From NCBI GenBank assembly GCA_023436245.1, contig JAEZJZ010000020.1, forward strand, positions 29,433 to 93,432: DNA of 64,000 nt, written 5' to 3'. Shown here one piece after another: positions 1 through 64,000 of the stretch. The position numbers and the translations under genes were made by a program. Below the pieces are notes generated by a model. The model did no database searches. It was not told the origin of the DNA and saw only the letters and a list, made by a program, of their open reading frames with translations. This stretch comes from Bacillota bacterium. GTDB lineage: Bacteria > Bacillota > UBA994 > UBA5500. Position 1 is the first letter of the stretch; the number at the start of each line of letters is the position of its first letter.

Positions 1-657
1 GTGCACGCCGAGCCGGCTGGCTTGCAGCGCGGCCTGGGTGCGGGTCTTGACGTTCATCTTCTGCAGGATGTTGGCCACATGCGTCTTCACCGTCTTCTCG
101 GTGACCACCAACTGCTCGGCAATCTCCCGATTCCCGAGACCGCGAGCCAAGAGTTTGAGCACGTCCAGCTCACGCTCGGTCAGCGACGCGATCTGTTCGT
201 GGGCGGGCGAGCCCTCAACTGGGGCGGCGCTATGTCCAGCCGCCAGTGCCTGGGGCGTAACGCCGCGCCCCAAGTAGGTGCCGCCAAAGGCCACTGCTTG
301 AATCGCTGCCGCCAACTCCCCCGGGGGGGCGTTCTTCAAGCAGTAGCCAGAAGCACCTGCGGCCAGTGCCTGCTGCACCTTTTCTCCGCTCCCGAAGCTG
401 GTCAGAATGAGCACGCGCACTTCCGGGTCGCGCGCCAGCACTGCCCGCGTGGACGCAATGCCGTCCATTCCGGTCATCTGCAGGTCCATCAGCACCACGT
501 CAACCCGGTTGCTGGCGACCATCTCCAGCGCTTGCTCTCCGCTTTGCGCAGCGCCGACCAGTTCAAAGCCGGCTACGCTGTCGAGATACAGCTTCACGCC
601 TTCCCGGAAGAACGGATGATCATCGACGATCAGTATGCGAATCTTGCCTTCGTCCAC
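1..657 (-). CDS. LuxR/NarL-family response regulator (REC + HTH_LuxR); 3' end runs off window start
   Basis: Minus-strand translation gives MRILIVDDHPFFREGVK...DLQMTGMDG (receiver domain) followed by ERELDVLKLLARGLGNREIAEQLVVTEKTVKTHVANILQKMNV (LuxR HTH). GTG start at 657. The listed + ORF 1..738 is its antisense. Confidence 0.8.
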   Translation of the reverse strand, partial: MDEGKIRILIVDDHPFFREGVKLYLDSVAGFELVGAAQSGEQALEMVASNRVDVVLMDLQMTGMDGIASTRAVLARDPEVRVLILTSFGSGEKVQQALAAGASGYCLKNAPPGELAAAIQAVAFGGTYLGRGVTPQALAAGHSAAPVEGSPAHEQIASLTERELDVLKLLARGLGNREIAEQLVVTEKTVKTHVANILQKMNVKTRTQAALQASRLGVH

Positions 658-749
658 TTGCCTCCACCCCTTTACAGACAGTATATCATCGCCAGTCGCC
701 GCAGACAGCGGCAAGCGGAATCTCCCAATCCTGACTAGTCCAGTTGCCC

Positions 750-950
750 CTTATAGCGGCTCGGCATGCCGAGCCAGTTCCGATCCCGCAGCATGCGAGA
801 GCGTTCAAAAAGTCCGATCCTTGGGGTCGTAGCACCACAGCATGCTGTGGTGCCGGGATCGGCTCGGCATGCCGAGCCTCTACGGAACACAAATTGAACA
901 GTCTCGCATGCTGCGGGGCTACATTAGGGTAAAAGGCGGCTTTCTGAATG
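750..950. repeat. Composite palindromic repeat, family A (GGCTCGGCATGCCGAGCC / CCCGCAGCATGCTGCGGG units)
   Basis: Perfect palindrome GGCTCGGCATGCCGAGCC occurs twice here (about 766 and 862), plus GCAGCATGC and CATGCTGCGGGG units. A second copy lies at 29893-30022. Confidence 0.7.
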
Positions 951-1016
951 CCATCACATGCCGCACCGATTCCCCCAGTTTGGGGCAGAATAGCGGCAGC
1001 GAAGGAGGTAAGGCAA

Positions 1017-2648
1017 GTGGCACAAGGATTGACAGTGGGACAGTATTTGGTGGAACAACTCTCGGCCTGGGGCGTCGAACGGGTCTACGGGGTGGTGGGC
1101 GACAGCCTCTTCTTTCTGCTCGATGCCATCGGCAAGAGCGATCGGCTGCAGTTCATCCCTACCCGGCACGAATCGGCAGCCGCGTTCATGGCCTCGGCCG
1201 AAGCAAAGCTGACTGGGCGGATGACGATGTGTGTGGCTACCAGTGGGCCAGGCATGCTCAACCTGTTGAACGGCCTAGCGGATGCCCACACCGACCGAGC
1301 GCCGGTACTGGCGGTCACGGGGCAGGTACCCACCGATCGTATTGGCACCGGCTACAAACAGTACATTGACCAACAGGTGATGGTACAGCCCCTGGCAGCC
1401 TACTCGGCGCTGCTGGTTACGCCCAAGGCGCTGCCAGAACTGCTGGAGAACGCCGTGTCGGCCGCCCAACTGAAAGGGCAAGTGGCGCATCTCTCCATTC
1501 CAAAGGATCTGTTTGGGCAGATGGTGGCAGCGGAAATCAAGCCGCCGCGGCGCTACCAAGGCGTGCTGCCGGAACCGACCGACGAACAACTGTCAGAGGC
1601 CGCCCAGTTGCTGGCCAAGGCCAGCCGCTCAGCTTTCCTGGTGGGGCTGGGGGCGAGGGGCTGTGGGGAGCAGTTGGTAGCGTTGGCGGAGCGGCTGTCC
1701 GCGCCGATCATCCTCAGCCTGCCGGCCAAGGGCATCGTTCCGGGGAGTCATCCCAACGTGTTGGGCGGGCTGGGTCAGGGCGCATCAGACCCGGCTATAC
1801 GGGCATTGCAGGAAGCCGACCTCGTCGTTTCCATCGGTGAAACCTGGTGGCCGAAGCAATACACCCCGCGAGCCCCAGCAGTGCTGCAGATTGACGCCTG
1901 CGCCGAGAACGTCGCCGCCAGCCGCCCGGTGGAATATGCGCTGATCGGGCCAGTGGCGCGAGTGTTGCCTCGCCTGATCAAGAAGCTGCAAGCAAGCAAC
2001 GGCGACAGAGCATGGCTGGACAGTCTGCTGCAGGCCAAAGAAACATGGGATAATCAGCTGGCGATGGAGGCAAAGGCTAGCGGCAGCCCTGTCCACCCGG
2101 CCAGCCTGATCAAGGCTGTGGAACAGGCGGCCGATCAGGACGCGATTATCTGCTTGGATGTGGGCGACCACGTCGTCTGGTTCAACCGCCAGTTCAGCGG
2201 GCAGAGACACTTCGTGCAGCTCTCCGGCACCTGGCGCAGTATGGGCTTCGGTCTACCGGCCGCCATCGCCAGCAAGCTGGCTGCACCCGAGCGACAGGTG
2301 ATTCTGATCACCGGCGACGGTGGTCTGCAGATGGTGATGGGTGAGCTGCTGACAGCCGGTGCCCTCTCCACTGGCATCGTCACGGTGGTGGTCAATAACG
2401 GCGCACTGGCCATGGAACGGAACCGCATGATCGCCGCTGGCCTGCAGCCCGTCGGCACAAAACTGCACAACCCCAACTTTCGGGCAGTGGCCACCGCCTG
2501 CGGCTGGCATGGCCAGCAGGTGGACGATGCCAGCCAACTGTCCACTGCCCTGCAGACGGCCATACAGCAGGCGAGGCAGGGCACTCCCGCCCTGCTGGAT
2601 GTGATCACGTCCGATTCGATGGCGCCTGGCACAAGTCCTTGGGAATGA
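1017..2648 (+). CDS. Thiamine-pyrophosphate-dependent enzyme, pyruvate oxidase / acetolactate-synthase-like (POX family)
   Basis: N-terminal TPP-pyrimidine-domain motifs (VYGVVGDSL...TSGPGMLNLLNGLADAH), a central domain, and a C-terminal TPP-binding GDGGLQMVMGEL...NNGALAM. GTG start 1017 sits after AGGAGGTAAGGCAA. Confidence 0.75.
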   Translation: MAQGLTVGQYLVEQLSAWGVERVYGVVGDSLFFLLDAIGKSDRLQFIPTRHESAAAFMASAEAKLTGRMTMCVATSGPGMLNLLNGLADAHTDRAPVLAVTGQVPTDRIGTGYKQYIDQQVMVQPLAAYSALLVTPKALPELLENAVSAAQLKGQVAHLSIPKDLFGQMVAAEIKPPRRYQGVLPEPTDEQLSEAAQLLAKASRSAFLVGLGARGCGEQLVALAERLSAPIILSLPAKGIVPGSHPNVLGGLGQGASDPAIRALQEADLVVSIGETWWPKQYTPRAPAVLQIDACAENVAASRPVEYALIGPVARVLPRLIKKLQASNGDRAWLDSLLQAKETWDNQLAMEAKASGSPVHPASLIKAVEQAADQDAIICLDVGDHVVWFNRQFSGQRHFVQLSGTWRSMGFGLPAAIASKLAAPERQVILITGDGGLQMVMGELLTAGALSTGIVTVVVNNGALAMERNRMIAAGLQPVGTKLHNPNFRAVATACGWHGQQVDDASQLSTALQTAIQQARQGTPALLDVITSDSMAPGTSPWE

Positions 2649-2654
2649 CAAACA

Positions 2655-2695
2655 GGCGGGTGGAACGCTGGGGCCTGTCCCCGCGTTCCATCCGC
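2655..2695. terminator. Stem-loop, repeat family B (GGAACGCTGGGGCctgtCCCCGCGTTCC), downstream of the TPP enzyme gene
   Basis: Near-perfect inverted repeat directly after the TGA at 2648. It belongs to the GGGGAC-N-GTCCCC hairpin family also seen at 14275, 15737 and 42988. Confidence 0.5.
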
Positions 2696-2738
2696 CTTTG
2701 CTGATCAATCCAAAATGCGTAATGAAATCTCCGCTAGA

Positions 2739-2773
2739 GCATACATTGTAGATATAACGTACACAATGTATAC
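2739..2773. promoter_or_regulatory. Inverted repeat CATACATTGTA-N12-TACAATGTATAC overlapping a TAGATATAAC -10-like box; putative operator/promoter of the downstream TA-like pair
   Basis: Arms at 2741-2750 and 2763-2772 are reverse complements (9/10). It sits about 30 bp upstream of the RBS GGGAGGGAGAGGGGAG and the ATG at 2800. Confidence 0.4.
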
Positions 2774-2799
2774 TCGAGGGAGGGAGAGGGGAGTTGCCA

Positions 2800-3231
2800 A
2801 TGTCAGCAGCCTTGACGCGAAATGCCACCGACGTGAGAAAGAACTTCCGACAGTTCTTTGACCAGGTTCTGCATGAAAAACCGCAAGCCATTGTTCGGCA
2901 TGGCGATGACATGGTGCTCGCGTTGTCGCTGAAACACCTCGAGGCCATGCTTGACTCAATCGATTTCACGATGGAAGTTGAACAGGAACCTGACGGTAGC
3001 GTGTCCGGCTCTGTGTTGGAATTGCCCGTCTGTGAAAATGCCTCGTCCACTGAAGAACTGGAACTGGCCTTGGCCAGGGGCTTGGTCGACTACGCCGATG
3101 TCTACCTTTCCGAGTTTGAGCGCTGTTTCCACTCGCCGAACCTGCGCAAGCAGTTCGCCCATGTGATGAAAGTGTACCTGCAGCCCACCGTTGAGGCTGT
3201 CGCCAGCCTGATCAATGGGCAGCCTTGCTGA
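2800..3231 (+). CDS. Phd/YefM-like antitoxin-domain protein with a C-terminal extension
   Basis: N-terminus TDVRKNFRQFFDQVLHEKPQAIVRHGDDMVLALSLKHLEAML matches the Phd/YefM fold signature. Strong RBS. Overlaps the downstream gene by 17 nt. Confidence 0.55.
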   Translation: MSAALTRNATDVRKNFRQFFDQVLHEKPQAIVRHGDDMVLALSLKHLEAMLDSIDFTMEVEQEPDGSVSGSVLELPVCENASSTEELELALARGLVDYADVYLSEFERCFHSPNLRKQFAHVMKVYLQPTVEAVASLINGQPC

Positions 3232-3433
3232 CCTCCGGCGTTTCGCGCGCAAACATGGAGTATTACTGCGGAACACGGATCACGAGTTCTATCTAATCAC
3301 CCATCCACTGACCGGCGAAGAACTGATCTTGAAGGTCTCTCATGGGCAGGGCGAGATCCCACCTAACCTCTGGAAGCGAATCCTGCGACAGCAGCTGAAG
3401 CTCAGTCAGGAGGAGTTCAACCGCTACATTTAG
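3215..3433 (+). CDS. HicA-like (YcfA family) small toxin-like protein
   Basis: 72 aa: LADLRRFARKHGVLLRNTDHEFYLITHPLTGEELILKVSHGQGEIPPNLWKRILRQQLKLSQEEF matches the HicA pattern (helix, then G-HH, then beta strands, then ...L+Q.GL). Translationally coupled to the upstream gene. Confidence 0.45.
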   Translation: MGSLADLRRFARKHGVLLRNTDHEFYLITHPLTGEELILKVSHGQGEIPPNLWKRILRQQLKLSQEEFNRYI

Positions 3434-3508
3434 GGGCTAAAAAGTAGGCGCACACTGCCGCTGGTGGTGTGCGCTTGCTACTTATGGCCGGAGGTGTCTA
3501 GGCAAGAA

Positions 3509-4309
3509 CTAGAGGATCCACTTCAGAGTGCGTAGCACCTCATAGTAGTCATTGCTGGTGAACCGCACCGTGTTGTCGCCAGTCTTCTGCACGCCCGGGA
3601 AATGCGAGACTTTCTCCGCGTACGCGTGCTCTTTGAAGAGAATCTCCACCTCAAAGGACTCAGCCAGTTGGATTTTGGCTGCTCCGAGGTCCTGGCGGAC
3701 GGCCGCTTCTGCTGCCTGTCGAATGCGCTTGACCACTGTGTCAGGCGAGTAGTTTCTGGTTAGATTGCCGCGCCCGCTCTTGGTGGGCACAGTCAACAAG
3801 CTGGGATGCAGTTGCTTCCCGTCACCACACAGCATTTCGTCGCCTGAGAGCAGCACAGTCGGCACCCCTTCCAACGCGCAAGCCCAGCTGTAGATGGTGA
3901 ACTCGGAGGCATAGAGGCCGTTGATCTTGATCCAGAGCGGCCTGCCGGTCAGCGTGTGTGCCAGAGGGTTCCCGGGCCTGCCAGCCGCAGAATGGTAGCC
4001 GATGAACATGGCGCAATCAAAGCTGTTGTCCACTCCCTCCACCATCAGATAGGGATGGCCTGACCAGTTGCGCAGCAGAACCACATTTTCCGGCATCTGC
4101 GCCGGGTCGATGTTCAGGCCGGAACCATGCGCGTCTTTGACATAGATTTCGGTCGCTCCGCCCGCAAAAGCCCCTTCACAGGCAGCCAACACTTCTCGCG
4201 TCATCTGTTTGGCGTGTGGTGCGGCCATTGCCTCGGAAGAAGTGTGCGTTTCCTTCCAATCCGTAGTGGTAGTAATGCCTTCGATGTCTGCACTGATGAA
4301 CACTCTCAT
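3509..4309 (-). CDS. dppA: D-aminopeptidase DppA (peptidase M55)
   Basis: MRVFISADIEGITT...EIYVKDAHGSGLN is the typical M55 N-terminus. RBS AAGGGGG. Confidence 0.75.
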   Translation of the reverse strand: MRVFISADIEGITTTTDWKETHTSSEAMAAPHAKQMTREVLAACEGAFAGGATEIYVKDAHGSGLNIDPAQMPENVVLLRNWSGHPYLMVEGVDNSFDCAMFIGYHSAAGRPGNPLAHTLTGRPLWIKINGLYASEFTIYSWACALEGVPTVLLSGDEMLCGDGKQLHPSLLTVPTKSGRGNLTRNYSPDTVVKRIRQAAEAAVRQDLGAAKIQLAESFEVEILFKEHAYAEKVSHFPGVQKTGDNTVRFTSNDYYEVLRTLKWIL

Positions 4310-4429
4310 CTCGGTTAACCCCCTTCTGGAAAACTGCTATAGAGCAGTTCCTCTCTCGCCCGCGCAAACCCTCTTTCCCGGCGGTAGAACAGTGGAGACT
4401 GAGGACGCAGACCATCAGTTGGCTCTTGC

Positions 4430-6286
4430 TTAATTGGTGGCATAGTATTGCGCCTGGGCATGCCACAACGCGTAGTACTTGCCGCCTTTGTCGGTCACCA
4501 GTTCATCGTGGCTGCCGCGCTGCACCAGTTCGCCCTGGTGGAACACGGCGATGTCGTCGCAGAAGCGGCAGGAGGAAAGGCGGTGCGAGATGTAGATGGC
4601 CGTCTTGCCGCCGACCAGGGTGTCGAAACGGGAATAGATCTCAAACTCGGCGATGGGGTCGAGCGCGGCTGTCGGTTCGTCCAGCACAACGAAGGGGGCG
4701 TCTTTGTACAGCGCGCGGGCCAGCGCGATCTTCTGCGCTTCGCCACCGGAGACCTCCACACCGCTCTCTTCAAAATCCTTATACAGGCTGGTTTCGGCGC
4801 CGTCTCGCATCTGCGCGTAGCGGTCGCCGAACCCAGCTGCCTCTAGGCATGCCTCGACGCGCTGCTGGTCGTATACTGTATCGGCGGCCACGTTTTGCCC
4901 CAGCGGCAGCGAGAACAGCTTGAAGTCCTGAAAGACTACGCTGAAGATGGACATATACTCATCGTAATCGTACTTTCGGATGTCGATGCCGTTCAGCGTG
5001 ATCTCCCCCTCGGTGGGATCGTACAGGCGGCAGAGCAACTTGATCATGGTGGTCTTGCCAGAGCCGTTCATGCCCACTACCGCCAGCTTCTGCCCGATGT
5101 TCAGCCTGAGGTTGAGGTTCTTCAGGGCGAACTCCTGGCTACCTGGGTACTTAAATGATACATGGTGGAACTCAATCTCATGTTCGTTATCGTCGCGTTT
5201 CTCCACCGGCAGCGTGCCCTTATGCATGGGACTTTGCAGGTCAAGGAACTGGTAGAATAGCTGCAGCGCTTCGCCATTGGCGCGAAACTCGGCGATGGTG
5301 GTCATGAAGCCGGAGAAGCCTCCGATCAGGTGCTGGATGCTGCCCACATACTGCACGATGCTGCCGATGCCATATAACCCAAATAACGCTCTGAGAGCAA
5401 CAAAAGCGTAAACCAAACCGCTGACCAAGGTGGAGAGCAGAACGTTCAGATTGGCGTAACGGGTCTCAAAGGCGATCATCTTATGGAAGGTCCGCATGCC
5501 ATGGGTGAACATGCCTTCCCAGCCCTCCCGCATGATCAGATCCCTCTGGTTGTACAAGCGGATGTCCTTGCCCATCCTGTAGTTGCCGATCAACTCAGCA
5601 TAATAGCCAAAGACTCGATTGATCGAGATAAAGCCCTTTCCGACCTCGTATGTCGCCTTAGTGGCGCGCGCATTCAGCCACATCGAAAGCGCCACGTTCA
5701 GGCAGATGAACAGCACCACCAAGGCGGAGAACAGCGGCGAGCCGACGAACATCCAGTTGCCGGCATAGTGAGTCGGCACGGTGGTGAAAGCGCCGAACAC
5801 AACGGCGACGGAAAAGACCACGACAAAGAAATGCTTGGTCAGCGGGCCAAACCGCTCGAACAGCTTGATCAAGCCAAGGCTGGACCATTGCTGAAAATCG
5901 TGCAGGCGTTGGCGCATGCGCTGCACATCTGGACTCTCCACGCTCTGATAATCCAGCTGATCGAGTTTCTGGTTGATCAGATAGGTGGTTTTTCCACGGA
6001 ACAGATTGGTCAAAACTCCGATGGGGCGGTTGACGACACTGACCAGCAGCGTGATGGCCAGGTTGGCGCCCACTGTCAGCAGCGCCAGCACCAGCAGATC
6101 CCTCAGGTCTCGCCGCGCGATCAGGGCATCAATGATGCGGCCGGCCATGTAGATGTTCACAAACGGAGACAGCGCCTCCAGCAGCCCTTTGATCAGGCTC
6201 AACGTGAGAAACCAGGGGCTGGTAGCCCGGATGGTGCCATAGCCGCGCAGAATGAGCCGCAACTCATTGCGCAATCGTTCCGGCAT
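4430..6286 (-). CDS. ABC transporter, fused permease/ATP-binding protein (type I exporter half-transporter)
   Basis: Six-TM N-terminal half, then NBD with GMNGSGKTT (Walker A), LSGGEAQKIALARAL (signature) and VVLDEPTAALD (Walker B). Start chosen at ATG 6286 after GGGAGGTG. Overlaps the upstream paralog by 23 nt. Confidence 0.85.
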   Translation of the reverse strand: MPERLRNELRLILRGYGTIRATSPWFLTLSLIKGLLEALSPFVNIYMAGRIIDALIARRDLRDLLVLALLTVGANLAITLLVSVVNRPIGVLTNLFRGKTTYLINQKLDQLDYQSVESPDVQRMRQRLHDFQQWSSLGLIKLFERFGPLTKHFFVVVFSVAVVFGAFTTVPTHYAGNWMFVGSPLFSALVVLFICLNVALSMWLNARATKATYEVGKGFISINRVFGYYAELIGNYRMGKDIRLYNQRDLIMREGWEGMFTHGMRTFHKMIAFETRYANLNVLLSTLVSGLVYAFVALRALFGLYGIGSIVQYVGSIQHLIGGFSGFMTTIAEFRANGEALQLFYQFLDLQSPMHKGTLPVEKRDDNEHEIEFHHVSFKYPGSQEFALKNLNLRLNIGQKLAVVGMNGSGKTTMIKLLCRLYDPTEGEITLNGIDIRKYDYDEYMSIFSVVFQDFKLFSLPLGQNVAADTVYDQQRVEACLEAAGFGDRYAQMRDGAETSLYKDFEESGVEVSGGEAQKIALARALYKDAPFVVLDEPTAALDPIAEFEIYSRFDTLVGGKTAIYISHRLSSCRFCDDIAVFHQGELVQRGSHDELVTDKGGKYYALWHAQAQYYATN

Positions 6287-8087
6287 CGGCTTCACCTCCC
6301 GCGGCCTGTTTATAGTAGTGACTCTGAATCTCAAACATGGCGCTATACTTGCCGCCCTGGGCCATCAAAGTATCGTGGGTGCCGGACTCGACGATGCTGC
6401 CGTTTTCGATCAGGCAGATGCGATCGCAGAAGCGGGTGCTGGCCAACCGGTGCGAGATAAAGATGGATGTCTTCCCGGTGGACATCTCATGGTATTGCTC
6501 ATACATGGCGCTTTCGGCGATGGGGTCGAGCGCGGCCGTCGGTTCGTCCAAGACGAGGATGTGCCCGCCCTTGTACAGCGCCCGCGCCAGGGCCAACTTC
6601 TGTGTCTCGCCGCCGGAAAGCTCGATGGCATCGTCATACAGGCTCTTGCCCAGGCGGGAATCGAGGCCCTGCGGCAAGGCGTCTGTCTTCTCCGCCAACC
6701 CGGCCAGCCGCACCACCTCCCGCACCCGGGCATCATCCGCCGGTGCGCCGGACGTGATATTGTCCCTGAGTGAGATGGGCAGCAGGTTCATGTCCTGAAA
6801 GACAGCCGCGAAGAGGGAGTGGTATTCGGTGCGGTTGTACTCCAGGATGTTGCGTCCACCCACCAGGATTTCGCCGGCCGTCGGGGCGTAGAAGCCGCAC
6901 AAGAGCTTAATCAGAGTGGTCTTGCCGGCGCCGTTGTGGCCTACGATGGCGAATTTCTCGCCCCGGCCGATGGTGAAGCTGAGGTTGCTGAACAGCAGTT
7001 CGTCTGGCGTATACCCGAAACTGACGTTGCGGAATTCGATCTCGCACGTGGATTGTGGCAAGGGGGCTCCAACACCGCGGTTGAACCGATCGGGCATCTC
7101 TAGGTAATCACGCAGATCGCACAGGCTGAGGCTGTGTTTGTCCAGCTTGCTCCACTCGCTGGCAAACCCCATCAGCCAGGTCGACAGCCCGCCGATGACA
7201 CCAAAGTACAGCACGAAGCTGTCGGCCGACAGCCCCTTGGCCACCAGCAAATGGATCAGGTAGCCGTATACCACAAGATCCCGGATGAAAGCGAGCAGGC
7301 TGCCGACGGCCTCCACTGCAAACCAGCGGTTGGCGGTTCTTGTGTACCAGGCTTGACGTTCACTCAGGAATCGTTCATGCAGGCGATGAAACCAGTCCGC
7401 CATGTTGTACAGTCGGATGTCTTTGGCCTGCGAAAAGTCCAGCGATTTGGCCAACAGATAGGACAGTTTTCGGTCGATGGAGACCCAGTTGTCGCGACTC
7501 TGAAACTCCCACAGGTTGTACCGCTTGGCCAGATAGTAGTTGGCAGCAGCGATCAAAATGATGAACAGTATGATCAGCGGGTTGAGCGTCGTGATGATGC
7601 TCGCATAGGTGACGAGGCCGAACAAGTTGGCCGCCACGGCGACGCAACTGCCAACAGAGGCCTCCGCGGCACCATTGTTTCCGTCCATCGTTTGATAGGC
7701 TTTGGTGAAGCGCTGGCGACCGGCCGGGCTTTCAATGTTCTCGTAATCGGTATCCATGGATTTGATCGCTGTCAGCCGCAGGTATTGAAACCGGTGCATC
7801 AGGGAATGGGCACGAATGCTTCCGTCGAGAACATTGGTGATCGCTGTCACGGCGAAGATGGCGACCGAAAAGAGCGCAATGCGCAACACGATCTGCTCCG
7901 GCGCCCGACCTTCTGTGACCAGCTTCACCACGTGGCTGGACAGATAAATGCCGAGGAGCGGCAGGGCGACGGTGACGGGCACTTTCAATGCGCTGTTCAT
8001 CAGCAAAGTTTTGTCCCAGAGCCAAATGTTCCTCCAGAGAAAAGCGAGGTTCTGCCAGAGCGAGTACTTGGGCTTCATGCCATGCAT
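6264..8087 (-). CDS. ABC transporter, fused permease/ATP-binding protein (heterodimer partner)
   Basis: GHNGAGKTT, LSGGETQKLALARAL, LVLDEPTAALD. RBS GGAGGTG before the ATG at 8087. Confidence 0.85.
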   Translation of the reverse strand: MHGMKPKYSLWQNLAFLWRNIWLWDKTLLMNSALKVPVTVALPLLGIYLSSHVVKLVTEGRAPEQIVLRIALFSVAIFAVTAITNVLDGSIRAHSLMHRFQYLRLTAIKSMDTDYENIESPAGRQRFTKAYQTMDGNNGAAEASVGSCVAVAANLFGLVTYASIITTLNPLIILFIILIAAANYYLAKRYNLWEFQSRDNWVSIDRKLSYLLAKSLDFSQAKDIRLYNMADWFHRLHERFLSERQAWYTRTANRWFAVEAVGSLLAFIRDLVVYGYLIHLLVAKGLSADSFVLYFGVIGGLSTWLMGFASEWSKLDKHSLSLCDLRDYLEMPDRFNRGVGAPLPQSTCEIEFRNVSFGYTPDELLFSNLSFTIGRGEKFAIVGHNGAGKTTLIKLLCGFYAPTAGEILVGGRNILEYNRTEYHSLFAAVFQDMNLLPISLRDNITSGAPADDARVREVVRLAGLAEKTDALPQGLDSRLGKSLYDDAIELSGGETQKLALARALYKGGHILVLDEPTAALDPIAESAMYEQYHEMSTGKTSIFISHRLASTRFCDRICLIENGSIVESGTHDTLMAQGGKYSAMFEIQSHYYKQAAGGEADAGTIAQ

Positions 8088-8224
8088 GTGCTCACCTCCA
8101 TCCCCAGCGTAGCAAAAACCGACGTGTCAGGCCGATTTTCGCACGAGTGGTATGCTCTTCTGCACGAATGGTCAAATACCGAGACGGAAGGGACGGACCG
8201 AGATTGCTGAAAAAGTCCTCCTTT

Positions 8225-8327
8225 GTCATCCTGAGCGTAGCGAAGGATCCTATTGAAGGCCGTGCTTGCGGACAGGCAAGATTCTTCACGGAGTTTACAC
8301 TGAGCTTGCCAAAGTGTTCAGAATGAC
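8225..8327. repeat. Structured repeat, family C (GTCATCCTGAGCG-N-CGAAGGATCC...GATTCTTC...CAGAATGAC), long variant
   Basis: Nested inverted repeats. Outer arms GTCATCCTGAGCG / (CA)GAATGAC, inner arms CGAAGGATC / GATTCTTCG. Other copies at 16597-16649 and 50790-50841. The spurious ORF 7988..8326 reads through it. Confidence 0.65.
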
Positions 8328-8413
8328 ATTTCCCGAGGGTTTTTCAGTGGTCTCGTACAGCCCTTTCTGCTTCACTGGGGCTACGACTGTCCGGCTCGCT
8401 GGATTGCTGATGG

Positions 8414-9148
8414 TCAGATGGGCAGCAGCACTTCCGTGGCGAAGACGCCCGCCTCGTGTTGCCGGTTGACATAACCACAGTACTTGTCGGCGATCTTGTC
8501 GACGCGCACCAGGCCGAAGCCGTGGGATGGCGAATCCTTGGTGGAGAGATAGCGTCCGCCGGTTTTTCGCACCTCGCCTCCGGCGCTGTTGGTGACAGAT
8601 ATGTACAACTGCCCCTTCAATATCCCTAAATAGACCCGAATAAACCGCTGGTCCGCCGCGTCCAGCCGCAGACAAGCCTCGATGGCGTTGTCTAGTAGGT
8701 TGCCCAAGATGACGCAGAGATCGATCTCGGAGACAGAGAGCGAGCGCGGCACTGTCGCCTTGGCGTTGATGGCGATGCCCCGTGCCTTGGCCAGTGACAG
8801 CTTGGAGTTGAGGATGGCATCCACCATCACATTACCCGCCTTCACCAGCGTGTCCACAGCAGCCAGGTCAGCGTCCAGCTTGCCCAGGTAATCGGTCACC
8901 TCCGCCGTCTGTCCCAGCGTCAGATAGGCCTTCAGCGCTTGGATATGGTTATGGTAGTCGTGGCGCCAGCCGCGCATTTGCTGGTAGATGTTCTCCACCT
9001 CGTCGATATGCTTGCTCACCAGGTCGTTCTGGTAATCGGCGATGCGCCTGTCCACCAGCCGCGGCAGATAAAGCTTCACCACCAGGATGGCGCCGGTCCC
9101 GAGCAGCAGTAGACCGACGGCCAGCCACACACACAAGATCCAGTTCAT
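8414..9148 (-). CDS. Sensor histidine kinase, GHKL/HATPase_c_5 type (partner of a LytTR regulator), single N-terminal TM helix
   Basis: One TM (MNWILCVWLAVGLLLLGTGAILVV), then a SpoOB-like helical domain carrying H (RHDYHNHIQAL), then an ATPase region (LGNLLDNAIEA; SHGFGL). Stop lies 4 nt after the RR gene. Confidence 0.7.
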   Translation of the reverse strand: MNWILCVWLAVGLLLLGTGAILVVKLYLPRLVDRRIADYQNDLVSKHIDEVENIYQQMRGWRHDYHNHIQALKAYLTLGQTAEVTDYLGKLDADLAAVDTLVKAGNVMVDAILNSKLSLAKARGIAINAKATVPRSLSVSEIDLCVILGNLLDNAIEACLRLDAADQRFIRVYLGILKGQLYISVTNSAGGEVRKTGGRYLSTKDSPSHGFGLVRVDKIADKYCGYVNRQHEAGVFATEVLLPI

Positions 9149-9152
9149 GGCA

Positions 9153-9854
9153 TCACCCCCGGTAATAGCGGATAAACGCTTGATTTACGTCGCCGTACAA
9201 CCGGCGCGAGAGCGGCACCTTTGTGTCGTTGTCCAGCACCACATCGTTCTTGGTGATGGACTTGACGGCTTGCAGGTTCACCAGATACGAACGGTGACAG
9301 CGGATGAACGCATCCGAAAGCAGCGCCTGCGCCTCCCCGATGCTGGCCCTGACGGCATGTTTCCCCTGCCGCGTATGTACCTCCACCGCGTGAACAAAGG
9401 CCTCGAGGTAGAAGATGTCTTCCTCATAGATCCGCAGGACGCCGTCCGCCGCATCAAACAGCACCGAGCGCCGCGCCCTGGTCATGTTTTCTCGCGCCCG
9501 ATCCAGCAAGCTGAACAACTTTGCTTCGCTCACCGGCTTCATGATGTAATGCAGAGCCGCCACCTCGTAGCCTTCCGCCATATGATCCGGAAAACCGGTG
9601 ACAAACGCCAGTTGTAGCCGCTCGCCTTGACCGCGCAACTCTCTGGCCAGCGAGACACCATCCATGCCGCCCATCTGGATGTCCAGCAGCAGCAGGTCAA
9701 ACCCCTTGTCCGCTTCATAGGCAAAGAGAAACGCCTCCGCGCTGGCAAACCCGGCGACAGTCAGCCACACTCCCCGCGCCTCTGCCCATGCATCCACCAA
9801 CCGCCGCAAATAGGCGATCTGAGCGGGCTCGTCGTCACAAATGGCAATCCGCAT
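9153..9854 (-). CDS. LytTR-family response regulator (REC + LytTR DNA-binding)
   Basis: MRIAICDDEP...LLLDIQMGGMDG receiver, then a C-terminal LytTR domain (FIRCHRSYLVNLQAVKSI). ATG 9854 follows GGGAG. Confidence 0.8.
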   Translation of the reverse strand: MRIAICDDEPAQIAYLRRLVDAWAEARGVWLTVAGFASAEAFLFAYEADKGFDLLLLDIQMGGMDGVSLARELRGQGERLQLAFVTGFPDHMAEGYEVAALHYIMKPVSEAKLFSLLDRARENMTRARRSVLFDAADGVLRIYEEDIFYLEAFVHAVEVHTRQGKHAVRASIGEAQALLSDAFIRCHRSYLVNLQAVKSITKNDVVLDNDTKVPLSRRLYGDVNQAFIRYYRG

Positions 9855-10111
9855 ATCCACTCGCACCACTCCCTTGGGTCGGGGAAGTCGCCCCCTGCTC
9901 CAACATCCATCATCACTGTGATTGTCTCCGAATGCCACCCTATCGGTCAACTGGCGTCGGTGCAAATGCGAGAATCATTCCCACTGTGACTGCCTTCATG
10001 ACCCGAATGCCACCTTTCCCTACTGTTCGGACAGCTGCAACTCGGGGTTTTGGCGTAGATGTGATTGGGCGTTGCTAGGTTCCGCTGTTGCTCATCCCAG
10101 TATGCCCAAGT

Positions 10112-10145
10112 AGCAGAAGGCCTCCGGTCACCCGGAGGCCTTCTG
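10112..10145. terminator. Perfect palindrome AGAAGGCCTCCGG-gtcacc-CGGAGGCCTTCT (bidirectional terminator-like hairpin)
   Basis: 13-bp arms. Located about 100 bp downstream of the APH-family gene stop (10249). Confidence 0.5.
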
Positions 10146-10248
10146 CTCGACATCAATACACTGCTACGCCGGCAATCTGCTTAAAGTGGCCGCCATCCGG
10201 CCCATCTGCTCAAGCACACAGGCTGCAGTAGCTGCTTCCGTCGTATTG

Positions 10249-11220
10249 TCAATGACCCAGACCTTCACCCGAGAGGTATCGGCTGTTGGGAGGATGCCTG
10301 CGGATGAACTGTTCCAACAAGTCCCGCATTTTCTTCGCCATCGGCGCCGGCAAACCCCATCCAGAAAGCTTGGGGGCCGCACGTAAGGCCACCCAAAGAT
10401 CCCACCAGGGAAGCTGAGAGCAGTCAACTGCCGTCAACGAACAGTATAGCGCGGTGAAATCAGCCATCGCCTGCTGACCAAATGCCCACAGCACCTCCAA
10501 GCGGGTGTTGGCCAAATCCGCCAGCGGATCGCCCAGTTTAGCATCCTCCCAATCGATCACCCCGGTCAGCTCCCCCTCCTGCCAGAGCAGATTACCGGGC
10601 CAATAATCCCCGTGCAGCAGCACTGTGCTATTCCTCAGTACGGGGGGGTATCCTGCTTGCAGCATCTCCCAGGCATGCCTTTGCTCCGCGGATTGGGCGA
10701 GCTGGGCGGCAAACCCAGCGGATACTCGACCGACCTGTGTGGGCAGGAAACCCAAGTCGCGGATGTCGACTGCATGTACTCTGGCCAATTGCTCAGCCAT
10801 CTGACGGACGTAGTCGTCCAGATCGGTGGGGGCAAATTCCGTCATGCCTGCGATATATTCCACCACAAGGTATGGCGTGGGCCACAGTTTACACGATTGA
10901 TCCAAATAACGCGGCCGTGGTGCCGCGACGCCGGCCGTCTGCAAGACCTGCAGCAACTCGAACTCATCCGCTGCAATCTGCGGGTTGTTTCGGCGATCGG
11001 CTTCGCCGTGCCGCCGCACGATCAGCTTGCAGGTACTGCCGTCCAGCCTTGACAGTTCCAGCGCCGTCACCTCCGCCGACACGCCGCCGTGCAACGGCCA
11101 GACCCGCAGCAACTTGCTTCTGGGCTCCATCCGCTGCACCAGCTGCACAAACTTCTCCATCTCGGCTATACCCAAGGCAATCACCTCTTTCAGCCCTGAC
11201 GTTACTTGAGCGAAGACCAT
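10249..11220 (-). CDS. Phosphotransferase-family kinase (APH / choline-kinase fold)
   Basis: Brenner/catalytic motifs LLHGDYWPGNLLW...GVIDWEDAKLGDPLADL. Confidence 0.7.
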   Translation of the reverse strand: MVFAQVTSGLKEVIALGIAEMEKFVQLVQRMEPRSKLLRVWPLHGGVSAEVTALELSRLDGSTCKLIVRRHGEADRRNNPQIAADEFELLQVLQTAGVAAPRPRYLDQSCKLWPTPYLVVEYIAGMTEFAPTDLDDYVRQMAEQLARVHAVDIRDLGFLPTQVGRVSAGFAAQLAQSAEQRHAWEMLQAGYPPVLRNSTVLLHGDYWPGNLLWQEGELTGVIDWEDAKLGDPLADLANTRLEVLWAFGQQAMADFTALYCSLTAVDCSQLPWWDLWVALRAAPKLSGWGLPAPMAKKMRDLLEQFIRRHPPNSRYLSGEGLGH

Positions 11221-11224
11221 CTCT

Positions 11225-11502
11225 ACTTTTGCCAGTTGCCTGTATCAGGAAGCAGTTATCCTCGGCGAGGGCACCCCTCTCCTTTCCCAGATAGTTTTCT
11301 GCTCCCGAAATCTCCTGAGGTGAACTGGCGTGTAGTCATTTCGCTTGTCAAGGGACCTCGTAGCTACACACGTTGCCAGGCAGTATCAGGGTGGGGGGCT
11401 CGGCGGTCAGAATGATCTTGACAGGTGCCAGCAAAATCAGACCGAGGATGAGAGAGAGTCGTAGCAGTTTCAGACTTCCTATCCAAAATGCCTTCCTCAC
11501 AT
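11225..11502 (-). pseudogene. Degenerate N-terminal fragment paralogous to the secreted protein 25558..27240
   Basis: Minus-strand translation MRKAFWIGSLKLLRLSLILGLILLAPVKIILTAEPPTLILPGNVCSYEVP*, then a frameshift. About 85% nucleotide identity to 27035-27190 (the region encoding ...PHTLIPPGNVYCYELSFDKRNDYN...). Stops and a 1-bp deletion are present. Confidence 0.6.
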
Positions 11503-11522
11503 GATGAAGTCGGACAGCTTGC

Positions 11523-12365
11523 CTATGATAGGGTCAGATACATCTCATGTTGCGAAATACGCTCCTCCACAAATTCCCGTTTGCGCAAGAAGCCTTCCAG
11601 CGAAGCGTTGTTGGGGGTGCTGGCGGAAACCTTGTTCAGGCCCAGGCGCGTAATTGCATGGGATAGCAGGGCTGAGGCAATGCCTTGATGTCTATGGTCG
11701 GGGTTCACCCAGAGTTGAAATAGCTTTCCTCTACGGCTGATGCAAAGATAGGCCAGCGGGGCCGCCTCACCGGCGACTCCATAGAATTGGACATCGTCAT
11801 TCTCTATGTATTCGAGGGTGTTTTGCCAGTTGATGTGTGTTTCTGGGTTCGCCGCCGCCCGCACCTGCCCAGCAGAGAATGGCCGAATTTCGATGCCCCA
11901 TTCTTCCCCGGCACCCAGTTCCTCGGGTCGATTATGAACGTAATACCTGAGGTCATACACCTTTTGGTAGCCCAGCCTCTTGTAGAAGGCGATGGCCGGC
12001 TCGTTGCCAGCAATTACCTCCAGAAAGAGCTGTTTGCATCGATTCTCTACGGCCTCGCGGCGATGCAGTTGATAGAGCGCGTGCCCGACTTGCCGTCTTC
12101 TGTACTCTGGGATAACGCACAAGCCACCGCACCGCATGGTGCGGATGCCCTCGTAATGGCGGATGCCCCCAAGGATCATTCCCACAGGCAAAGAGCCATC
12201 ATAGGCAATGAAGGAGTGCTCCAGCTGATTCCATGCTGGCTGGAAGAACCTCTCCGCGAACACTTGATAAGGAACATCCAGCTTCACTGTGTAGTCGGCA
12301 AAGCCAGACCGAAACGCTCGGTACAGGTCAGGCAGATTGTTGCACGAGCATCTCTCATAACGCAT
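11523..12365 (-). CDS. GNAT-family N-acetyltransferase (tandem GNAT folds)
   Basis: Acetyl-CoA binding motifs RRRQVGHALY and HRHQGIASALLSHA. ATG 12365 follows GGAGGGAGG. Confidence 0.7.
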   Translation of the reverse strand: MRYERCSCNNLPDLYRAFRSGFADYTVKLDVPYQVFAERFFQPAWNQLEHSFIAYDGSLPVGMILGGIRHYEGIRTMRCGGLCVIPEYRRRQVGHALYQLHRREAVENRCKQLFLEVIAGNEPAIAFYKRLGYQKVYDLRYYVHNRPEELGAGEEWGIEIRPFSAGQVRAAANPETHINWQNTLEYIENDDVQFYGVAGEAAPLAYLCISRRGKLFQLWVNPDHRHQGIASALLSHAITRLGLNKVSASTPNNASLEGFLRKREFVEERISQHEMYLTLS

Positions 12366-12496
12366 GACGTCTATTCCTCCCTCCACTTTCGGCGTCCCGC
12401 GCCGCAAGACCCATGTCCCGCCCTGTTTCCACCATTGATCACTTCATCCTAGTATCGGTCGAGAATGCCCAACAAACCGCTCTTGGTTCAATCGTT

Positions 12497-12961
12497 TCAT
12501 CTCCAAACGATAAGTACTCCAGTTCTTGTTTGTTCCACAACAGGGGCGTGATCACCTTCGTGCACGGCTACCTTCAGCATGCTCTCGTAGTCCTGGAAGG
12601 GCCCTGGGTTGCCCGGGGAAACCATCCGCAACTCGCTATCGCTCCAGGCCATACCCACGATGGACGAAGGTGCATCAGGACTGCCCATGGCCGCATGAAA
12701 CGCCTTCAGAGTTGGGTAACTCCTGACGGTGTACTCCCCTGTCTGCACCGGCTGCAAATCATCAATAATGCGTTGATAGTTTTCCTCCAGCACCGCCAGC
12801 ACGTCCTTGGCCGCAGAGTTGTGACCCTTCGCATAGTAGACCACGAAGTTGGCCGAGTCCAGCATCTCAAATCTCGGCTCGACACTCGTCGCCATGCAGC
12901 CGGTGCCTAACAACGCGGGTATGATTGCGATCAACAAGAGACGCCTTAGTCGTGGCAGCAT
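12497..12961 (-). CDS. Hypothetical lipoprotein
   Basis: Signal peptide with lipobox MLPRLRRLLLIAIIPALLGTGC. RBS GGAGGTG. Confidence 0.55.
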   Translation of the reverse strand: MLPRLRRLLLIAIIPALLGTGCMATSVEPRFEMLDSANFVVYYAKGHNSAAKDVLAVLEENYQRIIDDLQPVQTGEYTVRSYPTLKAFHAAMGSPDAPSSIVGMAWSDSELRMVSPGNPGPFQDYESMLKVAVHEGDHAPVVEQTRTGVLIVWR

Positions 12962-13321
12962 AATCACCTCCCCTGTCTGCACAAACTTTAGACCACCCGT
13001 TCGCATCGACGATCTGCTTAGGAACATACCCGGAAGAACACTCCTCACTCATTTGATGAAGCATCGTCAGTGTTTATTCGCAGGCTCATGGTTCTGGAGT
13101 CAGCAACGTTGGCCCTGCCAAACAGGCATTGTGGACGGGGTGCAAAACGAAGCACGGACGCGCCGTGGTGAGAGGGAACAAGGAAAGGGGTTTGTCCCCC
13201 GTCCCAGTGATAACCTAACCTGGGTCCTAACCTTGGTTAGGTTTCTTCGCTTTCCTGGTTGATTATGATCACAGAGGGCTCAGGCACGAGCTCAAACTAC
13301 ACATCTTTGGGAGGTTACTTC

Positions 13322-14242
13322 ATGCTCAAACGTTTAGCAGCCCTAGCCCTCTGTCTGATGATCGCCATCTGCCTGTTCCCGCCAACCGGCCAGGTCAGCG
13401 CAGCCGCCCTCGACAACGAGGACATCGAATCCACAGCGTGTGACCCAGCATTGTTCGCGGAAGCCACTTTCATCGACCGCTGCAACACGGAATACGACTG
13501 GACTATCAGCAATCAGCTGTGGGATGACCAGGGCATGCCGGTCGGAATCTTTCAGGACAAATACTACACATTCATCCCCAATGAAACCAAGGTCTACCCA
13601 ATCATCAGCCGCCCGGATCTCTACGACACCTATCTGGTACTGTACAGCGCCAATGCTGACGGAGAGATCATCCAATTGGATGTGCCGACTAGCGAGATTG
13701 AACAATCAAATGGCGTCTGGGACTACATCCTCGAACCAGAACTGACTGCCGGACAAACCTACTACATTCGGGTATCATCTATCGAGGGCGGAGACGGGAT
13801 CATCACCGTGCTGGAAGAGGCAGAAGACCAAGAACAGCCAGATAGTGCCACCGGGCCGCAAACAGCTTCCCTCACAACCAAGGTCGGCGAAGCTGGCTAT
13901 TCGTTCGGCGGGGAAACCAAAACCATGGCTGCCTGCTACCTGAAAAATGACGACACCATGATGCCGATTCGCATGCTGCAGGATTTAGGCGTCAGCTTTG
14001 CCTGGAATAGCGCCACGCAGACTGCCACCATGGTTTTCGGTGAGAACACAGTCCGCTTGACTGTCGGATCGAGCGAAGCGCTGGTCAATGGGGAGACTGC
14101 GGCAATCGTCGGCGCCAGTGGCAATCCGGTGGCGCCAGAGCTCGCTCCGGGCCGCACCATGATTCCGCTGCGCTTCGTCAGCCAGCAACTAGGGTTCCGA
14201 GTGAAGTGGGAACCCGGTCACCTAATTACCATCACCCGCTAG
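13322..14242 (+). CDS. Secreted protein with C-terminal copper-amine-oxidase-N-like (stalk) domain
   Basis: Signal peptide MLKRLAALALCLMIAICLFPP. C-terminal ...PIRMLQDLGVSFAWNS...TMIPLRFVSQQLGFRVKWEP matches the Cu_amine_oxidN1 pattern. RBS GGAGG. Confidence 0.6.
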   Translation: MLKRLAALALCLMIAICLFPPTGQVSAAALDNEDIESTACDPALFAEATFIDRCNTEYDWTISNQLWDDQGMPVGIFQDKYYTFIPNETKVYPIISRPDLYDTYLVLYSANADGEIIQLDVPTSEIEQSNGVWDYILEPELTAGQTYYIRVSSIEGGDGIITVLEEAEDQEQPDSATGPQTASLTTKVGEAGYSFGGETKTMAACYLKNDDTMMPIRMLQDLGVSFAWNSATQTATMVFGENTVRLTVGSSEALVNGETAAIVGASGNPVAPELAPGRTMIPLRFVSQQLGFRVKWEPGHLITITR

Positions 14243-14274
14243 CAATTGGCGCGCGGAAGCTCGGTCAGGAAAAT

Positions 14275-14301
14275 GGAACGAGGGGACTGGCCCCGCGTTC
14301 C
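14275..14301. terminator. Hairpin GGAACGAGGGGACtggCCCCGCGTTCC (repeat family B)
   Basis: Perfect 12-bp arms, 33 bp downstream of the stop at 14242. Confidence 0.55.
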
Positions 14302-14501
14302 ATTCTGATCGAGAAGATCAAGGAGACCCGTGACCAGCGTTTCATTCCGTTCCTGGAGGTCTGGAAAGCCGTCGCCTTCCGCAAGATCCAGGCGGCCCTG
14401 GAACTTGCCATCGGGGCTCTGAGCAACTGAGGCGGATGAAGCACTTGGGCGGCAAAATGGGTTTTCTGAGCAGCTCGGGCGTTCCAAGGGATGTCTCACC
14501 T

Positions 14502-15071
14502 TCACCCCCAGTGTGGCTCGCCCGACCCCGAGATGAAGTCAGCCACTTGGCATAGCCACACTATATGATCAGAACCCGCTCCCCAGTAATCCTTGGCCAC
14601 TACAAAGGGTGCCCCGAACTTGCGCAGCCAACGCTGCTGCGCGCGGCGGAAGCCGCTGTCCAGGCAGAATTGCGTTACGCCGGAGCGGGTGAGATGAATC
14701 ATCATCGCCCCAATCAGGGCCGACCCGATTCCCTGGTCTTGATGCCCGGGTAGGACATAAAGACTGCCCAGTTCCACCACCGAATGCAGTTGGCTACCGG
14801 CGCAGCGGCGGATATCTTCGTTGCACTGCCCAACGGAGACCGTGCCCACCACTGTTCCCTGCAACTTGGCAACCAGAAAGTGAGTTTCTGCAGCAGGTGC
14901 GAGGGAGGCTGCAAGCATCCTCTCCTTCTGCTCTACCTCGGCTTGAATGTCGGCCTGCAGATGGCCCAGTCCTTCCTTGTCAAAGGCGTCGGGAATGGCA
15001 GCAGCAAAGACGTGCGCGGCTGACGGCAGATCTGCAGCAGCAAGGTCTATGATCGATAGACCGGCAATCAC
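14502..15071 (-). CDS. GNAT-family N-acetyltransferase
   Basis: QDQGIGSALIGAMM acetyl-CoA motif. GTG 15071 sits 9 nt after AGGAGG. Confidence 0.6.
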   Translation of the reverse strand: MIAGLSIIDLAAADLPSAAHVFAAAIPDAFDKEGLGHLQADIQAEVEQKERMLAASLAPAAETHFLVAKLQGTVVGTVSVGQCNEDIRRCAGSQLHSVVELGSLYVLPGHQDQGIGSALIGAMMIHLTRSGVTQFCLDSGFRRAQQRWLRKFGAPFVVAKDYWGAGSDHIVWLCQVADFISGSGEPHWG

Positions 15072-15147
15072 GGTGACCAACCTCCTTATGGGAAATTCTG
15101 GATGAAGTTCGGAGCAATCGCGGAGTGAGGAGCACGAGGGCAATCCG

Positions 15148-15250
15148 TCGGGTCGCATGCATGCGACCCCTACGGGCATACGGGCGGCTCAACGGCAACA
15201 CTGACGGGATTGGGCGGCTGCGCGACCCCTACGGGCATACGGGCGGCTCC
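15148..15250. repeat. Repeat family D: GTCGCATGCATGCGACCCCTACGGGCATACGGGCGGCTC with a tandem second unit
   Basis: The unit GCGACCCCTACGGGCATACGGGCGGCTC occurs twice here. Related elements at 21437-21605 and 57208-57385. Confidence 0.65.
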
Positions 15251-15256
15251 GCAGTT

Positions 15257-15631
15257 CTACGCCCGACCTAGCTGCGTGATGGCCCGGCACTTCAGGCAGA
15301 AGGTACACTCCACATTGTGCACTCGGTCCTGCGTCAGGCCGAAGTTGCGCAGTGCTTCCAGCACGGCGGCCAGCGCAGCGCCCGTCTTGCTAAGTGAGTA
15401 CTCCGCCCGAGGCGGAACCTCGGGGAAGACGGTTCTGCTCACCAGCCCGTCCTGCTCCATCTCCCGCAGTTGTTCAGTCAGCACCTTGGAGCTGACTTGG
15501 GGTATCTCCCGCGCCAGCTCGCCATAGCGAACTGGTCCCTGCGACAGTGCCTTGATGATCAGAATCTTCCACTTGCCGCTGATCATCGCCAAAGTCGCTT
15601 CGATGGGGCACATCGGTTTCTGTTCATCCAT
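15257..15631 (-). CDS. HxlR-family transcriptional regulator
   Basis: CPIEATLAMISGKWKILIIKALSQGPVRYGELAREIPQVSSKVLTEQLREMEQDGLV. Confidence 0.8.
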   Translation of the reverse strand: MDEQKPMCPIEATLAMISGKWKILIIKALSQGPVRYGELAREIPQVSSKVLTEQLREMEQDGLVSRTVFPEVPPRAEYSLSKTGAALAAVLEALRNFGLTQDRVHNVECTFCLKCRAITQLGRA

Positions 15632-15736
15632 CAAATCCCCTCCCACTGGAGCCGACAATTACCTCTTCGTAAGCATGCTTACAAAAAAGTGCCTACTTGC
15701 AGAACTATTGTCAAGCAGATATTATCCTCTTGGAAT

Positions 15737-15763
15737 GGAACGTGGGGACTGTCCCCTCGTTCC
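15737..15763. promoter_or_regulatory. Palindrome GGAACGTGGGGACtGTCCCCTCGTTCC (family B) immediately upstream of the racemase RBS, in the hxlR-racemase divergent region
   Basis: Perfect 13-bp arms. Ends 9 nt before GGAGGTG and the ATG at 15786. Position suggests an operator rather than a terminator. Confidence 0.4.
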
Positions 15764-15785
15764 ATCCTCACGGAGGTGCTGATTC

Positions 15786-16478
15786 ATGAAAAAGGTTGGT
15801 TTGGTCGGTGGCATCGGCCCGGCATCAACTCTGGACTATTACCGTGGTATCATCGAAGGTTATCGCGCACGAACAGGCGGCAATAATTATCCGTTCATCC
15901 TCATTGACAGCCTGAACTTGACAGAGATGTATGACTTGGTCGACAGCAAGCAGTGGCAGCCGTTTACCACTAAGCTGGTTGACTCGATCAACTCCCTAGC
16001 CGCCGGGGGAGCGGAGTTCGCCGCCATGGCCGCTAATACCGCTCACATAGTCTTCGACGAAGTGCGCCGTCAGTCCCCCTTGCCGGTGCTCAGCATCGTG
16101 GAGGAGACCTGCAAGCGGGCAAAGGCGCAGGACTGCCATCGGGTGATCGTCTTCGGCACCGCCTTCACCATGAGCAGCAATCTGTATACCGCCGCCTTCG
16201 CCAAATACGGCATCGAGGCCTTTGTCCCAACGGAGGCGGAGCAACAGGCGATTCACGGGATTATCTTCCCGCACTTGCAGGAGGGTATCGTCCTGCCAGA
16301 GGAAAAGCAGACGATGCTAGCCATCGCCCAGCGGATGATCGCCGATCACCAGTCCGACGGTTTGATCCTCGGCTGCACTGAACTGCCGCTGATCATTCAG
16401 CCCGGCGACCTGAACGTGCCCCTGCTGAACACGACGCAGATTCACATCGATGCCATAGTGGCGCATCTACTCGCCTAG
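15786..16478 (+). CDS. Aspartate/glutamate/hydantoin racemase family protein
   Basis: MKKVGLVGGIGPASTLDYY...ILGCTELPL, with a conserved Cys pair. Confidence 0.8.
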   Translation: MKKVGLVGGIGPASTLDYYRGIIEGYRARTGGNNYPFILIDSLNLTEMYDLVDSKQWQPFTTKLVDSINSLAAGGAEFAAMAANTAHIVFDEVRRQSPLPVLSIVEETCKRAKAQDCHRVIVFGTAFTMSSNLYTAAFAKYGIEAFVPTEAEQQAIHGIIFPHLQEGIVLPEEKQTMLAIAQRMIADHQSDGLILGCTELPLIIQPGDLNVPLLNTTQIHIDAIVAHLLA

Positions 16479-16596
16479 CCCAGAGAGCTTACCGGTTCAA
16501 GCATTGTCACCAAACCAGAAGCGACAACAAGCGTGCTGAATCTCGGACAAGACCCCCATGATTGCTAATCACAATCTACGATGAAAGCTCAAGCCG

Positions 16597-16649
16597 GTCA
16601 TCCTGAGCGCACGCGAAGGATCCAGATTCTTCGCTGCGCTCGGAATGAC
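16597..16649. repeat. Repeat family C, compact copy (GTCATCCTGAGCGCACGCGAAGGATCCAGATTCTTCGCTGCGCTCGGAATGAC)
   Basis: Nested hairpin. Followed at 16655-16684 by the palindrome GAGACGAAGGGtctggCCCTTCGTCTC, which lies between two convergent genes. Confidence 0.65.
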
Positions 16650-16709
16650 ACTGAATGAGACGAAGGGTCTGGCCCTTCGTCTCATCCGACGGACTTTCTA
16701 GGAAAGGGG

Positions 16710-17669
16710 CTAGGCTTCCGGCAAGGTTTTGCCGGTGAGCGACCAATCATAGCTGCCGGTGACTTTCACGCTCCGTTTGCCGTCCTTTAAACCAAACTCG
16801 AAGCCAATCGGGAATGAGAGCGCCTCGAACCGGTCGCCGCCCATCGGAATCAAGCGCATGTTGGACCACCAGGACAACTGACAGTAGAGCACACCGGCTA
16901 CCGCCTTGAAGGTAATGGCCCGCTCACTGCCCGGCTCCACCAGGTAGCGCCCAACATACCGTTCAGGGTCAATGGCGATAGCTTCCGGCTGCGCCTGGTA
17001 GGACAGGCCCAAGTACTCGGTCAAGCGCCGCAGATGACGTTCCCATGCTCCGTCAGACGTGACCAGCTTGATCTTGTTACCTTGATAGCGCTCGAACATC
17101 GCGTCGGAAATCGCTTGGTATTCATCCCACATGGCATAGATGCTCGCCTCACCTTGGTACTCGCGCTTGGCGAAGTAACCGAAGCTGGCCGGATCAAGAA
17201 CCAGGCGCTGCCAGCTCTCGCCGCGCACTCGGAACGCTCGCTGCAATGTGGCCCTGACGTCGGCCTGCTGCAGGAACACCACAGTGGGATTCAGGCGAGA
17301 CGTGATCGCCATCACCTGATCGTAGAACTCGCGGATGCGCTCGAGCGGATAATCCGCATCGAAGAAGTAACGAATGATGTTGGAGTAGAGACAGCCCTCC
17401 ATGATGTACACCCGGCCCGACTGCTCAATCTCAGCAGTTAGCCTGGCCCATCTGGCGTACATGTCGGCCACATTTGCCGCCATGCCCTCGGCTGAATGCA
17501 GCGAGCCCGCCGTGAACTCGCCCTCCCGAATGGGGTGCCGCTCAACTTCCTCGTGCAACCAGAGGTGCGGTATGCCGTTGCCTTGGAACTGCCTGGCGAG
17601 CTGCTGAGCGGTCGTGGACTTGCCGGAGCCGCTCATTCCGGTGATCATGATCAACTTAGTGTCGCGCAT
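16710..17669 (-). CDS. P-loop NTPase / kinase-like protein of unknown function
   Basis: Walker A ITGMSGSGKST. No other motif recognised. RBS GGGAGGG. Confidence 0.5.
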   Translation of the reverse strand: MRDTKLIMITGMSGSGKSTTAQQLARQFQGNGIPHLWLHEEVERHPIREGEFTAGSLHSAEGMAANVADMYARWARLTAEIEQSGRVYIMEGCLYSNIIRYFFDADYPLERIREFYDQVMAITSRLNPTVVFLQQADVRATLQRAFRVRGESWQRLVLDPASFGYFAKREYQGEASIYAMWDEYQAISDAMFERYQGNKIKLVTSDGAWERHLRRLTEYLGLSYQAQPEAIAIDPERYVGRYLVEPGSERAITFKAVAGVLYCQLSWWSNMRLIPMGGDRFEALSFPIGFEFGLKDGKRSVKVTGSYDWSLTGKTLPEA

Positions 17670-17778
17670 GTATATCCCTCCCAGTCCTGCCTAGGGCCAG
17701 TATATTGGGCCCCACTGGGCTGAACAAGTGCCGTGTTTGGTTCAGAGCCATTCTCTGCTAGCGCGGTCACCGGAGCGG

Positions 17779-18468
17779 CTACTCCATCGCCTGCAATGCC
17801 GCTTGCCGGGCGTGAAGGTAGCAGGTATCAAACAGCTGAATGGGGGCGTCGCCCTGCTTCACCAAGAGTCCGATTTCCGTGCACCCAAGGATGACCGCTT
17901 CCGCGCCTTGTCGCTGCAATCTCTCAATAATCTGCAGATACTGACGCTTGGACTCTGCCTTGATCTTCCCCAGACAGAGCTCTCCGTAGATTACGTCATG
18001 CACCAGTTGCCGATCGGCTTGGTCTGGAATGACCACCCTGAGGCCATGACTCTCCAGCCTACCACGATAGAACTCCTGTTCCATGGTGAACCGCGTCCCC
18101 AGCAGGGCTACCGTGTTAACCCCAGCGTTTCGCAAGGCTCCTGCTGTCACATCAGCGATGTGCAGCACGGGAATCTGCACGGCCTCTGCAATCTGGCGGA
18201 CCACCTTATGCATTGTGTTGGTGCAGAGCACGATGAAGTCTGCCCCGGCCTGTTCCAATGCTGCTGCGGCCTGAGCCATCATCTCCCCACTGCGCTCCCA
18301 TTCCCCTCGGGCCTGCAACATTTCCACCTCGTGAAAATCCACACTGTAGAGGATGCACTTCGCTGAGTGGAAGCCGCCCAGCACTTCCTTCACTGTCTCG
18401 TTGATCACCCGATAGTACTCCAGCGAACTCTCCCAGCTCATGCCACCGATTAGGCCGATGGTCTTCAT
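17779..18468 (-). CDS. Aspartate racemase family protein (paralog of 15786..16478)
   Basis: MKTIGLIGGMSWESSLEYY...ILGCTEIGLL. RBS GGAGGAGTG. Confidence 0.8.
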   Translation of the reverse strand: MKTIGLIGGMSWESSLEYYRVINETVKEVLGGFHSAKCILYSVDFHEVEMLQARGEWERSGEMMAQAAAALEQAGADFIVLCTNTMHKVVRQIAEAVQIPVLHIADVTAGALRNAGVNTVALLGTRFTMEQEFYRGRLESHGLRVVIPDQADRQLVHDVIYGELCLGKIKAESKRQYLQIIERLQRQGAEAVILGCTEIGLLVKQGDAPIQLFDTCYLHARQAALQAME

Positions 18469-18659
18469 AGTCGATCACTCCTCCAAACGCATTATGAAGA
18501 AACCCCTCGCATGACGAGGGCGACTCCCTCTCCACTCTGTGGACATGAGCTCAACGCCACCGATAGAATTGAGTGCCGCGACCTCTTGCGATTACCCAAG
18601 TGATTACAGGCTGCCGAAATCCTGGCCACGCATATGCGCTGCAGCAATCTCCTTCTCGC

Positions 18660-19388
18660 CTACAGAAACACCTCGTTCAATCGAATTGCCAGGTCTTCAA
18701 ATACCGCCGACCGAATTGCATCGTCTTTGCCAATGACCAGCGTGCGGTCTATATCCCGCTCCGGAGAGAAGACATGTTGCATGATGCTCTTCCCCTGCGG
18801 ATCAACAATCCAGTATTCCGAGACCCCGCTCTTCATGTACAGCTGTAACTTGGTAGCCATGTCCTTGCCTTTGCTAGTCGGAGACAGCACTTCCACGATC
18901 AAAGTGGGGAGTCCCTCATACTTACCGTCCGCATTCACCTTATCCTCGTCGCAGATGACCACGATGTCGGGCTGCACCACATTAGGATCCTCTTCAAACC
19001 TCGTGGCATAACCAAAGAGGCGCACGTCCAGCGGCGCCGTCAACGATCGGCAGGGCTTCCCTCTGAAGTAGGCATAAAAGTGTGCAGCTATCTCACTTAC
19101 CACAACTTGATGGGTGAAACTCGGTGAGGTCAACAGGTAAACTACACCGTCAATCAGCTCGTAGCGCTGTTCGGACGACTCGACCAACAGCATGTACTCT
19201 TCGTAGTTGATCCGCCTGTTCTCTCGATAACAGCGCCCTTCTTCGCGAATGAGGCAGTAGGCCGGATCGCTGTACCTAACCAGCTTCGCTACACTCTTGC
19301 CATTCTTGAGAACAATTACATCTTCCTTCTGCACCAATGACAAGTACTTACCGAACGCATTCTGTAGATCCGTGGCGCTGACGCGCAT
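18660..19388 (-). CDS. Fusion protein: Phd/YefM-like N-terminal domain + Uma2 (DUF820) restriction-endonuclease-fold nuclease
   Basis: N-terminus MRVSATDLQNAFGKYLSLVQKEDVIVLKNGKSVAKLV is antitoxin-like. Remainder ...YELIDGVVYLLTSPSFTHQ...PDIVVICDED...PTLIVEVLSPTSKGKDMATKLQLYMKSGVSEYWIVDP carries Uma2 catalytic-core motifs. RBS GAGGGGGTGG. Confidence 0.6.
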   Translation of the reverse strand: MRVSATDLQNAFGKYLSLVQKEDVIVLKNGKSVAKLVRYSDPAYCLIREEGRCYRENRRINYEEYMLLVESSEQRYELIDGVVYLLTSPSFTHQVVVSEIAAHFYAYFRGKPCRSLTAPLDVRLFGYATRFEEDPNVVQPDIVVICDEDKVNADGKYEGLPTLIVEVLSPTSKGKDMATKLQLYMKSGVSEYWIVDPQGKSIMQHVFSPERDIDRTLVIGKDDAIRSAVFEDLAIRLNEVFL

Positions 19389-19726
19389 ACCGCCACCCCC
19401 TCGGTAGATTTGCTATAATTATATGGTATATTAGCTAATAGAACAACGCCTATCTTAGCTAAACCTGGCGATCACCTCGCCAGGAGTTCTCCGCACAACG
19501 CGCTCCTCCGGTCACACTAACTGACTATTGCTCTGAAGCCGGTGACTGGTCTCGCGGGGGACAAGATGTCTCCTACGGCTGGGAATATCTATGATACAAT
19601 AGCAGCAAGAACTGCGGAGAGCTAATGACCATGTGGATCTGTAACGCCAAGTCAGCGGAATGACTGAAGCCCCGAACCCGGGTCTTCGGTCAGCGCTTTC
19701 TTGGCACTAAGGTGAGGTGTGAAACG

Positions 19727-21373
19727 TTGCGAAAGAGGCACTGTTGGCTAGCCCTATCGTTGGCTCTGCTGTTGACAGCAACCCTGTCCGGTTGCAGCAA
19801 GTCAGAAGCCGGGCTTACCCCCACGGCAATGCGACAAGACTTCGAGTTCATAGCCCAGAAGATCGAGGATGTACATCCGATTGGGGCAACAGGCCTGACG
19901 AGCGGGCTGCATCAGGCAATCTATGACGGTCGGACACGCTTGGCGATAGAGCAGCCGACATTCGCTGACTACTTCTGGGCGGTATCCAACCTGTTGAGCG
20001 CCCTGGACGACCGGCAAAGCCATCTGATCTGGCCAATCGCGGACAAGGCCCTGGATTTGCCGCTCTATTGGTGCGCAGATGGCCTATATGTCATCAGTGC
20101 GGCCGACAAGCTGGAACCCGGGGACCGGGTACTGTCCATGGGCGGCCAGAGTACTGCGAACTATGAGCCACTGAGCATGGTAGCCCCCTACCTGTCTGCA
20201 GCAGATGGGCATGAGATCGGGAGAGTGTTGACCAGCCAACATGTGCTGCAAGGCTTGAGCTTGGTCGGAGTGGACGGCCTGGTCAATGTGGAGATCCAAC
20301 GGGGAGATCAGAAGCAGAGTCTCCGACTGACCTTTGCCAAAGAGTATCAGCCACCGCAGGCTGATTTGACGCAAGAGGACTCTAGCTGGAGTCTGGAGCC
20401 AGAGAACTCGCTCGGGATTTTCTGCCTGAATGAGCTGGGCGCCGGGGCTTCACTTCAGCAACAACTGCGTGAATTCTTCGCGGCAGTCCAGGTTCAGAAC
20501 CTGCAAAGCGTGGTGCTGGATTTGCGCCATACGCGAGGCAGCGACTGGCAGACAGCGCAGGAGTTGCTGCGCTATCTGGATGTGGAAAGCTACGAAGACT
20601 ACGGCGAAAGCGTGCGATCTCCCGGACAGACGGAGATGCAGACCAGGCAGCCCCAACGGATTAGCAACGACGCGTACCGTGATATTGCGTTTCATGGTCA
20701 GACCTATGTGCTAGTAGCTGGCTCTACCTCTGAAAGCGCCTGCCGTCTGGCGGCTCTGTTGTGCCAGAATCGGCTGGCGCAGTTGGTCGGACAGAGCGTC
20801 GGGAGAGCCGCTGTCCGCTACGGCAAGGCAGAGCAGTTCACCCTACCGGCGTCGAAGCTACGGTTCACCATCTCCAGCACCGAGTTCCTGCCCCCGGGAG
20901 GAGGCAGCGCTGGCACAGTGTTCAGTTCTGGGGGGCCGGCATTTGTCTCTTTGGCCAATATCCTGGCCGGGGCGGATGTTGAACTGCGGATGGCGAGGGT
21001 GATGGCTGAATGGGGCGAACGATTATATCAAGCGCCAGAAGCTACCCCACTTGTTTCACTGGAGGGCAAGACGTTGGAGCAGGCGGCACGCGAGTGGCTG
21101 GAAGCCTGTTTCTTGCCCTTGAAGTCGGAAACAGTATCACCCAGGCTACGGTTGGCGGACTTCTCCATTCAGTGGGCAAAACAGGAAGACCCCATGCATG
21201 GTCATGATAACGTCGTCTGGGTTCAGTATTCGCTGAAGCCGGCCTATCCCGAGTTTTACTTAGCAGCTGGCAACGGAATCTGGGACGGTGCCTGGCTCAA
21301 GAATGAGGAACGCTTCCTGGTTTTCAAGTCGGACGGCGAGCTCTATCGCGTGGATGCAGTTACTGGGTTGTGA
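19727..21373 (+). CDS. S41-family peptidase (C-terminal processing/tail-specific protease-like) lipoprotein
   Basis: Lipobox LLTATLSGC. LDLRHTRGS resembles the S41 LDLRxNxGG motif. TTG 19727 follows GGTGAGGTG (a GTG at 19712 is an alternative). Confidence 0.55.
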   Translation: MRKRHCWLALSLALLLTATLSGCSKSEAGLTPTAMRQDFEFIAQKIEDVHPIGATGLTSGLHQAIYDGRTRLAIEQPTFADYFWAVSNLLSALDDRQSHLIWPIADKALDLPLYWCADGLYVISAADKLEPGDRVLSMGGQSTANYEPLSMVAPYLSAADGHEIGRVLTSQHVLQGLSLVGVDGLVNVEIQRGDQKQSLRLTFAKEYQPPQADLTQEDSSWSLEPENSLGIFCLNELGAGASLQQQLREFFAAVQVQNLQSVVLDLRHTRGSDWQTAQELLRYLDVESYEDYGESVRSPGQTEMQTRQPQRISNDAYRDIAFHGQTYVLVAGSTSESACRLAALLCQNRLAQLVGQSVGRAAVRYGKAEQFTLPASKLRFTISSTEFLPPGGGSAGTVFSSGGPAFVSLANILAGADVELRMARVMAEWGERLYQAPEATPLVSLEGKTLEQAAREWLEACFLPLKSETVSPRLRLADFSIQWAKQEDPMHGHDNVVWVQYSLKPAYPEFYLAAGNGIWDGAWLKNEERFLVFKSDGELYRVDAVTGL

Positions 21374-21436
21374 CTCTGGGCTTCGCATGGCAGCACCAAT
21401 TGCGCAGGGGCTGTCGCAAAAAGCCTGCCGGTATGC

Positions 21437-21605
21437 GGGCGCCATTCATGGCGCCCCTACGGGCGACGCATACCCCGGTCACTCCGTAGGGGTCGCATGC
21501 ATGCGACCCGCTGGTGCATCGCAGCCTATGGATAGCATGTGTTCACCCAAACGCAAGGGAGACGACAACCGTCGTCTCCCTTGCGCTATTCATGGGGCGC
21601 TATTG
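21437..21605. repeat. Repeat family D, long form (about 170 bp) with terminal hairpin GCAAGGGAGACGACAACCGTCGTCTCCCTTGC
   Basis: Module order shared with 57208-57385: CGCCATtCATGGCGCCCCTACGGG...GCATACCCC...CCGTAGGGGTCGCATGCATGCGACCC...GCAAGGGAGACGACAACCGTCGTCTCCCTTGCGCT. Confidence 0.7.
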
Positions 21606-21641
21606 CGACATCCCCTCGTCATGGAGATGCCACTTTCCCTG

Positions 21642-22901
21642 CTAAATCAGCCCTGAGCGTCTCAGCAGACGCTGCACGATTGCCGCTGTCTCCGCCTTGG
21701 TGACGCAATCCTTGGGGGCAATCGTCTGACCCGGTCTGCCGCCGATGATACCAGTCTTCAAGCAGGCTGCCACCACATTTCTGGCCCAAGCCCCCACCTT
21801 CTGACCATCCGCATAGGTAGCGAGAATGGTCTCGGTCTCTCCTGTTGCTAGATCATGCGGCAACCCAGTCAGCTTCATGACGGCGACCACGATGGACATC
21901 GCCTCTTCCCTGGTCAACAGCCGCTCCGGTCCAAACAGGTTCCCAGGGAACCCTCCCATGATGCCGCGCTCGTATGCCGTGAGCATGTAGCCAAAGTACT
22001 CTTCATCCGCCAGTACATCGAGGAACGGGCTTGCCCCGCTCGCGGGGGCCAGTCCAAGCGCCTTGACGATCGTGGCCGCAAACTCGGCGCGGGTGATCGG
22101 GCGATTGGCACCGAAGCTATCGGCACTGTCTCCGGTCATCACCAGACGCGAACCCATGTCGCTGACTGCGCTCTTGGCCCAGTGCCGAGCCACGTCCGCA
22201 AACTCCACCTGGTTCCAGATCAGGCTGTAGGTGCTGTTGGTCAGGCTGTTCACTTCCGCATAGTATTTGCCATCGATTATCGTCACCCTAGTTGGAACGT
22301 GCAGGAGCGTCCCGTCTGACTGCAATACTGCTGCCGTCGTCACTTTGCTGGGATCCACGCCCTGAGGAATCGCGATGCTCCGTTCCACATAAGCGTTGAA
22401 CCGACTGACCGAGACAGTCTGATCCCCATAGGTGCAGATGATGGAGAAATCCACCGGCGGCACTATCAACAGGTAATTGCCCTGCTTAGCGGCGTCCTCC
22501 ACCAACGCAACTCTCTCCGCAGGCGATTGCGCAATTTGCACCTGCACGCTGATATCCTGCAGACTGACGTTCTCACCCAGTTGAGTTCCAATTTCATCGA
22601 TGTTGATCTGCACAGCTGGCAAAGTGTAGGTTGCCCGGTCTGTGACCACCTGCAGTGTCGCTGCTCTGGATTCCATGTTCTTGACCGTTGCACCGGTCAA
22701 CTGACCCACAACAACATCAGATCCGCCGGTGACAGGCAGGGTAACCATCGCGTTATCTCCCACAGCCTGCAGCTTGGCTCCCACCTTGGCATCATCCACT
22801 GTCACCGTGGTGACGGATAAGCCACCCACTTGCATCGTCAGAGATCTGTCTGAAACAGCAGCTCGGCACAACATGCGCATCCAGAGCTGTGCCGAAACCA
22901 T
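21642..22901 (-). CDS. SLH-domain cell-surface protein (three C-terminal SLH repeats); N-terminus apparently truncated, no signal peptide
   Basis: C-terminus carries FGANRPITRAEFAATIVKAL..., LTREEAMSIVVAVMKL..., CVTKAETAAIVQRLL (SLH). No candidate start (22901, or ATG 22835) is followed by a signal peptide. The upstream minus-strand sequence instead encodes, on the other strand, a DUF1848 C-terminal remnant. Confidence 0.5.
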   Translation of the reverse strand: MVSAQLWMRMLCRAAVSDRSLTMQVGGLSVTTVTVDDAKVGAKLQAVGDNAMVTLPVTGGSDVVVGQLTGATVKNMESRAATLQVVTDRATYTLPAVQINIDEIGTQLGENVSLQDISVQVQIAQSPAERVALVEDAAKQGNYLLIVPPVDFSIICTYGDQTVSVSRFNAYVERSIAIPQGVDPSKVTTAAVLQSDGTLLHVPTRVTIIDGKYYAEVNSLTNSTYSLIWNQVEFADVARHWAKSAVSDMGSRLVMTGDSADSFGANRPITRAEFAATIVKALGLAPASGASPFLDVLADEEYFGYMLTAYERGIMGGFPGNLFGPERLLTREEAMSIVVAVMKLTGLPHDLATGETETILATYADGQKVGAWARNVVAACLKTGIIGGRPGQTIAPKDCVTKAETAAIVQRLLRRSGLI

Positions 22902-23178
22902 CGACCTGACGCCCTACGGGGTAGCCCCGGGGAAGTGCATCGATGGCCACTACTTGAAGCGAACCTTCGGCATTGATGTGAGTGACCGGAAAGACCGCAA
23001 CCAACGGGCCGAGTGCGGCTGCGTGGCGAGCAAGGATATTGGCATGTACGATACCTGCCTGCACGGCTGCAGTTACTGCTACGCCGGCACGCTGGCAGCC
23101 GGAGAGCGCAACCAGTTGCGGCACCGTGCGGACTCGCCCTCCCTGCTGGGCCGCTACGAGGCCGAGAGGCCTCGGTAG
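22876..23178 (+). pseudogene. 3'-fragment of a DUF1848-like gene (C-terminal CxC...CxHxCxYCYA motif only)
   Basis: ...RTFGIDVSDRKDRNQRAECGCVASKDIGMYDTCLHGCSYCYAGTLAAGERNQL matches the C-terminus of the DUF1848 family. The N-terminal ~200 aa are absent. Abuts the 5' end of the SLH gene on the opposite strand. Confidence 0.45.
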
Positions 23179-23405
23179 CAGACGGCTAGCTATCCAAGTG
23201 GCAAGTCACGCCGTGTTCCAGCGTTGCCTATTACAGCGGGGGCACTGAAGAGAACAGTTGACCTGAAACCAATGCCCCGCGGCCACCGTATTAGGCCCTA
23301 TAAGCAGAGCGAGAGAGATTGCCGTTGCCAAGGGCTCAAACTCGCCGGGCAGACGGCCTTTCCTGAGACTGCCACATACTGGAGAGAGACTTGGAGGAGT
23401 CAACT

Positions 23406-23906
23406 ATGAACAAGCGAGTTCTGTTAATTGTCTGTGTGGTGTTGTTTGTGATAGTTGGGGGCATTGTTGCTCTAGCGACCTTGGGTGACCGCGACAACGA
23501 GCCGAGTGAGGGCAGCTCCTCCTCTTCTGTCAACCCAGCCATCTACGTTGGCTCATTCTTGCCGATCATCATTGCGATTTCGCAGATGCAGCGGCCAGAG
23601 TATCCGGCAGAGCAGGTCTTCTACCAACTGCGCCATGCGAAACCGGACAAAAGAGAGAAGCTAGTTGCCCTTTATCTTAGCCAACGCTTCCGAAGCGGCA
23701 ATAAGTTGAGCAGCGTGCTGCGACTTGAGGGTGTGGCGCCTCTCCGACAGGCGAAGAGCGACCCGAACGACCCGACCCGCGTCTCTGTTCGGTTGAAGGA
23801 TGAGACCGAGTACACCTGCCGTGTGGCAGTTCGCGACAAGCAGGTGGACGGTAGTGGGTACGGCAAGTGGGTGATCGACGATATCAGCGGACCCGGGCTT
23901 GGCTAA
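23406..23906 (+). CDS. Hypothetical membrane-anchored protein
   Basis: MNKRVLLIVCVVLFVIVGGIVALATL TM anchor. RBS GGAGGAG. Confidence 0.5.
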   Translation: MNKRVLLIVCVVLFVIVGGIVALATLGDRDNEPSEGSSSSSVNPAIYVGSFLPIIIAISQMQRPEYPAEQVFYQLRHAKPDKREKLVALYLSQRFRSGNKLSSVLRLEGVAPLRQAKSDPNDPTRVSVRLKDETEYTCRVAVRDKQVDGSGYGKWVIDDISGPGLG

Positions 23907-24022
23907 GCCGGCGGCTGGAGTGGTGCCACGGTCACAGAAGTAGACGATAGTTTCAAGCAGAAATGCATCACCCAGTCAACCGAGCGTCTATCGGCGGAAT
24001 CTCAGCTTGGGGAGGTGAAGCA

Positions 24023-24418
24023 TTGAGAACCACACGGGTTCTCCTGGTGATCATGTTGGCTGGCCTGCTGCTGGCAGGCTGCGCTCAAGAGGGGCGCGTT
24101 TCGGTCCGCCTGTCAGCAGGCGCGGAGGTCACCATATCCGCCAGCTACCCTCGCCATTTCGAAACGAGGGTGCAGGGCTTGGTGCTAGAACAAGGCGAAA
24201 CCGTCAGCGTCAGCTACCAACTGCAGGTCGATTCCGGAACACTGGAACTATTCATTGATGACCCGGACGAGAACGAGATCTGGCAGCAGTGCTTCACAGA
24301 GGATACACAGGATGTCTTCACGTTCACCGCTCAGGTGGACGGGTGCTATCTGGTGAGGATAGACCAGGAAGAAGCCAGTGGAAGCTATGAGTTGGTCTGC
24401 AAGAACGCTGGGTCTTGA
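24023..24418 (+). CDS. Hypothetical lipoprotein
   Basis: LRTTRVLLVIMLAGLLLAGC lipobox. TTG start follows GGGGAGGTG. Confidence 0.45.
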   Translation: MRTTRVLLVIMLAGLLLAGCAQEGRVSVRLSAGAEVTISASYPRHFETRVQGLVLEQGETVSVSYQLQVDSGTLELFIDDPDENEIWQQCFTEDTQDVFTFTAQVDGCYLVRIDQEEASGSYELVCKNAGS

Positions 24419-24561
24419 CCCATCAAACCATTCTCCTCGCAGGGCCCTGTGGCTGCTCCCAGCCACGGGGCCCTGTTCTTCTCTAGCCATGTCCAGCGCG
24501 AGGTCATTGACCGGGTATAGGGTGATAGTTCCGGAACATCTATTACCGGAGGTGCTGAGTG

Positions 24562-25320
24562 GTGAGAGAATGCACTGTGATGATTTCCGACCTGCACCTA
24601 GGCGACGTCCGCTGGACTAGCGAGAGGTACGACCTGCTCATCGATTTTCTGAACAAGTTCGTGGTGAGGAAGGCAGAGCGGCTGGTGATTGCCGGTGATC
24701 TGCTGGAATGGCTGCAGTATGAGGTGAAAGTTCTCGGGCGTGCAAAGGACGTCATCTTTCTGCTGTAGAGCCTACCAGTGAAGGGCATTGAGGTGATTTA
24801 CGTGGCCGGCAATCATGACCTGGACATGTGCCTGATGGCCGTGAAGGAAATGCCTGCCCCGGTGATCTATCCGCGCCTGCACCTCGACATCTATGGCGCA
24901 TCAGTGCATGTTGAGCACGGGCATTTCTATGACCCTACCATTCAGGCAGTTCCCGGGGCGGCAACCTTCTTTGCCAAATGGGGTGGACTGGCGTTGGATG
25001 CAATTGGCCCTCAGCTGGAAGACGCCTTGGGATCATTCAAGGACGCTCTCTTGGGTACGAAACCACGGACCACCGGCCAATCGGGACGGGCGGTGGAGCA
25101 GCACGACCGGTACACCAGAGCAGCAACCAAACTGGCTGTCGATGGCGACCATGACATCGTCGTCTTTGGGCATACCCACAGAGCGCTCAAGCAGGAGTTG
25201 GACTGGGCTCGCCGCTTTGGGAGAAGGCGACTGTATGTGAACACAGGCGATTGGCAGGTGCATTCCGACTACGTAGTTTTCGCCCAGGATGGCAAAATCT
25301 CTCTGGGGTCGTGGCAGTAG
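24562..25320 (+). pseudogene. Calcineurin-like metallophosphoesterase interrupted by an in-frame TAG (24766-24768)
   Basis: The two ORFs 24559..24768 and 24778..25320 share one frame. Part 1: MISDLHLGD...AGDLLEW (motifs I and II). Part 2: VIYVAGNHD...GHTH (motifs III to VI). They are separated only by the codon TAG. Confidence 0.55.
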
Positions 25321-25557
25321 ATTGTGGCGCACTTAGGGCGCTGCGCTGATGACCGAAACCACCTTTGAAATCGAGTTCCTGAGCTGCATAACGAAATGGT
25401 AGGTAACTCACCATGGAGTCTCACTTCCCACTGCCCAGGCTGCCAGAAGAGCTATTGGCGAAGAAGACACGCAGGCAGGCCCTGCGTGTCTTCTCCACTA
25501 GCTCCCCTTCACTACCTGAAAGGACTGAATGACTGAGTCGAACTCGACCTCCAGGGC

Positions 25558-27240
25558 TCAAAACTTCACCCGCAGTTGCTCGGATGAACCAAGTGGAACC
25601 TGCACGTCGGTCGCGTGAGCAACGCCAAAATAGTATTTCGAGTTCTCGCCAATCAACCTCAGTCCGTACATGTCCGCATTCTGTTGCAGGTTCTCGCTGG
25701 TGGTTGTTGTCTTGTCGTAGATTTCTACTCTGCCTACTACGCAATAGGGCCATCTAGGCTCCAGTGCCTGCACCGGTCGGTAAACGAAGAACAATGTACT
25801 ACCCTCTTGGCGCAGCTCCACCTCGCGCGCAAAGCTGCTCGGCATAGCCAACGAAAACCCCATCTGATCGTTCCGATAGGTAACATCTCCCCGCTGACCC
25901 GCCGTGACTACGGCCTGCCGCAGAGCATCGTTCCACTCAACGCAGTACCCAAGCAGTTCCGCAACCTGACGCAGGGGTGCCAGAGTGAATCCTTCCTGTA
26001 TTACCGCTGGCCGTTCCATCTGTATCTCCTGCCCGTTCAGCTCGAGCGTGGGGTTACCGGGAATCAGCCGCAGCAGCTGTTCGTGTCCACTGATCAGGAC
26101 TACCCTATCCTCCGCGAGCCACTCCACCTGGTGACCCAGTTGCTCAAACAACGGCTTCACAGGCACCAGGAGGCGCCCCTCTTTCAGCTGGGGAGACAGA
26201 GGCAGCAGTATCTCAGAGGTTTCGTTGCTGTGCGCCGTTAGCAGAGGTTCATTGGGGTAGTATGTGAGAACAACACTCGGCACAGTTGTTGCCGGAACGT
26301 GCTCGAAGCTGAACTCGCCTCCTTGGAAGGAGGACTCTCCAAAGGTAGCCGTGATCAGCAGAGTGTCATCGCTCAGGAGGAAGTCCTCATCCTCGCTCCA
26401 GTGCCAAATCATCATCTGTCCCTGTGCCGCGGTGGCGTGGATGCGGAAGTTGTGCGGGCCCTCTTCCAGATCAATGATGCCTTTATCAAAGTTGAAGGCA
26501 ACCCGACCCTGTGCGTCAGTCTTGCCGTGGAACAGGGCGATCGGTCCGTCTTCCATGCTCTTGTAGATATAAATGGTCGCCCCTTCAGCAGGGCCCCCTT
26601 GGGGAGTGAAAGCCTGAACGACGAAGGGCTTCGTTTCCCCGGTAACGTATCTCCCGTCAGGCCAGCAGCTTTCCAGCGTCAAGGCCTCGGACATTTCATT
26701 GAAGCTTCGTCCGAAAGCTAGGGAGAGCATGCCCTCCTCATGCTCGTAGGAGCCGATGCGCAGAGGGATACATGCCTTATCCCGGAATGACTGGACAAAG
26801 CCAATATTCACCGGAACCCGGCCCTGCAGCGTGTCTATCTCGCCTGTCAAACTCGCATGGACATAGTCTTCGCCCCCAACCTGCATGGCCCGCAGTTCCC
26901 CCGTTGCCGAGAAACCCAGCTCCAGTTCCTCCGCCGCCAGAGTGCCTGTACCCTTCACCTCTCGGCGGAACTCGGATAGCGCTGCGCCGACGACGAGCTC
27001 TAGCTTCAGATGGCAGTTGTCCTCGGTGAGAGCACCCCTCTCTTTTCCCAGGAAGCTCTCAGCCCCCAGGATCTCCTGAGGCGAACTGGCGTTGTAGTCA
27101 TTTCGTTTGTCAAAGGATAACTCGTAGCAATACACGTTACCAGGCGGTATCAGCGTATGCGGCTGAGCGGCCGCCAGGGTATTGACGGGAGTTACCAGCA
27201 ACAGAGTGAACACTGTGAGACAGAGCAAAAACCGTCGCAT
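25558..27240 (-). CDS. Secreted protein with copper-amine-oxidase-N-like domains
   Basis: Signal peptide MRRFLLCLTVFTLLLVTPVNTLAAA. Internal LLVPVKPLFEQLGHQVEW and FTLAPLRQVAELLGYCVEW (Cu_amine_oxidN1-like). RBS AGGAGG. Confidence 0.6.
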   Translation of the reverse strand: MRRFLLCLTVFTLLLVTPVNTLAAAQPHTLIPPGNVYCYELSFDKRNDYNASSPQEILGAESFLGKERGALTEDNCHLKLELVVGAALSEFRREVKGTGTLAAEELELGFSATGELRAMQVGGEDYVHASLTGEIDTLQGRVPVNIGFVQSFRDKACIPLRIGSYEHEEGMLSLAFGRSFNEMSEALTLESCWPDGRYVTGETKPFVVQAFTPQGGPAEGATIYIYKSMEDGPIALFHGKTDAQGRVAFNFDKGIIDLEEGPHNFRIHATAAQGQMMIWHWSEDEDFLLSDDTLLITATFGESSFQGGEFSFEHVPATTVPSVVLTYYPNEPLLTAHSNETSEILLPLSPQLKEGRLLVPVKPLFEQLGHQVEWLAEDRVVLISGHEQLLRLIPGNPTLELNGQEIQMERPAVIQEGFTLAPLRQVAELLGYCVEWNDALRQAVVTAGQRGDVTYRNDQMGFSLAMPSSFAREVELRQEGSTLFFVYRPVQALEPRWPYCVVGRVEIYDKTTTTSENLQQNADMYGLRLIGENSKYYFGVAHATDVQVPLGSSEQLRVKF

Positions 27241-27298
27241 TTTCGGAACCTCCTATCCCTTTTCTTCGTCGGAGAACCTCCGGGGCTGCCGTATCCCT

Positions 27299-28045
27299 TC
27301 AACGCAAAAACTCCCGGCTGCCGGTTTCCAGTAGGGTCGTCAGATGTGTGTAGTAGTACAAGACACCCTGATGGATGGGCTTATGTCGGTATTGGGAGTT
27401 GCCGGCTGTTCCTGCCACCCGGCCTGCTGCAGTGATCGCCCGAACAGCATCCCCGATGACCTGCTCAACTGTCGGATGGTCCTTCTGACCAGGGAAACCC
27501 AGGGCCTGCGAGAGATCGCTCGGGCCGATGAAAAGAACGTCAACGCCTGGAACTTGGGCAATACCTGCTATGTTCTCAATGGCCTCAGTGTCCTCCAGTT
27601 GCACACAGACCAGAGTGTCTTCATTGGCCTCTTGAACATACTGCTGCATGTCCAGGCCAAACCCATAGCCGGCTGACCTAGTTCCTACAGCCAAGCCCCG
27701 GCTCCCCAACGGGTGGTACTTCACCGCCTGGATGACTCGGCAGGCCTCTTCGGCAGTACTAACATGAGGGACCTGCACCCCCAGCGCGCCACTGTCCATG
27801 GCCTCCAAGATGGCCAGGGGGTCGCCGGAATGCGGGCGGACAATGGGGGTGACTCCGCTGGCATTGGCCGCCATGATCATCAGCTCCATCGTCTCGCGGT
27901 TGATCGTTCCGTGTTCTCGATCAATCAGCACCCAATCGAAGCCCAACCAGCCGATCATCTCAACGATCTGCGGTGAAGGAATCATTACCGAAACACCGAG
28001 CGCCTGCTGACCGGCCAGCAGTTTCTGCTTGAGTCTATTTCTCAT
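27299..28045 (-). CDS. HpcH/HpaI-family aldolase (2-keto-3-deoxy-sugar-acid aldolase-like)
   Basis: GFDWVLIDREHG...VTPIVRPHSGDPLAILEAMDSGALGVQVPHVSTAEEA...LVCVQLEDTEAIENIAGIAQVPGVDVLFIGPSDL. Confidence 0.7.
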   Translation of the reverse strand: MRNRLKQKLLAGQQALGVSVMIPSPQIVEMIGWLGFDWVLIDREHGTINRETMELMIMAANASGVTPIVRPHSGDPLAILEAMDSGALGVQVPHVSTAEEACRVIQAVKYHPLGSRGLAVGTRSAGYGFGLDMQQYVQEANEDTLVCVQLEDTEAIENIAGIAQVPGVDVLFIGPSDLSQALGFPGQKDHPTVEQVIGDAVRAITAAGRVAGTAGNSQYRHKPIHQGVLYYYTHLTTLLETGSREFLR

Positions 28046-28140
28046 CACGCCTACCCCCCGATTGTCTTTTTGCTCCACAACCTGATGGTTAATTACGGAG
28101 TGAACCACGATGCTCCTTCCCAAATAGCCTAGTTCATATC

Positions 28141-28275
28141 TTAATCTTCTTCGCTCGGGAGTCGGCCAATCTTGCGCAGCATTTCCTTGATTTCTTCCAG
28201 TTGATTAAACTGCAACAACCAATGCACCGGGACAAGCAACATGAGTATTGCCCCAAAAACCACCAAGACGTCCAT
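28141..28275 (-). CDS. Small (44 aa) membrane protein, hypothetical
   Basis: Minus-strand GGGAGGAGGGTGTGT-ATG MDVLVVFGAILMLLVPVHWLLQFNQLEEIKEMLRKIGRLPSEED*. Very strong RBS, one TM helix. Not in the ORF table (<60 aa). Confidence 0.45.
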   Translation of the reverse strand: MDVLVVFGAILMLLVPVHWLLQFNQLEEIKEMLRKIGRLPSEED

Positions 28276-28601
28276 ACACACCCTCCTCCCACAGATACCC
28301 GTTTCACACCCATGACTGCAAAAGCACTAAGGCAGCTCACTTACCACTAACCTCCCGCTCAGGAACCTCTCGTGATGTTAAGACAACTGGGAAGGATTTG
28401 TGCAACAAGAAATATGAAAGGCCTCGTGCATACCCTACTCCTCGATAGAAACCATTGCCTTTGGCCATGGCTGGTGCTACATACCCCCATGGCGGACTTT
28501 CACCGCTGAGTTAAGGCCATACGTGGCGCGCGAACAGAAGACCCCACCGAGAATGCTCAGGCAGCCTCTGTGGGGTCTCTCTTGTGGCATCATCCGGTGG
28601 C

Positions 28602-29864
28602 TCAGCGGGAAGGAATGAGTATTAGTTCTTCCTGCGGCGGGATCAGGTACTCCGCCCCGTCTGCAGTGACCACAGCCATCTCTTCCACCGAGATGAGCTT
28701 CTCGCCCTGACCGTATGAACAAGTCTCCTCCCAGGAGAAGAAGCCGTCAAAGGCAAAGGTCTGTCCAGGGCGTAGCTTGCGCAGGGAGTCGTGTGGCGGC
28801 ACTTCGCGTTGCCCGCCGGTGAGGGCGGGGCCAATATCATGGGCCCAGTAGCCCACGGGGTGACCGGTACCCCACTTCACCGGGTGGGAGCCCGTCTTCC
28901 GCATCCATTCGCGCTGGGCCTGATCCACGTCAAGCCCGCGCGCCCCTGGCTTCATGGCGGCTAAGGCAATGCGGTGGCCCTGCCTGGCCAGGGCGAACTT
29001 ATGCAAGGCCTCGGATGGCGCTTCCTGCTGCCCTGGGGCCAGCACATAGGCAAAGCGCTGATAGTCTGTGCACCAGACTCCGAACACCTTGATGCCGAAG
29101 TCAGTCTGAATGAAGTCGCCGGGTTGAATAACCTTGTCCGTGGGGCCGGCGTGGCCGCGCGGAAACCCGGAGTTGACATTCGGGTTTTGGTCGGGCGCCC
29201 AGGCATCCTCCACCCCCAGCTCCGCCATCCTGGCTTTCAGGTAGCGGGCCACATCGGAGTCGCGCGTGACGCCCGGCACAACCTGCGCGTAGGCCTCTTG
29301 CTGCAACTGCACAGTCAAAGCCCCCGCCTGGCGCATGATCTCCACCTCTGCCGGCAGCTTCACGGACAGCCATTCCAGCACCAGGCTCTCCGAGGAAACC
29401 AGCCTCCCCCGCAACTCGTCGCTGAGCGCCTGCTCCAACTCGGTGCGCTGGCTCCAAGAAAGGCCGTCGGCAACATTACGGGCTGAACAGTTGACCGCAA
29501 TCTGCTGCGGGTTGGCCAGCGCCAACCGCCCAGCCAGCGTGCTCCAGATCTCACCGGGTTGTTCTAGGGCAACAACCTCATCGTGCAGGGCCAGATCGCG
29601 CAGCCCGACCGCCTCGCCCCAAGGGCTGATAGCGATCGACTTCACCCGCGTGCCCTGCACCAGGAACAAGAAGGCAGCGGTGCCGCCCGCGTTTTCGCCT
29701 CCGACATGCATCGCCAGCGGGTCATTGGCGTTCTCGCGGCAGATCACCACCCAGGCGTCCACGCCAGCCAGCTGCATCGCTTGGGGCAGCAACTGTTCTA
29801 TCCTGGCCTTGCGTATACCCGGCCAGGGGTTGTGTTTCGGGTCGAACGGCTTTAGGTTATCCAT
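28602..29864 (-). CDS. M24-family metallopeptidase (Xaa-Pro aminopeptidase / creatinase fold)
   Basis: Pita-bread-fold metal ligands (DFGIKVFGVWCTDYQRF...HPVGYWAHD...FSWEE). RBS GAGGAG. Confidence 0.65.
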   Translation of the reverse strand: MDNLKPFDPKHNPWPGIRKARIEQLLPQAMQLAGVDAWVVICRENANDPLAMHVGGENAGGTAAFLFLVQGTRVKSIAISPWGEAVGLRDLALHDEVVALEQPGEIWSTLAGRLALANPQQIAVNCSARNVADGLSWSQRTELEQALSDELRGRLVSSESLVLEWLSVKLPAEVEIMRQAGALTVQLQQEAYAQVVPGVTRDSDVARYLKARMAELGVEDAWAPDQNPNVNSGFPRGHAGPTDKVIQPGDFIQTDFGIKVFGVWCTDYQRFAYVLAPGQQEAPSEALHKFALARQGHRIALAAMKPGARGLDVDQAQREWMRKTGSHPVKWGTGHPVGYWAHDIGPALTGGQREVPPHDSLRKLRPGQTFAFDGFFSWEETCSYGQGEKLISVEEMAVVTADGAEYLIPPQEELILIPSR

Positions 29865-29892
29865 AGTTGCTCATCTCCTCTTCGCCAGTTAA

Positions 29893-30022
29893 GCAGCATG
29901 CGAGACTGTTCATTTTGCCCCTCGTAGCGGCTCGGCATGCCGAGCCGTATCCCGCAGCATGCTGCGGGGTCTACGGTAAGAAGAAAGCCACTTTCTGAAC
30001 GCTCTCGCATACCGAGCCTACG
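29893..30022. repeat. Repeat family A copy (GTAGCGGCTCGGCATGCCGAGCC...TCCCGCAGCATGCTGCGGGG...)
   Basis: Shares the GGCTCGGCATGCCGAGCC palindrome, the GCAGCATGCTGCGGGG palindrome and the flanking AAAGCCACTTTCTGAA with 750-950. Sits between the M20 and M24 peptidase genes. Confidence 0.7.
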
Positions 30023-31421
30023 AATTGGCCAACCCCACCATGGCCAGCACATAGATGCGAGCGCAGCGCATCAAGTTCCCCAAGCTAATATGCTCATCCT
30101 TCTGGTGAGCAAGCTCCGGTTCGCCCGGGAAGACCGGCCCAAAGGCCACCGCTTCCGGCATCATCTTGGCGTAGGTGCCGCCACCGATGGCAAAGGCGGT
30201 TGGCTCTTGCCCAGTCTCTTCCTGATAAACCTGCTGCAGCACCTTGACCACCGGACTATCCTTGGCCACGTGATGTGGCTTACCGGTGGAGATGACGGTG
30301 TAGGTGAAGCCCGCCGCCTCAACCACCTGCCTGGCCCCGGCATGCACCTGCTCGCCGACAAAGCTGACTGGGAAACGGGTGTTGATCGCCAACTCAGCCA
30401 CATCATTCTCCCAGCGCACGATACCCAAGTTGGCCGTCAACAAGCCGGAAATCTCGTCGCGTAAGCCGATACCCAACCCCTGCCCATTGTACTGGTTGCG
30501 CAGACGGTCACGCATGAACTGTACGAACTGCAGTTGATCCACCGGCAGCGGCAGCATTGCCAGGAAGGTAGCCAACTCCACGGCCGCATTCACGCCTTCT
30601 TCCGGCATGGCTCCGTGGGCCGAAACCCCCTTGGCGGTGATTACGATCCCCCGCTCTCCCGCCTCAAAGCTAACGCTGGCGCCGGGCAGAGCGCTGAATC
30701 CGGATAGCGCGGCCTGGATAGCTTCTTCCCCAACGCCCGCCACCACAGCGGTGGCCCGATCGGGAACGATGTTGGTCCGTTCGCCGCTCTGGAAGGAGAC
30801 CACCCGCGCCCCAGACGTCGGCGCAAAGCTCGCGCCAATCTTGAAGGTAGTGCTGCCTTTTTCCGCGTTGATGATCGGGAACATGGCATCCGGTGAGAAA
30901 CCTTGCCGCGGCTTCTCTTCCCGCTCGAAGTAGTAGGGCAGGTCCAGCCAGCCGCTCTCTTCATCCGTGCCGAAGATAAGACGAATGCGCTTGTCCAGCT
31001 TGATGCCGCTCTCCTTGATCGCCTTCAATCCATAGAGAGCCGCCACCGCTGGGCCCTTGTCATCCAGGGTGCCCCGGCCATAGAGCTCGCCGTCATGAAT
31101 CTCGCCCCCGAAGGCGGGATAGGTCCAATCGCTGCCGGCGGGCACCACATCCAGATGCACCAGCACACCGATCAAATCGTCCCCCTCGCCGACCTCGACG
31201 TGCCCGGCATAGCCATCAACATTCTTAGCCGTGAGGCCCAGAGCGCGCCCTGCCTCCACCATGAACTCCAGCGCCCTGGCCAACTCCGGTCCAAACGGCG
31301 CCCCCGGCTCCGCCTCCGTCTCCACCGACGGGATCTGAATCACCTGCTGTAAGGTCTTAATCATCTCATCCCCGTATCCATCGAGAATGCCCAACAATCG
31401 CTCTTTGTCCAATCGTTTCAT
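30018..31421 (-). CDS. M20-family dipeptidase (PepV / Sapep-like)
   Basis: HLDVVPAG...GRGTLDDKGPAVAALYGLKAI...GTDEESGW. Confidence 0.75.
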   Translation of the reverse strand: MKRLDKERLLGILDGYGDEMIKTLQQVIQIPSVETEAEPGAPFGPELARALEFMVEAGRALGLTAKNVDGYAGHVEVGEGDDLIGVLVHLDVVPAGSDWTYPAFGGEIHDGELYGRGTLDDKGPAVAALYGLKAIKESGIKLDKRIRLIFGTDEESGWLDLPYYFEREEKPRQGFSPDAMFPIINAEKGSTTFKIGASFAPTSGARVVSFQSGERTNIVPDRATAVVAGVGEEAIQAALSGFSALPGASVSFEAGERGIVITAKGVSAHGAMPEEGVNAAVELATFLAMLPLPVDQLQFVQFMRDRLRNQYNGQGLGIGLRDEISGLLTANLGIVRWENDVAELAINTRFPVSFVGEQVHAGARQVVEAAGFTYTVISTGKPHHVAKDSPVVKVLQQVYQEETGQEPTAFAIGGGTYAKMMPEAVAFGPVFPGEPELAHQKDEHISLGNLMRCARIYVLAMVGLANS

Positions 31422-31745
31422 CTCCTTGCCTAACCTCTGATGGATTGTTCTACAGCGGGGGCGGGATTACCTTGGTGGGAACTGCTCTTGCGACGGCTGG
31501 TCTACCAATTAGGGCAAGTTACTCAACCGCCTTACATGTTCGCCACGACGGCTGATCCCAGGAGAACAGAAAAGCAGCCCGCACGCGAGCTGCCCTGTAC
31601 ATTCTACGTCGATGCGTTGAGGATGCGCGAATAAAGCCTGATAAGTGGTTCCAAGGTACCGTTGTGAGCGACAGCTCCTGGCGGTCCGTAATCCCCAACT
31701 TGTTGGGGAAAATATCCTCTGGCTCAGAAAAGTACTCATCCATGA

Positions 31746-31991
31746 TTAGGACCTCGAGTACTTAGCCTTGTACTTCAGCACTAACTCGTCAGCCGAAGCC
31801 TTGCCTGAGAGAATCAATCTACCGTCCCTGAGCGCACTCTCTGGCACAACGAAGCCCTCCATACGGGAGTTGAACAAAGCCGACTTAATGGCATAGCTCT
31901 GGCGTTTTGACGAAACTGCGCGCATCATGAAACACCCCCACAAGCTGATTATGCCATATTCTGTGTCCCTTAACACTGGCGTAACTCGCAT
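31746..31991 (-). CDS. Hypothetical small protein downstream of jetD
   Basis: Open frame with alternative starts: ATG 31991 (after GAGGT) or ATG 31928 (after GGGGGTG). No recognised motif. Confidence 0.3.
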   Translation of the reverse strand: MRVTPVLRDTEYGIISLWGCFMMRAVSSKRQSYAIKSALFNSRMEGFVVPESALRDGRLILSGKASADELVLKYKAKYSRS

Positions 31992-32091
31992 GGCGACCTC
32001 ATAATCCTGACCCTGACACAGGCAGTGCATGACTCTCCTTCATATGGTCTGGACAAGGACGGGAAGACAATTCTATGAACTGGCCTTCGTC

Positions 32092-33417
32092 TCACCTCGT
32101 CTGCAAGTCCTGCAGCAGAAGGGGCAGCAGGCGCTCTTGGTAGCCAGCCCGGCGCTCTGTCTGCATGCGCTCGCAGAGCGGCAGTAGGTCGGGTGAAGTC
32201 ACCCGCTCCAGTTGCTTCAGCCGCTGTGCAGAGATAATCACGTCAGATAGCGACGCGGTATAGTCGTCGACGCCAAATCGCCAGGGCAGAAACTGCTGGT
32301 CGTAGCGATGGCGGAGCCGTTCTGCCATCAGCAGCCCTTCCGGGTCATGGTCACCGGAATAGTGGATGGTCATGCCAGCTGCGGCCAGCTTGTCCAGCAG
32401 CAAGTAGCTGGCCAGCTGGAACTGGCCATGGGTGCAGACCAGCGGAGGCACTGTGCCAGGCAGGCCGTCCAGGAGGTCGGAAAAGACACCTGGGTTCTCG
32501 ACCACGAACACCCGGTCAGACCACCCTGGTGCAGCGACCACGCGAGTGAGCTTGGCCAGTTCGCGCACGGGCACGTTCAGCACCGCACCCTCGGTCAACG
32601 CTGCCTGCCAGGAGCCCAGCGGACCCACCGCGTTCTCAGCCACCAGCCCGCAGCAGATCACGAAGTTCATCACATCATCGCGGACAATGCCGAAGGCGTC
32701 AAGAACCAGGTTCCGCTCTGCCGTATCCACTGCAGAGCCTACCTGCCTCTGCTCAGATTGCATCAGGAGGAAGCTGAGCGCCTGCTGCAAATAGCGACCT
32801 CGAGCGAGGCCCTGGTCAAAGGCATGAGGGTCTCCGGTGAGCTCTGCCGCCCAGACCGGCAACCTCTTCACGGTGCCAGCGTCGCTCGGGAGCTGGCTGA
32901 GCGCGAGCAACACGGCTTGCAGATCAGCCTGAAGCTGATGCGGATCGTCCTTGTAGGCGGCATGGATGCTGCGCACAGCTGCCGGATTGTCCTCCACCTG
33001 CTGCAGCCAATCGCGGCAGCGTGGATGCGGGAAGCGCTCCTTTAGCTCGGTGAAAAAGTGCGCCTTTGCCGCCGCAAAACTCTCACCTGCCGCGGCTCTC
33101 GACTGCATGGACTCGCCGGTAACGGCGCCGAACAGCTCCACCAAGTCCAGTCCGCCAAAACGCGTGCGGGCCACCGCTTGCTGGAACTCCGCCAGGCCGA
33201 TTATGGCCTCACTCCGACCGGAAAAGTCGCGCCCTAGCACTCCGGAGAGGGCAGCCCGCTCCGACTCGTTCAGGTCTTGCAGGCGGATGCTGCCGCCCAC
33301 CCGTCCCAGGCGGCGGTAGCGTTCGGCCATGGCCGGCATCAGCCGGGCAAAGCCAGGTCCGGAGAAGTAGTCTATTGCCTGTCGCCACAGGCGCTCATTC
33401 CCGGACAAGCGCCTCAC
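32092..33417 (-). CDS. jetD: Wadjet JetD-like protein (TIGR02679 / DUF2399-type, Toprim-containing)
   Basis: Fourth gene of a four-gene operon. C-terminal Toprim-like motifs VFVVENPGVF and YSGDHDPEGLLMAERL. GTG start 33417 overlaps the jetC end by 23 nt. Size 441 aa. Confidence 0.65.
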   Translation of the reverse strand: MRRLSGNERLWRQAIDYFSGPGFARLMPAMAERYRRLGRVGGSIRLQDLNESERAALSGVLGRDFSGRSEAIIGLAEFQQAVARTRFGGLDLVELFGAVTGESMQSRAAAGESFAAAKAHFFTELKERFPHPRCRDWLQQVEDNPAAVRSIHAAYKDDPHQLQADLQAVLLALSQLPSDAGTVKRLPVWAAELTGDPHAFDQGLARGRYLQQALSFLLMQSEQRQVGSAVDTAERNLVLDAFGIVRDDVMNFVICCGLVAENAVGPLGSWQAALTEGAVLNVPVRELAKLTRVVAAPGWSDRVFVVENPGVFSDLLDGLPGTVPPLVCTHGQFQLASYLLLDKLAAAGMTIHYSGDHDPEGLLMAERLRHRYDQQFLPWRFGVDDYTASLSDVIISAQRLKQLERVTSPDLLPLCERMQTERRAGYQERLLPLLLQDLQTR

Positions 33418-36400
33418 CCCCCGCCGTCAGCTGCAGCTGCCGCACCGTCCCATCCCAAAGATAAGGCACCACCGTGACGCACGGCGCGTTCTTCGGCCGC
33501 ACCAGTTCACTGATGGCCAAGCGACCTGCCGTATCATAGTCGCCCCACAGCCCCTGCGAGTTGATGATATAGCAGAGTTCCAGCTGTTGCATCAGTGCAA
33601 ACATGTCGCGAATGTTGGTTTCGTCCACGCCAGCGAAGGCTTCGTCCAGGGTGATCAGGCGAGGAGCACTGTCAGACGCGTCCTGGTAACGCGAGTAGGC
33701 AGCGGAGAAAAGCGGAATGTACATGGCCATCGCCTTTTCGCCGCCACTAAAGGTGAAGAAGACCCGATCAGTCAACTCGCGCCGCTGCTCGCCTTCCTTG
33801 CGGAAGTAGAGCTTGAAGTCGAACCAGAGCCGGTAATCCAGCATCCTTTGGATGACGATCTGCAAGGTTTCGCCCTGCTGGCGCTCGGCCAACTCGACTC
33901 TGGCCCGTTCAATCTGCGAGCGGAAGTGCGCAGCAATGCGCTCAGAGTCCGCCGGCTTGAGCAGGACAGGGTCCATCTGCAGCAACTCCACCAACTCCTT
34001 AGTGTCCAGCTCGTCCTCGTGTTCCGCTGTGCGGGGCTTCCAGGCCAAGGAGAAGGTCAGACCACTGGAGGTATCGCGTTCCTCCATCAGCCGGCTGATC
34101 TTCTGCACCCAGGCATCTGCCCGATTGATTCGCTGCCGAATCATCTCGCCCACGCTGTGCACGATGATCTCCTCATATAGCTCCCGGTCCTTGGCCGCGA
34201 GCAACTGTTGCTGCTCCAGGCGGTCGCGCTGCAGCGCCCCGAGCACCTGAAAGATGTCAGTCGTTCGCCCTTGATGCTCCAGCACCAGCGACAAGCGCTG
34301 ATTCTGCTCCCGCAACGTCTGCCACCAACTGAAGACTAGTTCATCCGTTGCTGCCTCCGCGGGCAGTTGCAGCTCGCGGGCCAGCGCGTTCAGGGTCGGT
34401 CGGTAATCGGTGAGCAAACCCTGTTCCTTATTGAAGGCTTCGTTCAGTCGGAAGAGGATGCGCCCGGCGTCGGTCTGCAGCAGTTGGCCCATCTCCTTGG
34501 TGATGAGCCGCGCCAGTTCCAGCGGGCTGGCGTCATCAGGCAGTCTGTACCTGTCCAGAGTAGGTTCAGCGCTGAAGATCTGCTGCCAGCCGGCCTGCAC
34601 TGCATGGGCCGCTCGCAAACGGCCCTTCACGACAGCCGAATCAGCGTTACCCCGCAGAGTCTCGCCCTCCAGCGTGGCAATCTGGGCGCTGACCTGCTCT
34701 CGTAGGTCGGGCAACGACCGCAGACGAGCCACGACTTGACTGATGCGTGCCCGAATCTCGGCGGCGCCCATCTCCAACAGCCGCCGCTCACTGGCCCGAA
34801 TCTCCTCAGCTATCTGCCGCTGGCGCGCCGCCAGCACATTCAGTTCACCCTGCAACTCGTCGACGTCGGCCCGCGCTGCCTGCAGGTCAAGCTGCAGGCG
34901 CTGCAGCAGTGCCTGCGTGTGCTGCCAGTCGCGATCCAGCAGTTGCAGCCGGTGCAGCTCGGATCGGTAGTTTCGCATCGCCTGAAGGGCCGCCGTCAGC
35001 CCAAGCTCGGTCGCTTCCAAGTTGAGCCCCAATAAGGCCCGCTGCAACTGATTGCGTGTCTGCAGGAAACGCTGTTCGGCCAAGAGCAGCGACTGGAGCA
35101 GCCGTGCTGCCTCACTCTGACGCACGCGCAGCTCTTCGGCCACCCGGCGCAGGCTATCCCAGTGTTGCTCCAAAGCGGTCAGGGCCGGGCGACGACGGTA
35201 TTCTTCCGCCGCCTGATCCTGACAAGTTAGGACGGCCCGCAACTCGGCGGCAACCCGTTCGCGCTCCGCCTGCAGGACAGCGAGCTCGGCGCCCAGTTGC
35301 TGCAGCATCTGCTCCCGATATCTCTGGCGGGCTTCACGGCCGATGAACCGGGACAGGCTGCGCGGCGGCGCCTGCCCGGTGAGCAGTGCAATCCGATAGC
35401 GTCCATCCATATCCAGAACGATCGCACCGGGATCGTTCTCTGGGCTGCTCCAGAGGATACTGCGCAGCACACTGTCAATCGCTGCGCCATCCACCTGTGC
35501 GCTGGGCACCGGCTGCAGGACATCTGCCAGTGTGTGGCTGAAGAACTGTGGATGAGGGATGATCACCTTGTCATAGCCATTGACGGCCGCCAGGTATTGC
35601 TCGGGCACAATCAGTGCATCCAGCAGCCCGGCCTCACAGATGGCCGCCTCCACCCGTTCCCGCTGCTCCGGGGTTACGTCATCGCGAAACTCCACTGCCG
35701 CGTAGAATGGCAGGTGCGGCACCTCGGCGGCGACCAGTGCCTGCCGGGCCGCCTCCGTTTCCGGATGACGCTCGGGCTCCGGCTCCACTCGTTCGCGCCA
35801 GCACCGAATCTCCTCACGCTTGGCGGCAATGCCCTGGTCCTGCTGCGCCATGCGCCCCTTGATCTCAGCCACCTCGGCAGTACTCTGCTCGCGATAGCGA
35901 CTCCATGCCTCGTCAATCGGCTCCAACACAGCACTCGGCAGGTGCGGCTCGTAGATGTCCATCACCCGCTGCGCCACCCGCAACTGTTCTTCGCGGGTAA
36001 GCTGCAGATGTGCGAGCCCCCCCCACCAACCGTCCAGACTCTGTAGGTAATCTTCCTTCAACTGATCCATGTCCGAAATCAGCTGCTTCTGCTCGCGCTC
36101 CTTGTCGTCATAGGCCCGGCTGGCTGTCGCATGAGCTTTCTCAGCCTCCGCCAGTTGCTCCTCTGCCCGGGCATGCTGGCGGACAGCGGTCAGCCCCACC
36201 TCCAGCTTCTCCAGGTGTTCCGCAGCCGCTTGCTCCCAGAGCACGAAGTCATGCTTGCCGCTGGCACGCTCTCGGCGCCAATGCTGCAGCGCATCGCGGT
36301 GCTCAGAAAAAGCGGCTTCTTCGGCTAAATCGCCCAGGTCCTCCGCCTTCTGCTCGAGCCGGCGTTCCAGGTCCTCTGCCCGCTCCTGCTGCTGCCGCAG

Positions 36401-37537
36401 TGAACGCTCGGTTTCGCGCTCCTTGCGTTGCTTCAGTTCAAGGCCCGACTGCTTCTTGCTCTGCTCTGCCTGTCGCTCGCGCAACTCCTGCTCCAATTGC
36501 TGGTGGCGGCGCTCGACGGCGAAGACGTCGTGTTCCTGCAGCTGTTGCTGTTCGCTCTCCAACGCCGACTGCTCTTCCCTCAGATCTTCCCGTGACTGCT
36601 GCAACTGCGTAAGCTGGGCCCGCTGGGACTGCAGCCGATCGCGCAGATCCTGCTCCTGCTGCTCGAAGCCGTGGCAGCGCTGATCAGCCTCCAGCAGGTG
36701 CTTGGCCAACAGCGCCAACTGCCAGCGGTTATAGGTGTCGTAGACACCGGACAGGCGCTCCATGGCCTGCTCGTCCCGCTGCAACTGCTCCAGCTGCTGT
36801 TTGATCTGATCCATGTTCTCAATGGTCTCAGAGAGCGGGCGCAGCTCATCTTCCGAAAGCGGCGGCAGGCTGGAGTTCAAGATTTCATAGATGACGGTGG
36901 GCTTGAAGTCACGCGAAAGCTTGGGGCTGCGCAGCTGAATCAGCAGCTTGATCAAGTCCTCGTAAGCACCCTGGTCCCTGAAGCCAAAGATATACCGATT
37001 CACCAGTTCGGCGTAATTATGCCTGGTTTCCGCTAGCGCGCCGCCGCCCTGCAGGCGGTTGCTCAACTCCTTGCGCGAAAGCGGCACAATCTCTGCGTTA
37101 CCGGTCTCCAGATTAGTCTCTAGCTTATGCAGTTGAAAGCTCTCCCCGATGCGGCGGTTGTCGGTGATCACGAAACCCCAGAACTCCAGCGAGGCATGGC
37201 GGCGCGCCCGCAGCCCGATGCCGCAGGTGAGGTAGCGCTCGCTCTGCTGCCGTTTGAACTCCAGCCAGAGGTAACCAGTGCGTTCCTCCTTGTCACAGAC
37301 CTCGCCCAGCAGATAATCGTCCATGCGCCGGGCGCGGGAGCCAAAGGGGTCGAGGCGATCGGGGCTGGTCTGGCCGTCCAAGAGCACAGGGATAAGGCTC
37401 TGCATGGTCACGGACTTGCCCGATCCATTGCTGCCCCGAAGCAACAGCTTGCCATCGGCAAAAGCAAACTCCTGTTGATCGTAATACCAAAAGTTCAGGA
37501 AGCCAGCCCGACAGGGCTGTAGACGATCTGTTGTCAT
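33395..37537 (-). CDS. jetC: Wadjet JetC-like SMC-family ATPase (TIGR02680-type)
   Basis: 1380 aa. N-terminus MTTDRLQPCRAGFLNFWYYDQQEFAFADGKLLLRGSNGSGKSVT (Walker A). About 1000 aa of Q/E/R/L-rich coiled coil. C-terminus FSGGEKAMAMYIPLFSAAYSRY (signature-like) and ITLDEAFAGVDETNI (Walker B). ATG 37537 is preceded by GGAGGGGTTGGAGGA and forms ATGA with the jetB stop. Confidence 0.75.
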   Translation of the reverse strand: MTTDRLQPCRAGFLNFWYYDQQEFAFADGKLLLRGSNGSGKSVTMQSLIPVLLDGQTSPDRLDPFGSRARRMDDYLLGEVCDKEERTGYLWLEFKRQQSERYLTCGIGLRARRHASLEFWGFVITDNRRIGESFQLHKLETNLETGNAEIVPLSRKELSNRLQGGGALAETRHNYAELVNRYIFGFRDQGAYEDLIKLLIQLRSPKLSRDFKPTVIYEILNSSLPPLSEDELRPLSETIENMDQIKQQLEQLQRDEQAMERLSGVYDTYNRWQLALLAKHLLEADQRCHGFEQQEQDLRDRLQSQRAQLTQLQQSREDLREEQSALESEQQQLQEHDVFAVERRHQQLEQELRERQAEQSKKQSGLELKQRKERETERSLRQQQERAEDLERRLEQKAEDLGDLAEEAAFSEHRDALQHWRRERASGKHDFVLWEQAAAEHLEKLEVGLTAVRQHARAEEQLAEAEKAHATASRAYDDKEREQKQLISDMDQLKEDYLQSLDGWWGGLAHLQLTREEQLRVAQRVMDIYEPHLPSAVLEPIDEAWSRYREQSTAEVAEIKGRMAQQDQGIAAKREEIRCWRERVEPEPERHPETEAARQALVAAEVPHLPFYAAVEFRDDVTPEQRERVEAAICEAGLLDALIVPEQYLAAVNGYDKVIIPHPQFFSHTLADVLQPVPSAQVDGAAIDSVLRSILWSSPENDPGAIVLDMDGRYRIALLTGQAPPRSLSRFIGREARQRYREQMLQQLGAELAVLQAERERVAAELRAVLTCQDQAAEEYRRRPALTALEQHWDSLRRVAEELRVRQSEAARLLQSLLLAEQRFLQTRNQLQRALLGLNLEATELGLTAALQAMRNYRSELHRLQLLDRDWQHTQALLQRLQLDLQAARADVDELQGELNVLAARQRQIAEEIRASERRLLEMGAAEIRARISQVVARLRSLPDLREQVSAQIATLEGETLRGNADSAVVKGRLRAAHAVQAGWQQIFSAEPTLDRYRLPDDASPLELARLITKEMGQLLQTDAGRILFRLNEAFNKEQGLLTDYRPTLNALARELQLPAEAATDELVFSWWQTLREQNQRLSLVLEHQGRTTDIFQVLGALQRDRLEQQQLLAAKDRELYEEIIVHSVGEMIRQRINRADAWVQKISRLMEERDTSSGLTFSLAWKPRTAEHEDELDTKELVELLQMDPVLLKPADSERIAAHFRSQIERARVELAERQQGETLQIVIQRMLDYRLWFDFKLYFRKEGEQRRELTDRVFFTFSGGEKAMAMYIPLFSAAYSRYQDASDSAPRLITLDEAFAGVDETNIRDMFALMQQLELCYIINSQGLWGDYDTAGRLAISELVRPKNAPCVTVVPYLWDGTVRQLQLTAGGEALVRE

Positions 37538-38715
37538 TCCTCCAACCCCTCCTCCGGCCCCGCAAAGTCCGCTGGATAGCTGCCGCTGAATCTGGCCAGG
37601 GCCGAACGCAGGCAAACCGTCCCGGTGCCCGGCTCCACGGCAGCCAACTGCCAATCCAGCAACAGATCGAGCAAGTCTCGCGCCACTTCGTTTAGGTCCT
37701 TCTCGCGGTATTCTTTGGACCAGCCGCGGGCATAACGTTGGCGGCACTCCTGCACCCAGGCCAGATAGCTGGCTTCTGGCAGGCAAAGGCTGCCGTCATA
37801 CTGCAGTGGAATGTCCTCCACCAGATAGTGCTCGCGGGCCAGCCCGGCAAACTGCACCGCAATGTCCTCGATCACCCGACTGCCGGGAAAGGGCCGATAG
37901 CGCGCGAAGCGCTCGGGCAGGGTGAGCATGGAGGCGTTGCGAAAGAGATCGAATTGAAAGTCGAAGTTCTGCTCCAGATCCTCGCGCAGGCGCGAGCGAT
38001 AATTGCGCAAGTAAAGGAAATCCGGATCCTGGTCGTCGCTGCGGTGGATGACCGGGCAGAAGAGCAGTTGGCGATAGATGCGGTGGCGACGGCGGACGGT
38101 GGGATCAGCCGCCAGATCGCTCTCCAAGAGCTGCACTGGATCGTCCAGGGACTGCAAACCATGCGGCAAGTTGCGCAGAAAGTAGCGAACCACCGGAGTC
38201 ACCTCGTAGAGCACCTCGGCCTCACTGCGGCTGAACTGGTCCACCTCGCCATCCACCACCAGCAGCAGGCCAAACTCGCTGGCCACGCGCATCACCCGCA
38301 CCAGCGACTTGCGATGCTCATAGTTGGTCCAATCCAGCCTGCCTGTTTCCGGGTAGAGCGACTGCAACTCCTCGCAGAGTTGGGACAGCAAGAACTGTTC
38401 TTCCACCGCCAAACCCTCCAAGAAGGCCAGCAGGCAGCAGAAGATGGTGTAGTCACGCGTGCTGGTGAAATCCGGGATGCCCATCCAGGGCAGCGGAACA
38501 GCCGGCACCTTCTCCAGCTTGGCGAAGTGCCGGTGCACAACCAGACGCAAACCTGCCTTGTCCCAAAACCACTTGCGCAGCGTTTCCTCCCGCCGACGCA
38601 CCAACTGGTATTTTTCCGGCTCCCGCCGACGCAGAATCCAGAACTGCTGCAACAGATCGGCGGCCGCCTCTTTGGCCAGCTCGTCAAAGCCAGCATTGCT
38701 GATCTGTGATTCCAT
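37534..38715 (-). CDS. jetB: Wadjet JetB-like protein (TIGR02678 / DUF2398-type)
   Basis: 393 aa, second in the operon. Start MESQISNAG after GGGAGTGAGG. The 12-nt overlap with jetA and the ATGA overlap with jetC indicate translational coupling. Assignment rests on size, order and context only. Confidence 0.55.
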   Translation of the reverse strand: MESQISNAGFDELAKEAAADLLQQFWILRRREPEKYQLVRRREETLRKWFWDKAGLRLVVHRHFAKLEKVPAVPLPWMGIPDFTSTRDYTIFCCLLAFLEGLAVEEQFLLSQLCEELQSLYPETGRLDWTNYEHRKSLVRVMRVASEFGLLLVVDGEVDQFSRSEAEVLYEVTPVVRYFLRNLPHGLQSLDDPVQLLESDLAADPTVRRRHRIYRQLLFCPVIHRSDDQDPDFLYLRNYRSRLREDLEQNFDFQFDLFRNASMLTLPERFARYRPFPGSRVIEDIAVQFAGLAREHYLVEDIPLQYDGSLCLPEASYLAWVQECRQRYARGWSKEYREKDLNEVARDLLDLLLDWQLAAVEPGTGTVCLRSALARFSGSYPADFAGPEEGLEE

Positions 38716-38723
38716 TGGGGGCC

Positions 38724-40193
38724 TCACTCCCAAAACTCCAAAGTATAATCCGGCATCAGCAGGCTGCCATCGCAGGCATGCAGCCAAATCTGCCCTGGCT
38801 GCACTTGCAGGCGAAAGCGGCGCCCGCTTTCCGTGCTGCCAATGCGCTCGCTGCTGGCCAGGGCGCGGGCAATCCAGCCGAGCAGCGTCTTGCGCAGCAA
38901 CGGCTCCACCACTCCCAAATCAGCCACCCGCAAGCTGCCTTGCTTGGCCAACTGCTGCAGGATGGCGGCTTCGGCGTGCTGTTCCTGCAGGTAACTGGCC
39001 AACTGCGCCGTCTTCTCCGCCGTTCGATCCATGATGGCAGTGGAGCGACTCTTCTGCCGATAGGTGCGCACCCGCGGCTCCAGCGGCAGGGCCAGGGCAG
39101 GCCGATCCCAGGTCTCAGCATAGATGTCTTCCGTGTCGCGCCCAGGCGCGTAGAAGTGGCGTGTATCCTGCAGGCCGAAAACACTGGCGGAGAGAATGTG
39201 AGCGTCCGCCAGCGTAGGGCAAGCGGCAAACCGCTGCGCCAACTGCAGATACTCCTGCCGACGGCTGCGCTGCTGCTGATGTCGTTCACCCAACCGCTGC
39301 ACAAACCGGGTGATGCGCCGAATAGCCTCATGCGTCTCCAACTGCAACTGATAGCGATCGCTGCTGCGTCCCGGCTCGCCAAGAAACCAAGAGCGGAAGT
39401 TGGTCCACTGGCGACGGTAGCTGGCGAGCAACTGGTCACGCGCTGGGCGTTCATCCAACCGCGGAATGGAGAGGGCATAGTCCGCCAGTCGCTCGCAGAT
39501 CAGGTCCAGCCGCTGCTGGTCGACACCAGCGAGCAGAGACTCGATCTTCACAGCAGCCCGCTGCAAGGCACTGACGAAATTGCGCAGATAATCACCCAAG
39601 GAGTCCCTGTAGACCAGAAAGGCGTCGACATTCATCAAAGCCTCGCTGCGCTCGCTGCTCAGGTAGGCCAGGTAGCTGGTGGCGTTGGTGGTCAGGCGAC
39701 GGAAAGCCGCAAACAGATCAGTCCACCGACCCTGCAGTTCCTCAGCCGTGACCTGATTGCCCAAAGCGAGAAATCGCTGCAGCGTCTCCAGCAGGCGATC
39801 GACATCGGTGCGCTCCAGCGAGCCACCGAAGGATGACCCCATCTGTTCCAGATGCATGACCATGCGCTCAATCTCGATCGTGTAGGCAGTCGCCTGGTAG
39901 CGAAAACGCTTCTTGCGGAACTCCTCGACGCTGGCCACCCGGCGGGTGTCCTGCCGCGCCACCAGATTGCCCCATTCCACCAGTTGGTTCAGGTCCTGCT
40001 CTAGTTCGTTCTCGCCGTACTGAGCGAAATACTGATTCAGAGCGAACTCACGCAGCAACTCCTCGGGATAGAGGAAATGCCGCATACTCTCGTGCTGCAA
40101 GTAGAAGTGACGTAAGATCGACCGATAACGCCAGGCATTGCCGGCCGTCAGGTAACTGGCTTCAGTCAGCGGCCGCAGTAACCGTTCATCCAT
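38724..40193 (-). CDS. jetA: Wadjet JetA-like protein (TIGR02677 / DUF2397-type)
   Basis: 489 aa, first gene of the operon. RBS GAGGGAG. No catalytic motif. Assignment rests on size, order and context only. Confidence 0.55.
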   Translation of the reverse strand: MDERLLRPLTEASYLTAGNAWRYRSILRHFYLQHESMRHFLYPEELLREFALNQYFAQYGENELEQDLNQLVEWGNLVARQDTRRVASVEEFRKKRFRYQATAYTIEIERMVMHLEQMGSSFGGSLERTDVDRLLETLQRFLALGNQVTAEELQGRWTDLFAAFRRLTTNATSYLAYLSSERSEALMNVDAFLVYRDSLGDYLRNFVSALQRAAVKIESLLAGVDQQRLDLICERLADYALSIPRLDERPARDQLLASYRRQWTNFRSWFLGEPGRSSDRYQLQLETHEAIRRITRFVQRLGERHQQQRSRRQEYLQLAQRFAACPTLADAHILSASVFGLQDTRHFYAPGRDTEDIYAETWDRPALALPLEPRVRTYRQKSRSTAIMDRTAEKTAQLASYLQEQHAEAAILQQLAKQGSLRVADLGVVEPLLRKTLLGWIARALASSERIGSTESGRRFRLQVQPGQIWLHACDGSLLMPDYTLEFWE

Positions 40194-40340
40194 AGCATCT
40201 GCTCCCTCATCGTTGCGCCCGAGGGCGCATTACCGTCAGAATTCGTTACAGAAGCCGCTCACCCCTGCCTAAGTGATAGCAACTTGCCATCTCAGATGGC
40301 TTCCTCTCCGTGGCTGACTGTTCTAGCCGGGGTCCAATGA

Positions 40341-40372
40341 CAGAGGCCCGGGAGCACCGACTCCCGAGCCTC
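40341..40372. terminator. Near-perfect palindrome AGAGGCcCGGGAGcaccgaCTCCCGaGCCTCT downstream of the parE-like gene
   Basis: 13-bp arms, 14 bp after the stop at 40386 (minus strand). Confidence 0.45.
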
Positions 40373-40385
40373 TGTTATCTCCCGG

Positions 40386-40715
40386 CTACTCTTGTTCAAC
40401 GTCTGTGCCAAATAGGGAGTGCAGCCAGTTCTGCCGTCCATGCAGCACTCGAGCGATGACGATTTGCTCGTCCATCACTCGATAGAACACCAAATACGGA
40501 TTGACAACAATCCGCCTATATCCCGGCAAAGCACCGGGAGCGTCTTCAGGCGGGACGACCGCACCCAGTTCCGGGAACTCGGCCAATCCCTTGATTCCCT
40601 CGTAAATGCGCCGCCTAAGTCGTTCCGCCGCCTCTCTATTGTCGACAACGATGTAGGAAAAGAGGCTATCGACATCAAAATAGGCGGACTCCGAGAGAAC
40701 GATCCGCTTAGGCAT
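40386..40715 (-). CDS. parE: ParE/RelE-family toxin
   Basis: MPKRIVLSESAYFDVDSLFSYI...NREAAERLRRRIYEGIKGLAEFPELG...YRRIVVNPYLVFYRV.DEQIVIARVLHGRQ is the typical ParE pattern. Confidence 0.7.
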   Translation of the reverse strand: MPKRIVLSESAYFDVDSLFSYIVVDNREAAERLRRRIYEGIKGLAEFPELGAVVPPEDAPGALPGYRRIVVNPYLVFYRVMDEQIVIARVLHGRQNWLHSLFGTDVEQE

Positions 40716-40998
40716 GATCGATCCTCCGTTTGATATCCTCCATGGTCTGCTCAAAGTCCCGCATAGGGGTCCCTTTGGAGATTTCCAGATCCACCTCCGC
40801 CAGCATTTGCCCTAAGCGATGTCTGGCCATCAGTTTCTGAAAGGCCTCGTGACTCATCACGACCAAATCTGCCTCTCCGTTCTTGGTGACGACCACTGGC
40901 TCTCCAGTCTCATGACAAAACCTGGAGAAAGAACTATAGTCGTGCCGAATCGCCGTGGAAGGCTTAATGGCCGTGATTATCTGTACCGGACGACTCAT
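40708..40998 (-). CDS. Phd/YefM-family antitoxin
   Basis: FSRFCHETGEPVVVTKNGEADLVVMSHEAFQKL. Overlaps the toxin start by 8 nt. RBS AAGGAGG. Confidence 0.65.
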   Translation of the reverse strand: MSRPVQIITAIKPSTAIRHDYSSFSRFCHETGEPVVVTKNGEADLVVMSHEAFQKLMARHRLGQMLAEVDLEISKGTPMRDFEQTMEDIKRRIDHA

Positions 40999-41318
40999 GC
41001 TACTACCTCCTTAACCACTATTATGTCAATATTATATCATAGACGGCTTCGTTTCGGCACGCCTGCGCCACCCTATATGCAGCCAGGTGGCATCCTCAGG
41101 GGTGAGCGCCATTCTGTGGCGATGGATGGCGAATCACAAGGATAACCCGGCGAGCACACACAAGGCCTCACCATGCGCTGTCGCGCATAGTGAGGCCTTT
41201 CTTGCGGGAGCGAACGAACAAGGAGGTGAAGTCGGGAGGCAGCGACATCGTAATTGTCGGCGACTGCGCAAGACGCGCGGACTGCGTCCTCTGCGTCAGA
41301 CCGGTCAAGAAGTCGGGG

Positions 41319-42971
41319 CTATGTGCTCTTGCGGAATCGGCGGCTCGCAACATAGGCTCCCAAAACAGCAACCAGAACCAGCCATTGTAGCCACTGGTTG
41401 TCCACTGCTGCGGCATCATCGTCCTCCGCATCGGCATTGTCGGTTGCCTCCAGATCCTTAATCGACCGCTGACCGCTGTCAACGACCTTGTTGCCCGCCG
41501 CGTCAACGGCCTCAACCATGTAGTGCAGAGTAACACCCGGCGGCACGTCGTTGAGCTCATGTTGAAAGATGAGCTTAATGTGCTGCCCGTTGGCAGTATG
41601 CTTCGGCCTCTGCAGCGCTAGTTCCGGCTGATGTGTGTCGATCAGATGATGCAGTTGGCCGTCCTGTTCATACCAGACCCGCATGTGCGATCGATAGAAT
41701 GAGAAATCTGCGTTGAGATCCGTGATGGCAACGATGAAGTCCCAAATCTGAGCGGTCTGTGGGACTAAATCAACCTCCAGACGTGGCGGTTCACGCAGCA
41801 GTTGATCGGCCGGCAGCCACCGCCCCAACCAACGAGCCATGAAAGGGCTCCAGCAGACGGGCTGATAGGGCGGTCCGATCGCAGTTACCTCTCTTGCCCA
41901 ATGATAAAGCTGCGCCATCTCGGCAGTCATCGCCTGCGCCTGGTAATGCCCGCCCAGATGAAACAAGGCATCACCAAAGGCAGCCCAGGCGGAATGCACG
42001 CGGTTTGTTTCCGGGATGACCAGCGAACCGGGTTCGCCACTCATAGCCAGAAGTCGCTGCCAACTGGCGATGGCGGCATCTGTCCGACCCAACGCTTCCT
42101 CGGCCATAGCCTGCAGATAGGTCAGCGCGGCGTCAGTCTTGTCAGCAGGGACCACCTGCCGCAACTGCGCAATCCGCTGCAGTACTTGCTCAGGCTCGCG
42201 TAACAAATCCAACTGCTCCAACTGCCACCGCAAGTTCTCGTCCATCCCGCTCAGCATGTAAGAGGCGGGACTGCGTAGATTGGCTACCAGTCGCAGATCC
42301 GTTGTCGGCTCAATATCCTGCCACTCCCAGACCAGGAGGTCTCCATCAAAACGGAAATCCCCTGGGAATGCGCCTACCAGCTGAGATGGCCGAATGTCCA
42401 TGAGCTCCACCGTCAGCTTGGCCCGACCGATGGGACCATGCCAAAGGGAGCCGGTGGTCATGACGTATCCAGTCTCCACCCAGCCCTGGGAATCGTACGA
42501 GTTGGTCACCCAGTAGGTGTTTCTGACCTCCCTGGTCTGACCGGCCGAGAACTGCATCTCCCAAGTCAGCCAAGACGGATAATCGTAGGCCCTCGGGTTC
42601 TGGTCCGGCTGCAGCCCCACCTCTCTTATGACCTGCACCGGCTGCCCGTCTACTGTGGCTGAGAACTCATGCAGTGTGGTGTCAACTCCCGGCTCGTCAC
42701 CGTTCAAGCTGCCTTCCGGAAATCCCACCAGGATGCTGGTGCCAGGCCCATCATTGCGAAAGCGAAAGGTGGCTGTGACCTCGCACCTGGTCGGATACAC
42801 CTTGATGTAGACATCTTCCTCAACCATGCGCACCTGCGAGCTATGGATCGGCTGCACTGCTTCGCCGATCCGACCGAGCACCGCATCGTCAGCCGCCACG
42901 CTGCCGGGGAACGCCAATAACAGCAGCATTACGCCCAAAGCCAGCATCCAGCCTCGCATTCCTGCCGTCAT
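41319..42971 (-). CDS. Secreted/membrane-anchored hypothetical protein with an acidic C-terminal tail
   Basis: Signal peptide MRGWMLALGVMLLLLAFPGSVAA. C-terminal TM helix WLQWLVLVAVLGAYV preceded by DNADAEDDDAAAVD. RBS GAGAGGAGGA. Confidence 0.5.
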   Translation of the reverse strand: MTAGMRGWMLALGVMLLLLAFPGSVAADDAVLGRIGEAVQPIHSSQVRMVEEDVYIKVYPTRCEVTATFRFRNDGPGTSILVGFPEGSLNGDEPGVDTTLHEFSATVDGQPVQVIREVGLQPDQNPRAYDYPSWLTWEMQFSAGQTREVRNTYWVTNSYDSQGWVETGYVMTTGSLWHGPIGRAKLTVELMDIRPSQLVGAFPGDFRFDGDLLVWEWQDIEPTTDLRLVANLRSPASYMLSGMDENLRWQLEQLDLLREPEQVLQRIAQLRQVVPADKTDAALTYLQAMAEEALGRTDAAIASWQRLLAMSGEPGSLVIPETNRVHSAWAAFGDALFHLGGHYQAQAMTAEMAQLYHWAREVTAIGPPYQPVCWSPFMARWLGRWLPADQLLREPPRLEVDLVPQTAQIWDFIVAITDLNADFSFYRSHMRVWYEQDGQLHHLIDTHQPELALQRPKHTANGQHIKLIFQHELNDVPPGVTLHYMVEAVDAAGNKVVDSGQRSIKDLEATDNADAEDDDAAAVDNQWLQWLVLVAVLGAYVASRRFRKST

Positions 42972-43042
42972 CCTCCTCTCTTCTTGAAACAGAGGGGACT
43001 GGCCCCGCTGTTTCGTCTGGTGTTCTCCCCGGCCGCTCTCTG

Positions 43043-43522
43043 CTATCGTGGCCGCCGGGCGGCATGGATGAAGAAGCTGACTAGCTCGTGGCCGACGGCA
43101 GCATCCTCAGGGGAGGGGTCAGTGCGGGTAAAGGTCAGCGTGATCGGATACTCGCGCGAGTTAAAGACTAGGGTATCATCGTCCAGCCGCTCCAATGGCA
43201 TGCCATCCTCCGCATCATAGCCCCATGGGGCCGACTTCAACACAAAGGGCTGGTCGCTGATGAGCCAGATCATCTCTTTGCCGCCATAGAACGGACCGAA
43301 GCCCGACTGCGGACTATATGACAGCACTATCTGCTCGCCGCCCGGATTGTAGTGATTGTTGATCATAGCCACCTTGTCGCCAACTGTAGTCAAGTGCTCG
43401 TAGGCCCAATCTCCGATACCAAACGCCTGGAAGAACTGCACCCGCGACCAAGGATCATAGAGAGCCAGAGTGAGCAGAAAGGCCGTCAAAGCAACGGCTA
43501 CCAGCAAGTTCTTACCCCGCAA
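43043..43522 (-). CDS. Hypothetical membrane-anchored protein
   Basis: TTG start 43522 follows AAGGGAGG. TM helix LLVAVALTAFLLTLALY. Confidence 0.4.
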   Translation of the reverse strand: MRGKNLLVAVALTAFLLTLALYDPWSRVQFFQAFGIGDWAYEHLTTVGDKVAMINNHYNPGGEQIVLSYSPQSGFGPFYGGKEMIWLISDQPFVLKSAPWGYDAEDGMPLERLDDDTLVFNSREYPITLTFTRTDPSPEDAAVGHELVSFFIHAARRPR

Positions 43523-43807
43523 GCTGTCGGCCTCCCTTGGCGCCGGCTGGCGGCCAGTGCCGTTTATTGGCAACAGTATATCATGCCGGGCATGGTCCTG
43601 ACAGCACCAGGATGGCCTTCCGTATGATGCACTATGGCGCATTGAGCACACGTTCTAGCGAGGTGTCCTCGTTTTACCGAGGCAAACGGACTCATTCCGG
43701 GAGAGCTAAGCCCAGGCGAGCGCCCAAGCTTTTTGCTTGGCGTTTCTCCTGTCAGGGGACCGGCTCCTTCACGCAAAGAACCACAGCCGCCGATGGCTGT
43801 GGTTCAA

Positions 43808-43906
43808 TCACAAGATATTCGGGCACCTAAGGGCCGCAACGGCCTGGACCGCTTCCTGAGTCAAGTCCTGACTGAAGTCCCTAACATCCCGAAGATCCTC
43901 CCGCAT
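43808..43906 (-). pseudogene. Possible truncated HepT (DUF86/HEPN)-like toxin remnant downstream of the MNT gene
   Basis: 32-codon ORF MREDLRDVRDFSQDLTQEAVQAVAALRCPNIL* begins 17 nt after the MNT stop. Weak resemblance to the N-terminal helix of HepT. Confidence 0.2.
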
Positions 43907-43922
43907 GTGCAACAGGACGGCC

Positions 43923-44132
43923 TTAGTTCTCCGCTCGCTCATAGACAATCCTCGCTTTTCGCTTGATGTCATAGCCGAACTTCTGCTCCAATCTCTCGGC
44001 CTGCTTGGCGGTGATTACGTCAACTGCCTTACCGGCAGCTAACTCAAGCTCCTGGGTCAGAGAGATAAACTGCAATCCCATCGGAGACCTAAGCTCCACC
44101 AGCACATCAAGATCACTATCGGACGTCTGCAC
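43923..44132 (-). CDS. Minimal nucleotidyltransferase (MNT/MntA-like antitoxin), probably 5'-degraded
   Basis: ...FGSVDPWGTGCVQTSDSDLDVLVEL matches the GS-N10-SDLDVLV nucleotidyltransferase motif. The in-frame upstream region has no ATG/GTG/TTG before the GTG at 44132, which falls inside the motif. Confidence 0.45.
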   Translation of the reverse strand: MQTSDSDLDVLVELRSPMGLQFISLTQELELAAGKAVDVITAKQAERLEQKFGYDIKRKARIVYERAEN

Positions 44133-44361
44133 GCACCCGGTTCCCCAAGGATCTACACTCCCAAACCTTGAAGTTTCGCGCGTTTGTTGATAATATCCAA
44201 CTTGTTTGCTCGGGGGAGGCGGGCTTCCTTTGCGGAAACACTAGAGATCCAGGAAAGAGTTGGGACTATGACCTAGAGGAGGATCTGGCGAGTATAGGAT
44301 TGGAATGCCGAGAGATAGCGGGTAGGGTAGATAGAACACCGTACTGAAGGGAGTGCTAGTG

Positions 44362-44670
44362 ATGAGAATCTTGAAGATATCGGGAGTGCTGATTCTTCTT
44401 GTGGTTGCTGTCATAGCCACATTGTTAGTTGCTTCTAGGATCAATCACGCAAGGCGATTAGGGAGAGAGGCTAAAGAATATCCGCCACCGGGCAATATGG
44501 TAGAGGTAAACGGCAAGAAGTTACACGTATATGCAGAAGGTGTTGGAAGCAGCACGCTCGTGTTCATGGCAGGCCACGGTACCAGCAATCCAACAATGTT
44601 ACTGCTATCACCGTTTGTCCGGCAACAGACGGCACGAACTGTCCTGGAGTTGACGGAACGGTTGTCCTGA
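44362..44670 (+). pseudogene. N-terminal fragment of an alpha/beta-hydrolase gene, low GC
   Basis: MRILKISGVLILLVVAV...MVEVNGKKLHVYAEGVGSSTLVFMAGHGTSNP is the typical N-terminus of an alpha/beta-fold hydrolase. No nucleophile-elbow region follows. GC about 48% versus about 60% for the window. Confidence 0.5.
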
Positions 44671-44889
44671 AGAACAGCTTCGTTAGGGGAAGCAGTTGTC
44701 CAGGGCCACCGGCTGTGAGTTCAAGGTAGGCGTCCCCGAGAGTGGGTTTATCGCTTTTGTTCTCCCCAAACTGCGGCGCTTTGTGCTAAGAGGCGGCCCT
44801 GCTCTATGGGCCGCCCAGTTTGGTATAGAATCCCACAGGGCGCTCAGGTCGTCCCCCGACGTTGCCCTATCCTCCCTGTGGGCAAGAGC

Positions 44890-45771
44890 CTAGGAGAGTT
44901 CACCGTCGACCACGCGCTTGGCCATGTGGTCATCAATGATGCGGTGTTTGTTGTGGGCGCCATAGATCAGGCAATGCGTGCAAAGCTTGTTGATCATCCT
45001 GGCCGAGCCGGAGGAGTAGCGGTAGATCTCGTCCAGCGCGCCCTCGGTGAAGATGTCACGTTCAGCTCCAGCATAAGCCATGTGGCGCTCAATGTAGGCA
45101 GCAACTTCTGCGCGATCATAGTGGTGTAGCTTGCACTGCAGGTCGATGCGCTGGCGAATGGCCGCGTAGGCCTGTAGCACCAGGCGTTCCCAGAGTTCGC
45201 TTTGCCCGACCAGGATGAGAGCCATTGGACTCTCGGCATCCATGCGGAAGTTCAGCAGGAACCTCACTTCTTCGAACATCTCCCGATCCAGGAGATGGGC
45301 CTCGTCGATGACCACGACCGGCTGCAGGTGATGAATCCCTTTCATCAGCTCTATCTCGCGGTGTAGCTGACGTTTGGCATCGCCTCGGTAGAATTTGGCC
45401 TCGCAACCTAACTGCTCCAGCAGCCCCTTGTAGAAGTGGCGGGGCGTGAGCTTGGAGTCGGCTAGATAGAGCAGTTTGAAGCGAGACTGGTCCAAGGTTT
45501 CGGAGAAGCAGCGGATGGTGGTTGTCTTGCCGGTACCGGGGTCACCACTGACCACCGCAAACCATTGCCGCTCGGCTGCATAGGTGAGCCGCCCCAGCGT
45601 CTCCTCAAGCTGTACTGATCGGTAGAGTTTCTGGGTTGGAATGTCCCGCGAGAATGGAGAATGCGACAGGCCATAGAATGACTCAAACATGACTATCCTC
45701 CCGCACCAACCGGTAAGAGACGGCTGGAGCCACCCGTTCCTGTCTCTCTTGGCTCTTGGCGCCGGCGGCAA
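44890..45771 (-). CDS. istB: IS21-family helper ATPase IstB
   Basis: VSGDPGTGKTT (Walker A), VVIDEAHLLD (Walker B), AAA+ fold. Confidence 0.85.
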   Translation of the reverse strand: MPPAPRAKRDRNGWLQPSLTGWCGRIVMFESFYGLSHSPFSRDIPTQKLYRSVQLEETLGRLTYAAERQWFAVVSGDPGTGKTTTIRCFSETLDQSRFKLLYLADSKLTPRHFYKGLLEQLGCEAKFYRGDAKRQLHREIELMKGIHHLQPVVVIDEAHLLDREMFEEVRFLLNFRMDAESPMALILVGQSELWERLVLQAYAAIRQRIDLQCKLHHYDRAEVAAYIERHMAYAGAERDIFTEGALDEIYRYSSGSARMINKLCTHCLIYGAHNKHRIIDDHMAKRVVDGELS

Positions 45772-47023
45772 TGAGCAGGCGTGAGGAATCTGCTATGCGC
45801 GTGGTCAGGTGATCCGGCAGAGGTGGGCGATCGCCTACTTTAGCACCGATGACCAGTTCCCTAACCCGCCAGGGTTTGTGGCCAGAGTACTCAATCGTCA
45901 GTTCGGTGGTATCTTGCGGATCGTAGACTACGTCAACCTTGCAGCCGAGGAAACTGACGCCGACCTCATACTTACGGCCGAGGAAGCTGATGCAGCCGGC
46001 CTTATCCACTTTACGTTGCTCGCAATGCAGAAAGGCGTCTGCCAGTAGTTCCGGCTCCACAAACCGGAGGGGCTTGCTGTCGCTCCGGTAGGCTTCTTCC
46101 GGGCTTTGGCCTAGGGCAGAGTGAGGTTTGTGCTGGTAGCATTCCGAGAGCCAGACCTGAAACAGTTCGTTCAACTGGTCTAGGGTCTTGGGCCTCTGCA
46201 AAGATGCCTCTTTCAGGAACGAGTCAACGACTCTGTTGAATCGCTCCACCTTGCCTTTTCCCTCGGGGGAATACGGTTTGGCGTACAGCAAGCGAATGCC
46301 TAGCTTAGAGCAGGTTCGCTGCATCCAGGTGGTGCGGTATTGCTTGCCGTTGTCGAAGTAGACGGCTTCCGGTACTCCGTACTTCTGAATCGCCCGGCGG
46401 AAGCAGTCTTCTACCACCGCCTGATCCATAACAGGATAGAACTCTCCGTGCAGCACCAATCGAGTGGCATCGTCCAGGAAGGTGACCAGGTAGACCTGCT
46501 TGCTGGTGCCGTTAGGACCGATTGGCAGGTATGGTCCGTACTTCAGATCAGACTGCCAAAGACGATTGCGATGGGGTTGTTGCCACCGCCGCGTAGCCAC
46601 TCCCGTTTCGGCATACATTCGCATCTGGCGGGTGCTGTAACCTCTCTCGGTCAGTTTCTCTTGTAGGGTGCTGCGCCGGATCTGACCTTTCTCAATCAGG
46701 CCTTCCCACTCCATGATCTGTATTAGCTGGCTGACGCTCCGGCTGGGCACTTCCCGCCGTAGCATAATGGCCTGTTCCAAGACCTCTTTCGGAATGGCGC
46801 TGGACGCCTGCTGGCTCTTGGCTCTCGGTTGCAGACCAATGAAGCCCTCTTGGCGGTACCTGGTCAGGTAGCGCCTGAGGGTACGGTCCGAGATGCCTGT
46901 TTCTTGACAGATGCGGGTTCGTAACTCCCTAGCTTTGGCCGAATCGAGTTCCCCGGACAGGAGTGGAGCCAACAACTGCACTCGCTTGGTAGCAATCTCT
47001 TCCGCTTTTTGCTTGTCTTTCAT
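45683..47023 (-). CDS. istA: IS21-family transposase IstA (HTH + DDE)
   Basis: N-terminal HTH ...ICQETGISDRTLRRYLTRYRQEG. DDE region DLKYGPYLP...VYLVTFLDDATR...DNGKQY. Start chosen at ATG 47023 after GGGAGAG. The ORF is open to the GTG at 47149. Confidence 0.8.
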   Translation of the reverse strand: MKDKQKAEEIATKRVQLLAPLLSGELDSAKARELRTRICQETGISDRTLRRYLTRYRQEGFIGLQPRAKSQQASSAIPKEVLEQAIMLRREVPSRSVSQLIQIMEWEGLIEKGQIRRSTLQEKLTERGYSTRQMRMYAETGVATRRWQQPHRNRLWQSDLKYGPYLPIGPNGTSKQVYLVTFLDDATRLVLHGEFYPVMDQAVVEDCFRRAIQKYGVPEAVYFDNGKQYRTTWMQRTCSKLGIRLLYAKPYSPEGKGKVERFNRVVDSFLKEASLQRPKTLDQLNELFQVWLSECYQHKPHSALGQSPEEAYRSDSKPLRFVEPELLADAFLHCEQRKVDKAGCISFLGRKYEVGVSFLGCKVDVVYDPQDTTELTIEYSGHKPWRVRELVIGAKVGDRPPLPDHLTTRIADSSRLLIAAGAKSQERQERVAPAVSYRLVREDSHV

Positions 47024-47058
47024 GCTCATCTCTCCCTTGCTTGACCTCGTTTTCGAGT

Positions 47059-47601
47059 CTAGCAAGGGGAGTGTTCGGGCAGCCATGCAGAACGGGTATG
47101 TACCCAAAGATTTGCGTTCACGATCGGTCGGACAATCTGCTTCAGCCACCCGCTGGCCGATCCGACCAACTGTTTAAGCCTCTGGTGTGCCGACTGTGCA
47201 GGGCTGGCCGGGCTCTCCACAGGGCCTGTCTCATACCGAACGGCGATAGAGGCCAGGCATCCGAGCCAATAGGTCACGTTCTCCGTGACCCAACGCTTCC
47301 AACGGTTGACGGTGGCCTCATCTGCTGGGGCTGTGTTTTCCTCCCGGCTAGACAAGATCTGTTCCACGCACTCCGCTCTGTAGCGTTTGTATGGCACTAA
47401 GAAGTCCGGCAGCTCATGATGGATTCGTCCGCAGCTCTGACACCGCAGCCGGCGGATGTACGCTGCATTCTTCTCGCCTTCATCGTCGATGAACCCACGA
47501 GATCGACTACCAATAACCTTCATTTCGCCGTCGCAGCAAGGACACGGGATCTTCTCTGCACACCTAATAAAACACGCCGGGAGACTTCTCAACCAGCTCA
47601 T
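47059..47601 (-). CDS. Zn-ribbon protein (CPCC...C..C) immediately upstream of istA, DUF6431-like IS21 accessory ORF
   Basis: CPCCDGEMKVIGSRSRGF...RRLRCQSCGRIHHELPDFLVPYKRY. The position, co-oriented directly upstream of istA, recurs in IS21-family elements. Confidence 0.5.
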   Translation of the reverse strand: MSWLRSLPACFIRCAEKIPCPCCDGEMKVIGSRSRGFIDDEGEKNAAYIRRLRCQSCGRIHHELPDFLVPYKRYRAECVEQILSSREENTAPADEATVNRWKRWVTENVTYWLGCLASIAVRYETGPVESPASPAQSAHQRLKQLVGSASGWLKQIVRPIVNANLWVHTRSAWLPEHSPC

Positions 47602-47764
47602 AGTTTGATACTATGATCATGTTATTTCTTGGGAGACGTCTCCGGTGAGCCTGCGTCAACAGGTTCACGCTTTACGGAGGCGTGTTTGCTTTCCTAAGAT
47701 ACGGTCATTATATCCAGCAGACTCTGGACAGGCAACAACGTCAGCTTCTTGACCTTTCATTGCG

Positions 47765-48256
47765 TCAGAAACATCCGTCTTTGAATATCCACTCACGCCG
47801 CCGGCCGCATTCGCGAAAGCCCACCTTCTTGTAGCAAGTGATGCCTGCTTGGTTATCGGCGTCGACGGAGAGCATGATATTGTGCAGATTCATGGTTTGG
47901 AATCCGTACTCCAGAATCAGCCGTATGGCTTCTGCGCCGTAGCCCCTGCTCCGGTGTTCCTCCTCTCCAATGAAAATCCCCATGAACGCGTTACGGCTAC
48001 GGTGATCGATATTCTGCAGGCTGATGCACCCAATCATCACTTCACCGTCTAGCAGCACTATAGCGTAGCGTTGCGTGTCGCTGGCCGGCTCAAAGAGCCA
48101 TTTCATCTCGCTCTTTGATGAGACTATCCAGTGATACTGGCCGAAACTGCCGGCGACTGCTTTGTCGTTCATCCACTTGCGGTATGTTTCCGCATCATCG
48201 GGGTTGACAGGCGAAAGGTAGAGCCGTTGGCCAGTTATCTTGCGAAAATAGCGCAT
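47765..48256 (-). CDS. GNAT-family N-acetyltransferase (RimJ/RimL-like)
   Basis: MRYFRKITGQRLYLSPVNPDDAETYRKW...FIGEEEHRSRGYGAEA. ATG 48256 follows GGGAGGTG. Confidence 0.7.
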   Translation of the reverse strand: MRYFRKITGQRLYLSPVNPDDAETYRKWMNDKAVAGSFGQYHWIVSSKSEMKWLFEPASDTQRYAIVLLDGEVMIGCISLQNIDHRSRNAFMGIFIGEEEHRSRGYGAEAIRLILEYGFQTMNLHNIMLSVDADNQAGITCYKKVGFRECGRRREWIFKDGCF

Positions 48257-48563
48257 GAGTACACCTCCCTGTTTTTCATAGAAGTTTTCATGAACATCAT
48301 ACTCCAAGGCAAATCTGCCGTCGTTCGATCTAGTCATATGATGATGGATTAGTGGCGGAGGTGAGGAACGCAGCAGCTTCACAAAGTGGCTGGAAAGAGT
48401 CTCTTCCGGCGTCTCACTCGAATCGCCTACGCAGGCCGCCGTCACCCTAACCGTAGGAGCCAACTCTTCAGCGGACCTTACCAGCAGCGATGCTATGCAA
48501 TTGCGGAAGGCAGAAGGAAAAGAGTGACGCCAGTAGCATCACTCTCCTCGCACACCAGGTACC

Positions 48564-50198
48564 TTATTCCGTTATAATCTCCGGCCCATCATACCACTTC
48601 GGAGTCTTATAGTGTTTGGCCATTTGAGGACGATATTTAGCCATTTGCTCACTCAGGAATCCTACCGGTGGGGCAACTTCCTTACCTTCCGGAACGAAGA
48701 ACTTGCCGTTTTCAGGATCATATGCGTATTTTCCTGCCCTACCAAATATGAACGGTAGGTAAGATTCAAACTGGGCTTCCCCGTTATCATCCAAGATTAG
48801 GTTCTTGCCATCATTCTTGTAGTTGTAGAAGTGCTCTGCCTGCATCTTTCTGAAATCTTCCCTAATCTCAGCTACTTTGTCGGGATTGGTCAACAGTTCT
48901 ATGGCACTTACCGCCATTGCTTGGGCACCCGCGATCAGCCCTTTATGGGCAACAGTAGAACCGGTTACCGCAGTAGTAGTCCAATGATGGCCGATGGCTC
49001 CCGGAGCAGAAGTGGGGAACCTAACACTTGTAAGAGGCACAACTAAGGAAACCTCGCCTATGTCAGAAGATCCTCCGCCCACAAATACCTCAGGGGATCC
49101 CTTTGGCTTATCCTCAATTGCCGAATCATCGGGAAGGCCCTTTTCTTCTGCACCTGCAGATCTCTGCAATGCCTTGATGAACTCGTGTTCATCCTCAGTC
49201 CACTCAGGCATACCCACCTTTTTGATGTTCTCTTGCACCATGTGGGCTAGAGTCTCATTTCTATAGCACTGATGGATTGCAGTGTACGGGGTAATCTCCA
49301 TTTGGGTATCTGTGGCAAGGGCTGCGGCTTTGGCACAATTTAGCACTCTCTCGAAGTCAGACTTAATCAGTTTGTCCGAGTTTCTCACGAAATACCAGGT
49401 GGTTGCTCGATCCGGAACTACGTTAGGGCCTTCTCCACCCTCGGTCATCACATAATGCAATCTGGATGTGTAGTGCAAATGCTCACGCAGGAACTCGGTA
49501 CTCACGTTCATTATTTGCACAGCATCTAAAGCTGATCTGCCGACCCAGGGAGCTCCGGCAGAGTGAGCGGTTGTTCCGCGGAAGGTAACGGAGAAGGACC
49601 AGTTGGTATTACTACCTACTCCGTAAGATGCACCAAAGCCATCTCCCCCATGGTTATCAATTACAACATCTACGCCGTCAAACACGCCGGCGTAAACCAT
49701 GAAAGGACGGCTAATTACGGTTTCTTCAGCAGGGCTACCAAACATCTTAATGGTCCCGGTAAATCCCCCGTCTTCCATAGCTTTCTTGACTGCTACAACC
49801 GTACCGGCAGCCGCAGTTCCCATAGTATTATGAGTACAACCATGACCCGGCGCCATGGCTCCTTTTATTTCGGTTATGGGGGCGTGGGTAGGGTTTCCTG
49901 CCTCTTGGGATAGCATTGGTAGTGCATCTAACTCGCCTAATACGCCAATGGTTGGTCCAGGGCCATTGGAAAAAGTGGCAACGAAGGCAGTTGGCATTCC
50001 GCCTACCCCTTTTTCAATTGTGAAGCCTTCCTTTTCCAGGTAGTTTATCAGTAGGTTCGCGGTGTTGTATTCCTCTAAACCTAACTCCGCATAGGACCAA
50101 ATGGCATCATTAATCTCCGCCAACATTTCCCGAGTCTCACTTTTTTGCAGAAAATCAATGGCAACCTGTTGGTTCTTATCAAATGCTTCTCTATTCAA
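48564..50198 (-). CDS. M20-family amidohydrolase/peptidase, low GC
   Basis: M20 metal-binding regions (...GHGCTHN..., ...GSPAEE...). 544 aa. Codon usage and GC (about 45%) differ from neighbours. Confidence 0.65.
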   Translation of the reverse strand: MNREAFDKNQQVAIDFLQKSETREMLAEINDAIWSYAELGLEEYNTANLLINYLEKEGFTIEKGVGGMPTAFVATFSNGPGPTIGVLGELDALPMLSQEAGNPTHAPITEIKGAMAPGHGCTHNTMGTAAAGTVVAVKKAMEDGGFTGTIKMFGSPAEETVISRPFMVYAGVFDGVDVVIDNHGGDGFGASYGVGSNTNWSFSVTFRGTTAHSAGAPWVGRSALDAVQIMNVSTEFLREHLHYTSRLHYVMTEGGEGPNVVPDRATTWYFVRNSDKLIKSDFERVLNCAKAAALATDTQMEITPYTAIHQCYRNETLAHMVQENIKKVGMPEWTEDEHEFIKALQRSAGAEEKGLPDDSAIEDKPKGSPEVFVGGGSSDIGEVSLVVPLTSVRFPTSAPGAIGHHWTTTAVTGSTVAHKGLIAGAQAMAVSAIELLTNPDKVAEIREDFRKMQAEHFYNYKNDGKNLILDDNGEAQFESYLPFIFGRAGKYAYDPENGKFFVPEGKEVAPPVGFLSEQMAKYRPQMAKHYKTPKWYDGPEIITE

Positions 50199-50403
50199 CG
50201 TTTTCTCCTCCTTTATTTAGGCACTAATAGGAGCAGGCTACTTCCTACCTTCACCTCCACTTATTTTTGTATGCGTAATAAGCTTATCATCAGACGCTTG
50301 GGGTTTCTACAACTATCGGCAGATAATTGTGCAAAAAAATGCAGGCAGATGAAAAAGCCACCCATTGATAGATCTCATTCTATCAATAGATGGCACTATA
50401 CTT

Positions 50404-50750
50404 GGTGGAGGCGGGGGGATTCGAACCCACCGTCCGAAGGCCAGCCAGCCAGAGCTTCTCCGAGCGCAGTCCATGCTTTGAATTTCGCTCGGTGACGCCC
50501 CCGTGGACAGGGTCGTTACTTCGCTAGCCCGTTAATTTCCCGACCGATACCAGGCGCTCTCGGTCAGTAGACTACTGTTCATGACGCCCGCATCTGAACC
50601 CCAGTAGACACAGTTTCAGGCAGACGGCGGCCTTAGGCCGCGATTGCTAAATTGTTGTTAGCTATTGTTGTTTTCCCTGTTTTACGGGTACCAGGATCCC
50701 CGGCTCGCTACTCCAACCCACAGAACCCCCGTCGAAACCATGTCGCCCCC
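50404..50750 (-). ncRNA. ssrA: tmRNA (ssrA)
   Basis: Minus strand 5'-GGGGGCGACAUGGUUUCGACGGGGG ... GGAUUCGAACCCCCCGCCUCCACCA-3'. 7-bp acceptor pairing between the ends. Internal tag ORF ...GCU AAC AAC AAU UUA GCA AUC GCG GCC UAA encodes (A)NNNLAIAA*. Confidence 0.9.
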
Positions 50751-50789
50751 AAGCTTTGAAATCGTTGATTCTTAGGCCTGTGAAAAGGC

Positions 50790-50841
50790 CCGTTGCCTAA
50801 GCGCCGCGAAGGATCAGATTCTTCGTTTCACTCAGAATGAC
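50790..50841. repeat. Repeat family C, partial copy (CGCGAAGGATCAGATTCTTCG...CTCAGAATGAC) in the smpB-ssrA spacer
   Basis: Inner hairpin CGAAGGATC/GATTCTTCG and the right outer arm are present. The left outer arm is degenerate. Confidence 0.55.
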
Positions 50842-50849
50842 CAAAAAAG

Positions 50850-51329
50850 CTAGTATTCGCCCTTTTCCCGCTGCCGCATGGCCTGGGCAATTTCGCGATC
50901 GGCATCGCGGTTCGCTTCCGCGTCGCGCTTGTCGTAAAGCTTCTTGCCTTTGGCCAGCCCGATTTCGGCTTTGATCTTGCCTTCCTTCAGGTACAGCCGG
51001 GTGGCAACCAGGGTGTAACCTTTGGCCTGGGTGAGGCCGAGGAGTCGCATCACTTCCCGCTTGTGCATCAGCAGCACGCGCGGGCGCAGCGGATCATGAT
51101 TGAAGCGGTTGCCTTGTTCATAAGGGCTGATATGAACATTATATAAGAACAGCTGGCCGTCATCAACCCGGGCAAAACTGTCACGCATGTTGGCGCGGCC
51201 AGCGCGAATTGACTTCACCTCAGTGCCGCGCAAGGCAACTCCTGCCTCGTAGGTCTCCTCGATGAAGTAATCATGGCGCGCTCTGCGGTTCTCGACCAGT
51301 GTCTTGCTACCTTGTTCTTTCATGATCAT
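50850..51329 (-). CDS. smpB: SsrA-binding protein SmpB
   Basis: ...[30 protein letters not shown]...LLMHKRE...[12 protein letters not shown]. Confidence 0.9.
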
Positions 51330-51418
51330 TTCCCCATAAGAAAAATCTAGCCCGACTTGCGCTGCAAGCGGGCTGAAGGTCACTATTCATTATATCAAGT
51401 TATCTATGGCGGGTCAAA

Positions 51419-52441
51419 CTAGAGGACGCGCACGATCCAGCCTTCTGGAGCTTTGACATCGCCAAACTGAATGCCGCACAGCGTATCGTAGAGCTTGCGG
51501 GTGACCGGGCCGACTTCGGTCTCGCTGTGGAAGACGTGCAGCTTGCCCTGGTACTCGATGCCGCCGATGGGTGTAATCACGGCGGCTGTGCCGCAAGCGC
51601 CTGCCTCAGCGTACTGGTCGAGCTGATCGATGTAGACGTCGCCCTCTGCCACATCCATGCCGAGATAGTCACGTGCCACTTCCAGCAAAGAATACTTGGT
51701 AATGCTCGGCAGAATTGACGGGGAGGCCGGCGTGATGAAGCGGTTGTCTTTGGTGACGCCAAAGAAGTTCGCTGCGCCAACTTCCTCAATCTTGGTGTGA
51801 GTAGCCGGGTCGAGGTAAATGCAGTCAGCAAAGCCCTGCTTTACTGCCAGATGATGCGGCATCAGGCTGGCAGCATAGTTGCCGCCGACTTTGGCTGCGC
51901 CGGTGCCGCTGGGAGCTGCCCGGTCAAAGTCGGAGACGGAGAAGTTGACCGGCTTCAGACCACCCTTGAAGTAAGGGCCAACCGGCGAGCAAAAGACGGA
52001 GAAGATGTACTGGTCCGCCGGGCGCACGCCCAGGTTGTCGCCGACGCCAATCACAAACGGGCGCAGGTAGAGGGTTGCGCCGCTGCCGTAGGGAGGCACG
52101 TAAGCCTCGTTCGCCTTGACCACCTGTTTGCAGGCGTCGATGAACCGCTCCACCGGAAACTCAGGCATGAGCAGACGACGGCAGCTCTCCTGCATGCGCA
52201 AGGCATTTCTGTCCGGCCGAAAGAGTTGCACATGCCCATCTTTGGTGCGGTAGGCCTTCAGTCCCTCAAAGCATTGCTGGCCGTAATGCAATGCCGGCGA
52301 ACCCTCACTGATGTGCAACTGGTTGTCTGTAGTCAGGGTTCCCTCGTCCCATTGTCCGTCTTTCCAGACGGACAGGTAGCGGTACTCGGTCTTCATGTAG
52401 GTGAAGCCAAGTTTACCCCAATCGATCACGGGTCGTTCCAC
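51419..52441 (-). CDS. ilvE: Branched-chain-amino-acid aminotransferase (fold-type IV)
   Basis: ...SPALHYGQQCFEGLKAYRT...TLYLRPFVIG...AAKVGGNYAASL... Confidence 0.85.
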   Translation of the reverse strand: MERPVIDWGKLGFTYMKTEYRYLSVWKDGQWDEGTLTTDNQLHISEGSPALHYGQQCFEGLKAYRTKDGHVQLFRPDRNALRMQESCRRLLMPEFPVERFIDACKQVVKANEAYVPPYGSGATLYLRPFVIGVGDNLGVRPADQYIFSVFCSPVGPYFKGGLKPVNFSVSDFDRAAPSGTGAAKVGGNYAASLMPHHLAVKQGFADCIYLDPATHTKIEEVGAANFFGVTKDNRFITPASPSILPSITKYSLLEVARDYLGMDVAEGDVYIDQLDQYAEAGACGTAAVITPIGGIEYQGKLHVFHSETEVGPVTRKLYDTLCGIQFGDVKAPEGWIVRVL

Positions 52442-52591
52442 GGCTCATTCCCCCTTCTAGAGTCGATGACCAATCTAATCATACCGCATTTGATCGGAGA
52501 TCTCGGTCTGCCAGAATTTTCGAACATAAAAATTGGCAAGAATGGCAGTCACCCGTGCGGCTCTTCAGGGAAATCGGCGCAGAACTGGTGG

Positions 52592-54733
52592 CTAATCGTC
52601 TTGGTCAGCCGGGTCTGCCAGTTCGAAGTCAATCTTATGTTCCTCAGTGTTCACCTTGGCCACCTTCACCTGCACCGGATCGCCCAGGCGGAAGCGACGT
52701 TTGGTGCGCTTGCCGACCAGTGCATAGGCAGTGTCATCATACTGGTAGAAGTCATCCGCCAGGCTGCTGACGTGGACTAGGCCTTCAACCGTGTTATCCA
52801 ACTCTGCAAAGAAGCCGAAGCTGGTCACCCCGCTGATGATCGCGGAGAAGACCTCGCCCTCCTTGCCCTGCATGTATTCCACCTTCTTGATGTCGATCAC
52901 TGCCCGTTCCGCCTCGGTCGCGATTTGCTCCCGCTCCGAGGATTGCTGCGAGGCGCGGTCTACAAAAGCGGTGAGCTCTGCCCGTCGCTCCTCCGACAAC
53001 TGCTTCTTGTGCAGGTGCTCCTTGATGATGCGATGAATCACCAGGTCAGGATAGCGCCGGATGGGAGAGGTGAAGTGGCAGTAGTACTTGGCGGCTAAAC
53101 CGAAGTGACCCAGGCACTCCGGGCTGTAGCGAGCGCGCATCATCGAGCGCAACAGCACGCGGTGAATCAGGCGCTGCTCCAATCGGCCATCGATCTGCTC
53201 CAGCACCGCCTGGAAGCTACGCGGGTGGATGTTGTCGGCCTTGGCTTTGATGCGCAGGCCGAACGCATTCAGGAACAAATTCAACTCGGTCACCTTGGCC
53301 AGGCGCGGCTCTTCATGTACGCGGTAGACAAAGGGGGCCTCCATCCAGTGAAAGCGCTCCGCCACCGTCTCGTTGGCCGCCACCATGAACTCCTCGATGA
53401 TGCTGTCAGCTACCGTCTGCGCACGGGGGACGATGTCCACCACCCGGCCGTCCTCATCCAGAATCACCTTGGCCTCGCTCACTTCAAAGGCGATGGCCCC
53501 TCGCCCAGACCGCTTCTGCAGGAGAATGTCGCGCAGTTCCTTCATGCGCTGGAAGAGGTCCAGATGCTCGCGATAGCGCTCGCGCAGCTCGCCCTCTTCA
53601 CCCTCCAGCAGGCGGTTGACCTCGCCGTAGGTCATCCGCTCCTGGCTATGGATCACGCTTTCAGCTATCTGCTCGTGCACCACCGTGCCGCTCCGATCGA
53701 TCTCCATCAGCACAGTCAGCGTCAGCCTGTCCACCCGTGGGTTGAGGCTGCAGATGCCGTTACTGAGGTCCTTCGGCAGCATGGGCAGCACCCGGTCCAG
53801 CAGATAGACGCTGGTTCCCCGCTCGAAGGCTTCCCGGTCCAGCGGCGAGCCGACTCGCACGTAATGCCCGACATCGGCGATATGTACTCCCAGCCGGTAG
53901 TTACCATTCTCTAGCCGTTCCACCGAGATGGCGTCGTCCAGATCTTTGGCATCCGGTCCGTCGATGGTCACGATCGGCAGCCCGCGCAGGTCCATCCTAC
54001 CTTTCAGATCCTGCTCGCTGATGGTCAAATTCATCTTGGCCACCTGCTGTTTGACTTCGTCCGGAAACTCCTGCGGCAGATTGTGCTGGTGGATCACTGA
54101 GAGCACGTCCACGCCCGGGTCGCCGGCGCGACCCAGTACGGCCTCAACCACACCCGTGGCCGCGTGACGCCCCTCCGGGAACTGGGTGATGCGCACGACT
54201 ACTTTGTCCCCGCTCTTGGCGCGCATGGTCCCGCCGGGGGAAATGACCACGTCCTGCCCCAGCTTGCGATCGTCTGGCACGCAAAAGCCGATTTGCTCGC
54301 CGCCTTCGAACTTGCCCACCACTTTGTCATTGGCCCGTTCCAGAATGCGAATGACTTCGCCCTCGTCTTTCCTGCCGTCTTGGCGCTCGCCCAGGCGCAC
54401 GATCACCTTATCCCCGTGCATGGCGCCGTTCAGGTTGGAAGCCGCCAAATAGACATCCTCATCCCGCCCGGGCACCGACAGAAAAGCAAATCCCTTGGCA
54501 TTGCCCAGCACGCGACCCACGGCCAGATTCATCATCTCCGGCAGACCATAGCGATGGTAGCGAGTCTTGACGATCGCTCCCTCGCGCTCCATCTGCCCAA
54601 TCATTTCCCGCCACGGCTGCTCCTCTGCAATGTTGGCGGCCAAAGTGGCCACCAGATCTGGCTCCGACAACGGCTTATATATCTTCTCCCGCATTAAGCT
54701 GAGTAGCTTTTCCCGATCAATCATCGAGAGCAC
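52592..54733 (-). CDS. rnr: Ribonuclease R
   Basis: RNB catalytic domain (...DGPDAKDLDDAISVERL...) and C-terminal S1 (GEVFSAIISGVTSFGFFAELDNTVEGLVHVSSL). Confidence 0.85.
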   Translation of the reverse strand: MLSMIDREKLLSLMREKIYKPLSEPDLVATLAANIAEEQPWREMIGQMEREGAIVKTRYHRYGLPEMMNLAVGRVLGNAKGFAFLSVPGRDEDVYLAASNLNGAMHGDKVIVRLGERQDGRKDEGEVIRILERANDKVVGKFEGGEQIGFCVPDDRKLGQDVVISPGGTMRAKSGDKVVVRITQFPEGRHAATGVVEAVLGRAGDPGVDVLSVIHQHNLPQEFPDEVKQQVAKMNLTISEQDLKGRMDLRGLPIVTIDGPDAKDLDDAISVERLENGNYRLGVHIADVGHYVRVGSPLDREAFERGTSVYLLDRVLPMLPKDLSNGICSLNPRVDRLTLTVLMEIDRSGTVVHEQIAESVIHSQERMTYGEVNRLLEGEEGELRERYREHLDLFQRMKELRDILLQKRSGRGAIAFEVSEAKVILDEDGRVVDIVPRAQTVADSIIEEFMVAANETVAERFHWMEAPFVYRVHEEPRLAKVTELNLFLNAFGLRIKAKADNIHPRSFQAVLEQIDGRLEQRLIHRVLLRSMMRARYSPECLGHFGLAAKYYCHFTSPIRRYPDLVIHRIIKEHLHKKQLSEERRAELTAFVDRASQQSSEREQIATEAERAVIDIKKVEYMQGKEGEVFSAIISGVTSFGFFAELDNTVEGLVHVSSLADDFYQYDDTAYALVGKRTKRRFRLGDPVQVKVAKVNTEEHKIDFELADPADQDD

Positions 54734-54886
54734 CTCCCTCTATTTTGGCCTGGTAACCCAGGCATAGTACTCTGTCGCCAGCAAGCATTGGCGAGCTAGA
54801 CTGTGCAGTTACCTTACTAGTTTTCGTCGGATAAGGTCAAATCATCCGAAAGTAAAAGGCGGCCGCATGGCCGCCAAGAAGAGACA

Positions 54887-55957
54887 TTAAGCCTGTGCAA
54901 TTTCGCTGACCAACTCATCGATCACCTCGGCCACCGAGGTGATGCGCTCGGCCCGCCAAGCATTGGCCCCACAAAAAGCGAAGCCGTGCTGCAACACGCC
55001 GCGCTGAGCATTGATCAGCGCCTCCGCAATACAGTAGGGGGCCTGCTTCGGCGAACACGGCTGCAGGCAGTTGTAGGCGCAGCGGATGGGAGTCATCTCC
55101 CCGGCCTGCACCCGTTCCAGGAATGCGTTCCTGACGGCGCGACCCGGCATGCCCACCGGGCTTTGAATGAGCACGATGTCATCCTCTGTCGCCCGGAGAT
55201 ACTCCTGCTTGAACGCGTCCGACGCGTCACATTCGTATGTCGGCACAAAGCGCGACCCCAGTTGGGCTGCAGCCGCCCCCGCCTGTAGCACGCGGGCGAT
55301 GTCGGCGCCGGTCCAGAGGCCACCGCCGGCAATCAGCGGTATTTGGCCGTATTCGTTCGGATATGGCTCAATCGCCTGCAACACCTCCGGAATCAGGCGC
55401 TCAAGCGCAACCTGCTCCGGCTGTTGCAACTGCTCGCGCGAGTAGCCGAGATGCCCGCCCGCCAAAGGACCTTCCAACACGAATGCGTCGGGCAGACGCC
55501 CATAGCGCTTCTGCCAGTGACGGCACATCAGGCTGGCTGCCCTGCCGGACGAAATGATCGGCGCCAGCTTCACCGGCGAGCCTGCCGTCAGTTCAGGTAG
55601 GGTCAAAGGCAACCCCGCACCGGAAAAGATGACATCCGCCTTGCCTGACACCGCCGCCGCCACCATCTCGGCGTAGTTGTTCAACGCAACCATGATATTC
55701 ACACCGATCACGCCCCGGGGGCTCTGCGCCCGTGCTAGCTGTAGCTGCTCCAGCAACCCAGCTGCACTGGCGCGACGCTTGTCCATCGGGTAGTCGTCGC
55801 GGTAGAAACCCGTTTCCACACCGGAGATCACACCGAGGCCGCCGCAATTGGCGACTGCGGAGGCCAATCTGGACAAGGATACGCCCACGCCCATACCGCC
55901 CTGTACGATCGGTAGCCTAATCTCTAAATCACCTATCTGCCAAGCCTTTATCTTCAT
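54887..55957 (-). CDS. Nitronate monooxygenase / FabK-like FMN-dependent oxidoreductase
   Basis: MKIKAW...LPIVQGGMGVGVS...GGLGVISGV. ATG 55957 follows AAGGAG. Confidence 0.7.
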   Translation of the reverse strand: MKIKAWQIGDLEIRLPIVQGGMGVGVSLSRLASAVANCGGLGVISGVETGFYRDDYPMDKRRASAAGLLEQLQLARAQSPRGVIGVNIMVALNNYAEMVAAAVSGKADVIFSGAGLPLTLPELTAGSPVKLAPIISSGRAASLMCRHWQKRYGRLPDAFVLEGPLAGGHLGYSREQLQQPEQVALERLIPEVLQAIEPYPNEYGQIPLIAGGGLWTGADIARVLQAGAAAAQLGSRFVPTYECDASDAFKQEYLRATEDDIVLIQSPVGMPGRAVRNAFLERVQAGEMTPIRCAYNCLQPCSPKQAPYCIAEALINAQRGVLQHGFAFCGANAWRAERITSVAEVIDELVSEIAQA

Positions 55958-56036
55958 TGCCCGTGCTCCTTTGCAGTTGGCCAGTCTTCGTGCACAAAGT
56001 GTGCACAACCATGATCTGATTGTAGGCGAAACCTAT

Positions 56037-56555
56037 TCAGGATGCAAACGTTTTTTCCGAGGTGGGTGCCGCCGGCCGCTTGGTCATCACCAAGAAGCTG
56101 CGTACACCATCTATGCGGGACACGGCGAACTCGCCGCTGACCGTGAATCCGCTGTGCTGATACACCTTGATCGCCCGCTGGTTGAACTGCAACACCGTCA
56201 GGCGCGGCAAGCCGAGGCGGCCAGTGGCGCCAGCGTACTGCAGCACTGCGGCCAGAAAGCAAGCGCCAAGTCCCCTGCCCGTCAGATCAGGCCGCAGTCC
56301 AAGGCCAACATCCAGCGCCGGTTGTCGGTAGCAGTCTGCCGCTTCCCTGGCCGGCACCCGAGCGGAGGCGCCAAAGCAACAGAAGCCGACCAGCTGACCT
56401 GACTCGTCCAACGCCGCGCAGTACTCGCCGTTCAGCAACTCCGCCAGCCCAGCGGCGCCGCGGGTCGAATTGTAGATATCATAGGGGAAGGGATAGCGCC
56501 AATCCAGGACTTGCCCGGCCAAAGGTTCGTTCATGGGCTGGAATGAGAACTCCAT
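56037..56555 (-). CDS. GNAT-family N-acetyltransferase
   Basis: ...GRGLGACFLAAVLQYA... Confidence 0.6.
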   Translation of the reverse strand: MEFSFQPMNEPLAGQVLDWRYPFPYDIYNSTRGAAGLAELLNGEYCAALDESGQLVGFCCFGASARVPAREAADCYRQPALDVGLGLRPDLTGRGLGACFLAAVLQYAGATGRLGLPRLTVLQFNQRAIKVYQHSGFTVSGEFAVSRIDGVRSFLVMTKRPAAPTSEKTFAS

Positions 56556-56558
56556 CGG

Positions 56559-57113
56559 TTACATGCCGAGCTCGGTGCTGATCCCTTGCATGGCGCGCAG
56601 TCCTAGGTTGATGAACTGCTCGAGAGTGAGGCCGAGCTCGCTGCAGCTCTGCAACTGCTCGCGACTGACTCCCCGGGCGAAGCTCTTCTCGCGCACACGG
56701 TTCATGATGAAGGGCACATCGATTGACCCCAACTTGCGGTCGGGATGAATCAGGGCAGCAGCCACGATCAGCCCGGAAAGTGGATCTGCAGCATAGAGCG
56801 CCTTATCCATCAGACTGATTCTCGGCAGTCCATGGGCTTCGTTATGCACCTTGATCGCGTAGACCAGATCCGGGTCAAAACCGGCGTCCTCCAGCATGGC
56901 AGCGGCCAAAATGCTATGATTGGTTGGATCGCTAGCTGTCTGGTCGTAATCCAGATCATGCAACAGCCCAGCCAACCCCCACCGCTCCACACTCTCGCCA
57001 AAGCGAGCCGCCAGGGAGCGCATGATCGCCTCCACTGCCAGCATGTGCTTGATCAGGTTCTTGTTCTTCACGTGCTTCTGTACCATCTGCAGCGCCTGTT
57101 CGCGCGTGACCAT
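56559..57113 (-). CDS. HD/HDIG-domain phosphohydrolase
   Basis: ...HMLAVEAIMRSLA...LAGLLHDLD... Confidence 0.65.
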   Translation of the reverse strand: MVTREQALQMVQKHVKNKNLIKHMLAVEAIMRSLAARFGESVERWGLAGLLHDLDYDQTASDPTNHSILAAAMLEDAGFDPDLVYAIKVHNEAHGLPRISLMDKALYAADPLSGLIVAAALIHPDRKLGSIDVPFIMNRVREKSFARGVSREQLQSCSELGLTLEQFINLGLRAMQGISTELGM

Positions 57114-57207
57114 CTATGAATCTTCCTTTCTGCCCGAATATGCGGGATATATGTTTTGTCCTCAGTTTAGCAGACTACCGCCGAGAACGCCAACAAAAGG
57201 GGCCAAG

Positions 57208-57385
57208 CGGGCGCCATGCATGGCGCCCCTACGAGAGCGTGCGCATACCCCTCTCATCCGTAGGGGGCGCATGCATGCGCCCCTGCGCCCCGTGCTTGCA
57301 CCGCATCGCATCCCATGGACAACATTTGTGCGCCAAGCGCAAGAGAGACGACAACTGTCGTCTCTCTTGCGCTAATCATGTGTCG
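57208..57385. repeat. Repeat family D, long form, with terminal hairpin GCAAGAGAGACGACAACTGTCGTCTCTCTTGC
   Basis: Colinear with 21437-21605. The terminal hairpin differs by paired substitutions that preserve base pairing. Sits between the hppA stop and the HD-gene start. Confidence 0.7.
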
Positions 57386-57412
57386 CGACTGCGACAGTTC
57401 CTTTGATGTAAT

Positions 57413-59377
<1,965 letters not shown>

Positions 59378-59509
59378 CAGAATTTTGCCTCCTAACTAAA
59401 ATGCCATGGATCTTGTTACCAGGATGAAACGTCAACACGGGCGCGTGCTGTCATTCCATGACAAAGCATACCCCGGTTATTTCCAGGGTATGCTATGAGT
59501 TCCATCTGA

Positions 59510-59746
59510 CTAGCCTTGGCGACGGGCGAGAATTGACAATAGTAGTGTAATCAGCATCCAAGCCGGAGCTATGAAAGAGGTCCACTTGGCCAACATCTCA
59601 TCGATGCCCTTTTTCTGGCCGAAGATGGTCTGAGCCCCACCGGCGATGGTGCCAAGCCCGGCTGCCTTTCCTGATTGCAGCATGATCACCGCAATTAGGC
59701 CAAGAGCGAGCAAGAACCAGATTATCTGTAACGCTAGAATCAACAA
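59510..59746 (-). CDS. secG: Preprotein translocase subunit SecG
   Basis: LLILALQIIWFLLALGLIAVIMLQSGKAAGLG. TTG start follows GGGAGGTG. Adjacent to eno, as is usual. Confidence 0.65.
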   Translation of the reverse strand: MLILALQIIWFLLALGLIAVIMLQSGKAAGLGTIAGGAQTIFGQKKGIDEMLAKWTSFIAPAWMLITLLLSILARRQG

Positions 59747-59825
59747 GTCCACCTCCCTACCCCCAAAGCTCATTATATTCTAGCATAGAGGGCAAGCACT
59801 GACAATAGAGGTCGAGCCCGACCGT

Positions 59826-61115
<1,290 letters not shown>

Positions 61116-62639
61116 CTAAGCCATCTCCCTTCGTTGGTCGATAATCAAGGATTGGCCGGTCATCGCTGCGGGTTGATCTACTTGCATCAACTGCAACACC
61201 GTCGGAGCGATGTCTGCCAAAATACCTTCTGCACGCAAACCAGTAACCCGAGGGGTTATCACCAGACACGGCACCGGGTTGGCGGTATGGGCCGTGTGCG
61301 GGGCGCCGGTGGTCAGGTCATGCATCTGTTCGGCGTTGCCGTGATCCGCCGTGAGCACGAGTGCCCCCTTTTGGCCCTCTATGGCCGCGGCCAATCTGCC
61401 CACGCAGGCATCAACCGTCTCCACGGCACAGACAGCTGCCTCCAGCATACCGGTATGGCCGACCATGTCCAGATTGGCGAAGTTGACGACAATCAGATCG
61501 TAGTTGGCCAGCCTAGGCAGCAACTCCTGCATGATCTGCTCTGCGCTCATCTCCGGGCAGAGGTCATAGGTGGCCACTTTCGGTGACGGCACCAACACCC
61601 TGTCTTCACCGGGGAAAGGTTCTTCGCGCCCGCCGTTCAGGAAGAAAGTGACGTGAGCATATTTCTCCGTCTCTGCCACTCGCAGTTGCTGCTTGCCGGC
61701 CAGACTGACCGTTTCTCCCAAGGTCCAGGCCAAATCCTGAGCCGAAATGGCAGCGGGCAACGGCCAAGCATCCTCATATTGCATCATCCCGGCCAAGTGC
61801 AAGGACGGAAAGACCTCTCGGGCAAAGCCATTGAAACCGGGATCGCCAAGCGCACGCAGCAACTCCCGAGCGCGATCAGCGCGGAAGTTCCACATGAAGA
61901 CGGCGTCGCCATCCTTGATTGTCCCCTGAGGCAGCACAACCGTCGGCGGGACAAATTCGTCAGTCTGCCCGGCTGCATAGGCTTGTTCGACAGCTGCCGC
62001 AGCCGTTGCAGCAACTTGGCCCTGTCCGAGCACGAGCGCCCGATAAGCCGTTTCCACGCGGTCCCAGCGCTTGTCCCTGTCCATGGCGAAGAAGCGACCG
62101 CTGACGGTGGCGATTTGACCCACTCCTAAGTCGACCATCATCTGCTCCAACTGGGCGATGTAAGCAAGGGCACTCTGGGGTGGCACGTCGCGACCGTCCA
62201 GAAAGGGGTGTATGTAGACCCGCTGCACGCCGGCCTCCTTAGCCAAGCGCAGGAGCGCATGCACGTGCGCAATGTGGCTGTGTACGCCGCCGTCAGACAA
62301 TAGACCCATCAGATGCAGGGCGTGCCCGCCGGCCTGACCGAGCAGGTCATGTAGCACGGTGTTCTGGCGCAAACCGTCGTCAGCGATGGCACGGTTGATG
62401 CGCACCAGCGGCTGATAGACGATGCGACCGGCGCCGATGTTCAGGTGCCCCACGTTGGAGTCGCCCATCTGGCCGGGCTGCAACCCCACCGCTTCCCCCG
62501 AGCATTGCAGTTGGCAGTGAGGCCATTTCTGGAACAGCTGCTTGAGATGGGGCGTGCTGGCCAAGCGGACCGCGTTCCCCTCCCGGGCGTCACGCAGTGC
62601 CCAGCCGTCCAAGATGCAAAGGACCACCGGCCGCTTCAT
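61116..62639 (-). CDS. gpmI: 2,3-bisphosphoglycerate-independent phosphoglycerate mutase
   Basis: MKRPVVLCILDGWA...GHLNIGAGR...ADHGNAE. Confidence 0.9.
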   Translation of the reverse strand: MKRPVVLCILDGWALRDAREGNAVRLASTPHLKQLFQKWPHCQLQCSGEAVGLQPGQMGDSNVGHLNIGAGRIVYQPLVRINRAIADDGLRQNTVLHDLLGQAGGHALHLMGLLSDGGVHSHIAHVHALLRLAKEAGVQRVYIHPFLDGRDVPPQSALAYIAQLEQMMVDLGVGQIATVSGRFFAMDRDKRWDRVETAYRALVLGQGQVAATAAAAVEQAYAAGQTDEFVPPTVVLPQGTIKDGDAVFMWNFRADRARELLRALGDPGFNGFAREVFPSLHLAGMMQYEDAWPLPAAISAQDLAWTLGETVSLAGKQQLRVAETEKYAHVTFFLNGGREEPFPGEDRVLVPSPKVATYDLCPEMSAEQIMQELLPRLANYDLIVVNFANLDMVGHTGMLEAAVCAVETVDACVGRLAAAIEGQKGALVLTADHGNAEQMHDLTTGAPHTAHTANPVPCLVITPRVTGLRAEGILADIAPTVLQLMQVDQPAAMTGQSLIIDQRREMA

Positions 62640-63397
62640 TGCTTCACTCCGTAGGTGGCGGCAATGGCCAGAAACTTGTCCGGATCAAGGGAAGCGCCGC
62701 CAACCAAGGCACCATCCACGCTTGCCTCGGTAGCCATGGCTGTCATGTTTTCCGCGTTGACACTGCCGCCATAGAGCACCCGCAGGGACTCCATGCTGCC
62801 GTCCATCAGCAGCTTCAGCTTCTGTCTGGCCGACTCGGCCACCTGAGCTGCGTCATGCGGAGTTGCCGAACGCCCGGTGCCGATCGCCCAGAGCGGCTCG
62901 TAGGCCACCACGATGCGATCAAGCTGTCCCGGACGCAAGTGTTTCAGACAAGTCAGTAACTGCTGCCCGATCACTCGATTGGTCAGGCCGAGACTGCGAT
63001 CGCTCATCGTCTCCCCGACGCAGAGAATGGGAGTCAGGCCAGCCTCCACGGCAGCCTTTACTTTCTCACTGATCGTCTCAGCCGATTCAGAGAAGAGTGT
63101 GCGCCGTTCGGAATGGCCCACAATCACATACTCACAATCCAAGGCTTGCAGCATCTCAATGGAAACCTCACCAGTGTAGGCTCCGTGCGGCTTGGGGAAG
63201 AAGTTCTGGGCGCCAAGCTTCACGCCCGTACCAGCCAAGCCGTCTCTCACCGCCTGTAACGATGGAAACGGAGGGCAGATCACCATTTGTGCTGCCAAGT
63301 CGTCGGTCAACCGCTCGCGCAGGCGCCGGCAAAAAGCCTCTGCCTGAGGAGCAGTCATGTTCATCTTCCAGTTGGCTACCACCAAGGGTTGCCTCAT
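62636..63397 (-). CDS. tpiA: Triosephosphate isomerase
   Basis: MRQPLVVANWKMN...IVGHSERR...AYEPLWAIGTG. Confidence 0.95.
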   Translation of the reverse strand: MRQPLVVANWKMNMTAPQAEAFCRRLRERLTDDLAAQMVICPPFPSLQAVRDGLAGTGVKLGAQNFFPKPHGAYTGEVSIEMLQALDCEYVIVGHSERRTLFSESAETISEKVKAAVEAGLTPILCVGETMSDRSLGLTNRVIGQQLLTCLKHLRPGQLDRIVVAYEPLWAIGTGRSATPHDAAQVAESARQKLKLLMDGSMESLRVLYGGSVNAENMTAMATEASVDGALVGGASLDPDKFLAIAATYGVKQ

Positions 63398-63408
63398 CGC
63401 TAAACCTC

Positions 63409-64000
63409 CTACGTCCGGTTTGTCAATGCTGCCACGCCCGGCAGCTCCCTACCTTCCAGGAACTCCAAACTGGCTCCGCCGCCGGTGGAGATATGAGTGA
63501 TGGCGTTGGCCAGACCCGCCTGCTCCAAGGCTGCCGCCGAGTCGCCGCCACCGACGATGCTCTCCGCCGAAGACCTGGCCAGGGCTTGCGCCAATGCCTT
63601 GGTGCCGACTGCGAAAGCCGGGCGCTCAAATACGCCCATCGGTCCATTCCAGATCACCAGCCCGGCGTTGGCCAGGACATCGCTGAAACGCTGAATCGTG
63701 GCTGGCCCAATGTCCAGGGCCATCATGTCGTCGGGAATCTGGTCGACCGCGACGACCGTGCCTGCACTGGCGTCAAGCGCTGGCGCCGCCACGACATCGG
63801 TAGGCAACAGCACCTGTACCTTGCTAATGGCCGCCTGCTCCAACAGTTGCCGTGCGAGCTCAACCCGCTCCCCTTCCACCAACGATTTCCCTAGCCGATG
63901 ACCTTGGGCGACCAGGAAAGTATTAGCCATGCCGCCTCCGATCAATAGGCTGTCCACCTTTTGCAGCAGGTTCTGCACCACGGCGATCTTGTCCGATACC
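63409..64000 (-). CDS. pgk: Phosphoglycerate kinase (C-terminal part; 5' end beyond window)
   Basis: ...LIGGGMANTF...VIWNGPMGVFE...GGGDSAAA...ISTGGGASLEFLEG. Confidence 0.9.
   Translation of the reverse strand, partial: VSDKIAVVQNLLQKVDSLLIGGGMANTFLVAQGHRLGKSLVEGERVELARQLLEQAAISKVQVLLPTDVVAAPALDASAGTVVAVDQIPDDMMALDIGPATIQRFSDVLANAGLVIWNGPMGVFERPAFAVGTKALAQALARSSAESIVGGGDSAAALEQAGLANAITHISTGGGASLEFLEGRELPGVAALTNRT

Follow-up and report, generated by a model that had tools for sequence, protein, structure and literature searches.

The window, that is, the whole stretch of 64,000 nucleotides that was analyzed, carries on its minus strand a gene in which a Phd/YefM-type DNA-binding head is joined to a Uma2 (DUF820) nuclease domain. 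The initial annotation had described a single open reading frame of 242 amino acids with an antitoxin N-terminus and a Uma2 C-terminus; the frame was recovered with exactly the sequence that had been quoted, and both domains were found by Pfam and fold matching, the Phd/YefM domain also by NCBIfam and hhalign. The positions of the gene, its domains, and the elements on either side of it are given in Table 1.

Table 1. Features of the Phd-Uma2 fusion gene and its surroundings (positions in the window).
Feature	Position	Strand	Remarks
Phd(N)-Uma2 fusion gene	18660..19388	-	complete ORF, ATG start, 242 aa
Phd/YefM-type dimerization and DNA-binding domain, residues 1-41	19266..19388	-	PF02604, TIGR01552, hhalign, AF2 and Foldseek
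Fusion-specific connector, residues 42-56	19221..19265	-	invariant E49 and Y54; low model confidence
Uma2 (DUF820, COG4636) PD-(D/E)xK nuclease domain, residues 63-233	18690..19202	-	PF05685 E=6e-29
E77, invariant Uma2 residue	19158-19160	-
D141 (in QPD), invariant Uma2 residue	18966-18968	-
E166, invariant Uma2 residue	18891-18893	-
K180, invariant Uma2 residue	18849-18851	-
Putative operator box 1, palindrome TTAGCTAA	19455..19462	.	just upstream of -35; position kept in homologs
Putative operator box 2, palindrome TTAGCTAA	19431..19438	.	within the -35/-10 spacer
Putative operator box 3, degenerate, core TAGCAA (5/6)	19410..19415	minus-strand reading	directly downstream of -10
Inferred promoter	19418..19446	-	-35 TTGTTC 19441-19446, 17-nt spacer, -10 TATAAT 19418-19423
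Ribosome-binding site GAGGGGGTGG	~19393-19402	-
Weak terminator-like hairpin	18504..18520	-	between the fusion gene and the racemase gene downstream

The fusion gene is flanked on one side by a divergent gene for an S41 peptidase and downstream by a gene for an Asp/Glu racemase. The gap before the racemase gene measures 191 bp and contains the hairpin listed in Table 1, and the fusion gene is probably transcribed alone, as a monocistronic unit. The G+C content of its region is 0.52-0.54, compared with 0.58-0.60 in the flanks. No toxin or antitoxin partner gene was found beside the fusion gene in the window or in three isolate genomes inspected, and a cognate Doc, YoeB/RelE, or PIN gene was absent from all of these contexts. 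In Syntrophomonas wolfei, Desulfitobacterium chlororespirans, and Desulfitibacter alkalitolerans, the neighbors were wholly different genes, none of them a toxin or an antitoxin. No methyltransferase or immunity gene adjoined the fusion in the window and the inspected isolate neighborhoods, which consisted for the most part of housekeeping genes, and no RNA partner was recognized by Rfam over positions 18000-20000. The fusion is thus a solo gene in unrelated contexts.

The N-terminal head has the topology strand-helix-helix-strand-strand and is a genuine Phd/YefM DNA-binding domain. Pfam PhdYeFM_antitox (PF02604) matched residues 3-41 at profile positions 4-44 of 74 (E=2e-6), with 27.8 bits in the whole protein, slightly below the curated cut-off of 29.8 bits, and 31.2 bits, above it, when the N-terminus was scanned alone. 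The protein also passed the cut-off of NCBIfam TIGR01552 (phd_fam), and PF02604 was matched by 29/29 diverse homolog N-termini, the best at E=2e-11. When a profile of the fused N-termini was compared by hhalign with a profile of stand-alone Phd antitoxins, homology over residues 1-47 was obtained with 99.7% probability (E=1.4e-25). Within the protein, conservation is highest in the head, whose mean column identity is 0.86 versus 0.80 for Uma2.

A PDB sequence search with the head profile alone gave no significant match (best E=0.077), so that the fold search and Pfam were required. In the full-length AlphaFold monomer, the head reached a pLDDT of only ~50, the connector was of low confidence, and no usable interdomain geometry was obtained; since low confidence of the head is expected of an obligate dimer, the head was modeled separately. 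The model of residues 1-62 had a pLDDT of ~92 over residues 1-40, and all of its best Foldseek matches in the PDB were DNA-binding domains of Phd/YefM-type antitoxins, with the N-domain of VapB46 (6jqy, rmsd 1.1 A) at the top, followed by RelB1 (9g12), Phd (4zlx and 4zm0), and YefM (2a6q). Residues Q9 and N10, which align with R10 and Q11 of YefM, are the predicted base-reading residues of the window head.

The part of Phd that follows this domain was not found in the fusion. The Pfam match ends at position 44/74 and the hhalign homology at residue 47, so that the toxin-binding C-terminal segment is absent. Toxin neutralization in the Phd family maps to this segment, Phd-C (PMC10440598), and by these alignments the neutralizing half is missing from the fusion, with only the DNA-binding and dimerization half present. 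Where Phd has helix 3 and its toxin-binding tail, the fusion has the connector, which is missing from unfused Uma2 relatives and in which E49 and Y54 are invariant in both fused clades, even though these clades share only 30-40% identity.

The Uma2 part is complete and spans residues ~57-242, the match to PF05685 covering profile positions 2-167 of 172. The predicted catalytic residues E77, D141, E166, and K180 are invariant across 133 sequences and fit the PD-EXX-K active-site variant, which was defined for the Uma2 family (PMC551604); as judged by these residues, the domain is catalytically intact. It matched the crystal structures 9y1l, 6okh, 3ot2, and 1wdj in both sequence and fold superposition (for 9y1l, target-normalized TM 0.87, rmsd 2.1 A), and all four entries hold at least two chains. 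An acidic loop at residues 125-137 was considered as a fusion-specific feature and rejected, as comparable or longer loops are present in some of the unfused relatives. The domain was also matched over residues 56-241 by the PADLOC candidate defense system PDC-S03 (E=8.5e-56), whose models, 184-207 positions in length, extend over the Uma2 part only; this match is a lead and not evidence for a role in defense. In the literature searched, no paper on PDC-S03 was found, nor were biochemical data or a nuclease activity for any member of Uma2.

A database search returned 2771 relatives of the window protein. The best 120 of these were all 241-257 aa long, aligned from end to end with 65-100% identity, and in most cases contained both Pfam domains; one protein on metagenome contigs (P0001) was 100% identical to that of the window. 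More distant full-length fused members showed 37-45% identity. The hosts are anaerobic Bacillota, namely Syntrophomonas, Peptococcaceae, Desulfitobacterium, Desulfitibacter, Dethiobacter, Dehalobacter, Anaerovirgula, and Limnochordia, and the carriers include isolate or complete genomes (Syntrophomonas wolfei CP000448, Desulfitobacterium, Dehalobacter CP148031). An artefact of gene calling or assembly was ruled out by these full-length homologs among the best 120, including those from isolate and complete genomes. The fusion is therefore a conserved family of anaerobic Bacillota and not a local oddity. A repetitive protein of 1259 aa (P0127) that matched the N-terminal query was spurious, the match arising through a repeated GKYLYLVQEK word.

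Several copies were present in some genomes, with three within 4.6 kb at locus L009, and frameshifted or internally deleted copies also occurred. Split versions of the fusion were not found except as truncated or pseudogene copies. Low G+C, multiple copies, and broken copies are features typical of mobile or selfish genes. In the plasmid and phage collections searched, the fused form was absent, and only unfused Uma2 of at most 40% identity was recovered.

Among unfused Uma2 proteins, the closest (35-40% identity) came from Lachnospiraceae, Treponema, and others. These relatives begin about 5-20 residues ahead of the position corresponding to residue 60, which excludes the N-terminus of the fusion being an ordinary part of the Uma2 family, a possibility raised in the initial annotation. 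A survey for separate Phd genes beside unfused homologs, proposed there as well, was negative: none was found adjacent in 26 loci by a family-specific HMM and inspection of neighbors. An unrelated HicB, RelE, or PIN gene occasionally lay near these unfused loci. At locus L061, an HTH_17-Uma2 fusion was found beside copies of Phd-Uma2; Uma2 has gained N-terminal DNA-binding domains more than once. The presence of an HTH_17 head on Uma2 argues that the head gives DNA binding and not neutralization.

The region upstream was aligned over 130 bp for ~50 non-identical fused genes. A common promoter was evident, in the order box 1, TTGACA, box 2, TATAAT, box 3, ribosome-binding site, and ATG, while the surrounding DNA was unrelated. 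The box is the palindrome (A/T)TAGCTA(A/T), with two or three copies per promoter. Within 110 bp upstream, exact TAGCTA occurred at least twice in 40/54 non-identical fused loci and at least once in 48/54, against a background of 0.03 per 100 bp; most of the 14/54 loci with fewer than two exact boxes have copies with one mismatch. The spacing between boxes was 22-23 bp, or approximately two helical turns, in 42/55 intervals. In 921 kb, comprising all fetched loci and the window, 57 paired arrays were found, of which 55 were followed within 160 bp by a Phd-like N-domain, and the remaining 2/57 lay upstream of a fused gene with a displaced promoter (L019). None was found in these 921 kb ahead of the ~70 unfused Uma2 genes.

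In the window itself, the -35 element is weak (3/6) and the promoter was missed by a simple sigma-70 scan; it was assigned by alignment to the family consensus aTTGaca...tTa.aAT. Box 2 is the most conserved box of the family, and the degenerate box 3, located 22 bp from box 2, aligns with the consensus box 3. The 7-mer TAGCTAA occurred only once more in the rest of the 64 kb, and no other box array was present in the window.

Two independent lines of evidence point to the boxes belonging to the Phd head. The first comes from the nearest non-fused relatives of the head, which are Phd antitoxins of 77-79 aa. Three independent stand-alone antitoxins of this kind each overlap a PIN_3 toxin gene, forming canonical Phd-PIN modules, and their promoters read TTGACA-TTAGCTAA-TATAAT-(A/T)TAGCTAAT-ribosome-binding site. 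Since TAGCTA boxes, including box 2, occur in these promoters without Uma2, the boxes travel with the Phd head. In the three Phd-PIN promoters, a small sample, there were two boxes 25 bp apart and the third box was absent.

The second line is the covariation of box and head. A divergent fused clade, marked by N-termini of the ITATELKxNLGKYL type, keeps this promoter layout but has palindromes of the form (A)TCGTACGA. Upstream of heads of the QN type, TAGCTA was found in 49/50 cases and CGTACG in 0/50; upstream of heads of the ITATELK type, CGTACG was found in 12/21 and TAGCTA in 0/21. Residues 9-12, which differ between the clades, align with Arg10, Gln11, Asn12, and Leu13 of YefM. In the crystal structure of YefM with its operator, one dimer binds each 8-bp palindrome, whose GTAC core is read by Arg10 and Gln11; both residues belong to an antiparallel helix 1-turn-helix 2 unit (PMC7544224). 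The clade with K-x-N-L at these positions, resembling R-Q-N-L of YefM, has a box with a GTAC core like that of YefM, and the clade with Q-N-A-F has an AGCT core. Paralogs of both head types occur together at locus L009, which would keep the regulation of the paralogs mutually insulated, and differing specificities lie side by side at L061 as well. The self-regulation suggested in the initial annotation is strongly supported at the level of sequence by this conserved box array, which is shared with stand-alone Phd genes and covaries with the base-reading residues. The gene most likely switches itself off, although a different protein of the host might in principle occupy the boxes.

The evidence is comparative throughout: it establishes the identity of the two domains, the conservation of the operators and their link to the head, the solo context, and the intact catalytic residues, and from these features we infer DNA binding, repression, nuclease activity, and the role of the gene. 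We consider it reasonably probable that the gene represses itself and forms a solo nuclease cassette, for which a Phd-PIN module supplied the promoter, the operators, and the DNA-binding head. The front end of that module, with its promoter, palindromic operators, and dimeric DNA-binding head, would have been retained, and an in-frame Uma2 PD-(D/E)xK nuclease would have taken over from the antitoxin tail and PIN toxin. Dimers of the head would bind the TAGCTA palindromes straddling the -35 and -10 elements, and this binding would shut off the gene's own transcription and so clamp the cellular dose of a potentially harmful nuclease. More speculatively, dimerization of Uma2 might link neighboring operator-bound head dimers and make repression cooperative. 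Bridging of antitoxin dimers by toxin is known in Phd-Doc and YefM-YoeB. Bridging by Uma2 dimers, for which the two chains in the Uma2 crystal entries are the sole basis, may speculatively explain the third box. The cassette as a whole resembles a selfish element or a defense gene, and it may serve in addiction, defense, or DNA processing.

Other readings have to be weighed against this cassette. The initial annotation had proposed a single-chain toxin-antitoxin. In such a protein, which would resemble the fused systems CapRel and EzeT, the head and the connector with E49 and Y54 would hold Uma2 inactive in cis, and the toxin would be set free once they are removed or displaced by proteolysis or a phage trigger. 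The head does derive from an antitoxin of a toxin-antitoxin system, the two connector residues are invariant across clades of such low identity, fused toxin-antitoxin systems exist (PMC9712102, PMC4826407), Uma2 was called a likely solo toxin by Makarova et al., and the Uma2 part matches PDC-S03. We nevertheless regard this reading as unlikely, and as stated it was not supported: only profile positions 4-44/74 of Phd are kept, the neutralizing segment is replaced by the nuclease, and the ancestral tail would in any case have been specific for PIN and not for Uma2. Moreover, close unfused relatives occur without an antitoxin, so that the Uma2 nuclease has no obvious need of neutralization, an HTH_17 head can stand in for the Phd head, and the monomer model has no confident packing between the domains. 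Only a slim chance is given to a further one-polypeptide circuit, in which head and Uma2 dimers would polymerize on three in-phase operators and the DNA-bound pool would be at once the repressor and the sequestered, inactive nuclease; loss of or damage to the operators, or trigger-induced removal of a labile head, would then free Uma2, giving single-gene addiction or abortive infection. If true, this circuit would provide the first function for the large Uma2/PDC-S03 family, and the co-varying TAGCTA and CGTACG heads would insulate paralogs in the same genome.

A DNA-targeting effector, also put forward in the initial annotation, is disfavored. As a sequence-directed nuclease, the protein would be guided by its Phd head to TAGCTA in foreign or chromosomal DNA, in a restriction- or homing-like manner, and its architecture of a DNA-binding domain and a PD-(D/E)xK nuclease, the well-defined recognition palindrome differing between clades, and the adjoining paralogs of different specificity (L009, L061) would suit this role. 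We hold it to be very unlikely, because TAGCTA is neither depleted nor avoided in the 64-kb window (5 found versus 5.07 expected), the gene would be cut by its own product, since its promoter holds the best sites and the only clustered ones, the arrays are confined to these promoters in the 921 kb, the same boxes serve stand-alone antitoxins without a nuclease, and a methyltransferase or immunity gene does not adjoin. An ordinary transcription factor, with the Uma2 fold as a non-catalytic sensor or oligomerization domain, regulating itself and perhaps other genes, would fit the operator evidence equally well; some PD-(D/E)xK folds are non-catalytic (PMC551604), and the gene is located among housekeeping genes. 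This reading is likewise judged highly improbable in view of the invariance of all four active-site residues, the lack of other box arrays in the window and in the 921 kb of related loci, and the pseudogenized, clustered paralogs, which are typical of selfish or defense genes and not of regulators.

The proposed cassette is of interest as a way into Uma2/DUF820, a very large family of predicted nucleases, first described ~20 years ago and now represented by four crystal structures, which is listed as a candidate for phage defense; no experimentally shown function was found for it in the literature searched. In the fused subfamily, the cis element is defined and its signature unusually clear, residues for specificity can be identified in the predicted DNA-binding head, and the two clades with two palindromes form a natural control. 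With self-limiting expression, the gene should be clonable. The fused family is widespread, misleadingly named in databases, and undescribed in the literature searched, in which no paper named both domains together and the Uma2 literature covered stand-alone proteins only. The automatic NCBI names of the fused proteins vary between "Phd/YefM family antitoxin" and "Uma2 family endonuclease".

By fold and by sequence, the fusion belongs to both parent families. With the Phd/YefM antitoxins, and in particular those of Phd-PIN pairs (VapB46-VapC46, for example), it has in common the fold and the sequence family of the head, a promoter layout in which palindromic operators overlap -35 and -10, and the positions of helix 1 that read bases. 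In contrast to them, it has neither the C-terminal toxin-binding tail nor a separate toxin gene, and its head is covalently joined to a nuclease of unrelated fold. Its promoter usually carries three boxes at 22-23 bp, whereas the stand-alone Phd-PIN promoters carry two at 25 bp (n=3). Unlike a two-gene module of type II, it is a single gene without separate toxin and antitoxin proteins. Since both the neutralizing tail and a partner toxin are lacking, the fusion should not be annotated as an antitoxin.

With the stand-alone members of Uma2/DUF820/COG4636 (TT1808 1wdj, 3ot2, 6okh, 9y1l), the fusion has in common a complete domain, the PD-EXX-K variant, the solo gene, and clusters of paralogs. 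The fused family differs in its DNA-binding head of 56 residues and its dedicated, operator-bearing promoter, and it occurs in anaerobic Bacillota, whereas the literature describes expansions in cyanobacteria.

The RHH-HEPN (paREP1) and Xre-COG2856 proteins (Makarova et al. 2009, PMC2701414) are similar in that a DNA-binding module of an antitoxin is combined with an effector-like domain and the usual partner gene is missing; both domain families are different, however, and no operator evidence was reported for them. CapRel(SJ46) and EzeT likewise unite toxin-related and antitoxin-related parts in one polypeptide, but their antitoxin part inhibits the toxin in cis, whereas the fusion keeps only the DNA-binding part. 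The fusion alone is unremarkable, and current concepts are not overturned by it. What it would add is a case of reuse in which the promoter, the operator, and the DNA-binding half were moved as a unit to a new effector and the neutralizing half was discarded. In the usual picture of toxin-antitoxin systems, neutralizing tails are swapped between DNA-binding domains; the reuse seen in Phd-Uma2 would be the reverse of this.

For the fused gene encoding the Phd/YefM head and Uma2 nuclease, together with its promoter (window 18800-19700), the G+C content was 0.52-0.54, compared with 0.58-0.60 in the flanking genes. This lower value is consistent with acquisition of the fused gene and its promoter from a Bacillota donor of lower GC content. 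Directly upstream of operator box 1, within the intergenic region common to the fused gene and the divergent S41 peptidase gene, a perfect inverted repeat was present (CCTGGCGA/TCGCCAGG). In a Syntrophomonadaceae MAG (locus L019), the fused gene was separated from its promoter by an insertion of unrelated sequence, and the TAGCTA box array and ribosome-binding site lay about 150 bp farther upstream than usual.

Coordinates of the features described, in the window or in the fetched homologue loci (L)
Feature	Location	Strand	Remark
Inverted repeat	window 19464-19484		8-bp arms, 5-nt loop
Displaced box array and ribosome-binding site	L019:2176-2382		
Three Phd-Uma2 paralogues	L009:4001-8604		
HTH_17-Uma2 fusion	L061:5389-6174	minus	261 aa; PF12728 E=1.2e-7; Uma2 E=8e-35
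Cys113	window 19050-19052		invariant in fused family
Cys146	window 18951-18953		invariant in fused family
Asp/Glu racemase gene, paralogue 1	window 15786-16478	plus	
AAA_18-like gene	window 16710-17669	minus	319 aa
Asp/Glu racemase gene, paralogue 2	window 17779-18468	minus	
Frameshifted or internally deleted fused-gene copies	L051:3992-4543; L061:4781-5038; protein P0126		

One Bacillota MAG (L009) carried three Phd-Uma2 paralogues within 4.6 kb, two of them with TAGCTA boxes and one with CGTACG. These differing box types suggest that the co-resident copies are regulated independently of one another. At locus L061, the gene for an HTH_17-Uma2 fusion had two Phd-Uma2 copies no more than 2.5 kb away, one of the CGTACG type that was intact and one of the TAGCTA type that was degraded. 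Uma2 has thus gained N-terminal DNA-binding heads of more than one kind, and Uma2 genes occur as clusters of paralogues. The top PDB sequence match for profiles of the Phd-like head (best E=0.077 with the profile alone, not significant) was 3k6q, a 139-aa "putative ligand binding protein" that is Phd-like over about 35 N-terminal residues; it appears to be a further case of a Phd head joined to another C-terminal domain.

The two cysteines invariant in the fused family, which could make up a disulfide, metal or redox site in this anaerobe subfamily, were also mostly retained in unfused Firmicute relatives. Both were lacking in 9y1l, the structure from Leptospirillum.

Elsewhere in the window, two paralogous Asp/Glu racemase genes bracketed an AAA_18-like gene, an arrangement unrelated to the Phd-Uma2 finding.

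Broken copies of the fused gene were found in several genomes. Such frameshifts and internal deletions indicate that the gene undergoes turnover, a pattern typical of toxin-antitoxin-like or defence genes.

Follow-up and report, generated by a model that had tools for sequence, protein, structure and literature searches.

Probable GTAG-tagged REPs in small BIME-like mosaics between genes of an uncultured member of the Bacillota

REP/RAYT systems are best known from Proteobacteria. In Firmicutes, the pneumococcal BOX elements are modular, intergenic and strongly folded, and their modules are present or absent in individual copies, as in the repeat family described here (family D); however, BOX modules are not known to contain GTAG-tagged palindromes or to be linked to a Y1 transposase. 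The GTAG super-family was described by Di Nocera, De Gregorio and Rocco (2013; PMC3733652) as short G+C-rich stem-loops with an unpaired GTAG foot, and the arrangement in which different units carry their tags inward was named the TT heterodimer. These GTAG repeats were reported from Proteobacteria, Cyanobacteria, Chloroflexi and the PVC group, with Firmicutes unmentioned, whereas the host of family D is an uncultured Bacillota. The REPs of E. coli are cut at GTAG by a monomeric HUH-Y1 enzyme, the RAYT TnpA-REP (YafM) (PMC6006769).

The window analysed here is a stretch of 64,000 nucleotides, and the same-genome sequence beyond it comprises 6.5 kb before and 9.4 kb after (~16 kb of flanks). 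The same strain is represented by ENA assembly ERZ28596075 (SAMN17062689) and by Logan run SRR13347280. Family D probably consists of GTAG-tagged REPs assembled into small BIME-like mosaics, and its units would have arisen and spread through a RAYT that acts on single-stranded DNA in hairpin form. The anatomy of the units, their extragenic location, their presence or absence between relatives, the maintenance of their palindromes and the presence of REPs of this family next to a Gemmiger gene of RAYT-like sequence are direct observations. The repeats are probably an ordinary selfish or structural DNA repeat of the REP/BIME type in an unusual host, and not a new RNA gene.

Copies A (21433-21607, plus strand) and B (57205-57396, plus strand) are homologous over their full length of ~175-190 nt, with 77% identity in an alignment of 198 nt, and each of them is retrieved by a profile of the pair (nhmmer E 1e-65 and 4e-70). 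Both contain the same parts in the same order, namely REP1, a spacer, REP2, a second spacer, a long hairpin and a tail. REP1 is the palindrome GGGCGCCATnCATGGCGCCC followed by CTAC, the spacer between the REPs includes GCATACCCC in both copies, and REP2 is GTAG followed by the palindrome GGGnCGCATGCATGCGnCCC. After a further 42-52 nt, the long hairpin, (A)GCGCAAGrGAGACGAC-AACy-GTCGTCTCyCTTGCGC(T), forms a perfect stem of 15-18 bp, and the tail terminates in TGCGACA. In copy A, REP1 (21437-21460, minus strand) consists of GGGCGCCATTCATGGCGCCC and CTAC, which reads GTAG-GGGCGCCATGAATGGCGCCC on the minus strand; the spacer of the tail-tail dimer occupies 21461-21485 (plus strand); REP2 (21486-21509, plus strand), which is the core of the family, consists of GTAG and GGGTCGCATGCATGCGACCC, with a 10-bp stem and no loop; and the long hairpin (21552-21585, unstranded) is CGCAAGGGAGACGAC-AACC-GTCGTCTCCCTTGCG, with a 15-bp stem. 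In copy B, the corresponding parts are REP1 at 57209-57232 (minus strand; GGGCGCCATGCATGGCGCCC and CTAC), REP2 at 57260-57283 (plus strand; GTAG and GGGGCGCATGCATGCGCCCC) and the long hairpin at 57336-57373 (unstranded; AGCGCAAGAGAGACGACA-AC-TGTCGTCTCTCTTGCGCT), which has an 18-bp stem.

REP1 and REP2 are related but not identical, with one indel per arm, and in both copies they are inverted with the GTAG tags pointing inward, forming a tail-tail heterodimer. Across the spacer of copy A, CCCCTACGG (21454-21462) pairs with CCGTAGGGG (21484-21492), so that the tags and their neighbouring bases are involved. Perfect stems of 9-10 bp with a loop of 0-2 nt are located at 21437-21456, 21490-21509, 57209-57228, 57264-57283 and 15150-15169. 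The family-D palindrome is thus ~20 nt long, G+C-rich and perfect, with an ATGCAT centre and an unpaired GTAG at one foot, and either a 5' GTAG or a 3' CTAC is present on all five such palindromes at A, B and locus C. With its perfect palindrome of 20 nt and its unpaired GTAG foot, this core has the anatomy that defines REPs, the elements on which RAYTs act.

The long hairpin of A and B carries no GTAG, and only ATAG or TTAG is found beside it, on the minus strand. Together with its spacer it makes up the 3' half of the two copies and occurs only twice in ~80 kb of genome; a profile search with the hairpin and its flanks gave no further match in the window, its flanks, the relatives or the Gemmiger loci. 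As the hairpin is untagged, present in two copies and not found elsewhere, we infer its membership in the REP system from its position.

The layout of two inverted REPs followed by a hairpin of 15-18 bp resembles a BIME mosaic. Family D has the stem-loop-forming short palindrome (20-40 nt in REPs), the unpaired GT[AG]G tetranucleotide foot and the extragenic location of REPs, and the BIME arrangement of at least two nearby REPs in alternating orientation is present in A, in B and at a fourth locus outside the window (L081, 17327-17385), with GCATACCCC as the linker motif common to A and B. The inward CTAC…GTAG arrangement, with REP1 followed by REP2, is found at these same three loci. Like the GTAG REPs of PMC3733652, the units are extragenic and form TT heterodimers, with singletons and fragments intermixed, and the dimers of that study have 20-100-nt spacers with complementary ends, a feature that recurs in A and B. 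In contrast to those REPs, the palindromes here are perfect over 9-10 bp, with a loop of 0-2 nt and a centre of ATGCAT or GCATGC. The E. coli BIMEs, composed of Y and Z REPs, are likewise mosaics at gene 3' ends, in which the orientation of the REP types alternates and the linkers contain conserved motifs. However, the palindromes of the E. coli REPs are bulged and imperfect, whereas those of A, B and C are perfect, and, unlike in E. coli BIMEs, the third unit here is a perfect hairpin of 15-18 bp without a proper GTAG. The REPINs of Pseudomonas fluorescens (Bertels and Rainey 2011; PMC3116915) are inverted REP doublets, the presumed replicating unit, accompanied by a single-copy RAYT, and A and B are doublets as well. 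The arms of a REPIN are nearly identical and pair into one long hairpin, whereas the arms here are different palindromes, and pairing across the spacer involves only the CTACGG/CCGTAG tags. The assignment to REPINs was rejected because REP1 and REP2 fold as separate hairpins in both the MFE and the consensus structures.

The pattern of tagged palindromes in the window exceeds chance. The sequence CCCCTACGG occurs 5 times against 0.26 expected from shuffled sequence, and the hairpin core is found at 2 loci (4 matches on both strands) against 0.02 expected. In 11 perfect palindromes the stem is 9 bp or longer and the loop no longer than 2 nt, and 9 of them are tagged with GTAG or CTAC; the corresponding numbers per window in first-order Markov simulations are 1.0 and 0, and the background frequency of the tag at arbitrary positions is 0.03 (~3%). 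All but one of the 11 short-loop palindromes are centred on ATGCAT or GCATGC. Of the two untagged ones, one has ATAG and the other is the long hairpin of copy B. The remaining palindromes of the window with stems of at least 9 bp have loops of 3-6 nt.

The initial annotation had attributed the same ordered modules to three loci. This holds for A and B, in which all four modules are present in the same order, but not for locus C (15148-15250), which contains the core only, in reversed orientation. Here, GGGTCGCATGCATGCGACCCCTACGG is the reverse complement of the core of A over 27 of 27 nt, and neither a terminal hairpin nor a GGCGCCATnCATGGCGCC unit was found at this locus. Copy C is a single unit of the REP2 type (15150-15173, minus strand; GGGTCGCATGCATGCGACCC and CTAC), which lies 3' of the HxlR gene at 15257-15658 (minus strand). 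A partial second unit at 15222-15249 (minus strand) repeats the 28 nt of 15163-15190 (GCGACCCCTACGGGCATACGGGCGGCTC) exactly and in direct orientation, and comprises one half of a palindrome together with its tag and tail.

The fourth locus (L081, 17231-17385) lies between convergent genes ~3 kb outside the window, in the 6.5 kb before it. Its first part is a terminator hairpin of 19 bp and the T-run of this hairpin, GCAAGAGACC…GGTCTCTTGC-CCTTCTTTT, followed by GGCGCCATGCATGGCGCC-TTTTAC and, 11 nt further on, by GTAG-GGTCGCACGCATGCGAC. The segment 17327-17385 is a degenerate tail-tail doublet, and its order relative to the adjoining hairpin is opposite. Since the REP doublet recurs at this locus, whereas the long hairpin and its flanks are confined to A and B, the doublet is the recurring unit. 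Family D amounts to 4 loci with about 7 units in ~80 kb of genome.

Every family-D locus lies between called genes, as had been stated for the three loci in the window. Copy A is located between the convergent genes of an S41 peptidase (19727-21373, plus strand) and an SLH protein (21642-22901, minus strand), copy B between a membrane pyrophosphatase gene (57413-59377, minus strand) and an HD-domain gene (56559-57113, minus strand), and copy C between the genes of an HxlR-type regulator and a GNAT acetyltransferase. Read on the minus strand, A and B begin 40-57 nt past a stop codon and end 10-14 nt ahead of a T-run, and for this reason they are probably transcribed as the 3' ends of the upstream genes. 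A conserved small ORF within A and B was ruled out, because indels shift the frame and the only shared words are those encoded by the palindromes; six-frame translations of A and B used as protein queries gave no match at E ≤ 1.

The pyrophosphatase gene beside copy B places the host in an uncultured lineage of Bacillota and allowed a comparison with relatives. Its nearest named relatives are MAGs labelled "Bacillota bacterium" with 88% identity, and its nearest named genera, such as Tepidanaerobacter, have about 72% identity. Five relatives (L073, L076, L077, L074/L075 and L078), whose pyrophosphatases are 97-87% identical, were compared, and in all five a canonical intrinsic terminator directly follows the pyrophosphatase gene; in L073 it is GAGCGAGTGCCG-CAGGT-CGGCACTCGC-TTTTTTTT. 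The spacer between the pyrophosphatase and HD genes is 121 nt in L073, which has the 97% identical pyrophosphatase, versus 299 nt in the window. In the latter, the first ~16 nt past the stop codon can still be aligned, as can the T-run and the sequence downstream of it (CCCCTTTTGTTGGCGTTCTC…TAAACT…). The kept T-run (57185-57204, minus strand; CCCCTTTTGTTGGCGTTCTC), at the start of the upstream region of the HD gene, is homologous to the T8 terminator tract of the relatives and lies outside the repeat. Relative to these genomes, the window has lost the terminator stem-loop (~36 nt) and gained ~215 nt including copy B. The presence of the terminator and the absence of B at the orthologous site in the relatives indicate that B is derived and lineage-specific. 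The event is a replacement and not a clean insertion, and by itself it does not reveal a transposition mechanism. No GTAG-tagged palindromes were found in ~93 kb of the relatives' DNA. The search for an empty site of copy A through homologues of the S41 peptidase returned only the same strain, so that the comparison is confined to B.

The possibility that the long hairpin is a native terminator, beside which a REP pair was inserted, was rejected for A and B, since the hairpin and both of its flanks are homologous between the two copies and unrelated to the ancestral terminator. A consensus scan for intrinsic terminators gave no site at A and none relevant at B, and neither strand of either copy has a T-run after the long hairpin. 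At B, the sole T-run is ancestral and lies 10 nt past REP1.

The same REP is found in other genomes. A scan for GTAGGGGnCGCATGCATGCGnCCC, covering one genome per species, returned at least 63 loci, and the sources among the matches listed are two Gemmiger MAGs with many copies, a Subdoligranulum variabile MAG contig (two copies among these matches), and Gemmatimonadota and Bryobacteraceae MAGs. The Gemmiger REP and the window REP share an identical 24 nt (GTAGGGGnCGCATGCATGCGnCCC), and in both the tag is preceded by a (T/C)ATGC motif. In Gemmiger, the REPs form long head-to-tail arrays with a spacing of about 75-80 nt, interspersed with sister REPs, for example GTAGGGGCGGCATACATGCCGCCC and GTAGGGCGGGGTCTTGACCCCGCC, whereas the window contains isolated dimers; the long-hairpin module is not present in Gemmiger. 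The Gemmatimonadota REP is double-footed (GTAG…CTAC), a form that is known for one subclass of TnpA-REP (PMC6006769).

A RAYT-like gene was located in Gemmiger by tblastn, for which an approximate E. coli RAYT query served only as a lead. It is an ORF at L050 2857-3321 that encodes a Y1 transposase of 154 aa, with gyrB on one side and gyrA on the other. The protein contains the HUH motif PDHVHFIL and WQRSYYDHVIRN, passes the Pfam Y1_Tnp cut-off of 23 with 25.2 bits, and matches the NCBIfam model REP_Tyr_transpos (REP-associated tyrosine transposase) with E 3.8e-19 and 69 bits, which is under the curated cut-off of 80. Directly downstream of the gene lie two near-identical REPs in inverted orientation to each other, GTAGGGGCCGCATGTATGCGGCCC and its partner, which differ from the scanned pattern at one central base. 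Upstream of gyrB there is an array of 8 REPs, two of which are exact copies of the pattern. The whole arrangement is REPtron-like. At a Gemmatimonadota locus (L023), a second RAYT-like fragment adjoins GTAG palindromes. In the window and its 16 kb of flanks, neither a RAYT nor an IS200 TnpA was detected by tblastn or in the Pfam lists; the tblastn queries were approximate RAYT and IS200 TnpA sequences and, as a third, the Gemmiger protein. A metagenome-wide scan for the hairpin core GAGACGACAACNGTCGTCTC gave 9 matches, all in unrelated coding or other sequence, and scans of viral contigs for REP1 and REP2 gave none.

As RNA, A and B fold with −94 to −98 kcal mol−1 and z of about −6 on either strand (−98.4 kcal mol−1 and z −6.3 for A; −94.7 kcal mol−1 and z −6.0 for B), and a stable fold on both strands is expected of palindromic DNA. 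Across the four stems, A and B differ at two pairs, both of them compensatory (from A to B, a T-A pair of REP2 becomes G-C and a G-C pair of the long hairpin becomes A-T), and no difference breaks a stem, whereas the spacers have diverged freely, with indels. The initial annotation was therefore right that hairpin substitutions occur in both arms and keep the pairing. The two free positions of GTAGGGGnCGCATGCATGCGnCCC are Watson-Crick complementary in 104 of the 106 matches listed (C-G 95, T-A 6, G-C 3), which indicates that the palindrome is maintained through co-variation across lineages. The compensatory changes argue for maintenance of the palindromes, which would be equally expected if a RAYT recognises single-stranded DNA hairpins, and hairpin-templated correction could be an alternative source of perfect palindromes. 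The selection on structure proposed earlier is thus supported as far as the palindromes are maintained, but it is not specific to RNA, and compensatory changes alone are no proof of selection on RNA structure.

If A and B instead encoded a structured non-coding RNA, be it an sRNA or a 3'-UTR element that acts in cis, selection would act at the RNA level and the GTAG palindromes would be incidental. The very stable folds, the two compensatory pairs without a single break, and the location of both copies in the same orientation shortly past a minus-strand stop codon, where they are probably transcribed, agree with such an RNA. However, the two strands fold equally well, as DNA palindromes should, the palindromes bear the tag of a DNA-level element, and copy B is absent at the orthologous locus in all relatives examined. 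The Rfam scan that had been suggested as a check gave no match for the element at gathering thresholds or at E ≤ 10, where nothing exceeded 19 bits, and tmRNA alone reached the gathering score in the whole window; a consensus scan for sigma-70-like promoters found no promoter-like site at A or B. We consider a structured RNA very unlikely. Of the designation "small RNA/REP family" in the initial annotation, the REP part is borne out by the tag, the palindromes, the dimers, the extragenic location, the RAYT-like neighbour in Gemmiger and the absence in a relative, whereas the small-RNA part is not upheld, with two full copies in ~80 kb and none found elsewhere in addition to the negative Rfam and promoter scans. 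A miniature non-autonomous transposon, that is, a DDE-type MITE or a palindrome-associated IS200/IS605 derivative whose two ends would be the REP pair and the long hairpin, would explain a discrete unit of ~175-190 nt that has hairpins close to each end and that a close relative does not have at its orthologous site. The DDE-type MITE was rejected because the borders, GCGGGCGCC... and ...TGCGACA, are not inverted repeats and the flanks are not duplicated; inspection of the sequence at the borders of A and B revealed neither TIR nor TSD. IS200/IS605 elements also lack TIRs and TSDs, but their ends have the same orientation, whereas the REP pair is inverted and the structures at the two ends are unrelated in sequence. 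In addition, C and the L081 locus have REP units but not the hairpin module, no IS200-type tnpA was found by tblastn in the window and flanks, and the copies are only 77% identical, all of which makes a miniature transposon a poor candidate with little probability.

The limited identity of the copies, and the fact that only two full-length ones were found, could also result from a segmental duplication of an intergenic terminator region that is now decayed, immobile and functionless, and the long hairpin is similar to other gene-end hairpins in the genome. Decay, however, is seen in the spacers only, while all four palindromes remain perfect through compensatory changes; the flanks of A and B are unrelated; and REP units recur by themselves at both C and the L081 locus and are multi-copy in other genera. 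Such a duplication is highly improbable.

Under the preferred reading, GTAG-tagged REPs dispersed by a RAYT, a REP-associated HUH/tyrosine transposase (RAYT, or TnpA-REP) would generate and spread the units on single-stranded DNA. The enzyme would bind the hairpin and cut at GTAG, and would leave neither terminal inverted repeats nor target duplications. Such an action on single-stranded DNA hairpins would account for the tag, the perfect stems, the variety of dimers, singletons and fragments, and the absence of TIRs and TSDs. By analogy with known systems, the units of this genome may depend on a RAYT, and they may have effects at the RNA level, such as on termination or mRNA stability. Units located just 3' of genes would be transcribed into the 3' ends, where very stable hairpins might block 3' exonucleases or read-through. 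At the pyrophosphatase gene, the mosaic has taken the physical place of the ancestral intrinsic-terminator hairpin. It is conceivable, although rather doubtful, that one REP/RAYT specificity (GTAG and GGGnCGCATGCATGCGnCCC) moved horizontally among phyla that are far apart, namely two unrelated lineages of Bacillota, Gemmatimonadota and Acidobacteriota, and that in the present lineage mosaics are assuming the role of terminators, as this one mosaic precisely replaced a conserved terminator stem-loop while the T-run was kept; the REP with its long hairpin would then be a functional, exapted 3'-end module.

REPs as a kind are already known, and the general picture of them is unchanged. New here are the Bacillota host, the occurrence of the same REP in MAGs of Gemmatimonadota and Acidobacteriota and, densely arrayed by a RAYT-like gene, in the gut genus Gemmiger, and the mosaic that stands in place of a conserved terminator. 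The known host range is widened by the GTAG-tagged REP dimers in an uncultured Bacillota and by the dense Gemmiger arrays with their RAYT-like gene, and the Gemmiger REP and RAYT-like gene provide a concrete REP/RAYT pair. The replacement at the pyrophosphatase gene is a natural experiment on whether a REP mosaic can substitute for an intrinsic terminator.

In practical terms, these palindromes fragment short-read assemblies and produce spurious ORFs. ORFs of this kind, arising from the palindromes, are located at 21288-21656 and 57116-57406. A second, unrelated family of GTAG palindromes is present at 733-917 and 29893-30010 of the window and, as a third copy in the 9.4 kb after it, at L083 3979-4095; its palindromes in the window are GTAG-CGGCTCGGCATGCCGAGCCG, CCCGCAGCATGCTGCGGG-GTCTAC and GTAG-CACCACAGCATGCTGTGGTG. 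The short-read Logan contigs of the same strain stop at palindromes, one of them (L079) at 21511, at REP2 of copy A, and another at ~864, within a palindrome of the second family; these breaks may hint at extra copies in the genome.

As observed outside the window, the family-D REP, a GTAG-tagged palindrome, occurs in Gemmatimonadota MAGs (L005, L006, L009, L011 and L049) as a double-footed palindrome, GTAG…CTAC, bordered by short half-unit tandem runs, for example, CTACACGCGGCCC repeated 4–6 times. Such an arrangement suggests that partial copying took place repeatedly at the tag. In a Gemmiger MAG (L050, CALXHR010000009.1), a gene of 154 aa for a RAYT-like Y1 transposase (REP-associated tyrosine transposase; 2857–3321) lies between gyrB and gyrA, where an inverted REP pair follows the gene and eight head-to-tail REPs are arrayed before gyrB. 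GTAG REPs were rarely found in head-to-tail arrays in the 2013 survey of Di Nocera et al. (PMC3733652).

In the relative with 88% pyrophosphatase identity (L074), a different long palindromic repeat, GGGAGACAGGGGGACGTACAAACTGTCTCCGCGCGGAGACAGTTTGTACGTCCCCCTGTCTCCC, is located downstream of the pyrophosphatase terminator (12025–12110) and fills the same pyrophosphatase-HD intergenic space that holds a family-D copy in the window. Hairpin repeats seem to land recurrently in this spacer.

The same genome carries a second family of GTAG/CTAC-tagged perfect palindromes, which is GCATGC-centred and unrelated to family D. Its copies are found at 733–917 and 29893–30010 of the window and at 3979–4095 of the downstream flank (L083), approximately 5.3 kb past the window end, with the units GTAG-CGGCTCGGCATGCCGAGCCG, CCCGCAGCATGCTGCGGG-GTCTAC and GTAG-CACCACAGCATGCTGTGGTG. 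The palindromes are clustered, with 2–5 units per cluster, and one cluster is located between divergently transcribed genes.

A family of gene-end hairpins is repeated within the window (2656–2691, 14273–14305, 15733–15765 and 42994) and in the relative with 87% pyrophosphatase identity (L078; 8142 and 12031); the family has a conserved apex, GGGGAC(T/A)G(G/T)CCCC, above the stem ATGGAACG…CGTTCCAT. No obvious T-run was found at these copies. A same-strain Logan short-read contig terminates at approximately 14310, at one of these hairpins.

Long spurious ORFs run through the family-D repeats on the plus strand (21288–21656, 57022–57375 and 57116–57406), and the first ~30 codons of the minus-strand ORF 14502–15179 are a spurious start through the repeat; the translations include …GVACMRP… and …KRKGDDNRRLPCA…. 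Gene callers could take such ORFs for proteins, or set the GNAT gene start too far out.

Three genes on the minus strand (44890–47601) form a transposon-like trio: one is of the DUF6431 family, one encodes an rve integrase whose C-terminal domain is of the Mu-transposase type, and one encodes an AAA_22/TniB-like ATPase. The surrounding GC content of 0.52–0.56 is the lowest in the window. The tmRNA (50403–50750) and SmpB lie a few kb away, and the end of ENA scaffold_240, which belongs to the same genome, was calculated from the coordinates to fall at approximately 44651, right beside the trio.

What the first reader, a model, noticed from the sequence alone, without database searches (positions are those of the whole stretch)
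32092..40193. Four-gene SMC-like operon matching Wadjet/JetABCD (TIGR02677-02680 neighbourhood)
Four co-oriented, translationally coupled genes of 489, 393, 1380 and 441 aa. Overlaps: jetA/jetB 12 nt; jetB stop and jetC start share ATGA; jetC/jetD 23 nt with a GTG start. The third gene is an SMC-like ATPase. Its N-terminal Walker A is LLLRGSNGSGKS, about 1 kb is Q/E/R/L coiled coil, and the C-terminus carries FSGGEK...LDEAFAGVD. The fourth gene ends in a Toprim-like VFVVENPGVF...YSGDHDPEG. Sizes, order and motifs match the Wadjet anti-plasmid system (JetA-D); the JetD Toprim is the plasmid-cleaving nuclease in characterised Wadjet systems. Wadjet is a described system, so this is a recognition call rather than a new family. 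A high-GC defence operon inside a patchwork island is still worth confirming and subtyping.
Basis: partly seen in the sequence, partly recalled or inferred. Interest (0 to 1): 0.7.

Follow-up and report, generated by a model that had tools for sequence, protein, structure and literature searches.

The report
Intact type II Wadjet anti-plasmid operon
This is an ordinary, apparently functional copy of the already-characterised type II Wadjet (JetABCD) system, an SMC-type DNA motor with a nuclease that destroys small circular plasmids, sitting in the chromosome of an uncultured Clostridia-like bacterium.

Summary
Four co-oriented minus-strand genes of 489, 393, 1380 and 441 aa occupy 40193..32092 with no internal stops. 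One detail is wrong: jetA and jetB do not overlap by 12 nt but are separated by 8 nt.

The interpretation also holds, and can be made more precise:
- All four proteins score far above the curated cut-offs of TIGR02677, TIGR02678, TIGR02680 and TIGR02679.
- The best PADLOC models are JetA2, JetB2, JetC2 and JetD2, which makes this Wadjet type II.
- JetA, JetB and JetC align end to end with the solved Neobacillus vireti type II complex (PDB 9qe0/9qe1).
- The JetC Walker A, signature, Walker B and D-loop motifs match nvJetC.
- A confident JetD model matches MksG, topoisomerase VI-A, P. aeruginosa JetD and Spo11.
- JetD E307 is kept in 163 of 164 diverse family members, and D356 and D358 in all 164.

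A 75%-identical copy in an uncultured Clostridia MAG has the same gene junctions, unrelated flanks and dN/dS of 0.06-0.12. The operon is chromosomal, about 10 kb beyond rnr-smpB-ssrA. Its GC content equals that of the housekeeping genes in the window.

Verdict: a new member of a known, biochemically characterised kind. Interest is low.

The parts
38724..40193 (-). jetA: kleisin subunit (489 aa, ATG start, AGGGAG Shine-Dalgarno-like sequence upstream)
   Evidence: TIGR02677 381 bits. PF09660 DUF2397 449 bits. PADLOC JetA2 E 1e-170. Aligns at residues 5-487 with nvJetA 9qe0_E residues 8-495, E 1.7e-115.
37534..38715 (-). jetB: tandem-KITE subunit (393 aa). The ATG lies 8 nt after the jetA stop, and the stop overlaps the jetC start (ATGA).
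   Evidence: TIGR02678 279 bits. PF09661 DUF2398 345 bits. PADLOC JetB2 E 6e-135. Aligns at residues 10-385 with nvJetB 9qe0_D residues 9-383 of 389, E 8.9e-101.
33395..37537 (-). jetC: SMC-like ABC ATPase (1380 aa) with N- and C-terminal head halves, two long coiled-coil arms, and a hinge at about residues 600-720
   Evidence: TIGR02680 950 bits. PADLOC JetC2 1500 bits. Aligns at residues 8-1367 with nvJetC 9qe0_A residues 9-1355, E 1e-265. Head motifs match nvJetC. Composition profile.
37412..37435 (-). JetC Walker A / P-loop GSNGSGKS (residues 35-42)
   Evidence: nvJetC has GTNGSGKS at the aligned position, so the G-x-x-G-x-G-K-S consensus is kept.
33734..33751 (-). JetC ABC signature motif FSGGEK (residues 1263-1268)
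   Evidence: Identical in nvJetC.
33623..33658 (-). JetC Walker B plus D-loop LITLDEAFAGVD (residues 1294-1305)
   Evidence: nvJetC has IISLDEAFAGVD at the aligned position. PF13558 SbcC_Walker_B 84 bits.
32092..33417 (-). jetD: nuclease subunit (441 aa, GTG start inside the end of jetC, 23-nt overlap) with an N-terminal CAP-like domain (DUF3323) and a C-terminal Toprim domain (DUF2399)
   Evidence: TIGR02679 256 bits. PF11796 plus PF09664. PADLOC JetD2 E 5e-133. AF2 model pLDDT 90.7. Foldseek hits MksG 8b7f, Topo VI-A 1d3y, PaJetD 7til and Spo11 8uru.
32494..32505 (-). JetD Toprim glutamate motif VVEN (E307), at the C-terminal end of the first Toprim strand
   Evidence: E307 is conserved in 163 of 164 family members. 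Strand 302-306 is followed by helix 309-317 in the model.
32335..32358 (-). JetD Toprim DxD motif SGDHDPEG (D356, D358), after the third Toprim strand
   Evidence: D356 and D358 are conserved in 164 of 164 members, as are Y353 and G361. Strand 350-354 is followed by helix 359-375.

Best explanation
The four genes encode a complete, intact type II Wadjet (JetABCD, also called MksBEFG or EptABCD) anti-plasmid system, expressed as one translationally coupled operon from the minus strand.

The mechanism below is inferred by homology to the reconstituted N. vireti type II system; it was not measured here. Two JetC SMC ATPases, one JetA kleisin and one tandem-KITE JetB form a motor unit, and two units dimerise through the N-terminus of JetA. 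The complex loads on DNA and extrudes loops using ATP. Only on a small closed circle, of up to a few tens of kb, can extrusion run to completion and stall. The stalled complex then recruits and activates the JetD dimer. JetD's Toprim metal site (E307, D356, D358) cuts both strands at a position that does not depend on sequence. Host exonucleases then degrade the linearised plasmid. The chromosome and linear DNA are spared.
For: Shown here:
- All four family models score 1.3 to 2.3 times their curated cut-offs.
- The best PADLOC models are the type II ones, JetA2 to JetD2. The type I models are weak: JetC1 reaches at most 62 bits over the Walker B region only, and JetD1 reaches 25 bits.
- JetA, JetB and JetC align over their full lengths with PDB 9qe0/9qe1, at E 1.7e-115, 8.9e-101 and 1e-265.
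- The JetC ATPase motifs are intact and match nvJetC.
- The JetD model has pLDDT 90.7. Its top structural matches are MksG, topoisomerase VI-A, P. aeruginosa JetD and Spo11, all at probability 1.00.
- E307 is kept in 163, and D356 and D358 in all 164, of the diverse JetD family members aligned. The family holds 2007 clusters at 50% identity.
- None of the four genes has an internal stop.
- Against the 75%-identical operon in L001, dN/dS is 0.06-0.12 for all four genes, and the three gene junctions are the same.

From the literature:
[quoted passage not shown] It needs JetABC, JetD, ATP and Mn2+, and it restricts plasmids in B. subtilis (10.1101/2025.03.10.642339).
- Alanine mutants of MksG E236 and D279, the Toprim metal ligands, were predicted and reported ('in line with our hypothesis') to lose DNA cleavage (PMC10123090).
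Against: No experiment exists on this operon: expression, complex formation and plasmid restriction are all inferred.
- The simple sigma-70 scan found no convincing promoter in the 190-nt region upstream of jetA. The operon might be read through from the upstream phd/parE pair, or use a promoter the scan does not model.
- dS exceeds 1 and is therefore saturated, so the dN/dS values are approximate.
- No type II JetD structure has been solved. The mapping of E307/D356/D358 onto the MksG and Topo VI metal ligands rests on fold topology and motif position, not on a residue-level superposition.
Confidence: 0.93

Rival explanations
1. The genes encode an SbcCD/Rad50-Mre11-type or RecN-type DNA-repair ATPase with an associated nuclease, not a defence system.
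For: Pfam finds an SbcC/RAD50-like Walker B domain at JetC residues 1231-1317 (84 bits). It also finds sub-threshold SMC_N and AAA_23 matches.
Against: - That Pfam domain is the generic C-terminal head half shared by all SMC/Rad50-like ATPases.
- The full-length best match is TIGR02680 at 950 bits. The bona fide SMC models score only 17-29 bits against cut-offs of 567-729.
- No Mre11/SbcD metallophosphatase is adjacent. The neighbouring nuclease is a Toprim/Topo VI-A-fold protein.
- A kleisin (JetA) and a KITE (JetB) are present, which Rad50 and SbcC lack.
Confidence: 0.01
2. The genes encode a housekeeping MksBEF/MukBEF-like condensin that organises the chromosome. JetD would then be inactive or used for another purpose.
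For: - Wadjet and MksBEF/MukBEF are homologous.
- The operon is chromosomal, and its composition cannot be told apart from that of core genes.
- The nvJET-II paper notes that Wadjet may also extrude loops on the chromosome.
Against: - JetD is present and under purifying selection (dN/dS 0.12). It keeps every invariant Toprim residue.
- In the Clostridia MAG the four-gene cassette sits in an unrelated genomic context, with homology ending within about 20 nt of the operon ends. This is typical of a mobile accessory module, not a core condensin.
Confidence: 0.03
3. The operon is a decaying or silent relic of Wadjet that no longer works.
For: - No clear promoter was found.
- The operon lies in a variable region that carries a transposase and toxin-antitoxin remnants.
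Against: - There are no frameshifts or premature stops in 8.1 kb.
- All catalytic motifs are intact.
- Shine-Dalgarno-like sequences precede jetA, jetB and jetC; the one before jetD is weak.
- The coupling junctions are conserved with a 75%-identical relative, and dN/dS is well below 1.
Confidence: 0.03

Closest known systems
Type II Wadjet of Neobacillus vireti LMG 21834 (nvJET-II; PDB 9qe0/9qe1; Roisne-Hamelin, Liu & Gruber, bioRxiv 10.1101/2025.03.10.642339)
   Same: - Same four genes in the same order.
- Similar sizes: JetA 489 vs 500 aa, JetB 393 vs 389 aa, JetC 1380 vs 1371 aa.
- End-to-end alignments with E 1e-101 to 1e-265.
- Walker A consensus, signature, Walker B and D-loop motifs match.
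- JetB has the length of a tandem KITE.
- The JetD family is the same, TIGR02679 with DUF3323+DUF2399.
   Different: - It is a divergent orthologue from a different, higher-GC (about 59%), uncultured Clostridia-like lineage.
- The coiled-coil arms are much less conserved than the heads. The two head segments together score 597 of the 888 bits of the whole protein.
- Nothing about activity, Mn2+ dependence, hinge shape or dimer geometry has been measured for this copy.
Type I Wadjet (E. coli GF4-3 ecJET-I; P. aeruginosa PA14 JetABCD; C. glutamicum MksBEFG)
   Same: - Same logic: kleisin, KITE, SMC and a Toprim nuclease.
- The JetD model matches MksG (8b7f) and PaJetD (7til) at Foldseek probability 1.00.
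- The E...DxD metal site is shared.
   Different: - Type I PADLOC models hit only weakly. JetC1 reaches at most 62 bits over the Walker B region, and JetD1 reaches 25 bits.
- Type I has a single-KITE JetB of about 242 aa acting as a homodimer, a shorter JetC, a channel-containing hinge, a different aCAP, and works with Mg2+ alone.
MukBEF / MksBEF bacterial condensins
   Same: They share the SMC-kleisin-KITE architecture. The nvJET-II resting-state geometry and compact hinge resemble MukBEF.
   Different: The condensins have no nuclease subunit and act in chromosome organisation rather than defence. This operon carries an intact JetD.
Topoisomerase VI subunit A / Spo11
   Same: The JetD model shares the CAP-plus-Toprim fold (1d3y E 1e-5; 8uru E 9e-5).
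   Different: Sequence identity is 10-15%. According to the literature, JetD and MksG act as nucleases rather than religating topoisomerases and lack the 5Y-CAP catalytic tyrosine. That last feature was not tested here.

Membership tests
Wadjet (JetABCD / MksBEFG) | Co-oriented four-gene operon in the order jetA (kleisin), jetB (KITE), jetC (SMC), jetD (nuclease) | tested here: met
   The ORFs lie at 40193..32092 on the minus strand, with an 8-nt gap, an ATGA overlap and a 23-nt overlap at the three junctions. The relative L001 has the same junctions.
Wadjet (JetABCD / MksBEFG) | JetA belongs to TIGR02677 / DUF2397 | tested here: met
   381 bits against a cut-off of 166. PF09660 scores 449 bits.
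Wadjet (JetABCD / MksBEFG) | JetB belongs to TIGR02678 / DUF2398 | tested here: met
   279 bits against a cut-off of 125. PF09661 scores 345 bits.
Wadjet (JetABCD / MksBEFG) | JetC is an SMC-like ABC ATPase (TIGR02680) with intact Walker A, signature, Walker B and D-loop motifs | tested here: met
   950 bits against a cut-off of 463. The motifs are GSNGSGKS, FSGGEK and LITLDEAFAGVD, and they match nvJetC.
Wadjet (JetABCD / MksBEFG) | JetD (TIGR02679; DUF3323+DUF2399) has a Topo VI-A-like CAP-plus-Toprim fold and conserved E...DxD metal ligands | tested here: met
   256 bits against a cut-off of 196. The AF2 model has pLDDT 90.7. Foldseek matches MksG, Topo VI-A, PaJetD and Spo11. E307 is kept in 163 of 164 members, and D356 and D358 in 164 of 164.
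Wadjet (JetABCD / MksBEFG) | ATP-dependent cleavage of circular but not linear DNA, and reduced plasmid establishment in vivo | not testable with these tools
   Shown only for homologues.
Wadjet type II | Best match to the type II rather than the type I or III subunit models | tested here: met
   PADLOC gives JetA2 567 bits, JetB2 448, JetC2 1500 and JetD2 442. JetC1 reaches at most 62 bits and JetD1 25 bits.
Wadjet type II | Tandem-KITE JetB of about 390 aa with four winged-helix domains in one chain | tested here: met
   JetB is 393 aa. Residues 10-385 align with residues 9-383 of the 389-aa nvJetB, whose structure shows the tandem KITE. The fold of this copy itself was not predicted.
Wadjet type II | [quoted passage not shown] | tested here: met
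   JetC is 1380 aa and aligns with nvJetC in one ungapped-in-register stretch, 8-1367 against 9-1355. Elbow position is inferred.
Wadjet type II | Compact hinge without a central channel | not tested
   JetC exceeds the 1200-aa limit of the structure tool, and a hinge dimer cannot be modelled here. The feature is inferred from homology to 9qe0.
Wadjet type II | Mn2+ requirement for cleavage | not testable with these tools
   Reported for nvJET-II only.
SbcCD / Rad50-Mre11 | Adjacent Mre11/SbcD metallophosphatase nuclease, and no kleisin or KITE partners | tested here: not met
   The neighbours of JetC are the DUF2398 KITE and the Toprim JetD. The four operon proteins have no Metallophos domain.
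Canonical SMC / RecN | Score above the SMC_prok_A or SMC_prok_B cut-off | tested here: not met
   28.6 and 17.1 bits against cut-offs of 567 and 729.
Lamassu (LmuB SMC plus LmuA effector) | LmuB-family SMC with an LmuA effector gene | tested here: not met
   LmuB scores only 17.7 bits (E 4e-4), against 1500 bits for JetC2. No LmuA-like gene is present.

The most novel reading that the evidence does not exclude
The most novel reading not excluded concerns the flanking genes. A Phd/ParE pair lies directly upstream of jetA, and a VbhA-like antitoxin remnant lies directly downstream of jetD. If these are functionally tied to the cassette, the locus would be a composite 'TA-guarded Wadjet' module rather than a plain Wadjet operon. 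The link could be a shared transcript with phd/parE, an addiction function that stabilises the island, or a second layer of defence. Against this, the closest relative (L001) carries the four jet genes without these neighbours, so the association looks incidental.
Probability: 0.05. Interest if true: 0.35.

Novelty: new member of a known kind. Interest (0 to 1): 0.15.

Why it matters
The value is mostly bookkeeping.
- It adds a divergent, higher-GC type II Wadjet orthologue that could serve comparative or structural work on JetC arms and the JetD aCAP.
- If this lineage is ever cultured, the system predicts poor transformability with small circular plasmids. Deleting it would be a sensible domestication step.

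It opens no new question.

Tried and rejected
- JetD against PDB sequences, both as a single sequence and as a 21-sequence profile, gave only chance hits (E 0.18 and 0.41). No type II JetD structure has been solved, and type I JetD is too distant for HMMER. The link was made by fold instead.
- Island boundaries were not found. The 3' end of the tmRNA gene has no duplicate anywhere in the window, and no meaningful direct or inverted repeats flank the operon.
- The promoter and terminator scan of 31400-41400 gave nothing above the shuffled expectation, and nothing in the jetA upstream region.
- Rfam found only the tmRNA in the whole window.
- The 74-aa ORF after the VbhA-like ORF was read by eye as a Fic N-terminus. 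It has no Pfam hit, and no HPFxxGN Fic motif occurs in any frame of 31400-32100. At most it is a short remnant.
- The genome-collection scan with JetD returned a single relative, so the organism could not be named beyond 'Clostridia-like'.
- A plasmid-borne origin was considered. The closest plasmid JetC homologues are at most 43% identical, and the window carries core chromosomal genes.
- The paper on the C. cellulovorans Wadjet was checked for its subtype, without a useful answer.
Full report
**Observation.** The region 32092-40193 holds four long ORFs, all on the minus strand:
- jetA, 40193..38724, 489 aa, ATG start.
- jetB, 38715..37534, 393 aa from the ATG. The longest possible ORF starts at a TTG at 38787.
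- jetC, 37537..33395, 1380 aa from the ATG. The longest ORF has 1463 codons.
- jetD, 33417..32092, 441 aa, GTG start.

None has an internal stop. Purine-rich Shine-Dalgarno-like sequences precede jetA, jetB and jetC; the one before jetD is weak.

The reported 12-nt jetA/jetB overlap is wrong. The jetA stop is at 38726-38724 and the jetB ATG at 38715, so the two genes are separated by 8 nt.

The coiled-coil estimate of about 1 kb is too low. The helix-favouring, Q/E/R/L/A/K-rich arms run over about residues 240-600 and 720-1230, around a Pro/Gly-rich hinge at about 600-720.

**Family assignment.**
- NCBIfam places the four proteins in TIGR02677 (381 bits, cut-off 166), TIGR02678 (279, cut-off 125), TIGR02680 (950, cut-off 463) and TIGR02679 (256, cut-off 196).
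- Pfam gives DUF2397, DUF2398, an SbcC/RAD50-type Walker B domain, and DUF3323+DUF2399.
- In PADLOC the best models are JetA2 (567 bits), JetB2 (448), JetC2 (1500) and JetD2 (442). The type I models hit only the Walker B region of JetC (at most 62 bits) and JetD weakly (25 bits).

The operon is therefore a type II Wadjet. Canonical SMC models score 17-29 bits against cut-offs of 567-729. There is no SbcD-type nuclease next to JetC. The Toprim acidic residues are present.

**Link to a characterised system.** JetA, JetB and JetC each have one match among PDB sequences, the JetA, JetB and JetC chains of 9qe0/9qe1. The matches are E 1.7e-115 (5-487 vs 8-495), 8.9e-101 (10-385 vs 9-383 of 389) and 1e-265 (8-1367 vs 9-1355 of 1371).

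These entries are the cryo-EM structures of the Neobacillus vireti type II Wadjet (bioRxiv 10.1101/2025.03.10.642339). That study reports the following:
- The motor unit has JetA1B1C2 stoichiometry, and two units dimerise.
- The KITE is a tandem protein with four winged-helix domains.
- The elbow-distal coiled coil is long, and the hinge is compact and has no channel.
- It restricts plasmids in B. subtilis.

A residue-level alignment of the two head halves with nvJetC shows matching motifs:

| Motif | This JetC | nvJetC |
|---|---|---|
| Walker A | GSNGSGKS | GTNGSGKS |
| Signature | FSGGEK | FSGGEK |
| Walker B + D-loop | LITLDEAFAGVD | IISLDEAFAGVD |
| Following segment | NSQGLWGDYDT | NSQALWGDYDT |

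**JetD.** No solved structure is detectable by sequence, either with the single protein or with a 21-sequence profile. This agrees with the paper's statement that JetD was not in the cryo-EM sample.

An AlphaFold2 model built on 21 homologues is confident (mean pLDDT 90.7). Its best Foldseek matches in the PDB all have probability 1.00:
- the C. glutamicum MksG nuclease (8b7f, E 1.7e-6);
- M. jannaschii topoisomerase VI-A (1d3y, E 1e-5);
- P. aeruginosa JetD (7til, E 1.1e-5);
- M. mazei Topo VI and Spo11 (8uru).

In the model, E307 sits at the C-terminal end of strand 302-306. D356-x-D358 follows strand 350-354. These are the canonical Toprim positions, judged from general knowledge of the fold.

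In an alignment with 163 further family members of at least 380 aa, E307 is kept in 163 of 164 sequences and D356 and D358 in all 164. H198, G331, Y353, G361, Q427 and E428 are also invariant. The family is large, with 2007 clusters at 50% identity at E <= 1e-3. For MksG, the equivalent metal ligands E236 and D279 were mutated to alanine, and the authors report the outcome as in line with their prediction that cleavage would be lost (PMC10123090).

The GTG start of jetD is supported by three observations. Conservation begins at about residue 9 (A14, Y17, F18, R25 and L26 are nearly invariant). Residues 6-18 form a confident helix. The 23-nt overlap is the same in the related operon. The public gene call of 415 aa (P0001) is therefore probably 26 codons short.

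**Evolutionary evidence for function.** The window is identical to a public metagenome scaffold (ENA ERZ28596075, LEMO22-1_SAMN17062689 scaffold_240; Logan SRR13347280).

The only relative in the species-level genome collection is an uncultured Clostridia MAG (L001). Its jetABCD is 75.6% identical in DNA over 8.2 kb. The homology is confined to window 40210..32104, which is the four genes and almost nothing else, and the flanking genes are unrelated.

The three junctions are the same in L001: an 8-nt spacer, an ATGA overlap and a 23-nt overlap. dN/dS is 0.06, 0.12, 0.09 and 0.12 for jetA to jetD. dS is above 1, so these values are approximate. Together this indicates a cassette that moves as a unit and is kept under purifying selection.

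**Context.** The window is chromosomal.
- At 50.4-64 kb lie pgk, tpi, gpmI, eno, an H+-pyrophosphatase gene, rnr, smpB and the tmRNA gene.
- Below the tmRNA gene lies a heterogeneous stretch:
  - a low-GC M20-like gene, a GNAT gene and a DUF6431 gene;
  - a Mu/Tn7-type transposase with a TniB-like ATPase;
  - a DUF4424 protein and a Phd/ParE pair;
  - the jet operon;
  - a VbhA-like ORF;
  - metabolic genes.
- SLH, Cu_amine_oxidN1 and Spo0B-type kinase domains fit a Bacillota/Clostridia host.
- No repeat marks island ends.
- The jet genes have GC of 61-64% and GC3 of 75-77%, the same as eno, gpmI, rnr and the PPase gene (60-61% and 73-78%). They are not compositionally foreign. Only their immediate small neighbours are lower, at 52-54%.

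**Mechanism.** What is shown is the gene content, the intact motifs, the fold of JetD and purifying selection. What is inferred from nvJET-II and type I work is the following sequence. JetA, JetB and JetC form dimeric loop-extruding motors. Complete extrusion of a small circle produces a stalled state. That state recruits the JetD dimer, whose Toprim site cuts the DNA without sequence preference.

**Rivals.** SbcCD/RecN-type repair, a housekeeping condensin and a dead relic are each contradicted by specific results: for the first, for the second, and for the third.

**Verdict.** This is a correct recognition call, refined to subtype II. It is a new orthologue of a described and biochemically reconstituted system, with no feature that departs from the type. 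Interest is low.

Noticed in passing
window 40998..40386 (-): A type II toxin-antitoxin pair lies directly upstream of jetA and is co-oriented with it. The Phd/YefM antitoxin is at 40998..40708 (96 aa, PF02604, E 2e-10). The ParE toxin has its ORF at 40754..40386 and is called as 109 aa publicly (PF05016, E 5e-18). GC is about 52-54%, lower than the jet genes. The pair is absent next to the related operon in L001.
   Followed up: partly
window 32030..31519 (-): Two small ORFs lie directly downstream of jetD. The first, of 94 aa, has a sub-threshold VbhA antitoxin match (PF18495, E 0.005) and an S-x-x-x-E-G motif (SRMEG). The second, of 74 aa, has an N-terminus (FPNKLGITDRQEL) that looks by eye like the start of a Fic protein. 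It has no Pfam hit, and no Fic HPFxxGN motif occurs in any frame. This is possibly a degraded VbhA/Fic module.
   Followed up: partly
window 50750..50403 (-), with 51383..50850 and 54733..52592: The tmRNA gene (tag ANNNLAIAA, Rfam 176 bits) follows smpB and rnr. Everything downstream of it, to about 41 kb and beyond, is heterogeneous in content and GC. It looks like a variable region next to ssrA, but no duplicated tmRNA 3' end or integrase was found.
   Followed up: partly
window 47601..44890 (-): A transposon-like trio is present: a DUF6431 protein (47601..47059), a Mu/Tn7-type DDE transposase with HTH, rve and Mu-transpos_C domains (47149..45683), and a TniB-like AAA_22 ATPase (45771..44890). 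Its ends were not mapped.
   Followed up: no
window 19388..18660 (-): A 242-aa protein fuses a short Phd/YefM-like N-terminus to a Uma2-family putative endonuclease. It matches the PADLOC candidate defence family PDC-S03 strongly (E 8.5e-56).
   Followed up: no
window 50198..48564 (-): A 544-aa ORF with only an M20 dimerisation-domain match has markedly lower GC (48.6%; GC3 47.7%) than the rest of the window (about 58-62%). It is the most compositionally foreign gene seen here.
   Followed up: no
window 33417..33340 (-), and protein P0001: The public gene call for jetD starts at an internal ATG (415 aa). Homologue conservation and the structure model support the GTG start 26 codons upstream, inside the end of jetC.
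   Followed up: yes
JetD residues 198, 353, 427-428 (window about 32826..32824, 32361..32359, 32139..32134): Besides E307, D356 and D358, the residues H198, Y353 (immediately before SGDxD) and Q427-E428 (GYQE) are invariant in 164 type II JetD relatives. Y353 and E428 may correspond to the Toprim tyrosine (Y258) and the glutamates (E349/E351) discussed as possible nucleophiles in MksG. This correspondence was not established here.
   Followed up: no

Follow-up and report, generated by a model that had tools for sequence, protein, structure and literature searches.

The roughly 10 kb of DNA downstream of the tmRNA gene ssrA, in a 64-kb stretch of a Bacillota genome that we call the window, is a genuine patchwork and an ordinary variable region (positions 40386-50750). 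This patchwork probably stems from one old single-gene import and one multi-copy, three-gene transposon, and not from integrase-borne islands or a stack of them at ssrA. An earlier note on this DNA had described a mosaic built by serial, integrase-mediated acquisition at ssrA. The mosaic is real, and its pieces differ in origin (a foreign M20 amidohydrolase gene, a decayed toxin-antitoxin (TA) module, a mobile element). The proposed mechanism was not supported: neither an attR nor an integrase was found, the nearest relative has M20 at the same place, and the remainder is host-like in composition and joined through the transposon, hereafter R. Three unrelated pieces would thus follow ssrA: the M20 import, R, and host-composition DNA to the left of R.

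The ssrA end of the region contains the following features:

50403-50750, minus strand: ssrA (tmRNA), intact and full length (ARAGORN; Rfam RF00023, 176.4 bits, model positions 1-374 of 374)
50357-50394, minus strand: intrinsic terminator of ssrA, a 16-pair stem followed by a T run (terminator scan)
50199-50334, minus strand: M20 promoter/leader region, also conserved in the relative L091 (blastn and MAFFT alignment against L091)
48564-50198, minus strand: AbgB-type M20 amidohydrolase (TIGR01891, 199 bits, cut-off 153.75)

The tmRNA, whose 3' end does border the region as had been reported, carries the tag peptide ANNNLAIAA, and its terminator begins 9 nt past the 3' end. It would be the final gene of a conserved glycolysis-secG-rnr-smpB-ssrA block, with variable DNA starting past it. 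The nearest relative, L091, has a SmpB 89% identical in amino acids, a tmRNA 86% identical in nucleotides and the same tag peptide; outside L091, SmpB proteins in the two collections scanned are at most 71% identical over the best-matching segment. The smpB-ilvE-rnr side of ssrA, described as conserved and homogeneous, is homogeneous in composition, but L091 does not preserve the order of its genes: there NMO lies directly before smpB. On the variable side, L091 carries an M20 gene (92% amino acid identity) with the conserved leader next to ssrA, and then unrelated genes. The leader has no Rfam match at E<=1, and the approximately 70 nt that separate it from ssrA could not be aligned with L091 by blastn or MAFFT.

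GC and tetranucleotide profiles gave only two outliers in the 64-kb window, the low-GC interval 47-51.5 kb, where GC z falls to -3.4 and tetranucleotide z rises to 4.1, and the high-GC Wadjet operon (GC 0.621). The patchiness claimed for the whole region is thus found in these two intervals, but the DNA between 40.4 and 47 kb is ordinary: it stays within +/-1.1 sd of the window and is host-like in GC, GC3 and tetranucleotide usage. The interval 47.8-50.4 kb has a GC of 0.492. Together with its intergenic flanks, the M20 gene is the sole gene of the window with a foreign composition. It is low in GC as first noticed, at 0.486 rather than the approximately 45% then given, and its GC3 of 0.477 is 0.15-0.30 lower than that of every other gene tested in the window (0.62-0.78). 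Homologues 81-91% identical to it are encoded by hosts of 31-51% GC, where the surroundings are unrelated and include no ssrA, and the homology around them is confined to the coding sequence; among them, 86%-identical proteins (79% in nucleotides) are found in genomes of about 32% GC. The M20 gene is a foreign gene imported horizontally and, since it adjoins ssrA in the nearest relative too, an old and fixed import. Composition and the L091 comparison thus bear out a compositionally foreign gene abutting the ssrA 3' end; the antiquity of the adjacency is suggested by one relative, L091. An ancient ssrA-targeted element stripped of its integrase and attR would give the same picture for M20.

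Further from ssrA lies R, which is organized as follows:

44597-47774, minus strand: transposon R, a complete three-gene DDE element of 3,178 bp (contig ends of two assemblies; ends read in the sequence)
47059-47601, minus strand: R gene 1, DUF6431 zinc-ribbon protein, 180 aa (PF20020, 104 bits)
45683-47029, minus strand: R gene 2, DDE transposase (HTH, rve and Mu-transpos_C), 448 aa (Pfam)
44890-45690, minus strand: R gene 3, AAA+ helper ATPase, 266 aa (AAA_22, 86.9 bits; ExeA-like TIGR03015, 143.6 bits)
44616-44703, plus strand: four same-sense TGTCCNG motifs at the left end of R (motif search)

R has TG...CA ends, with termini TGTTACTG... and ...CAGAAACA(T); as terminal inverted repeats the ends read TGTTACTG and TGTTTCTG (reverse complement), both starting with 5'-TG, as in IS21. 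One inward-facing TGTCCNG is located at 47724-47730 on the minus strand. About 0.04 such motifs are expected per 90 nt of one strand (from 53 matches in the 64-kb window, both strands counted), and the repeats are probable transposase-binding sites. A promoter-like site lies inside the element, and an 8-nt overlap (ATGTTTGA) is shared by the end of the transposase gene and the start of the ATPase gene. The transposase domains score above their cut-offs (PF00665, 55.5 bits against 32.6; PF09299, 28.6 bits against 21.7). Its best NCBIfam model is IS481, at 193.6 bits, below the cut-off of 224, and its nearest PDB sequence is IS5376 IstA, over the catalytic core only (E 3e-9). The ATPase falls just below the cut-off of TniB (PF05621, 22.3 bits against 22.4), and its nearest PDB sequences are MuB (E 9.5e-5) and TnsC (E 2.6e-3).

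R had been taken for a complete IS21 element with an accessory Zn-ribbon ORF. The completeness and the zinc-ribbon gene were recovered, but not the family, as NF033546, the NCBIfam model of IS21 transposases, gave 68.7 bits against a cut-off of 160 and no IstB match appeared for the ATPase among the Pfam and NCBIfam matches at E<=0.01 or in the PDB search. Nor is the zinc-ribbon gene accessory: judged from homologous loci, DUF6431 is a conserved first gene in elements of this family. The R-type trio, with DUF6431 first, is found on Alicyclobacillus and Planococcus plasmids; DUF6431 has 239 homologues, mostly in Bacillota, and the longest contig of many DUF6431 clusters measures about 3.0-3.3 kb. 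Neither in sequence nor in fold does it detectably resemble a protein of solved structure.

With IS21, R shares a DDE transposase gene followed by an overlapping gene for a helper AAA+ ATPase, a size of about 3 kb, TG...CA termini with repeated subterminal motifs and the nearest solved transposase core, but it differs in its ExeA/AAA_22-type ATPase (closest to MuB and TnsC), its Mu-transpos_C domain and its third gene, DUF6431. The IS481 family gives the best-scoring insertion sequence model, and its pairing with an ExeA-like ATPase is annotated on plasmids of Geobacillus and other hosts. Unlike that family, R has additional C-terminal Mu-transpos_C and N-terminal HTH regions in its transposase, which scores below the IS481 cut-off, and differs from such pairs by the DUF6431 gene placed upstream in the Bacillota subgroup. 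Finally, the Mu/Tn7/Tn5053/Tn552 modules resemble R in the Mu-transpos_C domain scoring above cut-off, the weakly MuB/TnsC/TniB-like ATPase, the TG...CA ends with several subterminal repeats and a small third zinc-ribbon protein, whereas R is far smaller and lacks cargo, resolvase and TnsA. The zinc-ribbon protein of R may loosely recall TniQ. Staphylococcus is the usual host of Tn552; no Staphylococcus record occurred among the hosts listed in the ATPase search of the plasmid collection. Tentatively, R may belong to a widespread Bacillota transposon family without formal description, a minimal three-component relative of Tn7/Tn5053 in which DUF6431 is the third essential component, although we regard this as somewhat doubtful. 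DUF6431 would then assist an IS481-like/Mu-C transposase and a MuB/TnsC-like ATPase by binding DNA or selecting the target.

Each end of R interrupts a gene:

47775-48256, minus strand: GNAT acetyltransferase (Pfam Acetyltransf_3/4), host-like GC3 of 0.665
44365-44596, plus strand: 5' stump of a membrane-anchored gene, 78 codons long and truncated by R (homologues P0122-P0125)

The edges of R were placed with two short-read assemblies of one sample (ENA ERZ28596075 and Logan SRR13347280), whose contigs are 100% identical to the window. On either side, the flanking contigs enter R by exactly k (55) or k-1 (30) nt, and R itself forms a separate contig with 99.97-100% identity. Because the contigs stop 55 and 30 nt inside R on both sides, its edges lie at 44597 and 47774. 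Both assemblies break at the ends of R, so several different flanks lead into it; R would therefore be multi-copy in the sample, as judged from the behaviour of the assembly graph and not from a count. The GNAT gene, present as previously noticed, turned out to be cut at its 3' end by R: its frame reads ...EWIFKDG and then CF* from element sequence, and profile coverage ends at 148 of 155 (Acetyltransf_4) or 147 of 156 (PseH). On the other side, the stump is cut after ...FMAGHGTSNPT, exactly at the start of R, and the called ORF ends in R-derived sequence; its homologues continue as (L/I)DFKP.WMRM.. beyond the junction point. It had been described as an alpha/beta-hydrolase stump; it is a truncated gene, but the hydrolase label found no profile support, as neither the stump nor its homologues have a Pfam match. 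The flanks of this copy, ...ccaacaa and (t)ccgtctt..., show no target-site duplication, an observation on this copy and not necessarily on the family. As the ends of R cut two unrelated genes without such a duplication, the DNA left of 44597 would have been joined to the ssrA side through a transposon-mediated rearrangement or through an assembler path across the repeat.

The DNA to the left of R comprises the following features:

43923-44200, minus strand: pseudogene of an MntA-type nucleotidyltransferase antitoxin, MNT (NCBIfam, PADLOC, three-frame translation)
43808-43942, minus strand: 44-codon ORF overlapping the MNT stop, in the HepT position (sequence, translation)
43043-43642, minus strand: 199-aa ORF with one hydrophobic segment and host-like composition
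41319-42959, minus strand: 546-aa exported DUF4424-like protein (PF14415, 32.2 bits, weak and N-terminal), host-like GC3 of 0.684
41065/41066: synteny breakpoint (comparison with the relative L086)
40386-40998, minus strand: intact type II TA pair, Phd (96 aa) and ParE (109 aa) (PF02604, PF05016)
32092-40193, minus strand: complete type II Wadjet operon jetA2-B2-C2-D2 (Pfam, PADLOC), outside the region

The decay seen earlier in a TA module was recovered for the MNT/HepT-type pair. MNT matches NCBIfam MntA with 26.2 bits (cut-off 60) over profile positions 21-85 of 106, and PADLOC PDC-S09 from profile position 36-39 or so on, out of 101. The reading frame is kept over the C-terminal 69 codons, the N-terminal sequence is scattered across three frames and includes a stop, and at least two frameshifts and one stop lie upstream of the fragment, in agreement with a gene that lacks a proper start. 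The partner, announced as a 32-codon HepT-like remnant, is indeed a short ORF in the HepT position, but it counts 44 codons and has no Pfam match even at E<=10; it is a candidate HepT from its position only, and is followed by a hairpin at 43778-43805. The locus does not contain a full-length MntA and HepT (DUF86) pair of a type VII TA system. The 199-aa ORF has no family match and is called with 159 or 199 aa in other assemblies; the 546-aa protein has a predicted signal peptide and C-terminal membrane anchor. These two genes, passed over in the earlier note, together occupy about one fifth of the region.

The ParE/Phd pair proved intact and overlapping: both profiles score above cut-off (PF02604, 40.5 bits against 29.8; PF05016, 66 bits against 23), and the antitoxin gene leads, sharing 8 nt with the toxin gene. 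Other assemblies carry an identical copy of the pair, which is also conserved in L086. The Wadjet operon was likewise recovered, as a complete type II system (PADLOC E-values of 1e-170 for JetA2, 6e-135 for JetB2, 0 for JetC2 and 4e-127 for JetD2). L086 is 94.4% identical to the window over 38039-41065, retaining Phd/ParE and JetA/B; past that point, the 3.5 kb toward R are replaced by other genes, including a Crp-family regulator. Phd/ParE and Wadjet thus appear to be a unit kept in L086.

We then weighed this history against successive integrative elements entering the ssrA 3' end, with M20/GNAT, the TA modules and Wadjet as their cargo and with integrases and att sites later decayed. Integrative elements are documented to favour the tmRNA gene, and in islands such as the ssrA-GIs of Dehalococcoides about 20 bp of its 3' end recur as a direct repeat at the borders (PMC3146451). 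As in such islands, variable and partly foreign DNA, here M20, directly follows an intact ssrA; TA and defence genes, typical island cargo, lie in the variable DNA; and gene content differs past M20 in L091 and past 41065 in L086. The expected repeat, a check proposed by the earlier note itself, was nevertheless not found above chance: the 50.4 kb downstream hold no 23-nt match with <=3 mismatches, all 14-nt matches with <=2 mismatches are on the opposite strand, and the terminal 60 nt of ssrA reach a top local alignment score of 12.0, against 11.7 +/- 0.9 for shuffles. The repeat is likewise absent from L091. Pfam and NCBIfam scans of gene-like ORFs of >=60 aa in 40.2-50.8 kb and of large ORFs in 1-32 kb (ORFs <150 aa elsewhere being covered in part) returned no tyrosine or serine recombinase, only the rve-type transposase of R, so that the reported lack of a visible integrase stands. 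Unlike in ssrA-targeted islands, the ssrA-proximal gene is also present in the nearest relative and most of the region is host-like, and the sole connection between 40.4-47 kb and the ssrA side is a transposon whose flanks do not match. We consider such serial integration improbable.

The mismatched flanks could also reflect an assembly artefact, in which the contig threads the multi-copy 3.2-kb repeat onto a wrong flank and the stump-Wadjet side does not truly lie beside GNAT-M20-ssrA. Two short-read assemblies ending exactly at both edges of R, and halves of different genes without target-site duplication, are what a wrong join would look like; but an independent NCBI assembly, the window's own and the sole basis of the physical link across R, carries the stump-element junction on a 105-kb contig, the composition of both flanks is similar, consistent with one genome, and IS-mediated rearrangements commonly leave mismatched flanks without duplication. 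We consider an artefact unlikely, with a small but appreciable probability. At the other extreme, nothing would be foreign, M20 being ancestral with a low GC due to its own constraints and the region vertically inherited, disturbed only by the insertion of R. The conservation of M20 beside ssrA in L091 and the host composition of most of the region agree with this, but the GC3 gap between M20 and all other tested genes does not, and neither does the occurrence of 86%-identical M20 proteins in genomes of about 32% GC when SmpB outside L091 does not exceed 71% identity; we regard it as highly improbable.

We therefore retain the single-gene import and the transposon. A horizontally acquired AbgB-type M20 gene with its own leader (48564-50334) would already have been fixed next to ssrA when the lineage diverged from its closest known relative. 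R would be the second piece, a complete multi-copy 3,178-bp transposon. Since a simple insertion cannot leave halves of two different genes without a duplication, its flanks would have been joined by a transposon-mediated event, either homologous recombination between two R copies or an adjacent deletion or inversion resulting from intramolecular transposition. The third piece would be the DNA left of R, with the decayed MNT/HepT-type pair, the two ORFs, Phd/ParE and Wadjet. This order of events is inferred, because neither a relative >95% identical with an intact ssrA flank nor, among the collections scanned, one with an empty ssrA flank was found, and an empty site could not be demonstrated.

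These results call for caution, as a tRNA or tmRNA gene beside patchy DNA rich in TA and defence genes does not by itself prove site-specific island integration. Here the att-repeat and integrase tests were negative and no empty site was found; a transposon-mediated junction, possibly even an assembly path through the repeat, explains the layout. They also indicate that a single amidohydrolase gene moves, as a unit no larger than about its coding sequence, between Bacillota that differ widely in GC, and that the DUF6431/transposase/ATPase trio is common and apparently active, although unnamed by annotation pipelines and readily mistaken for IS21.

The gene next to ssrA (the tmRNA gene) is a single old imported gene, and the rest of the region is host-like DNA attached via a multi-copy, non-IS21 transposon, hereafter R (3,178 bp, three genes). 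In the direction of ssrA transcription, the features are:

50403-50750, minus strand: tmRNA gene ssrA, intact, tag ANNNLAIAA (ARAGORN and Rfam)
50357-50394: strong terminator hairpin 3' of ssrA
48564-50198: M20 amidohydrolase, AbgB-type (TIGR01891, 199 bits for a cut-off of 153.75)
47775-48256: GNAT acetyltransferase (profile search)
47059-47601: DUF6431 gene of R (profile search)
45683-47029: transposase of R, HTH-rve-Mu_C (profile search)
44890-45690: ATPase of R, AAA_22 (profile search)
44365-44596, plus strand: short ORF, hereafter the stump
43923-44132: MNT fragment (profile search)
43808-43942: 44-codon ORF, next after the MNT fragment
43043-43642: 199-aa ORF, no family match in profile searches
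41319-42959: 546-aa exported protein, weak DUF4424 match
40386-40998: Phd/ParE pair, intact, overlapping genes (profile search)
32092-40193: type II Wadjet operon, complete (profile search)

On the opposite side of ssrA lie smpB, a class IV aminotransferase gene, rnr, NMO, H+-PPase, secG and eno. A permissive Rfam search of 43.6-50.4 kb returned the tmRNA end only. The features found largely bear out the inventory of the earlier note, which had missed the two ORFs filling 41.3-43.7 kb and mislabelled the mobile element. Just past the Wadjet operon, there are an M24 peptidase gene (28602-29864) and a second M20 peptidase gene (30018-31421), the latter of host composition, and further left are a D-aminopeptidase and peptide-type ABC transporters. 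Given these other peptidase genes, the foreign AbgB-like M20 gene is one of several peptidase/amidohydrolase genes in the window.

Whole-window GC was 0.582 ± 0.028 in 2-kb windows, and only two stretches were outliers in GC or tetranucleotide usage: 47-51.5 kb (GC z as low as -3.4 and tetranucleotide z as high as 4.1) and the Wadjet operon (high GC, tetranucleotide z of 2-3). The intervening 40.4-47 kb, with ParE/Phd, the two unknown ORFs, the MNT remnant and the transposon, stayed within about 1 sd. The GC3 of the M20 gene is 0.477, compared with 0.62-0.78 in all other genes tested (0.665 in the adjoining GNAT gene). The compositional anomaly near ssrA is one gene, M20; the remainder of the 47-51.5 kb anomaly consists of AT-rich intergenic spacers. 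At the second outlier (GC 0.62 over 33500-40000), composition suggests that the Wadjet operon was itself acquired. GC dips on either side of it, at 31.3-32.2 kb and 40-41 kb, and two small ORFs without profile match (31509-31739 and 31746-32030) flank it.

In the species-representative genome collection the best SmpB identity was 68-71%, too distant for an empty-site test. There, rnr-smpB was kept in 50 of 80 distant loci and none of the 80 had the region's genes beside ssrA. The metagenome collection yielded a nearer relative, locus L091 (SmpB 89% identical in amino acids, tmRNA 86% in nucleotides, same tag peptide), where ssrA is followed by M20 in the same orientation (92% amino acid and 86.6% nucleotide identity). 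About 140 nt of the M20 leader are conserved, and the genes past the shared ssrA-M20 segment are unrelated. M20 GC is below that of its flanks in L091 too (0.44 vs 0.51). Since both share the ssrA-M20 order, the adjacency is older than the split of the two lineages. The smpB-ilvE-rnr side, which had been called conserved, is homogeneous in composition but rearranged too, as L091 and the 80 distant loci differ there: the IlvE-like aminotransferase gene (51419-52441, minus strand) that lies between smpB and rnr (52592-54733) had no counterpart between these genes in any of the 80 distant Bacillota loci, and in L091 NMO is directly upstream of smpB, with rnr and the aminotransferase both absent from that position.

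M20 homologues form a dense series at 76-94% identity. On the contigs that we read, carrying 81-91% identical M20 genes in hosts of 31-51% GC, the contexts were unrelated and without ssrA or smpB, and the alignable part was the coding sequence only, to within a few tens of bases. Beyond L091, neither of the two collections scanned gave an SmpB identity above 71% over the best-matching segment. Homology confined to the coding sequence in unrelated contexts, together with such distant SmpB proteins, indicates horizontal spread of M20 as a single gene. No plasmid match exceeded 41% identity, and no vehicle was found. The region upstream of M20 (50199-50334; L091 3353-3490) is conserved over its ~140 nt to the same degree as the M20 coding sequence and shares a TTGCACAA...TGTAGAAAC... 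block in both relatives, which partly recurs upstream of another homologue (L173). This block may be a promoter or leader; Rfam has no family for 50199-50334. In low-GC genomes with an identical M20 homologue (P0010; loci L176 6903-16903, L177 11638-15649 and L179 6897-10795), the DNA just downstream of M20 varies among samples, with Hachiman (HamA and a DEAD helicase) and an Eco57I-type RM system in one and McrBC in the others. It looks like a defence hot spot beside the same gene in another lineage; no tRNA or tmRNA genes were found in these three loci.

Islands that target ssrA carry a direct repeat of the gene's 3' end at both borders, usually with an adjoining integrase (PMC3146451). In contrast, the present region has neither. 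No second copy of the 23-nt ssrA 3' end was found with up to three mismatches allowed, near-matches to the 14-nt end fell solely on the opposite strand, and the last 60 nt of ssrA aligned to the 50.4 kb downstream, on the same strand, with a best local score of 12.0 (block-shuffled, 11.7 ± 0.9). The attR search proposed in the earlier note, whether exact, mismatch-tolerant or by local alignment, gave nothing above chance, and L091 had no copy of the 3' end either. Profile searches of the region and of the large ORFs in 1-32 kb matched no family of integrases or resolvases, in agreement with the impression that no integrase was visible. Serial acquisition of islands at ssrA, as had been proposed, finds no repeat or integrase to sustain it. 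The earlier observation holds once corrected, but of its interpretation only the weakest version survives, that of a mosaic with decay.

The boundaries of R were set from assembly break points, not from terminal repeats. Exact-protein look-ups led to contigs of a single sample that had been assembled twice (ENA ERZ28596075, metaSPAdes-like, and Logan SRR13347280); these contigs were 100% identical to the window yet broken at R. Right-flank contigs stop at 47720 and 47745 and left-flank contigs at 44651 and 44626. Measured from one common pair of positions, 47774 and 44597, these stops lie 55 and 30 nt inward, a pattern produced by de Bruijn graphs (k=55 and k=31) when several flanks converge on a repeat. 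R was a separate contig in both assemblies (99.97-100% identity). Break points and separate contigs together place R at 44597-47774 and show it to be multi-copy in the sample. The separate contigs end short of the right end, at 47347 (ENA) and 47579 (Logan), one with a single mismatch, which suggests that R copies differ in, or that some lack, the last 200-430 nt with the DUF6431 start and promoter. The termini are TGTTACTG... and ...CAGAAACA(T). A search for long terminal inverted repeats turned up nothing but a 24-nt pair, weak and internal. The motif TGTCCNG occurs four times in the same sense within 107 nt of the left end, and once near the right end, facing inward. A promoter-like site is predicted upstream of DUF6431, and the first 160 nt of R can be aligned with DUF6431 upstream regions of plasmid copies from Planococcus and Alicyclobacillus.

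R is organised like IS21, with TG ends, subterminal repeats and an AAA+ helper gene that follows the transposase gene and overlaps it. However, it is not the complete IS21 element it had been taken for: its transposase scored 68.7 bits against a cut-off of 160 with the IS21 model, and its ATPase had no match to the IstB family. The best IS model for the transposase, which bears a Mu-transpos_C domain, was IS481 (193.6 bits, below the cut-off of 224). The ATPase is AAA_22/ExeA-like, and its nearest solved structures by sequence are phage Mu MuB, then TnsC. Tn552 was rejected as the closest family: the hosts listed when the plasmid collection was searched with the ATPase include no Staphylococcus. 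Plasmids of Alicyclobacillus dauci (65.5% and 76.7% identity) and Planococcus lenghuensis carry the DUF6431-transposase-ATPase trio, annotated but without a name, and a Ruminococcus albus plasmid encodes a related transposase (48% identity, transposase alone compared). The closest annotated copy (A. dauci plasmid NZ_CP104065.1) carries an extra small DUF5348 gene (L089 5155-5391) that overlaps the ATPase gene end and is absent from the window copy. For DUF6431, 239 homologues were detected. Most are from Bacillota, and many are on contigs of ~3.0-3.3 kb with the same repeat-contig signature. Among the papers searched, two name DUF6431, one of them in a gene table only, and exact-protein look-ups returned no record of this protein or of the NCBI stump ORF (P0121). 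The AF2 model of DUF6431 is mediocre (mean pLDDT 64); a Foldseek comparison with the PDB found nothing below E 1e-3 (TM ≤0.23), and the weak top matches, to zinc-ribbon/coiled-coil regions of serine integrases, were rejected as not significant. The DUF6431 sequence had no PDB match.

Both ends of R interrupt genes. At the right junction the GNAT frame runs ...EWIFKDG, followed by two codons and a stop out of R sequence, and profile coverage shows its C-terminus to be missing; homology to a GNAT from a related locus was insufficient to size the truncation. At the left junction, ...VFMAGHGTSNPT is the last stretch of the plus-strand ORF before R sequence takes over. Homologues of this ORF continue past the exact junction, (L/I)DFKP.WMRM..EYRIAV.EKSGYGWSE, which identifies it as the 5' stump of a genuine gene. 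No profile supported the alpha/beta-hydrolase label once attached to it, even at E≤10 or through longer homologues. No target-site duplication surrounds R (flanks aacaa vs ccgtc or tccgt). Halves of two different genes without duplication exclude a single insertion. The junctions could have arisen by recombination between two R copies, or by intramolecular transposition that would have deleted or inverted adjacent DNA. A contig that runs through the R repeat onto the wrong flank would also join two unrelated half-genes, but the stump-R junction is present on a 105-kb contig of an NCBI assembly, and we consider such a misjoin unlikely.

Farther left, a JGI contig (L086) matches window 38039-41065 at 94.4% identity, covering JetB, JetA, ParE, Phd and 67 nt upstream; past this segment its genes differ and include a Crp-family regulator. 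Match followed by divergence implies that Phd/ParE and Wadjet, both described earlier and recovered here, travel jointly, and that the 3.5 kb up to the transposon are variable. The decay reported for MNT was confirmed: its N-terminal third is spread over three frames with a stop, and profile matches start at positions 21-39. The accompanying HepT-like remnant fared less well, the 44-codon ORF having no profile match even at E≤10; only its position argues for that identity. Overall, the region is an ordinary variable stretch of chromosome, in which the unnamed three-gene transposon family is the sole partly novel item.
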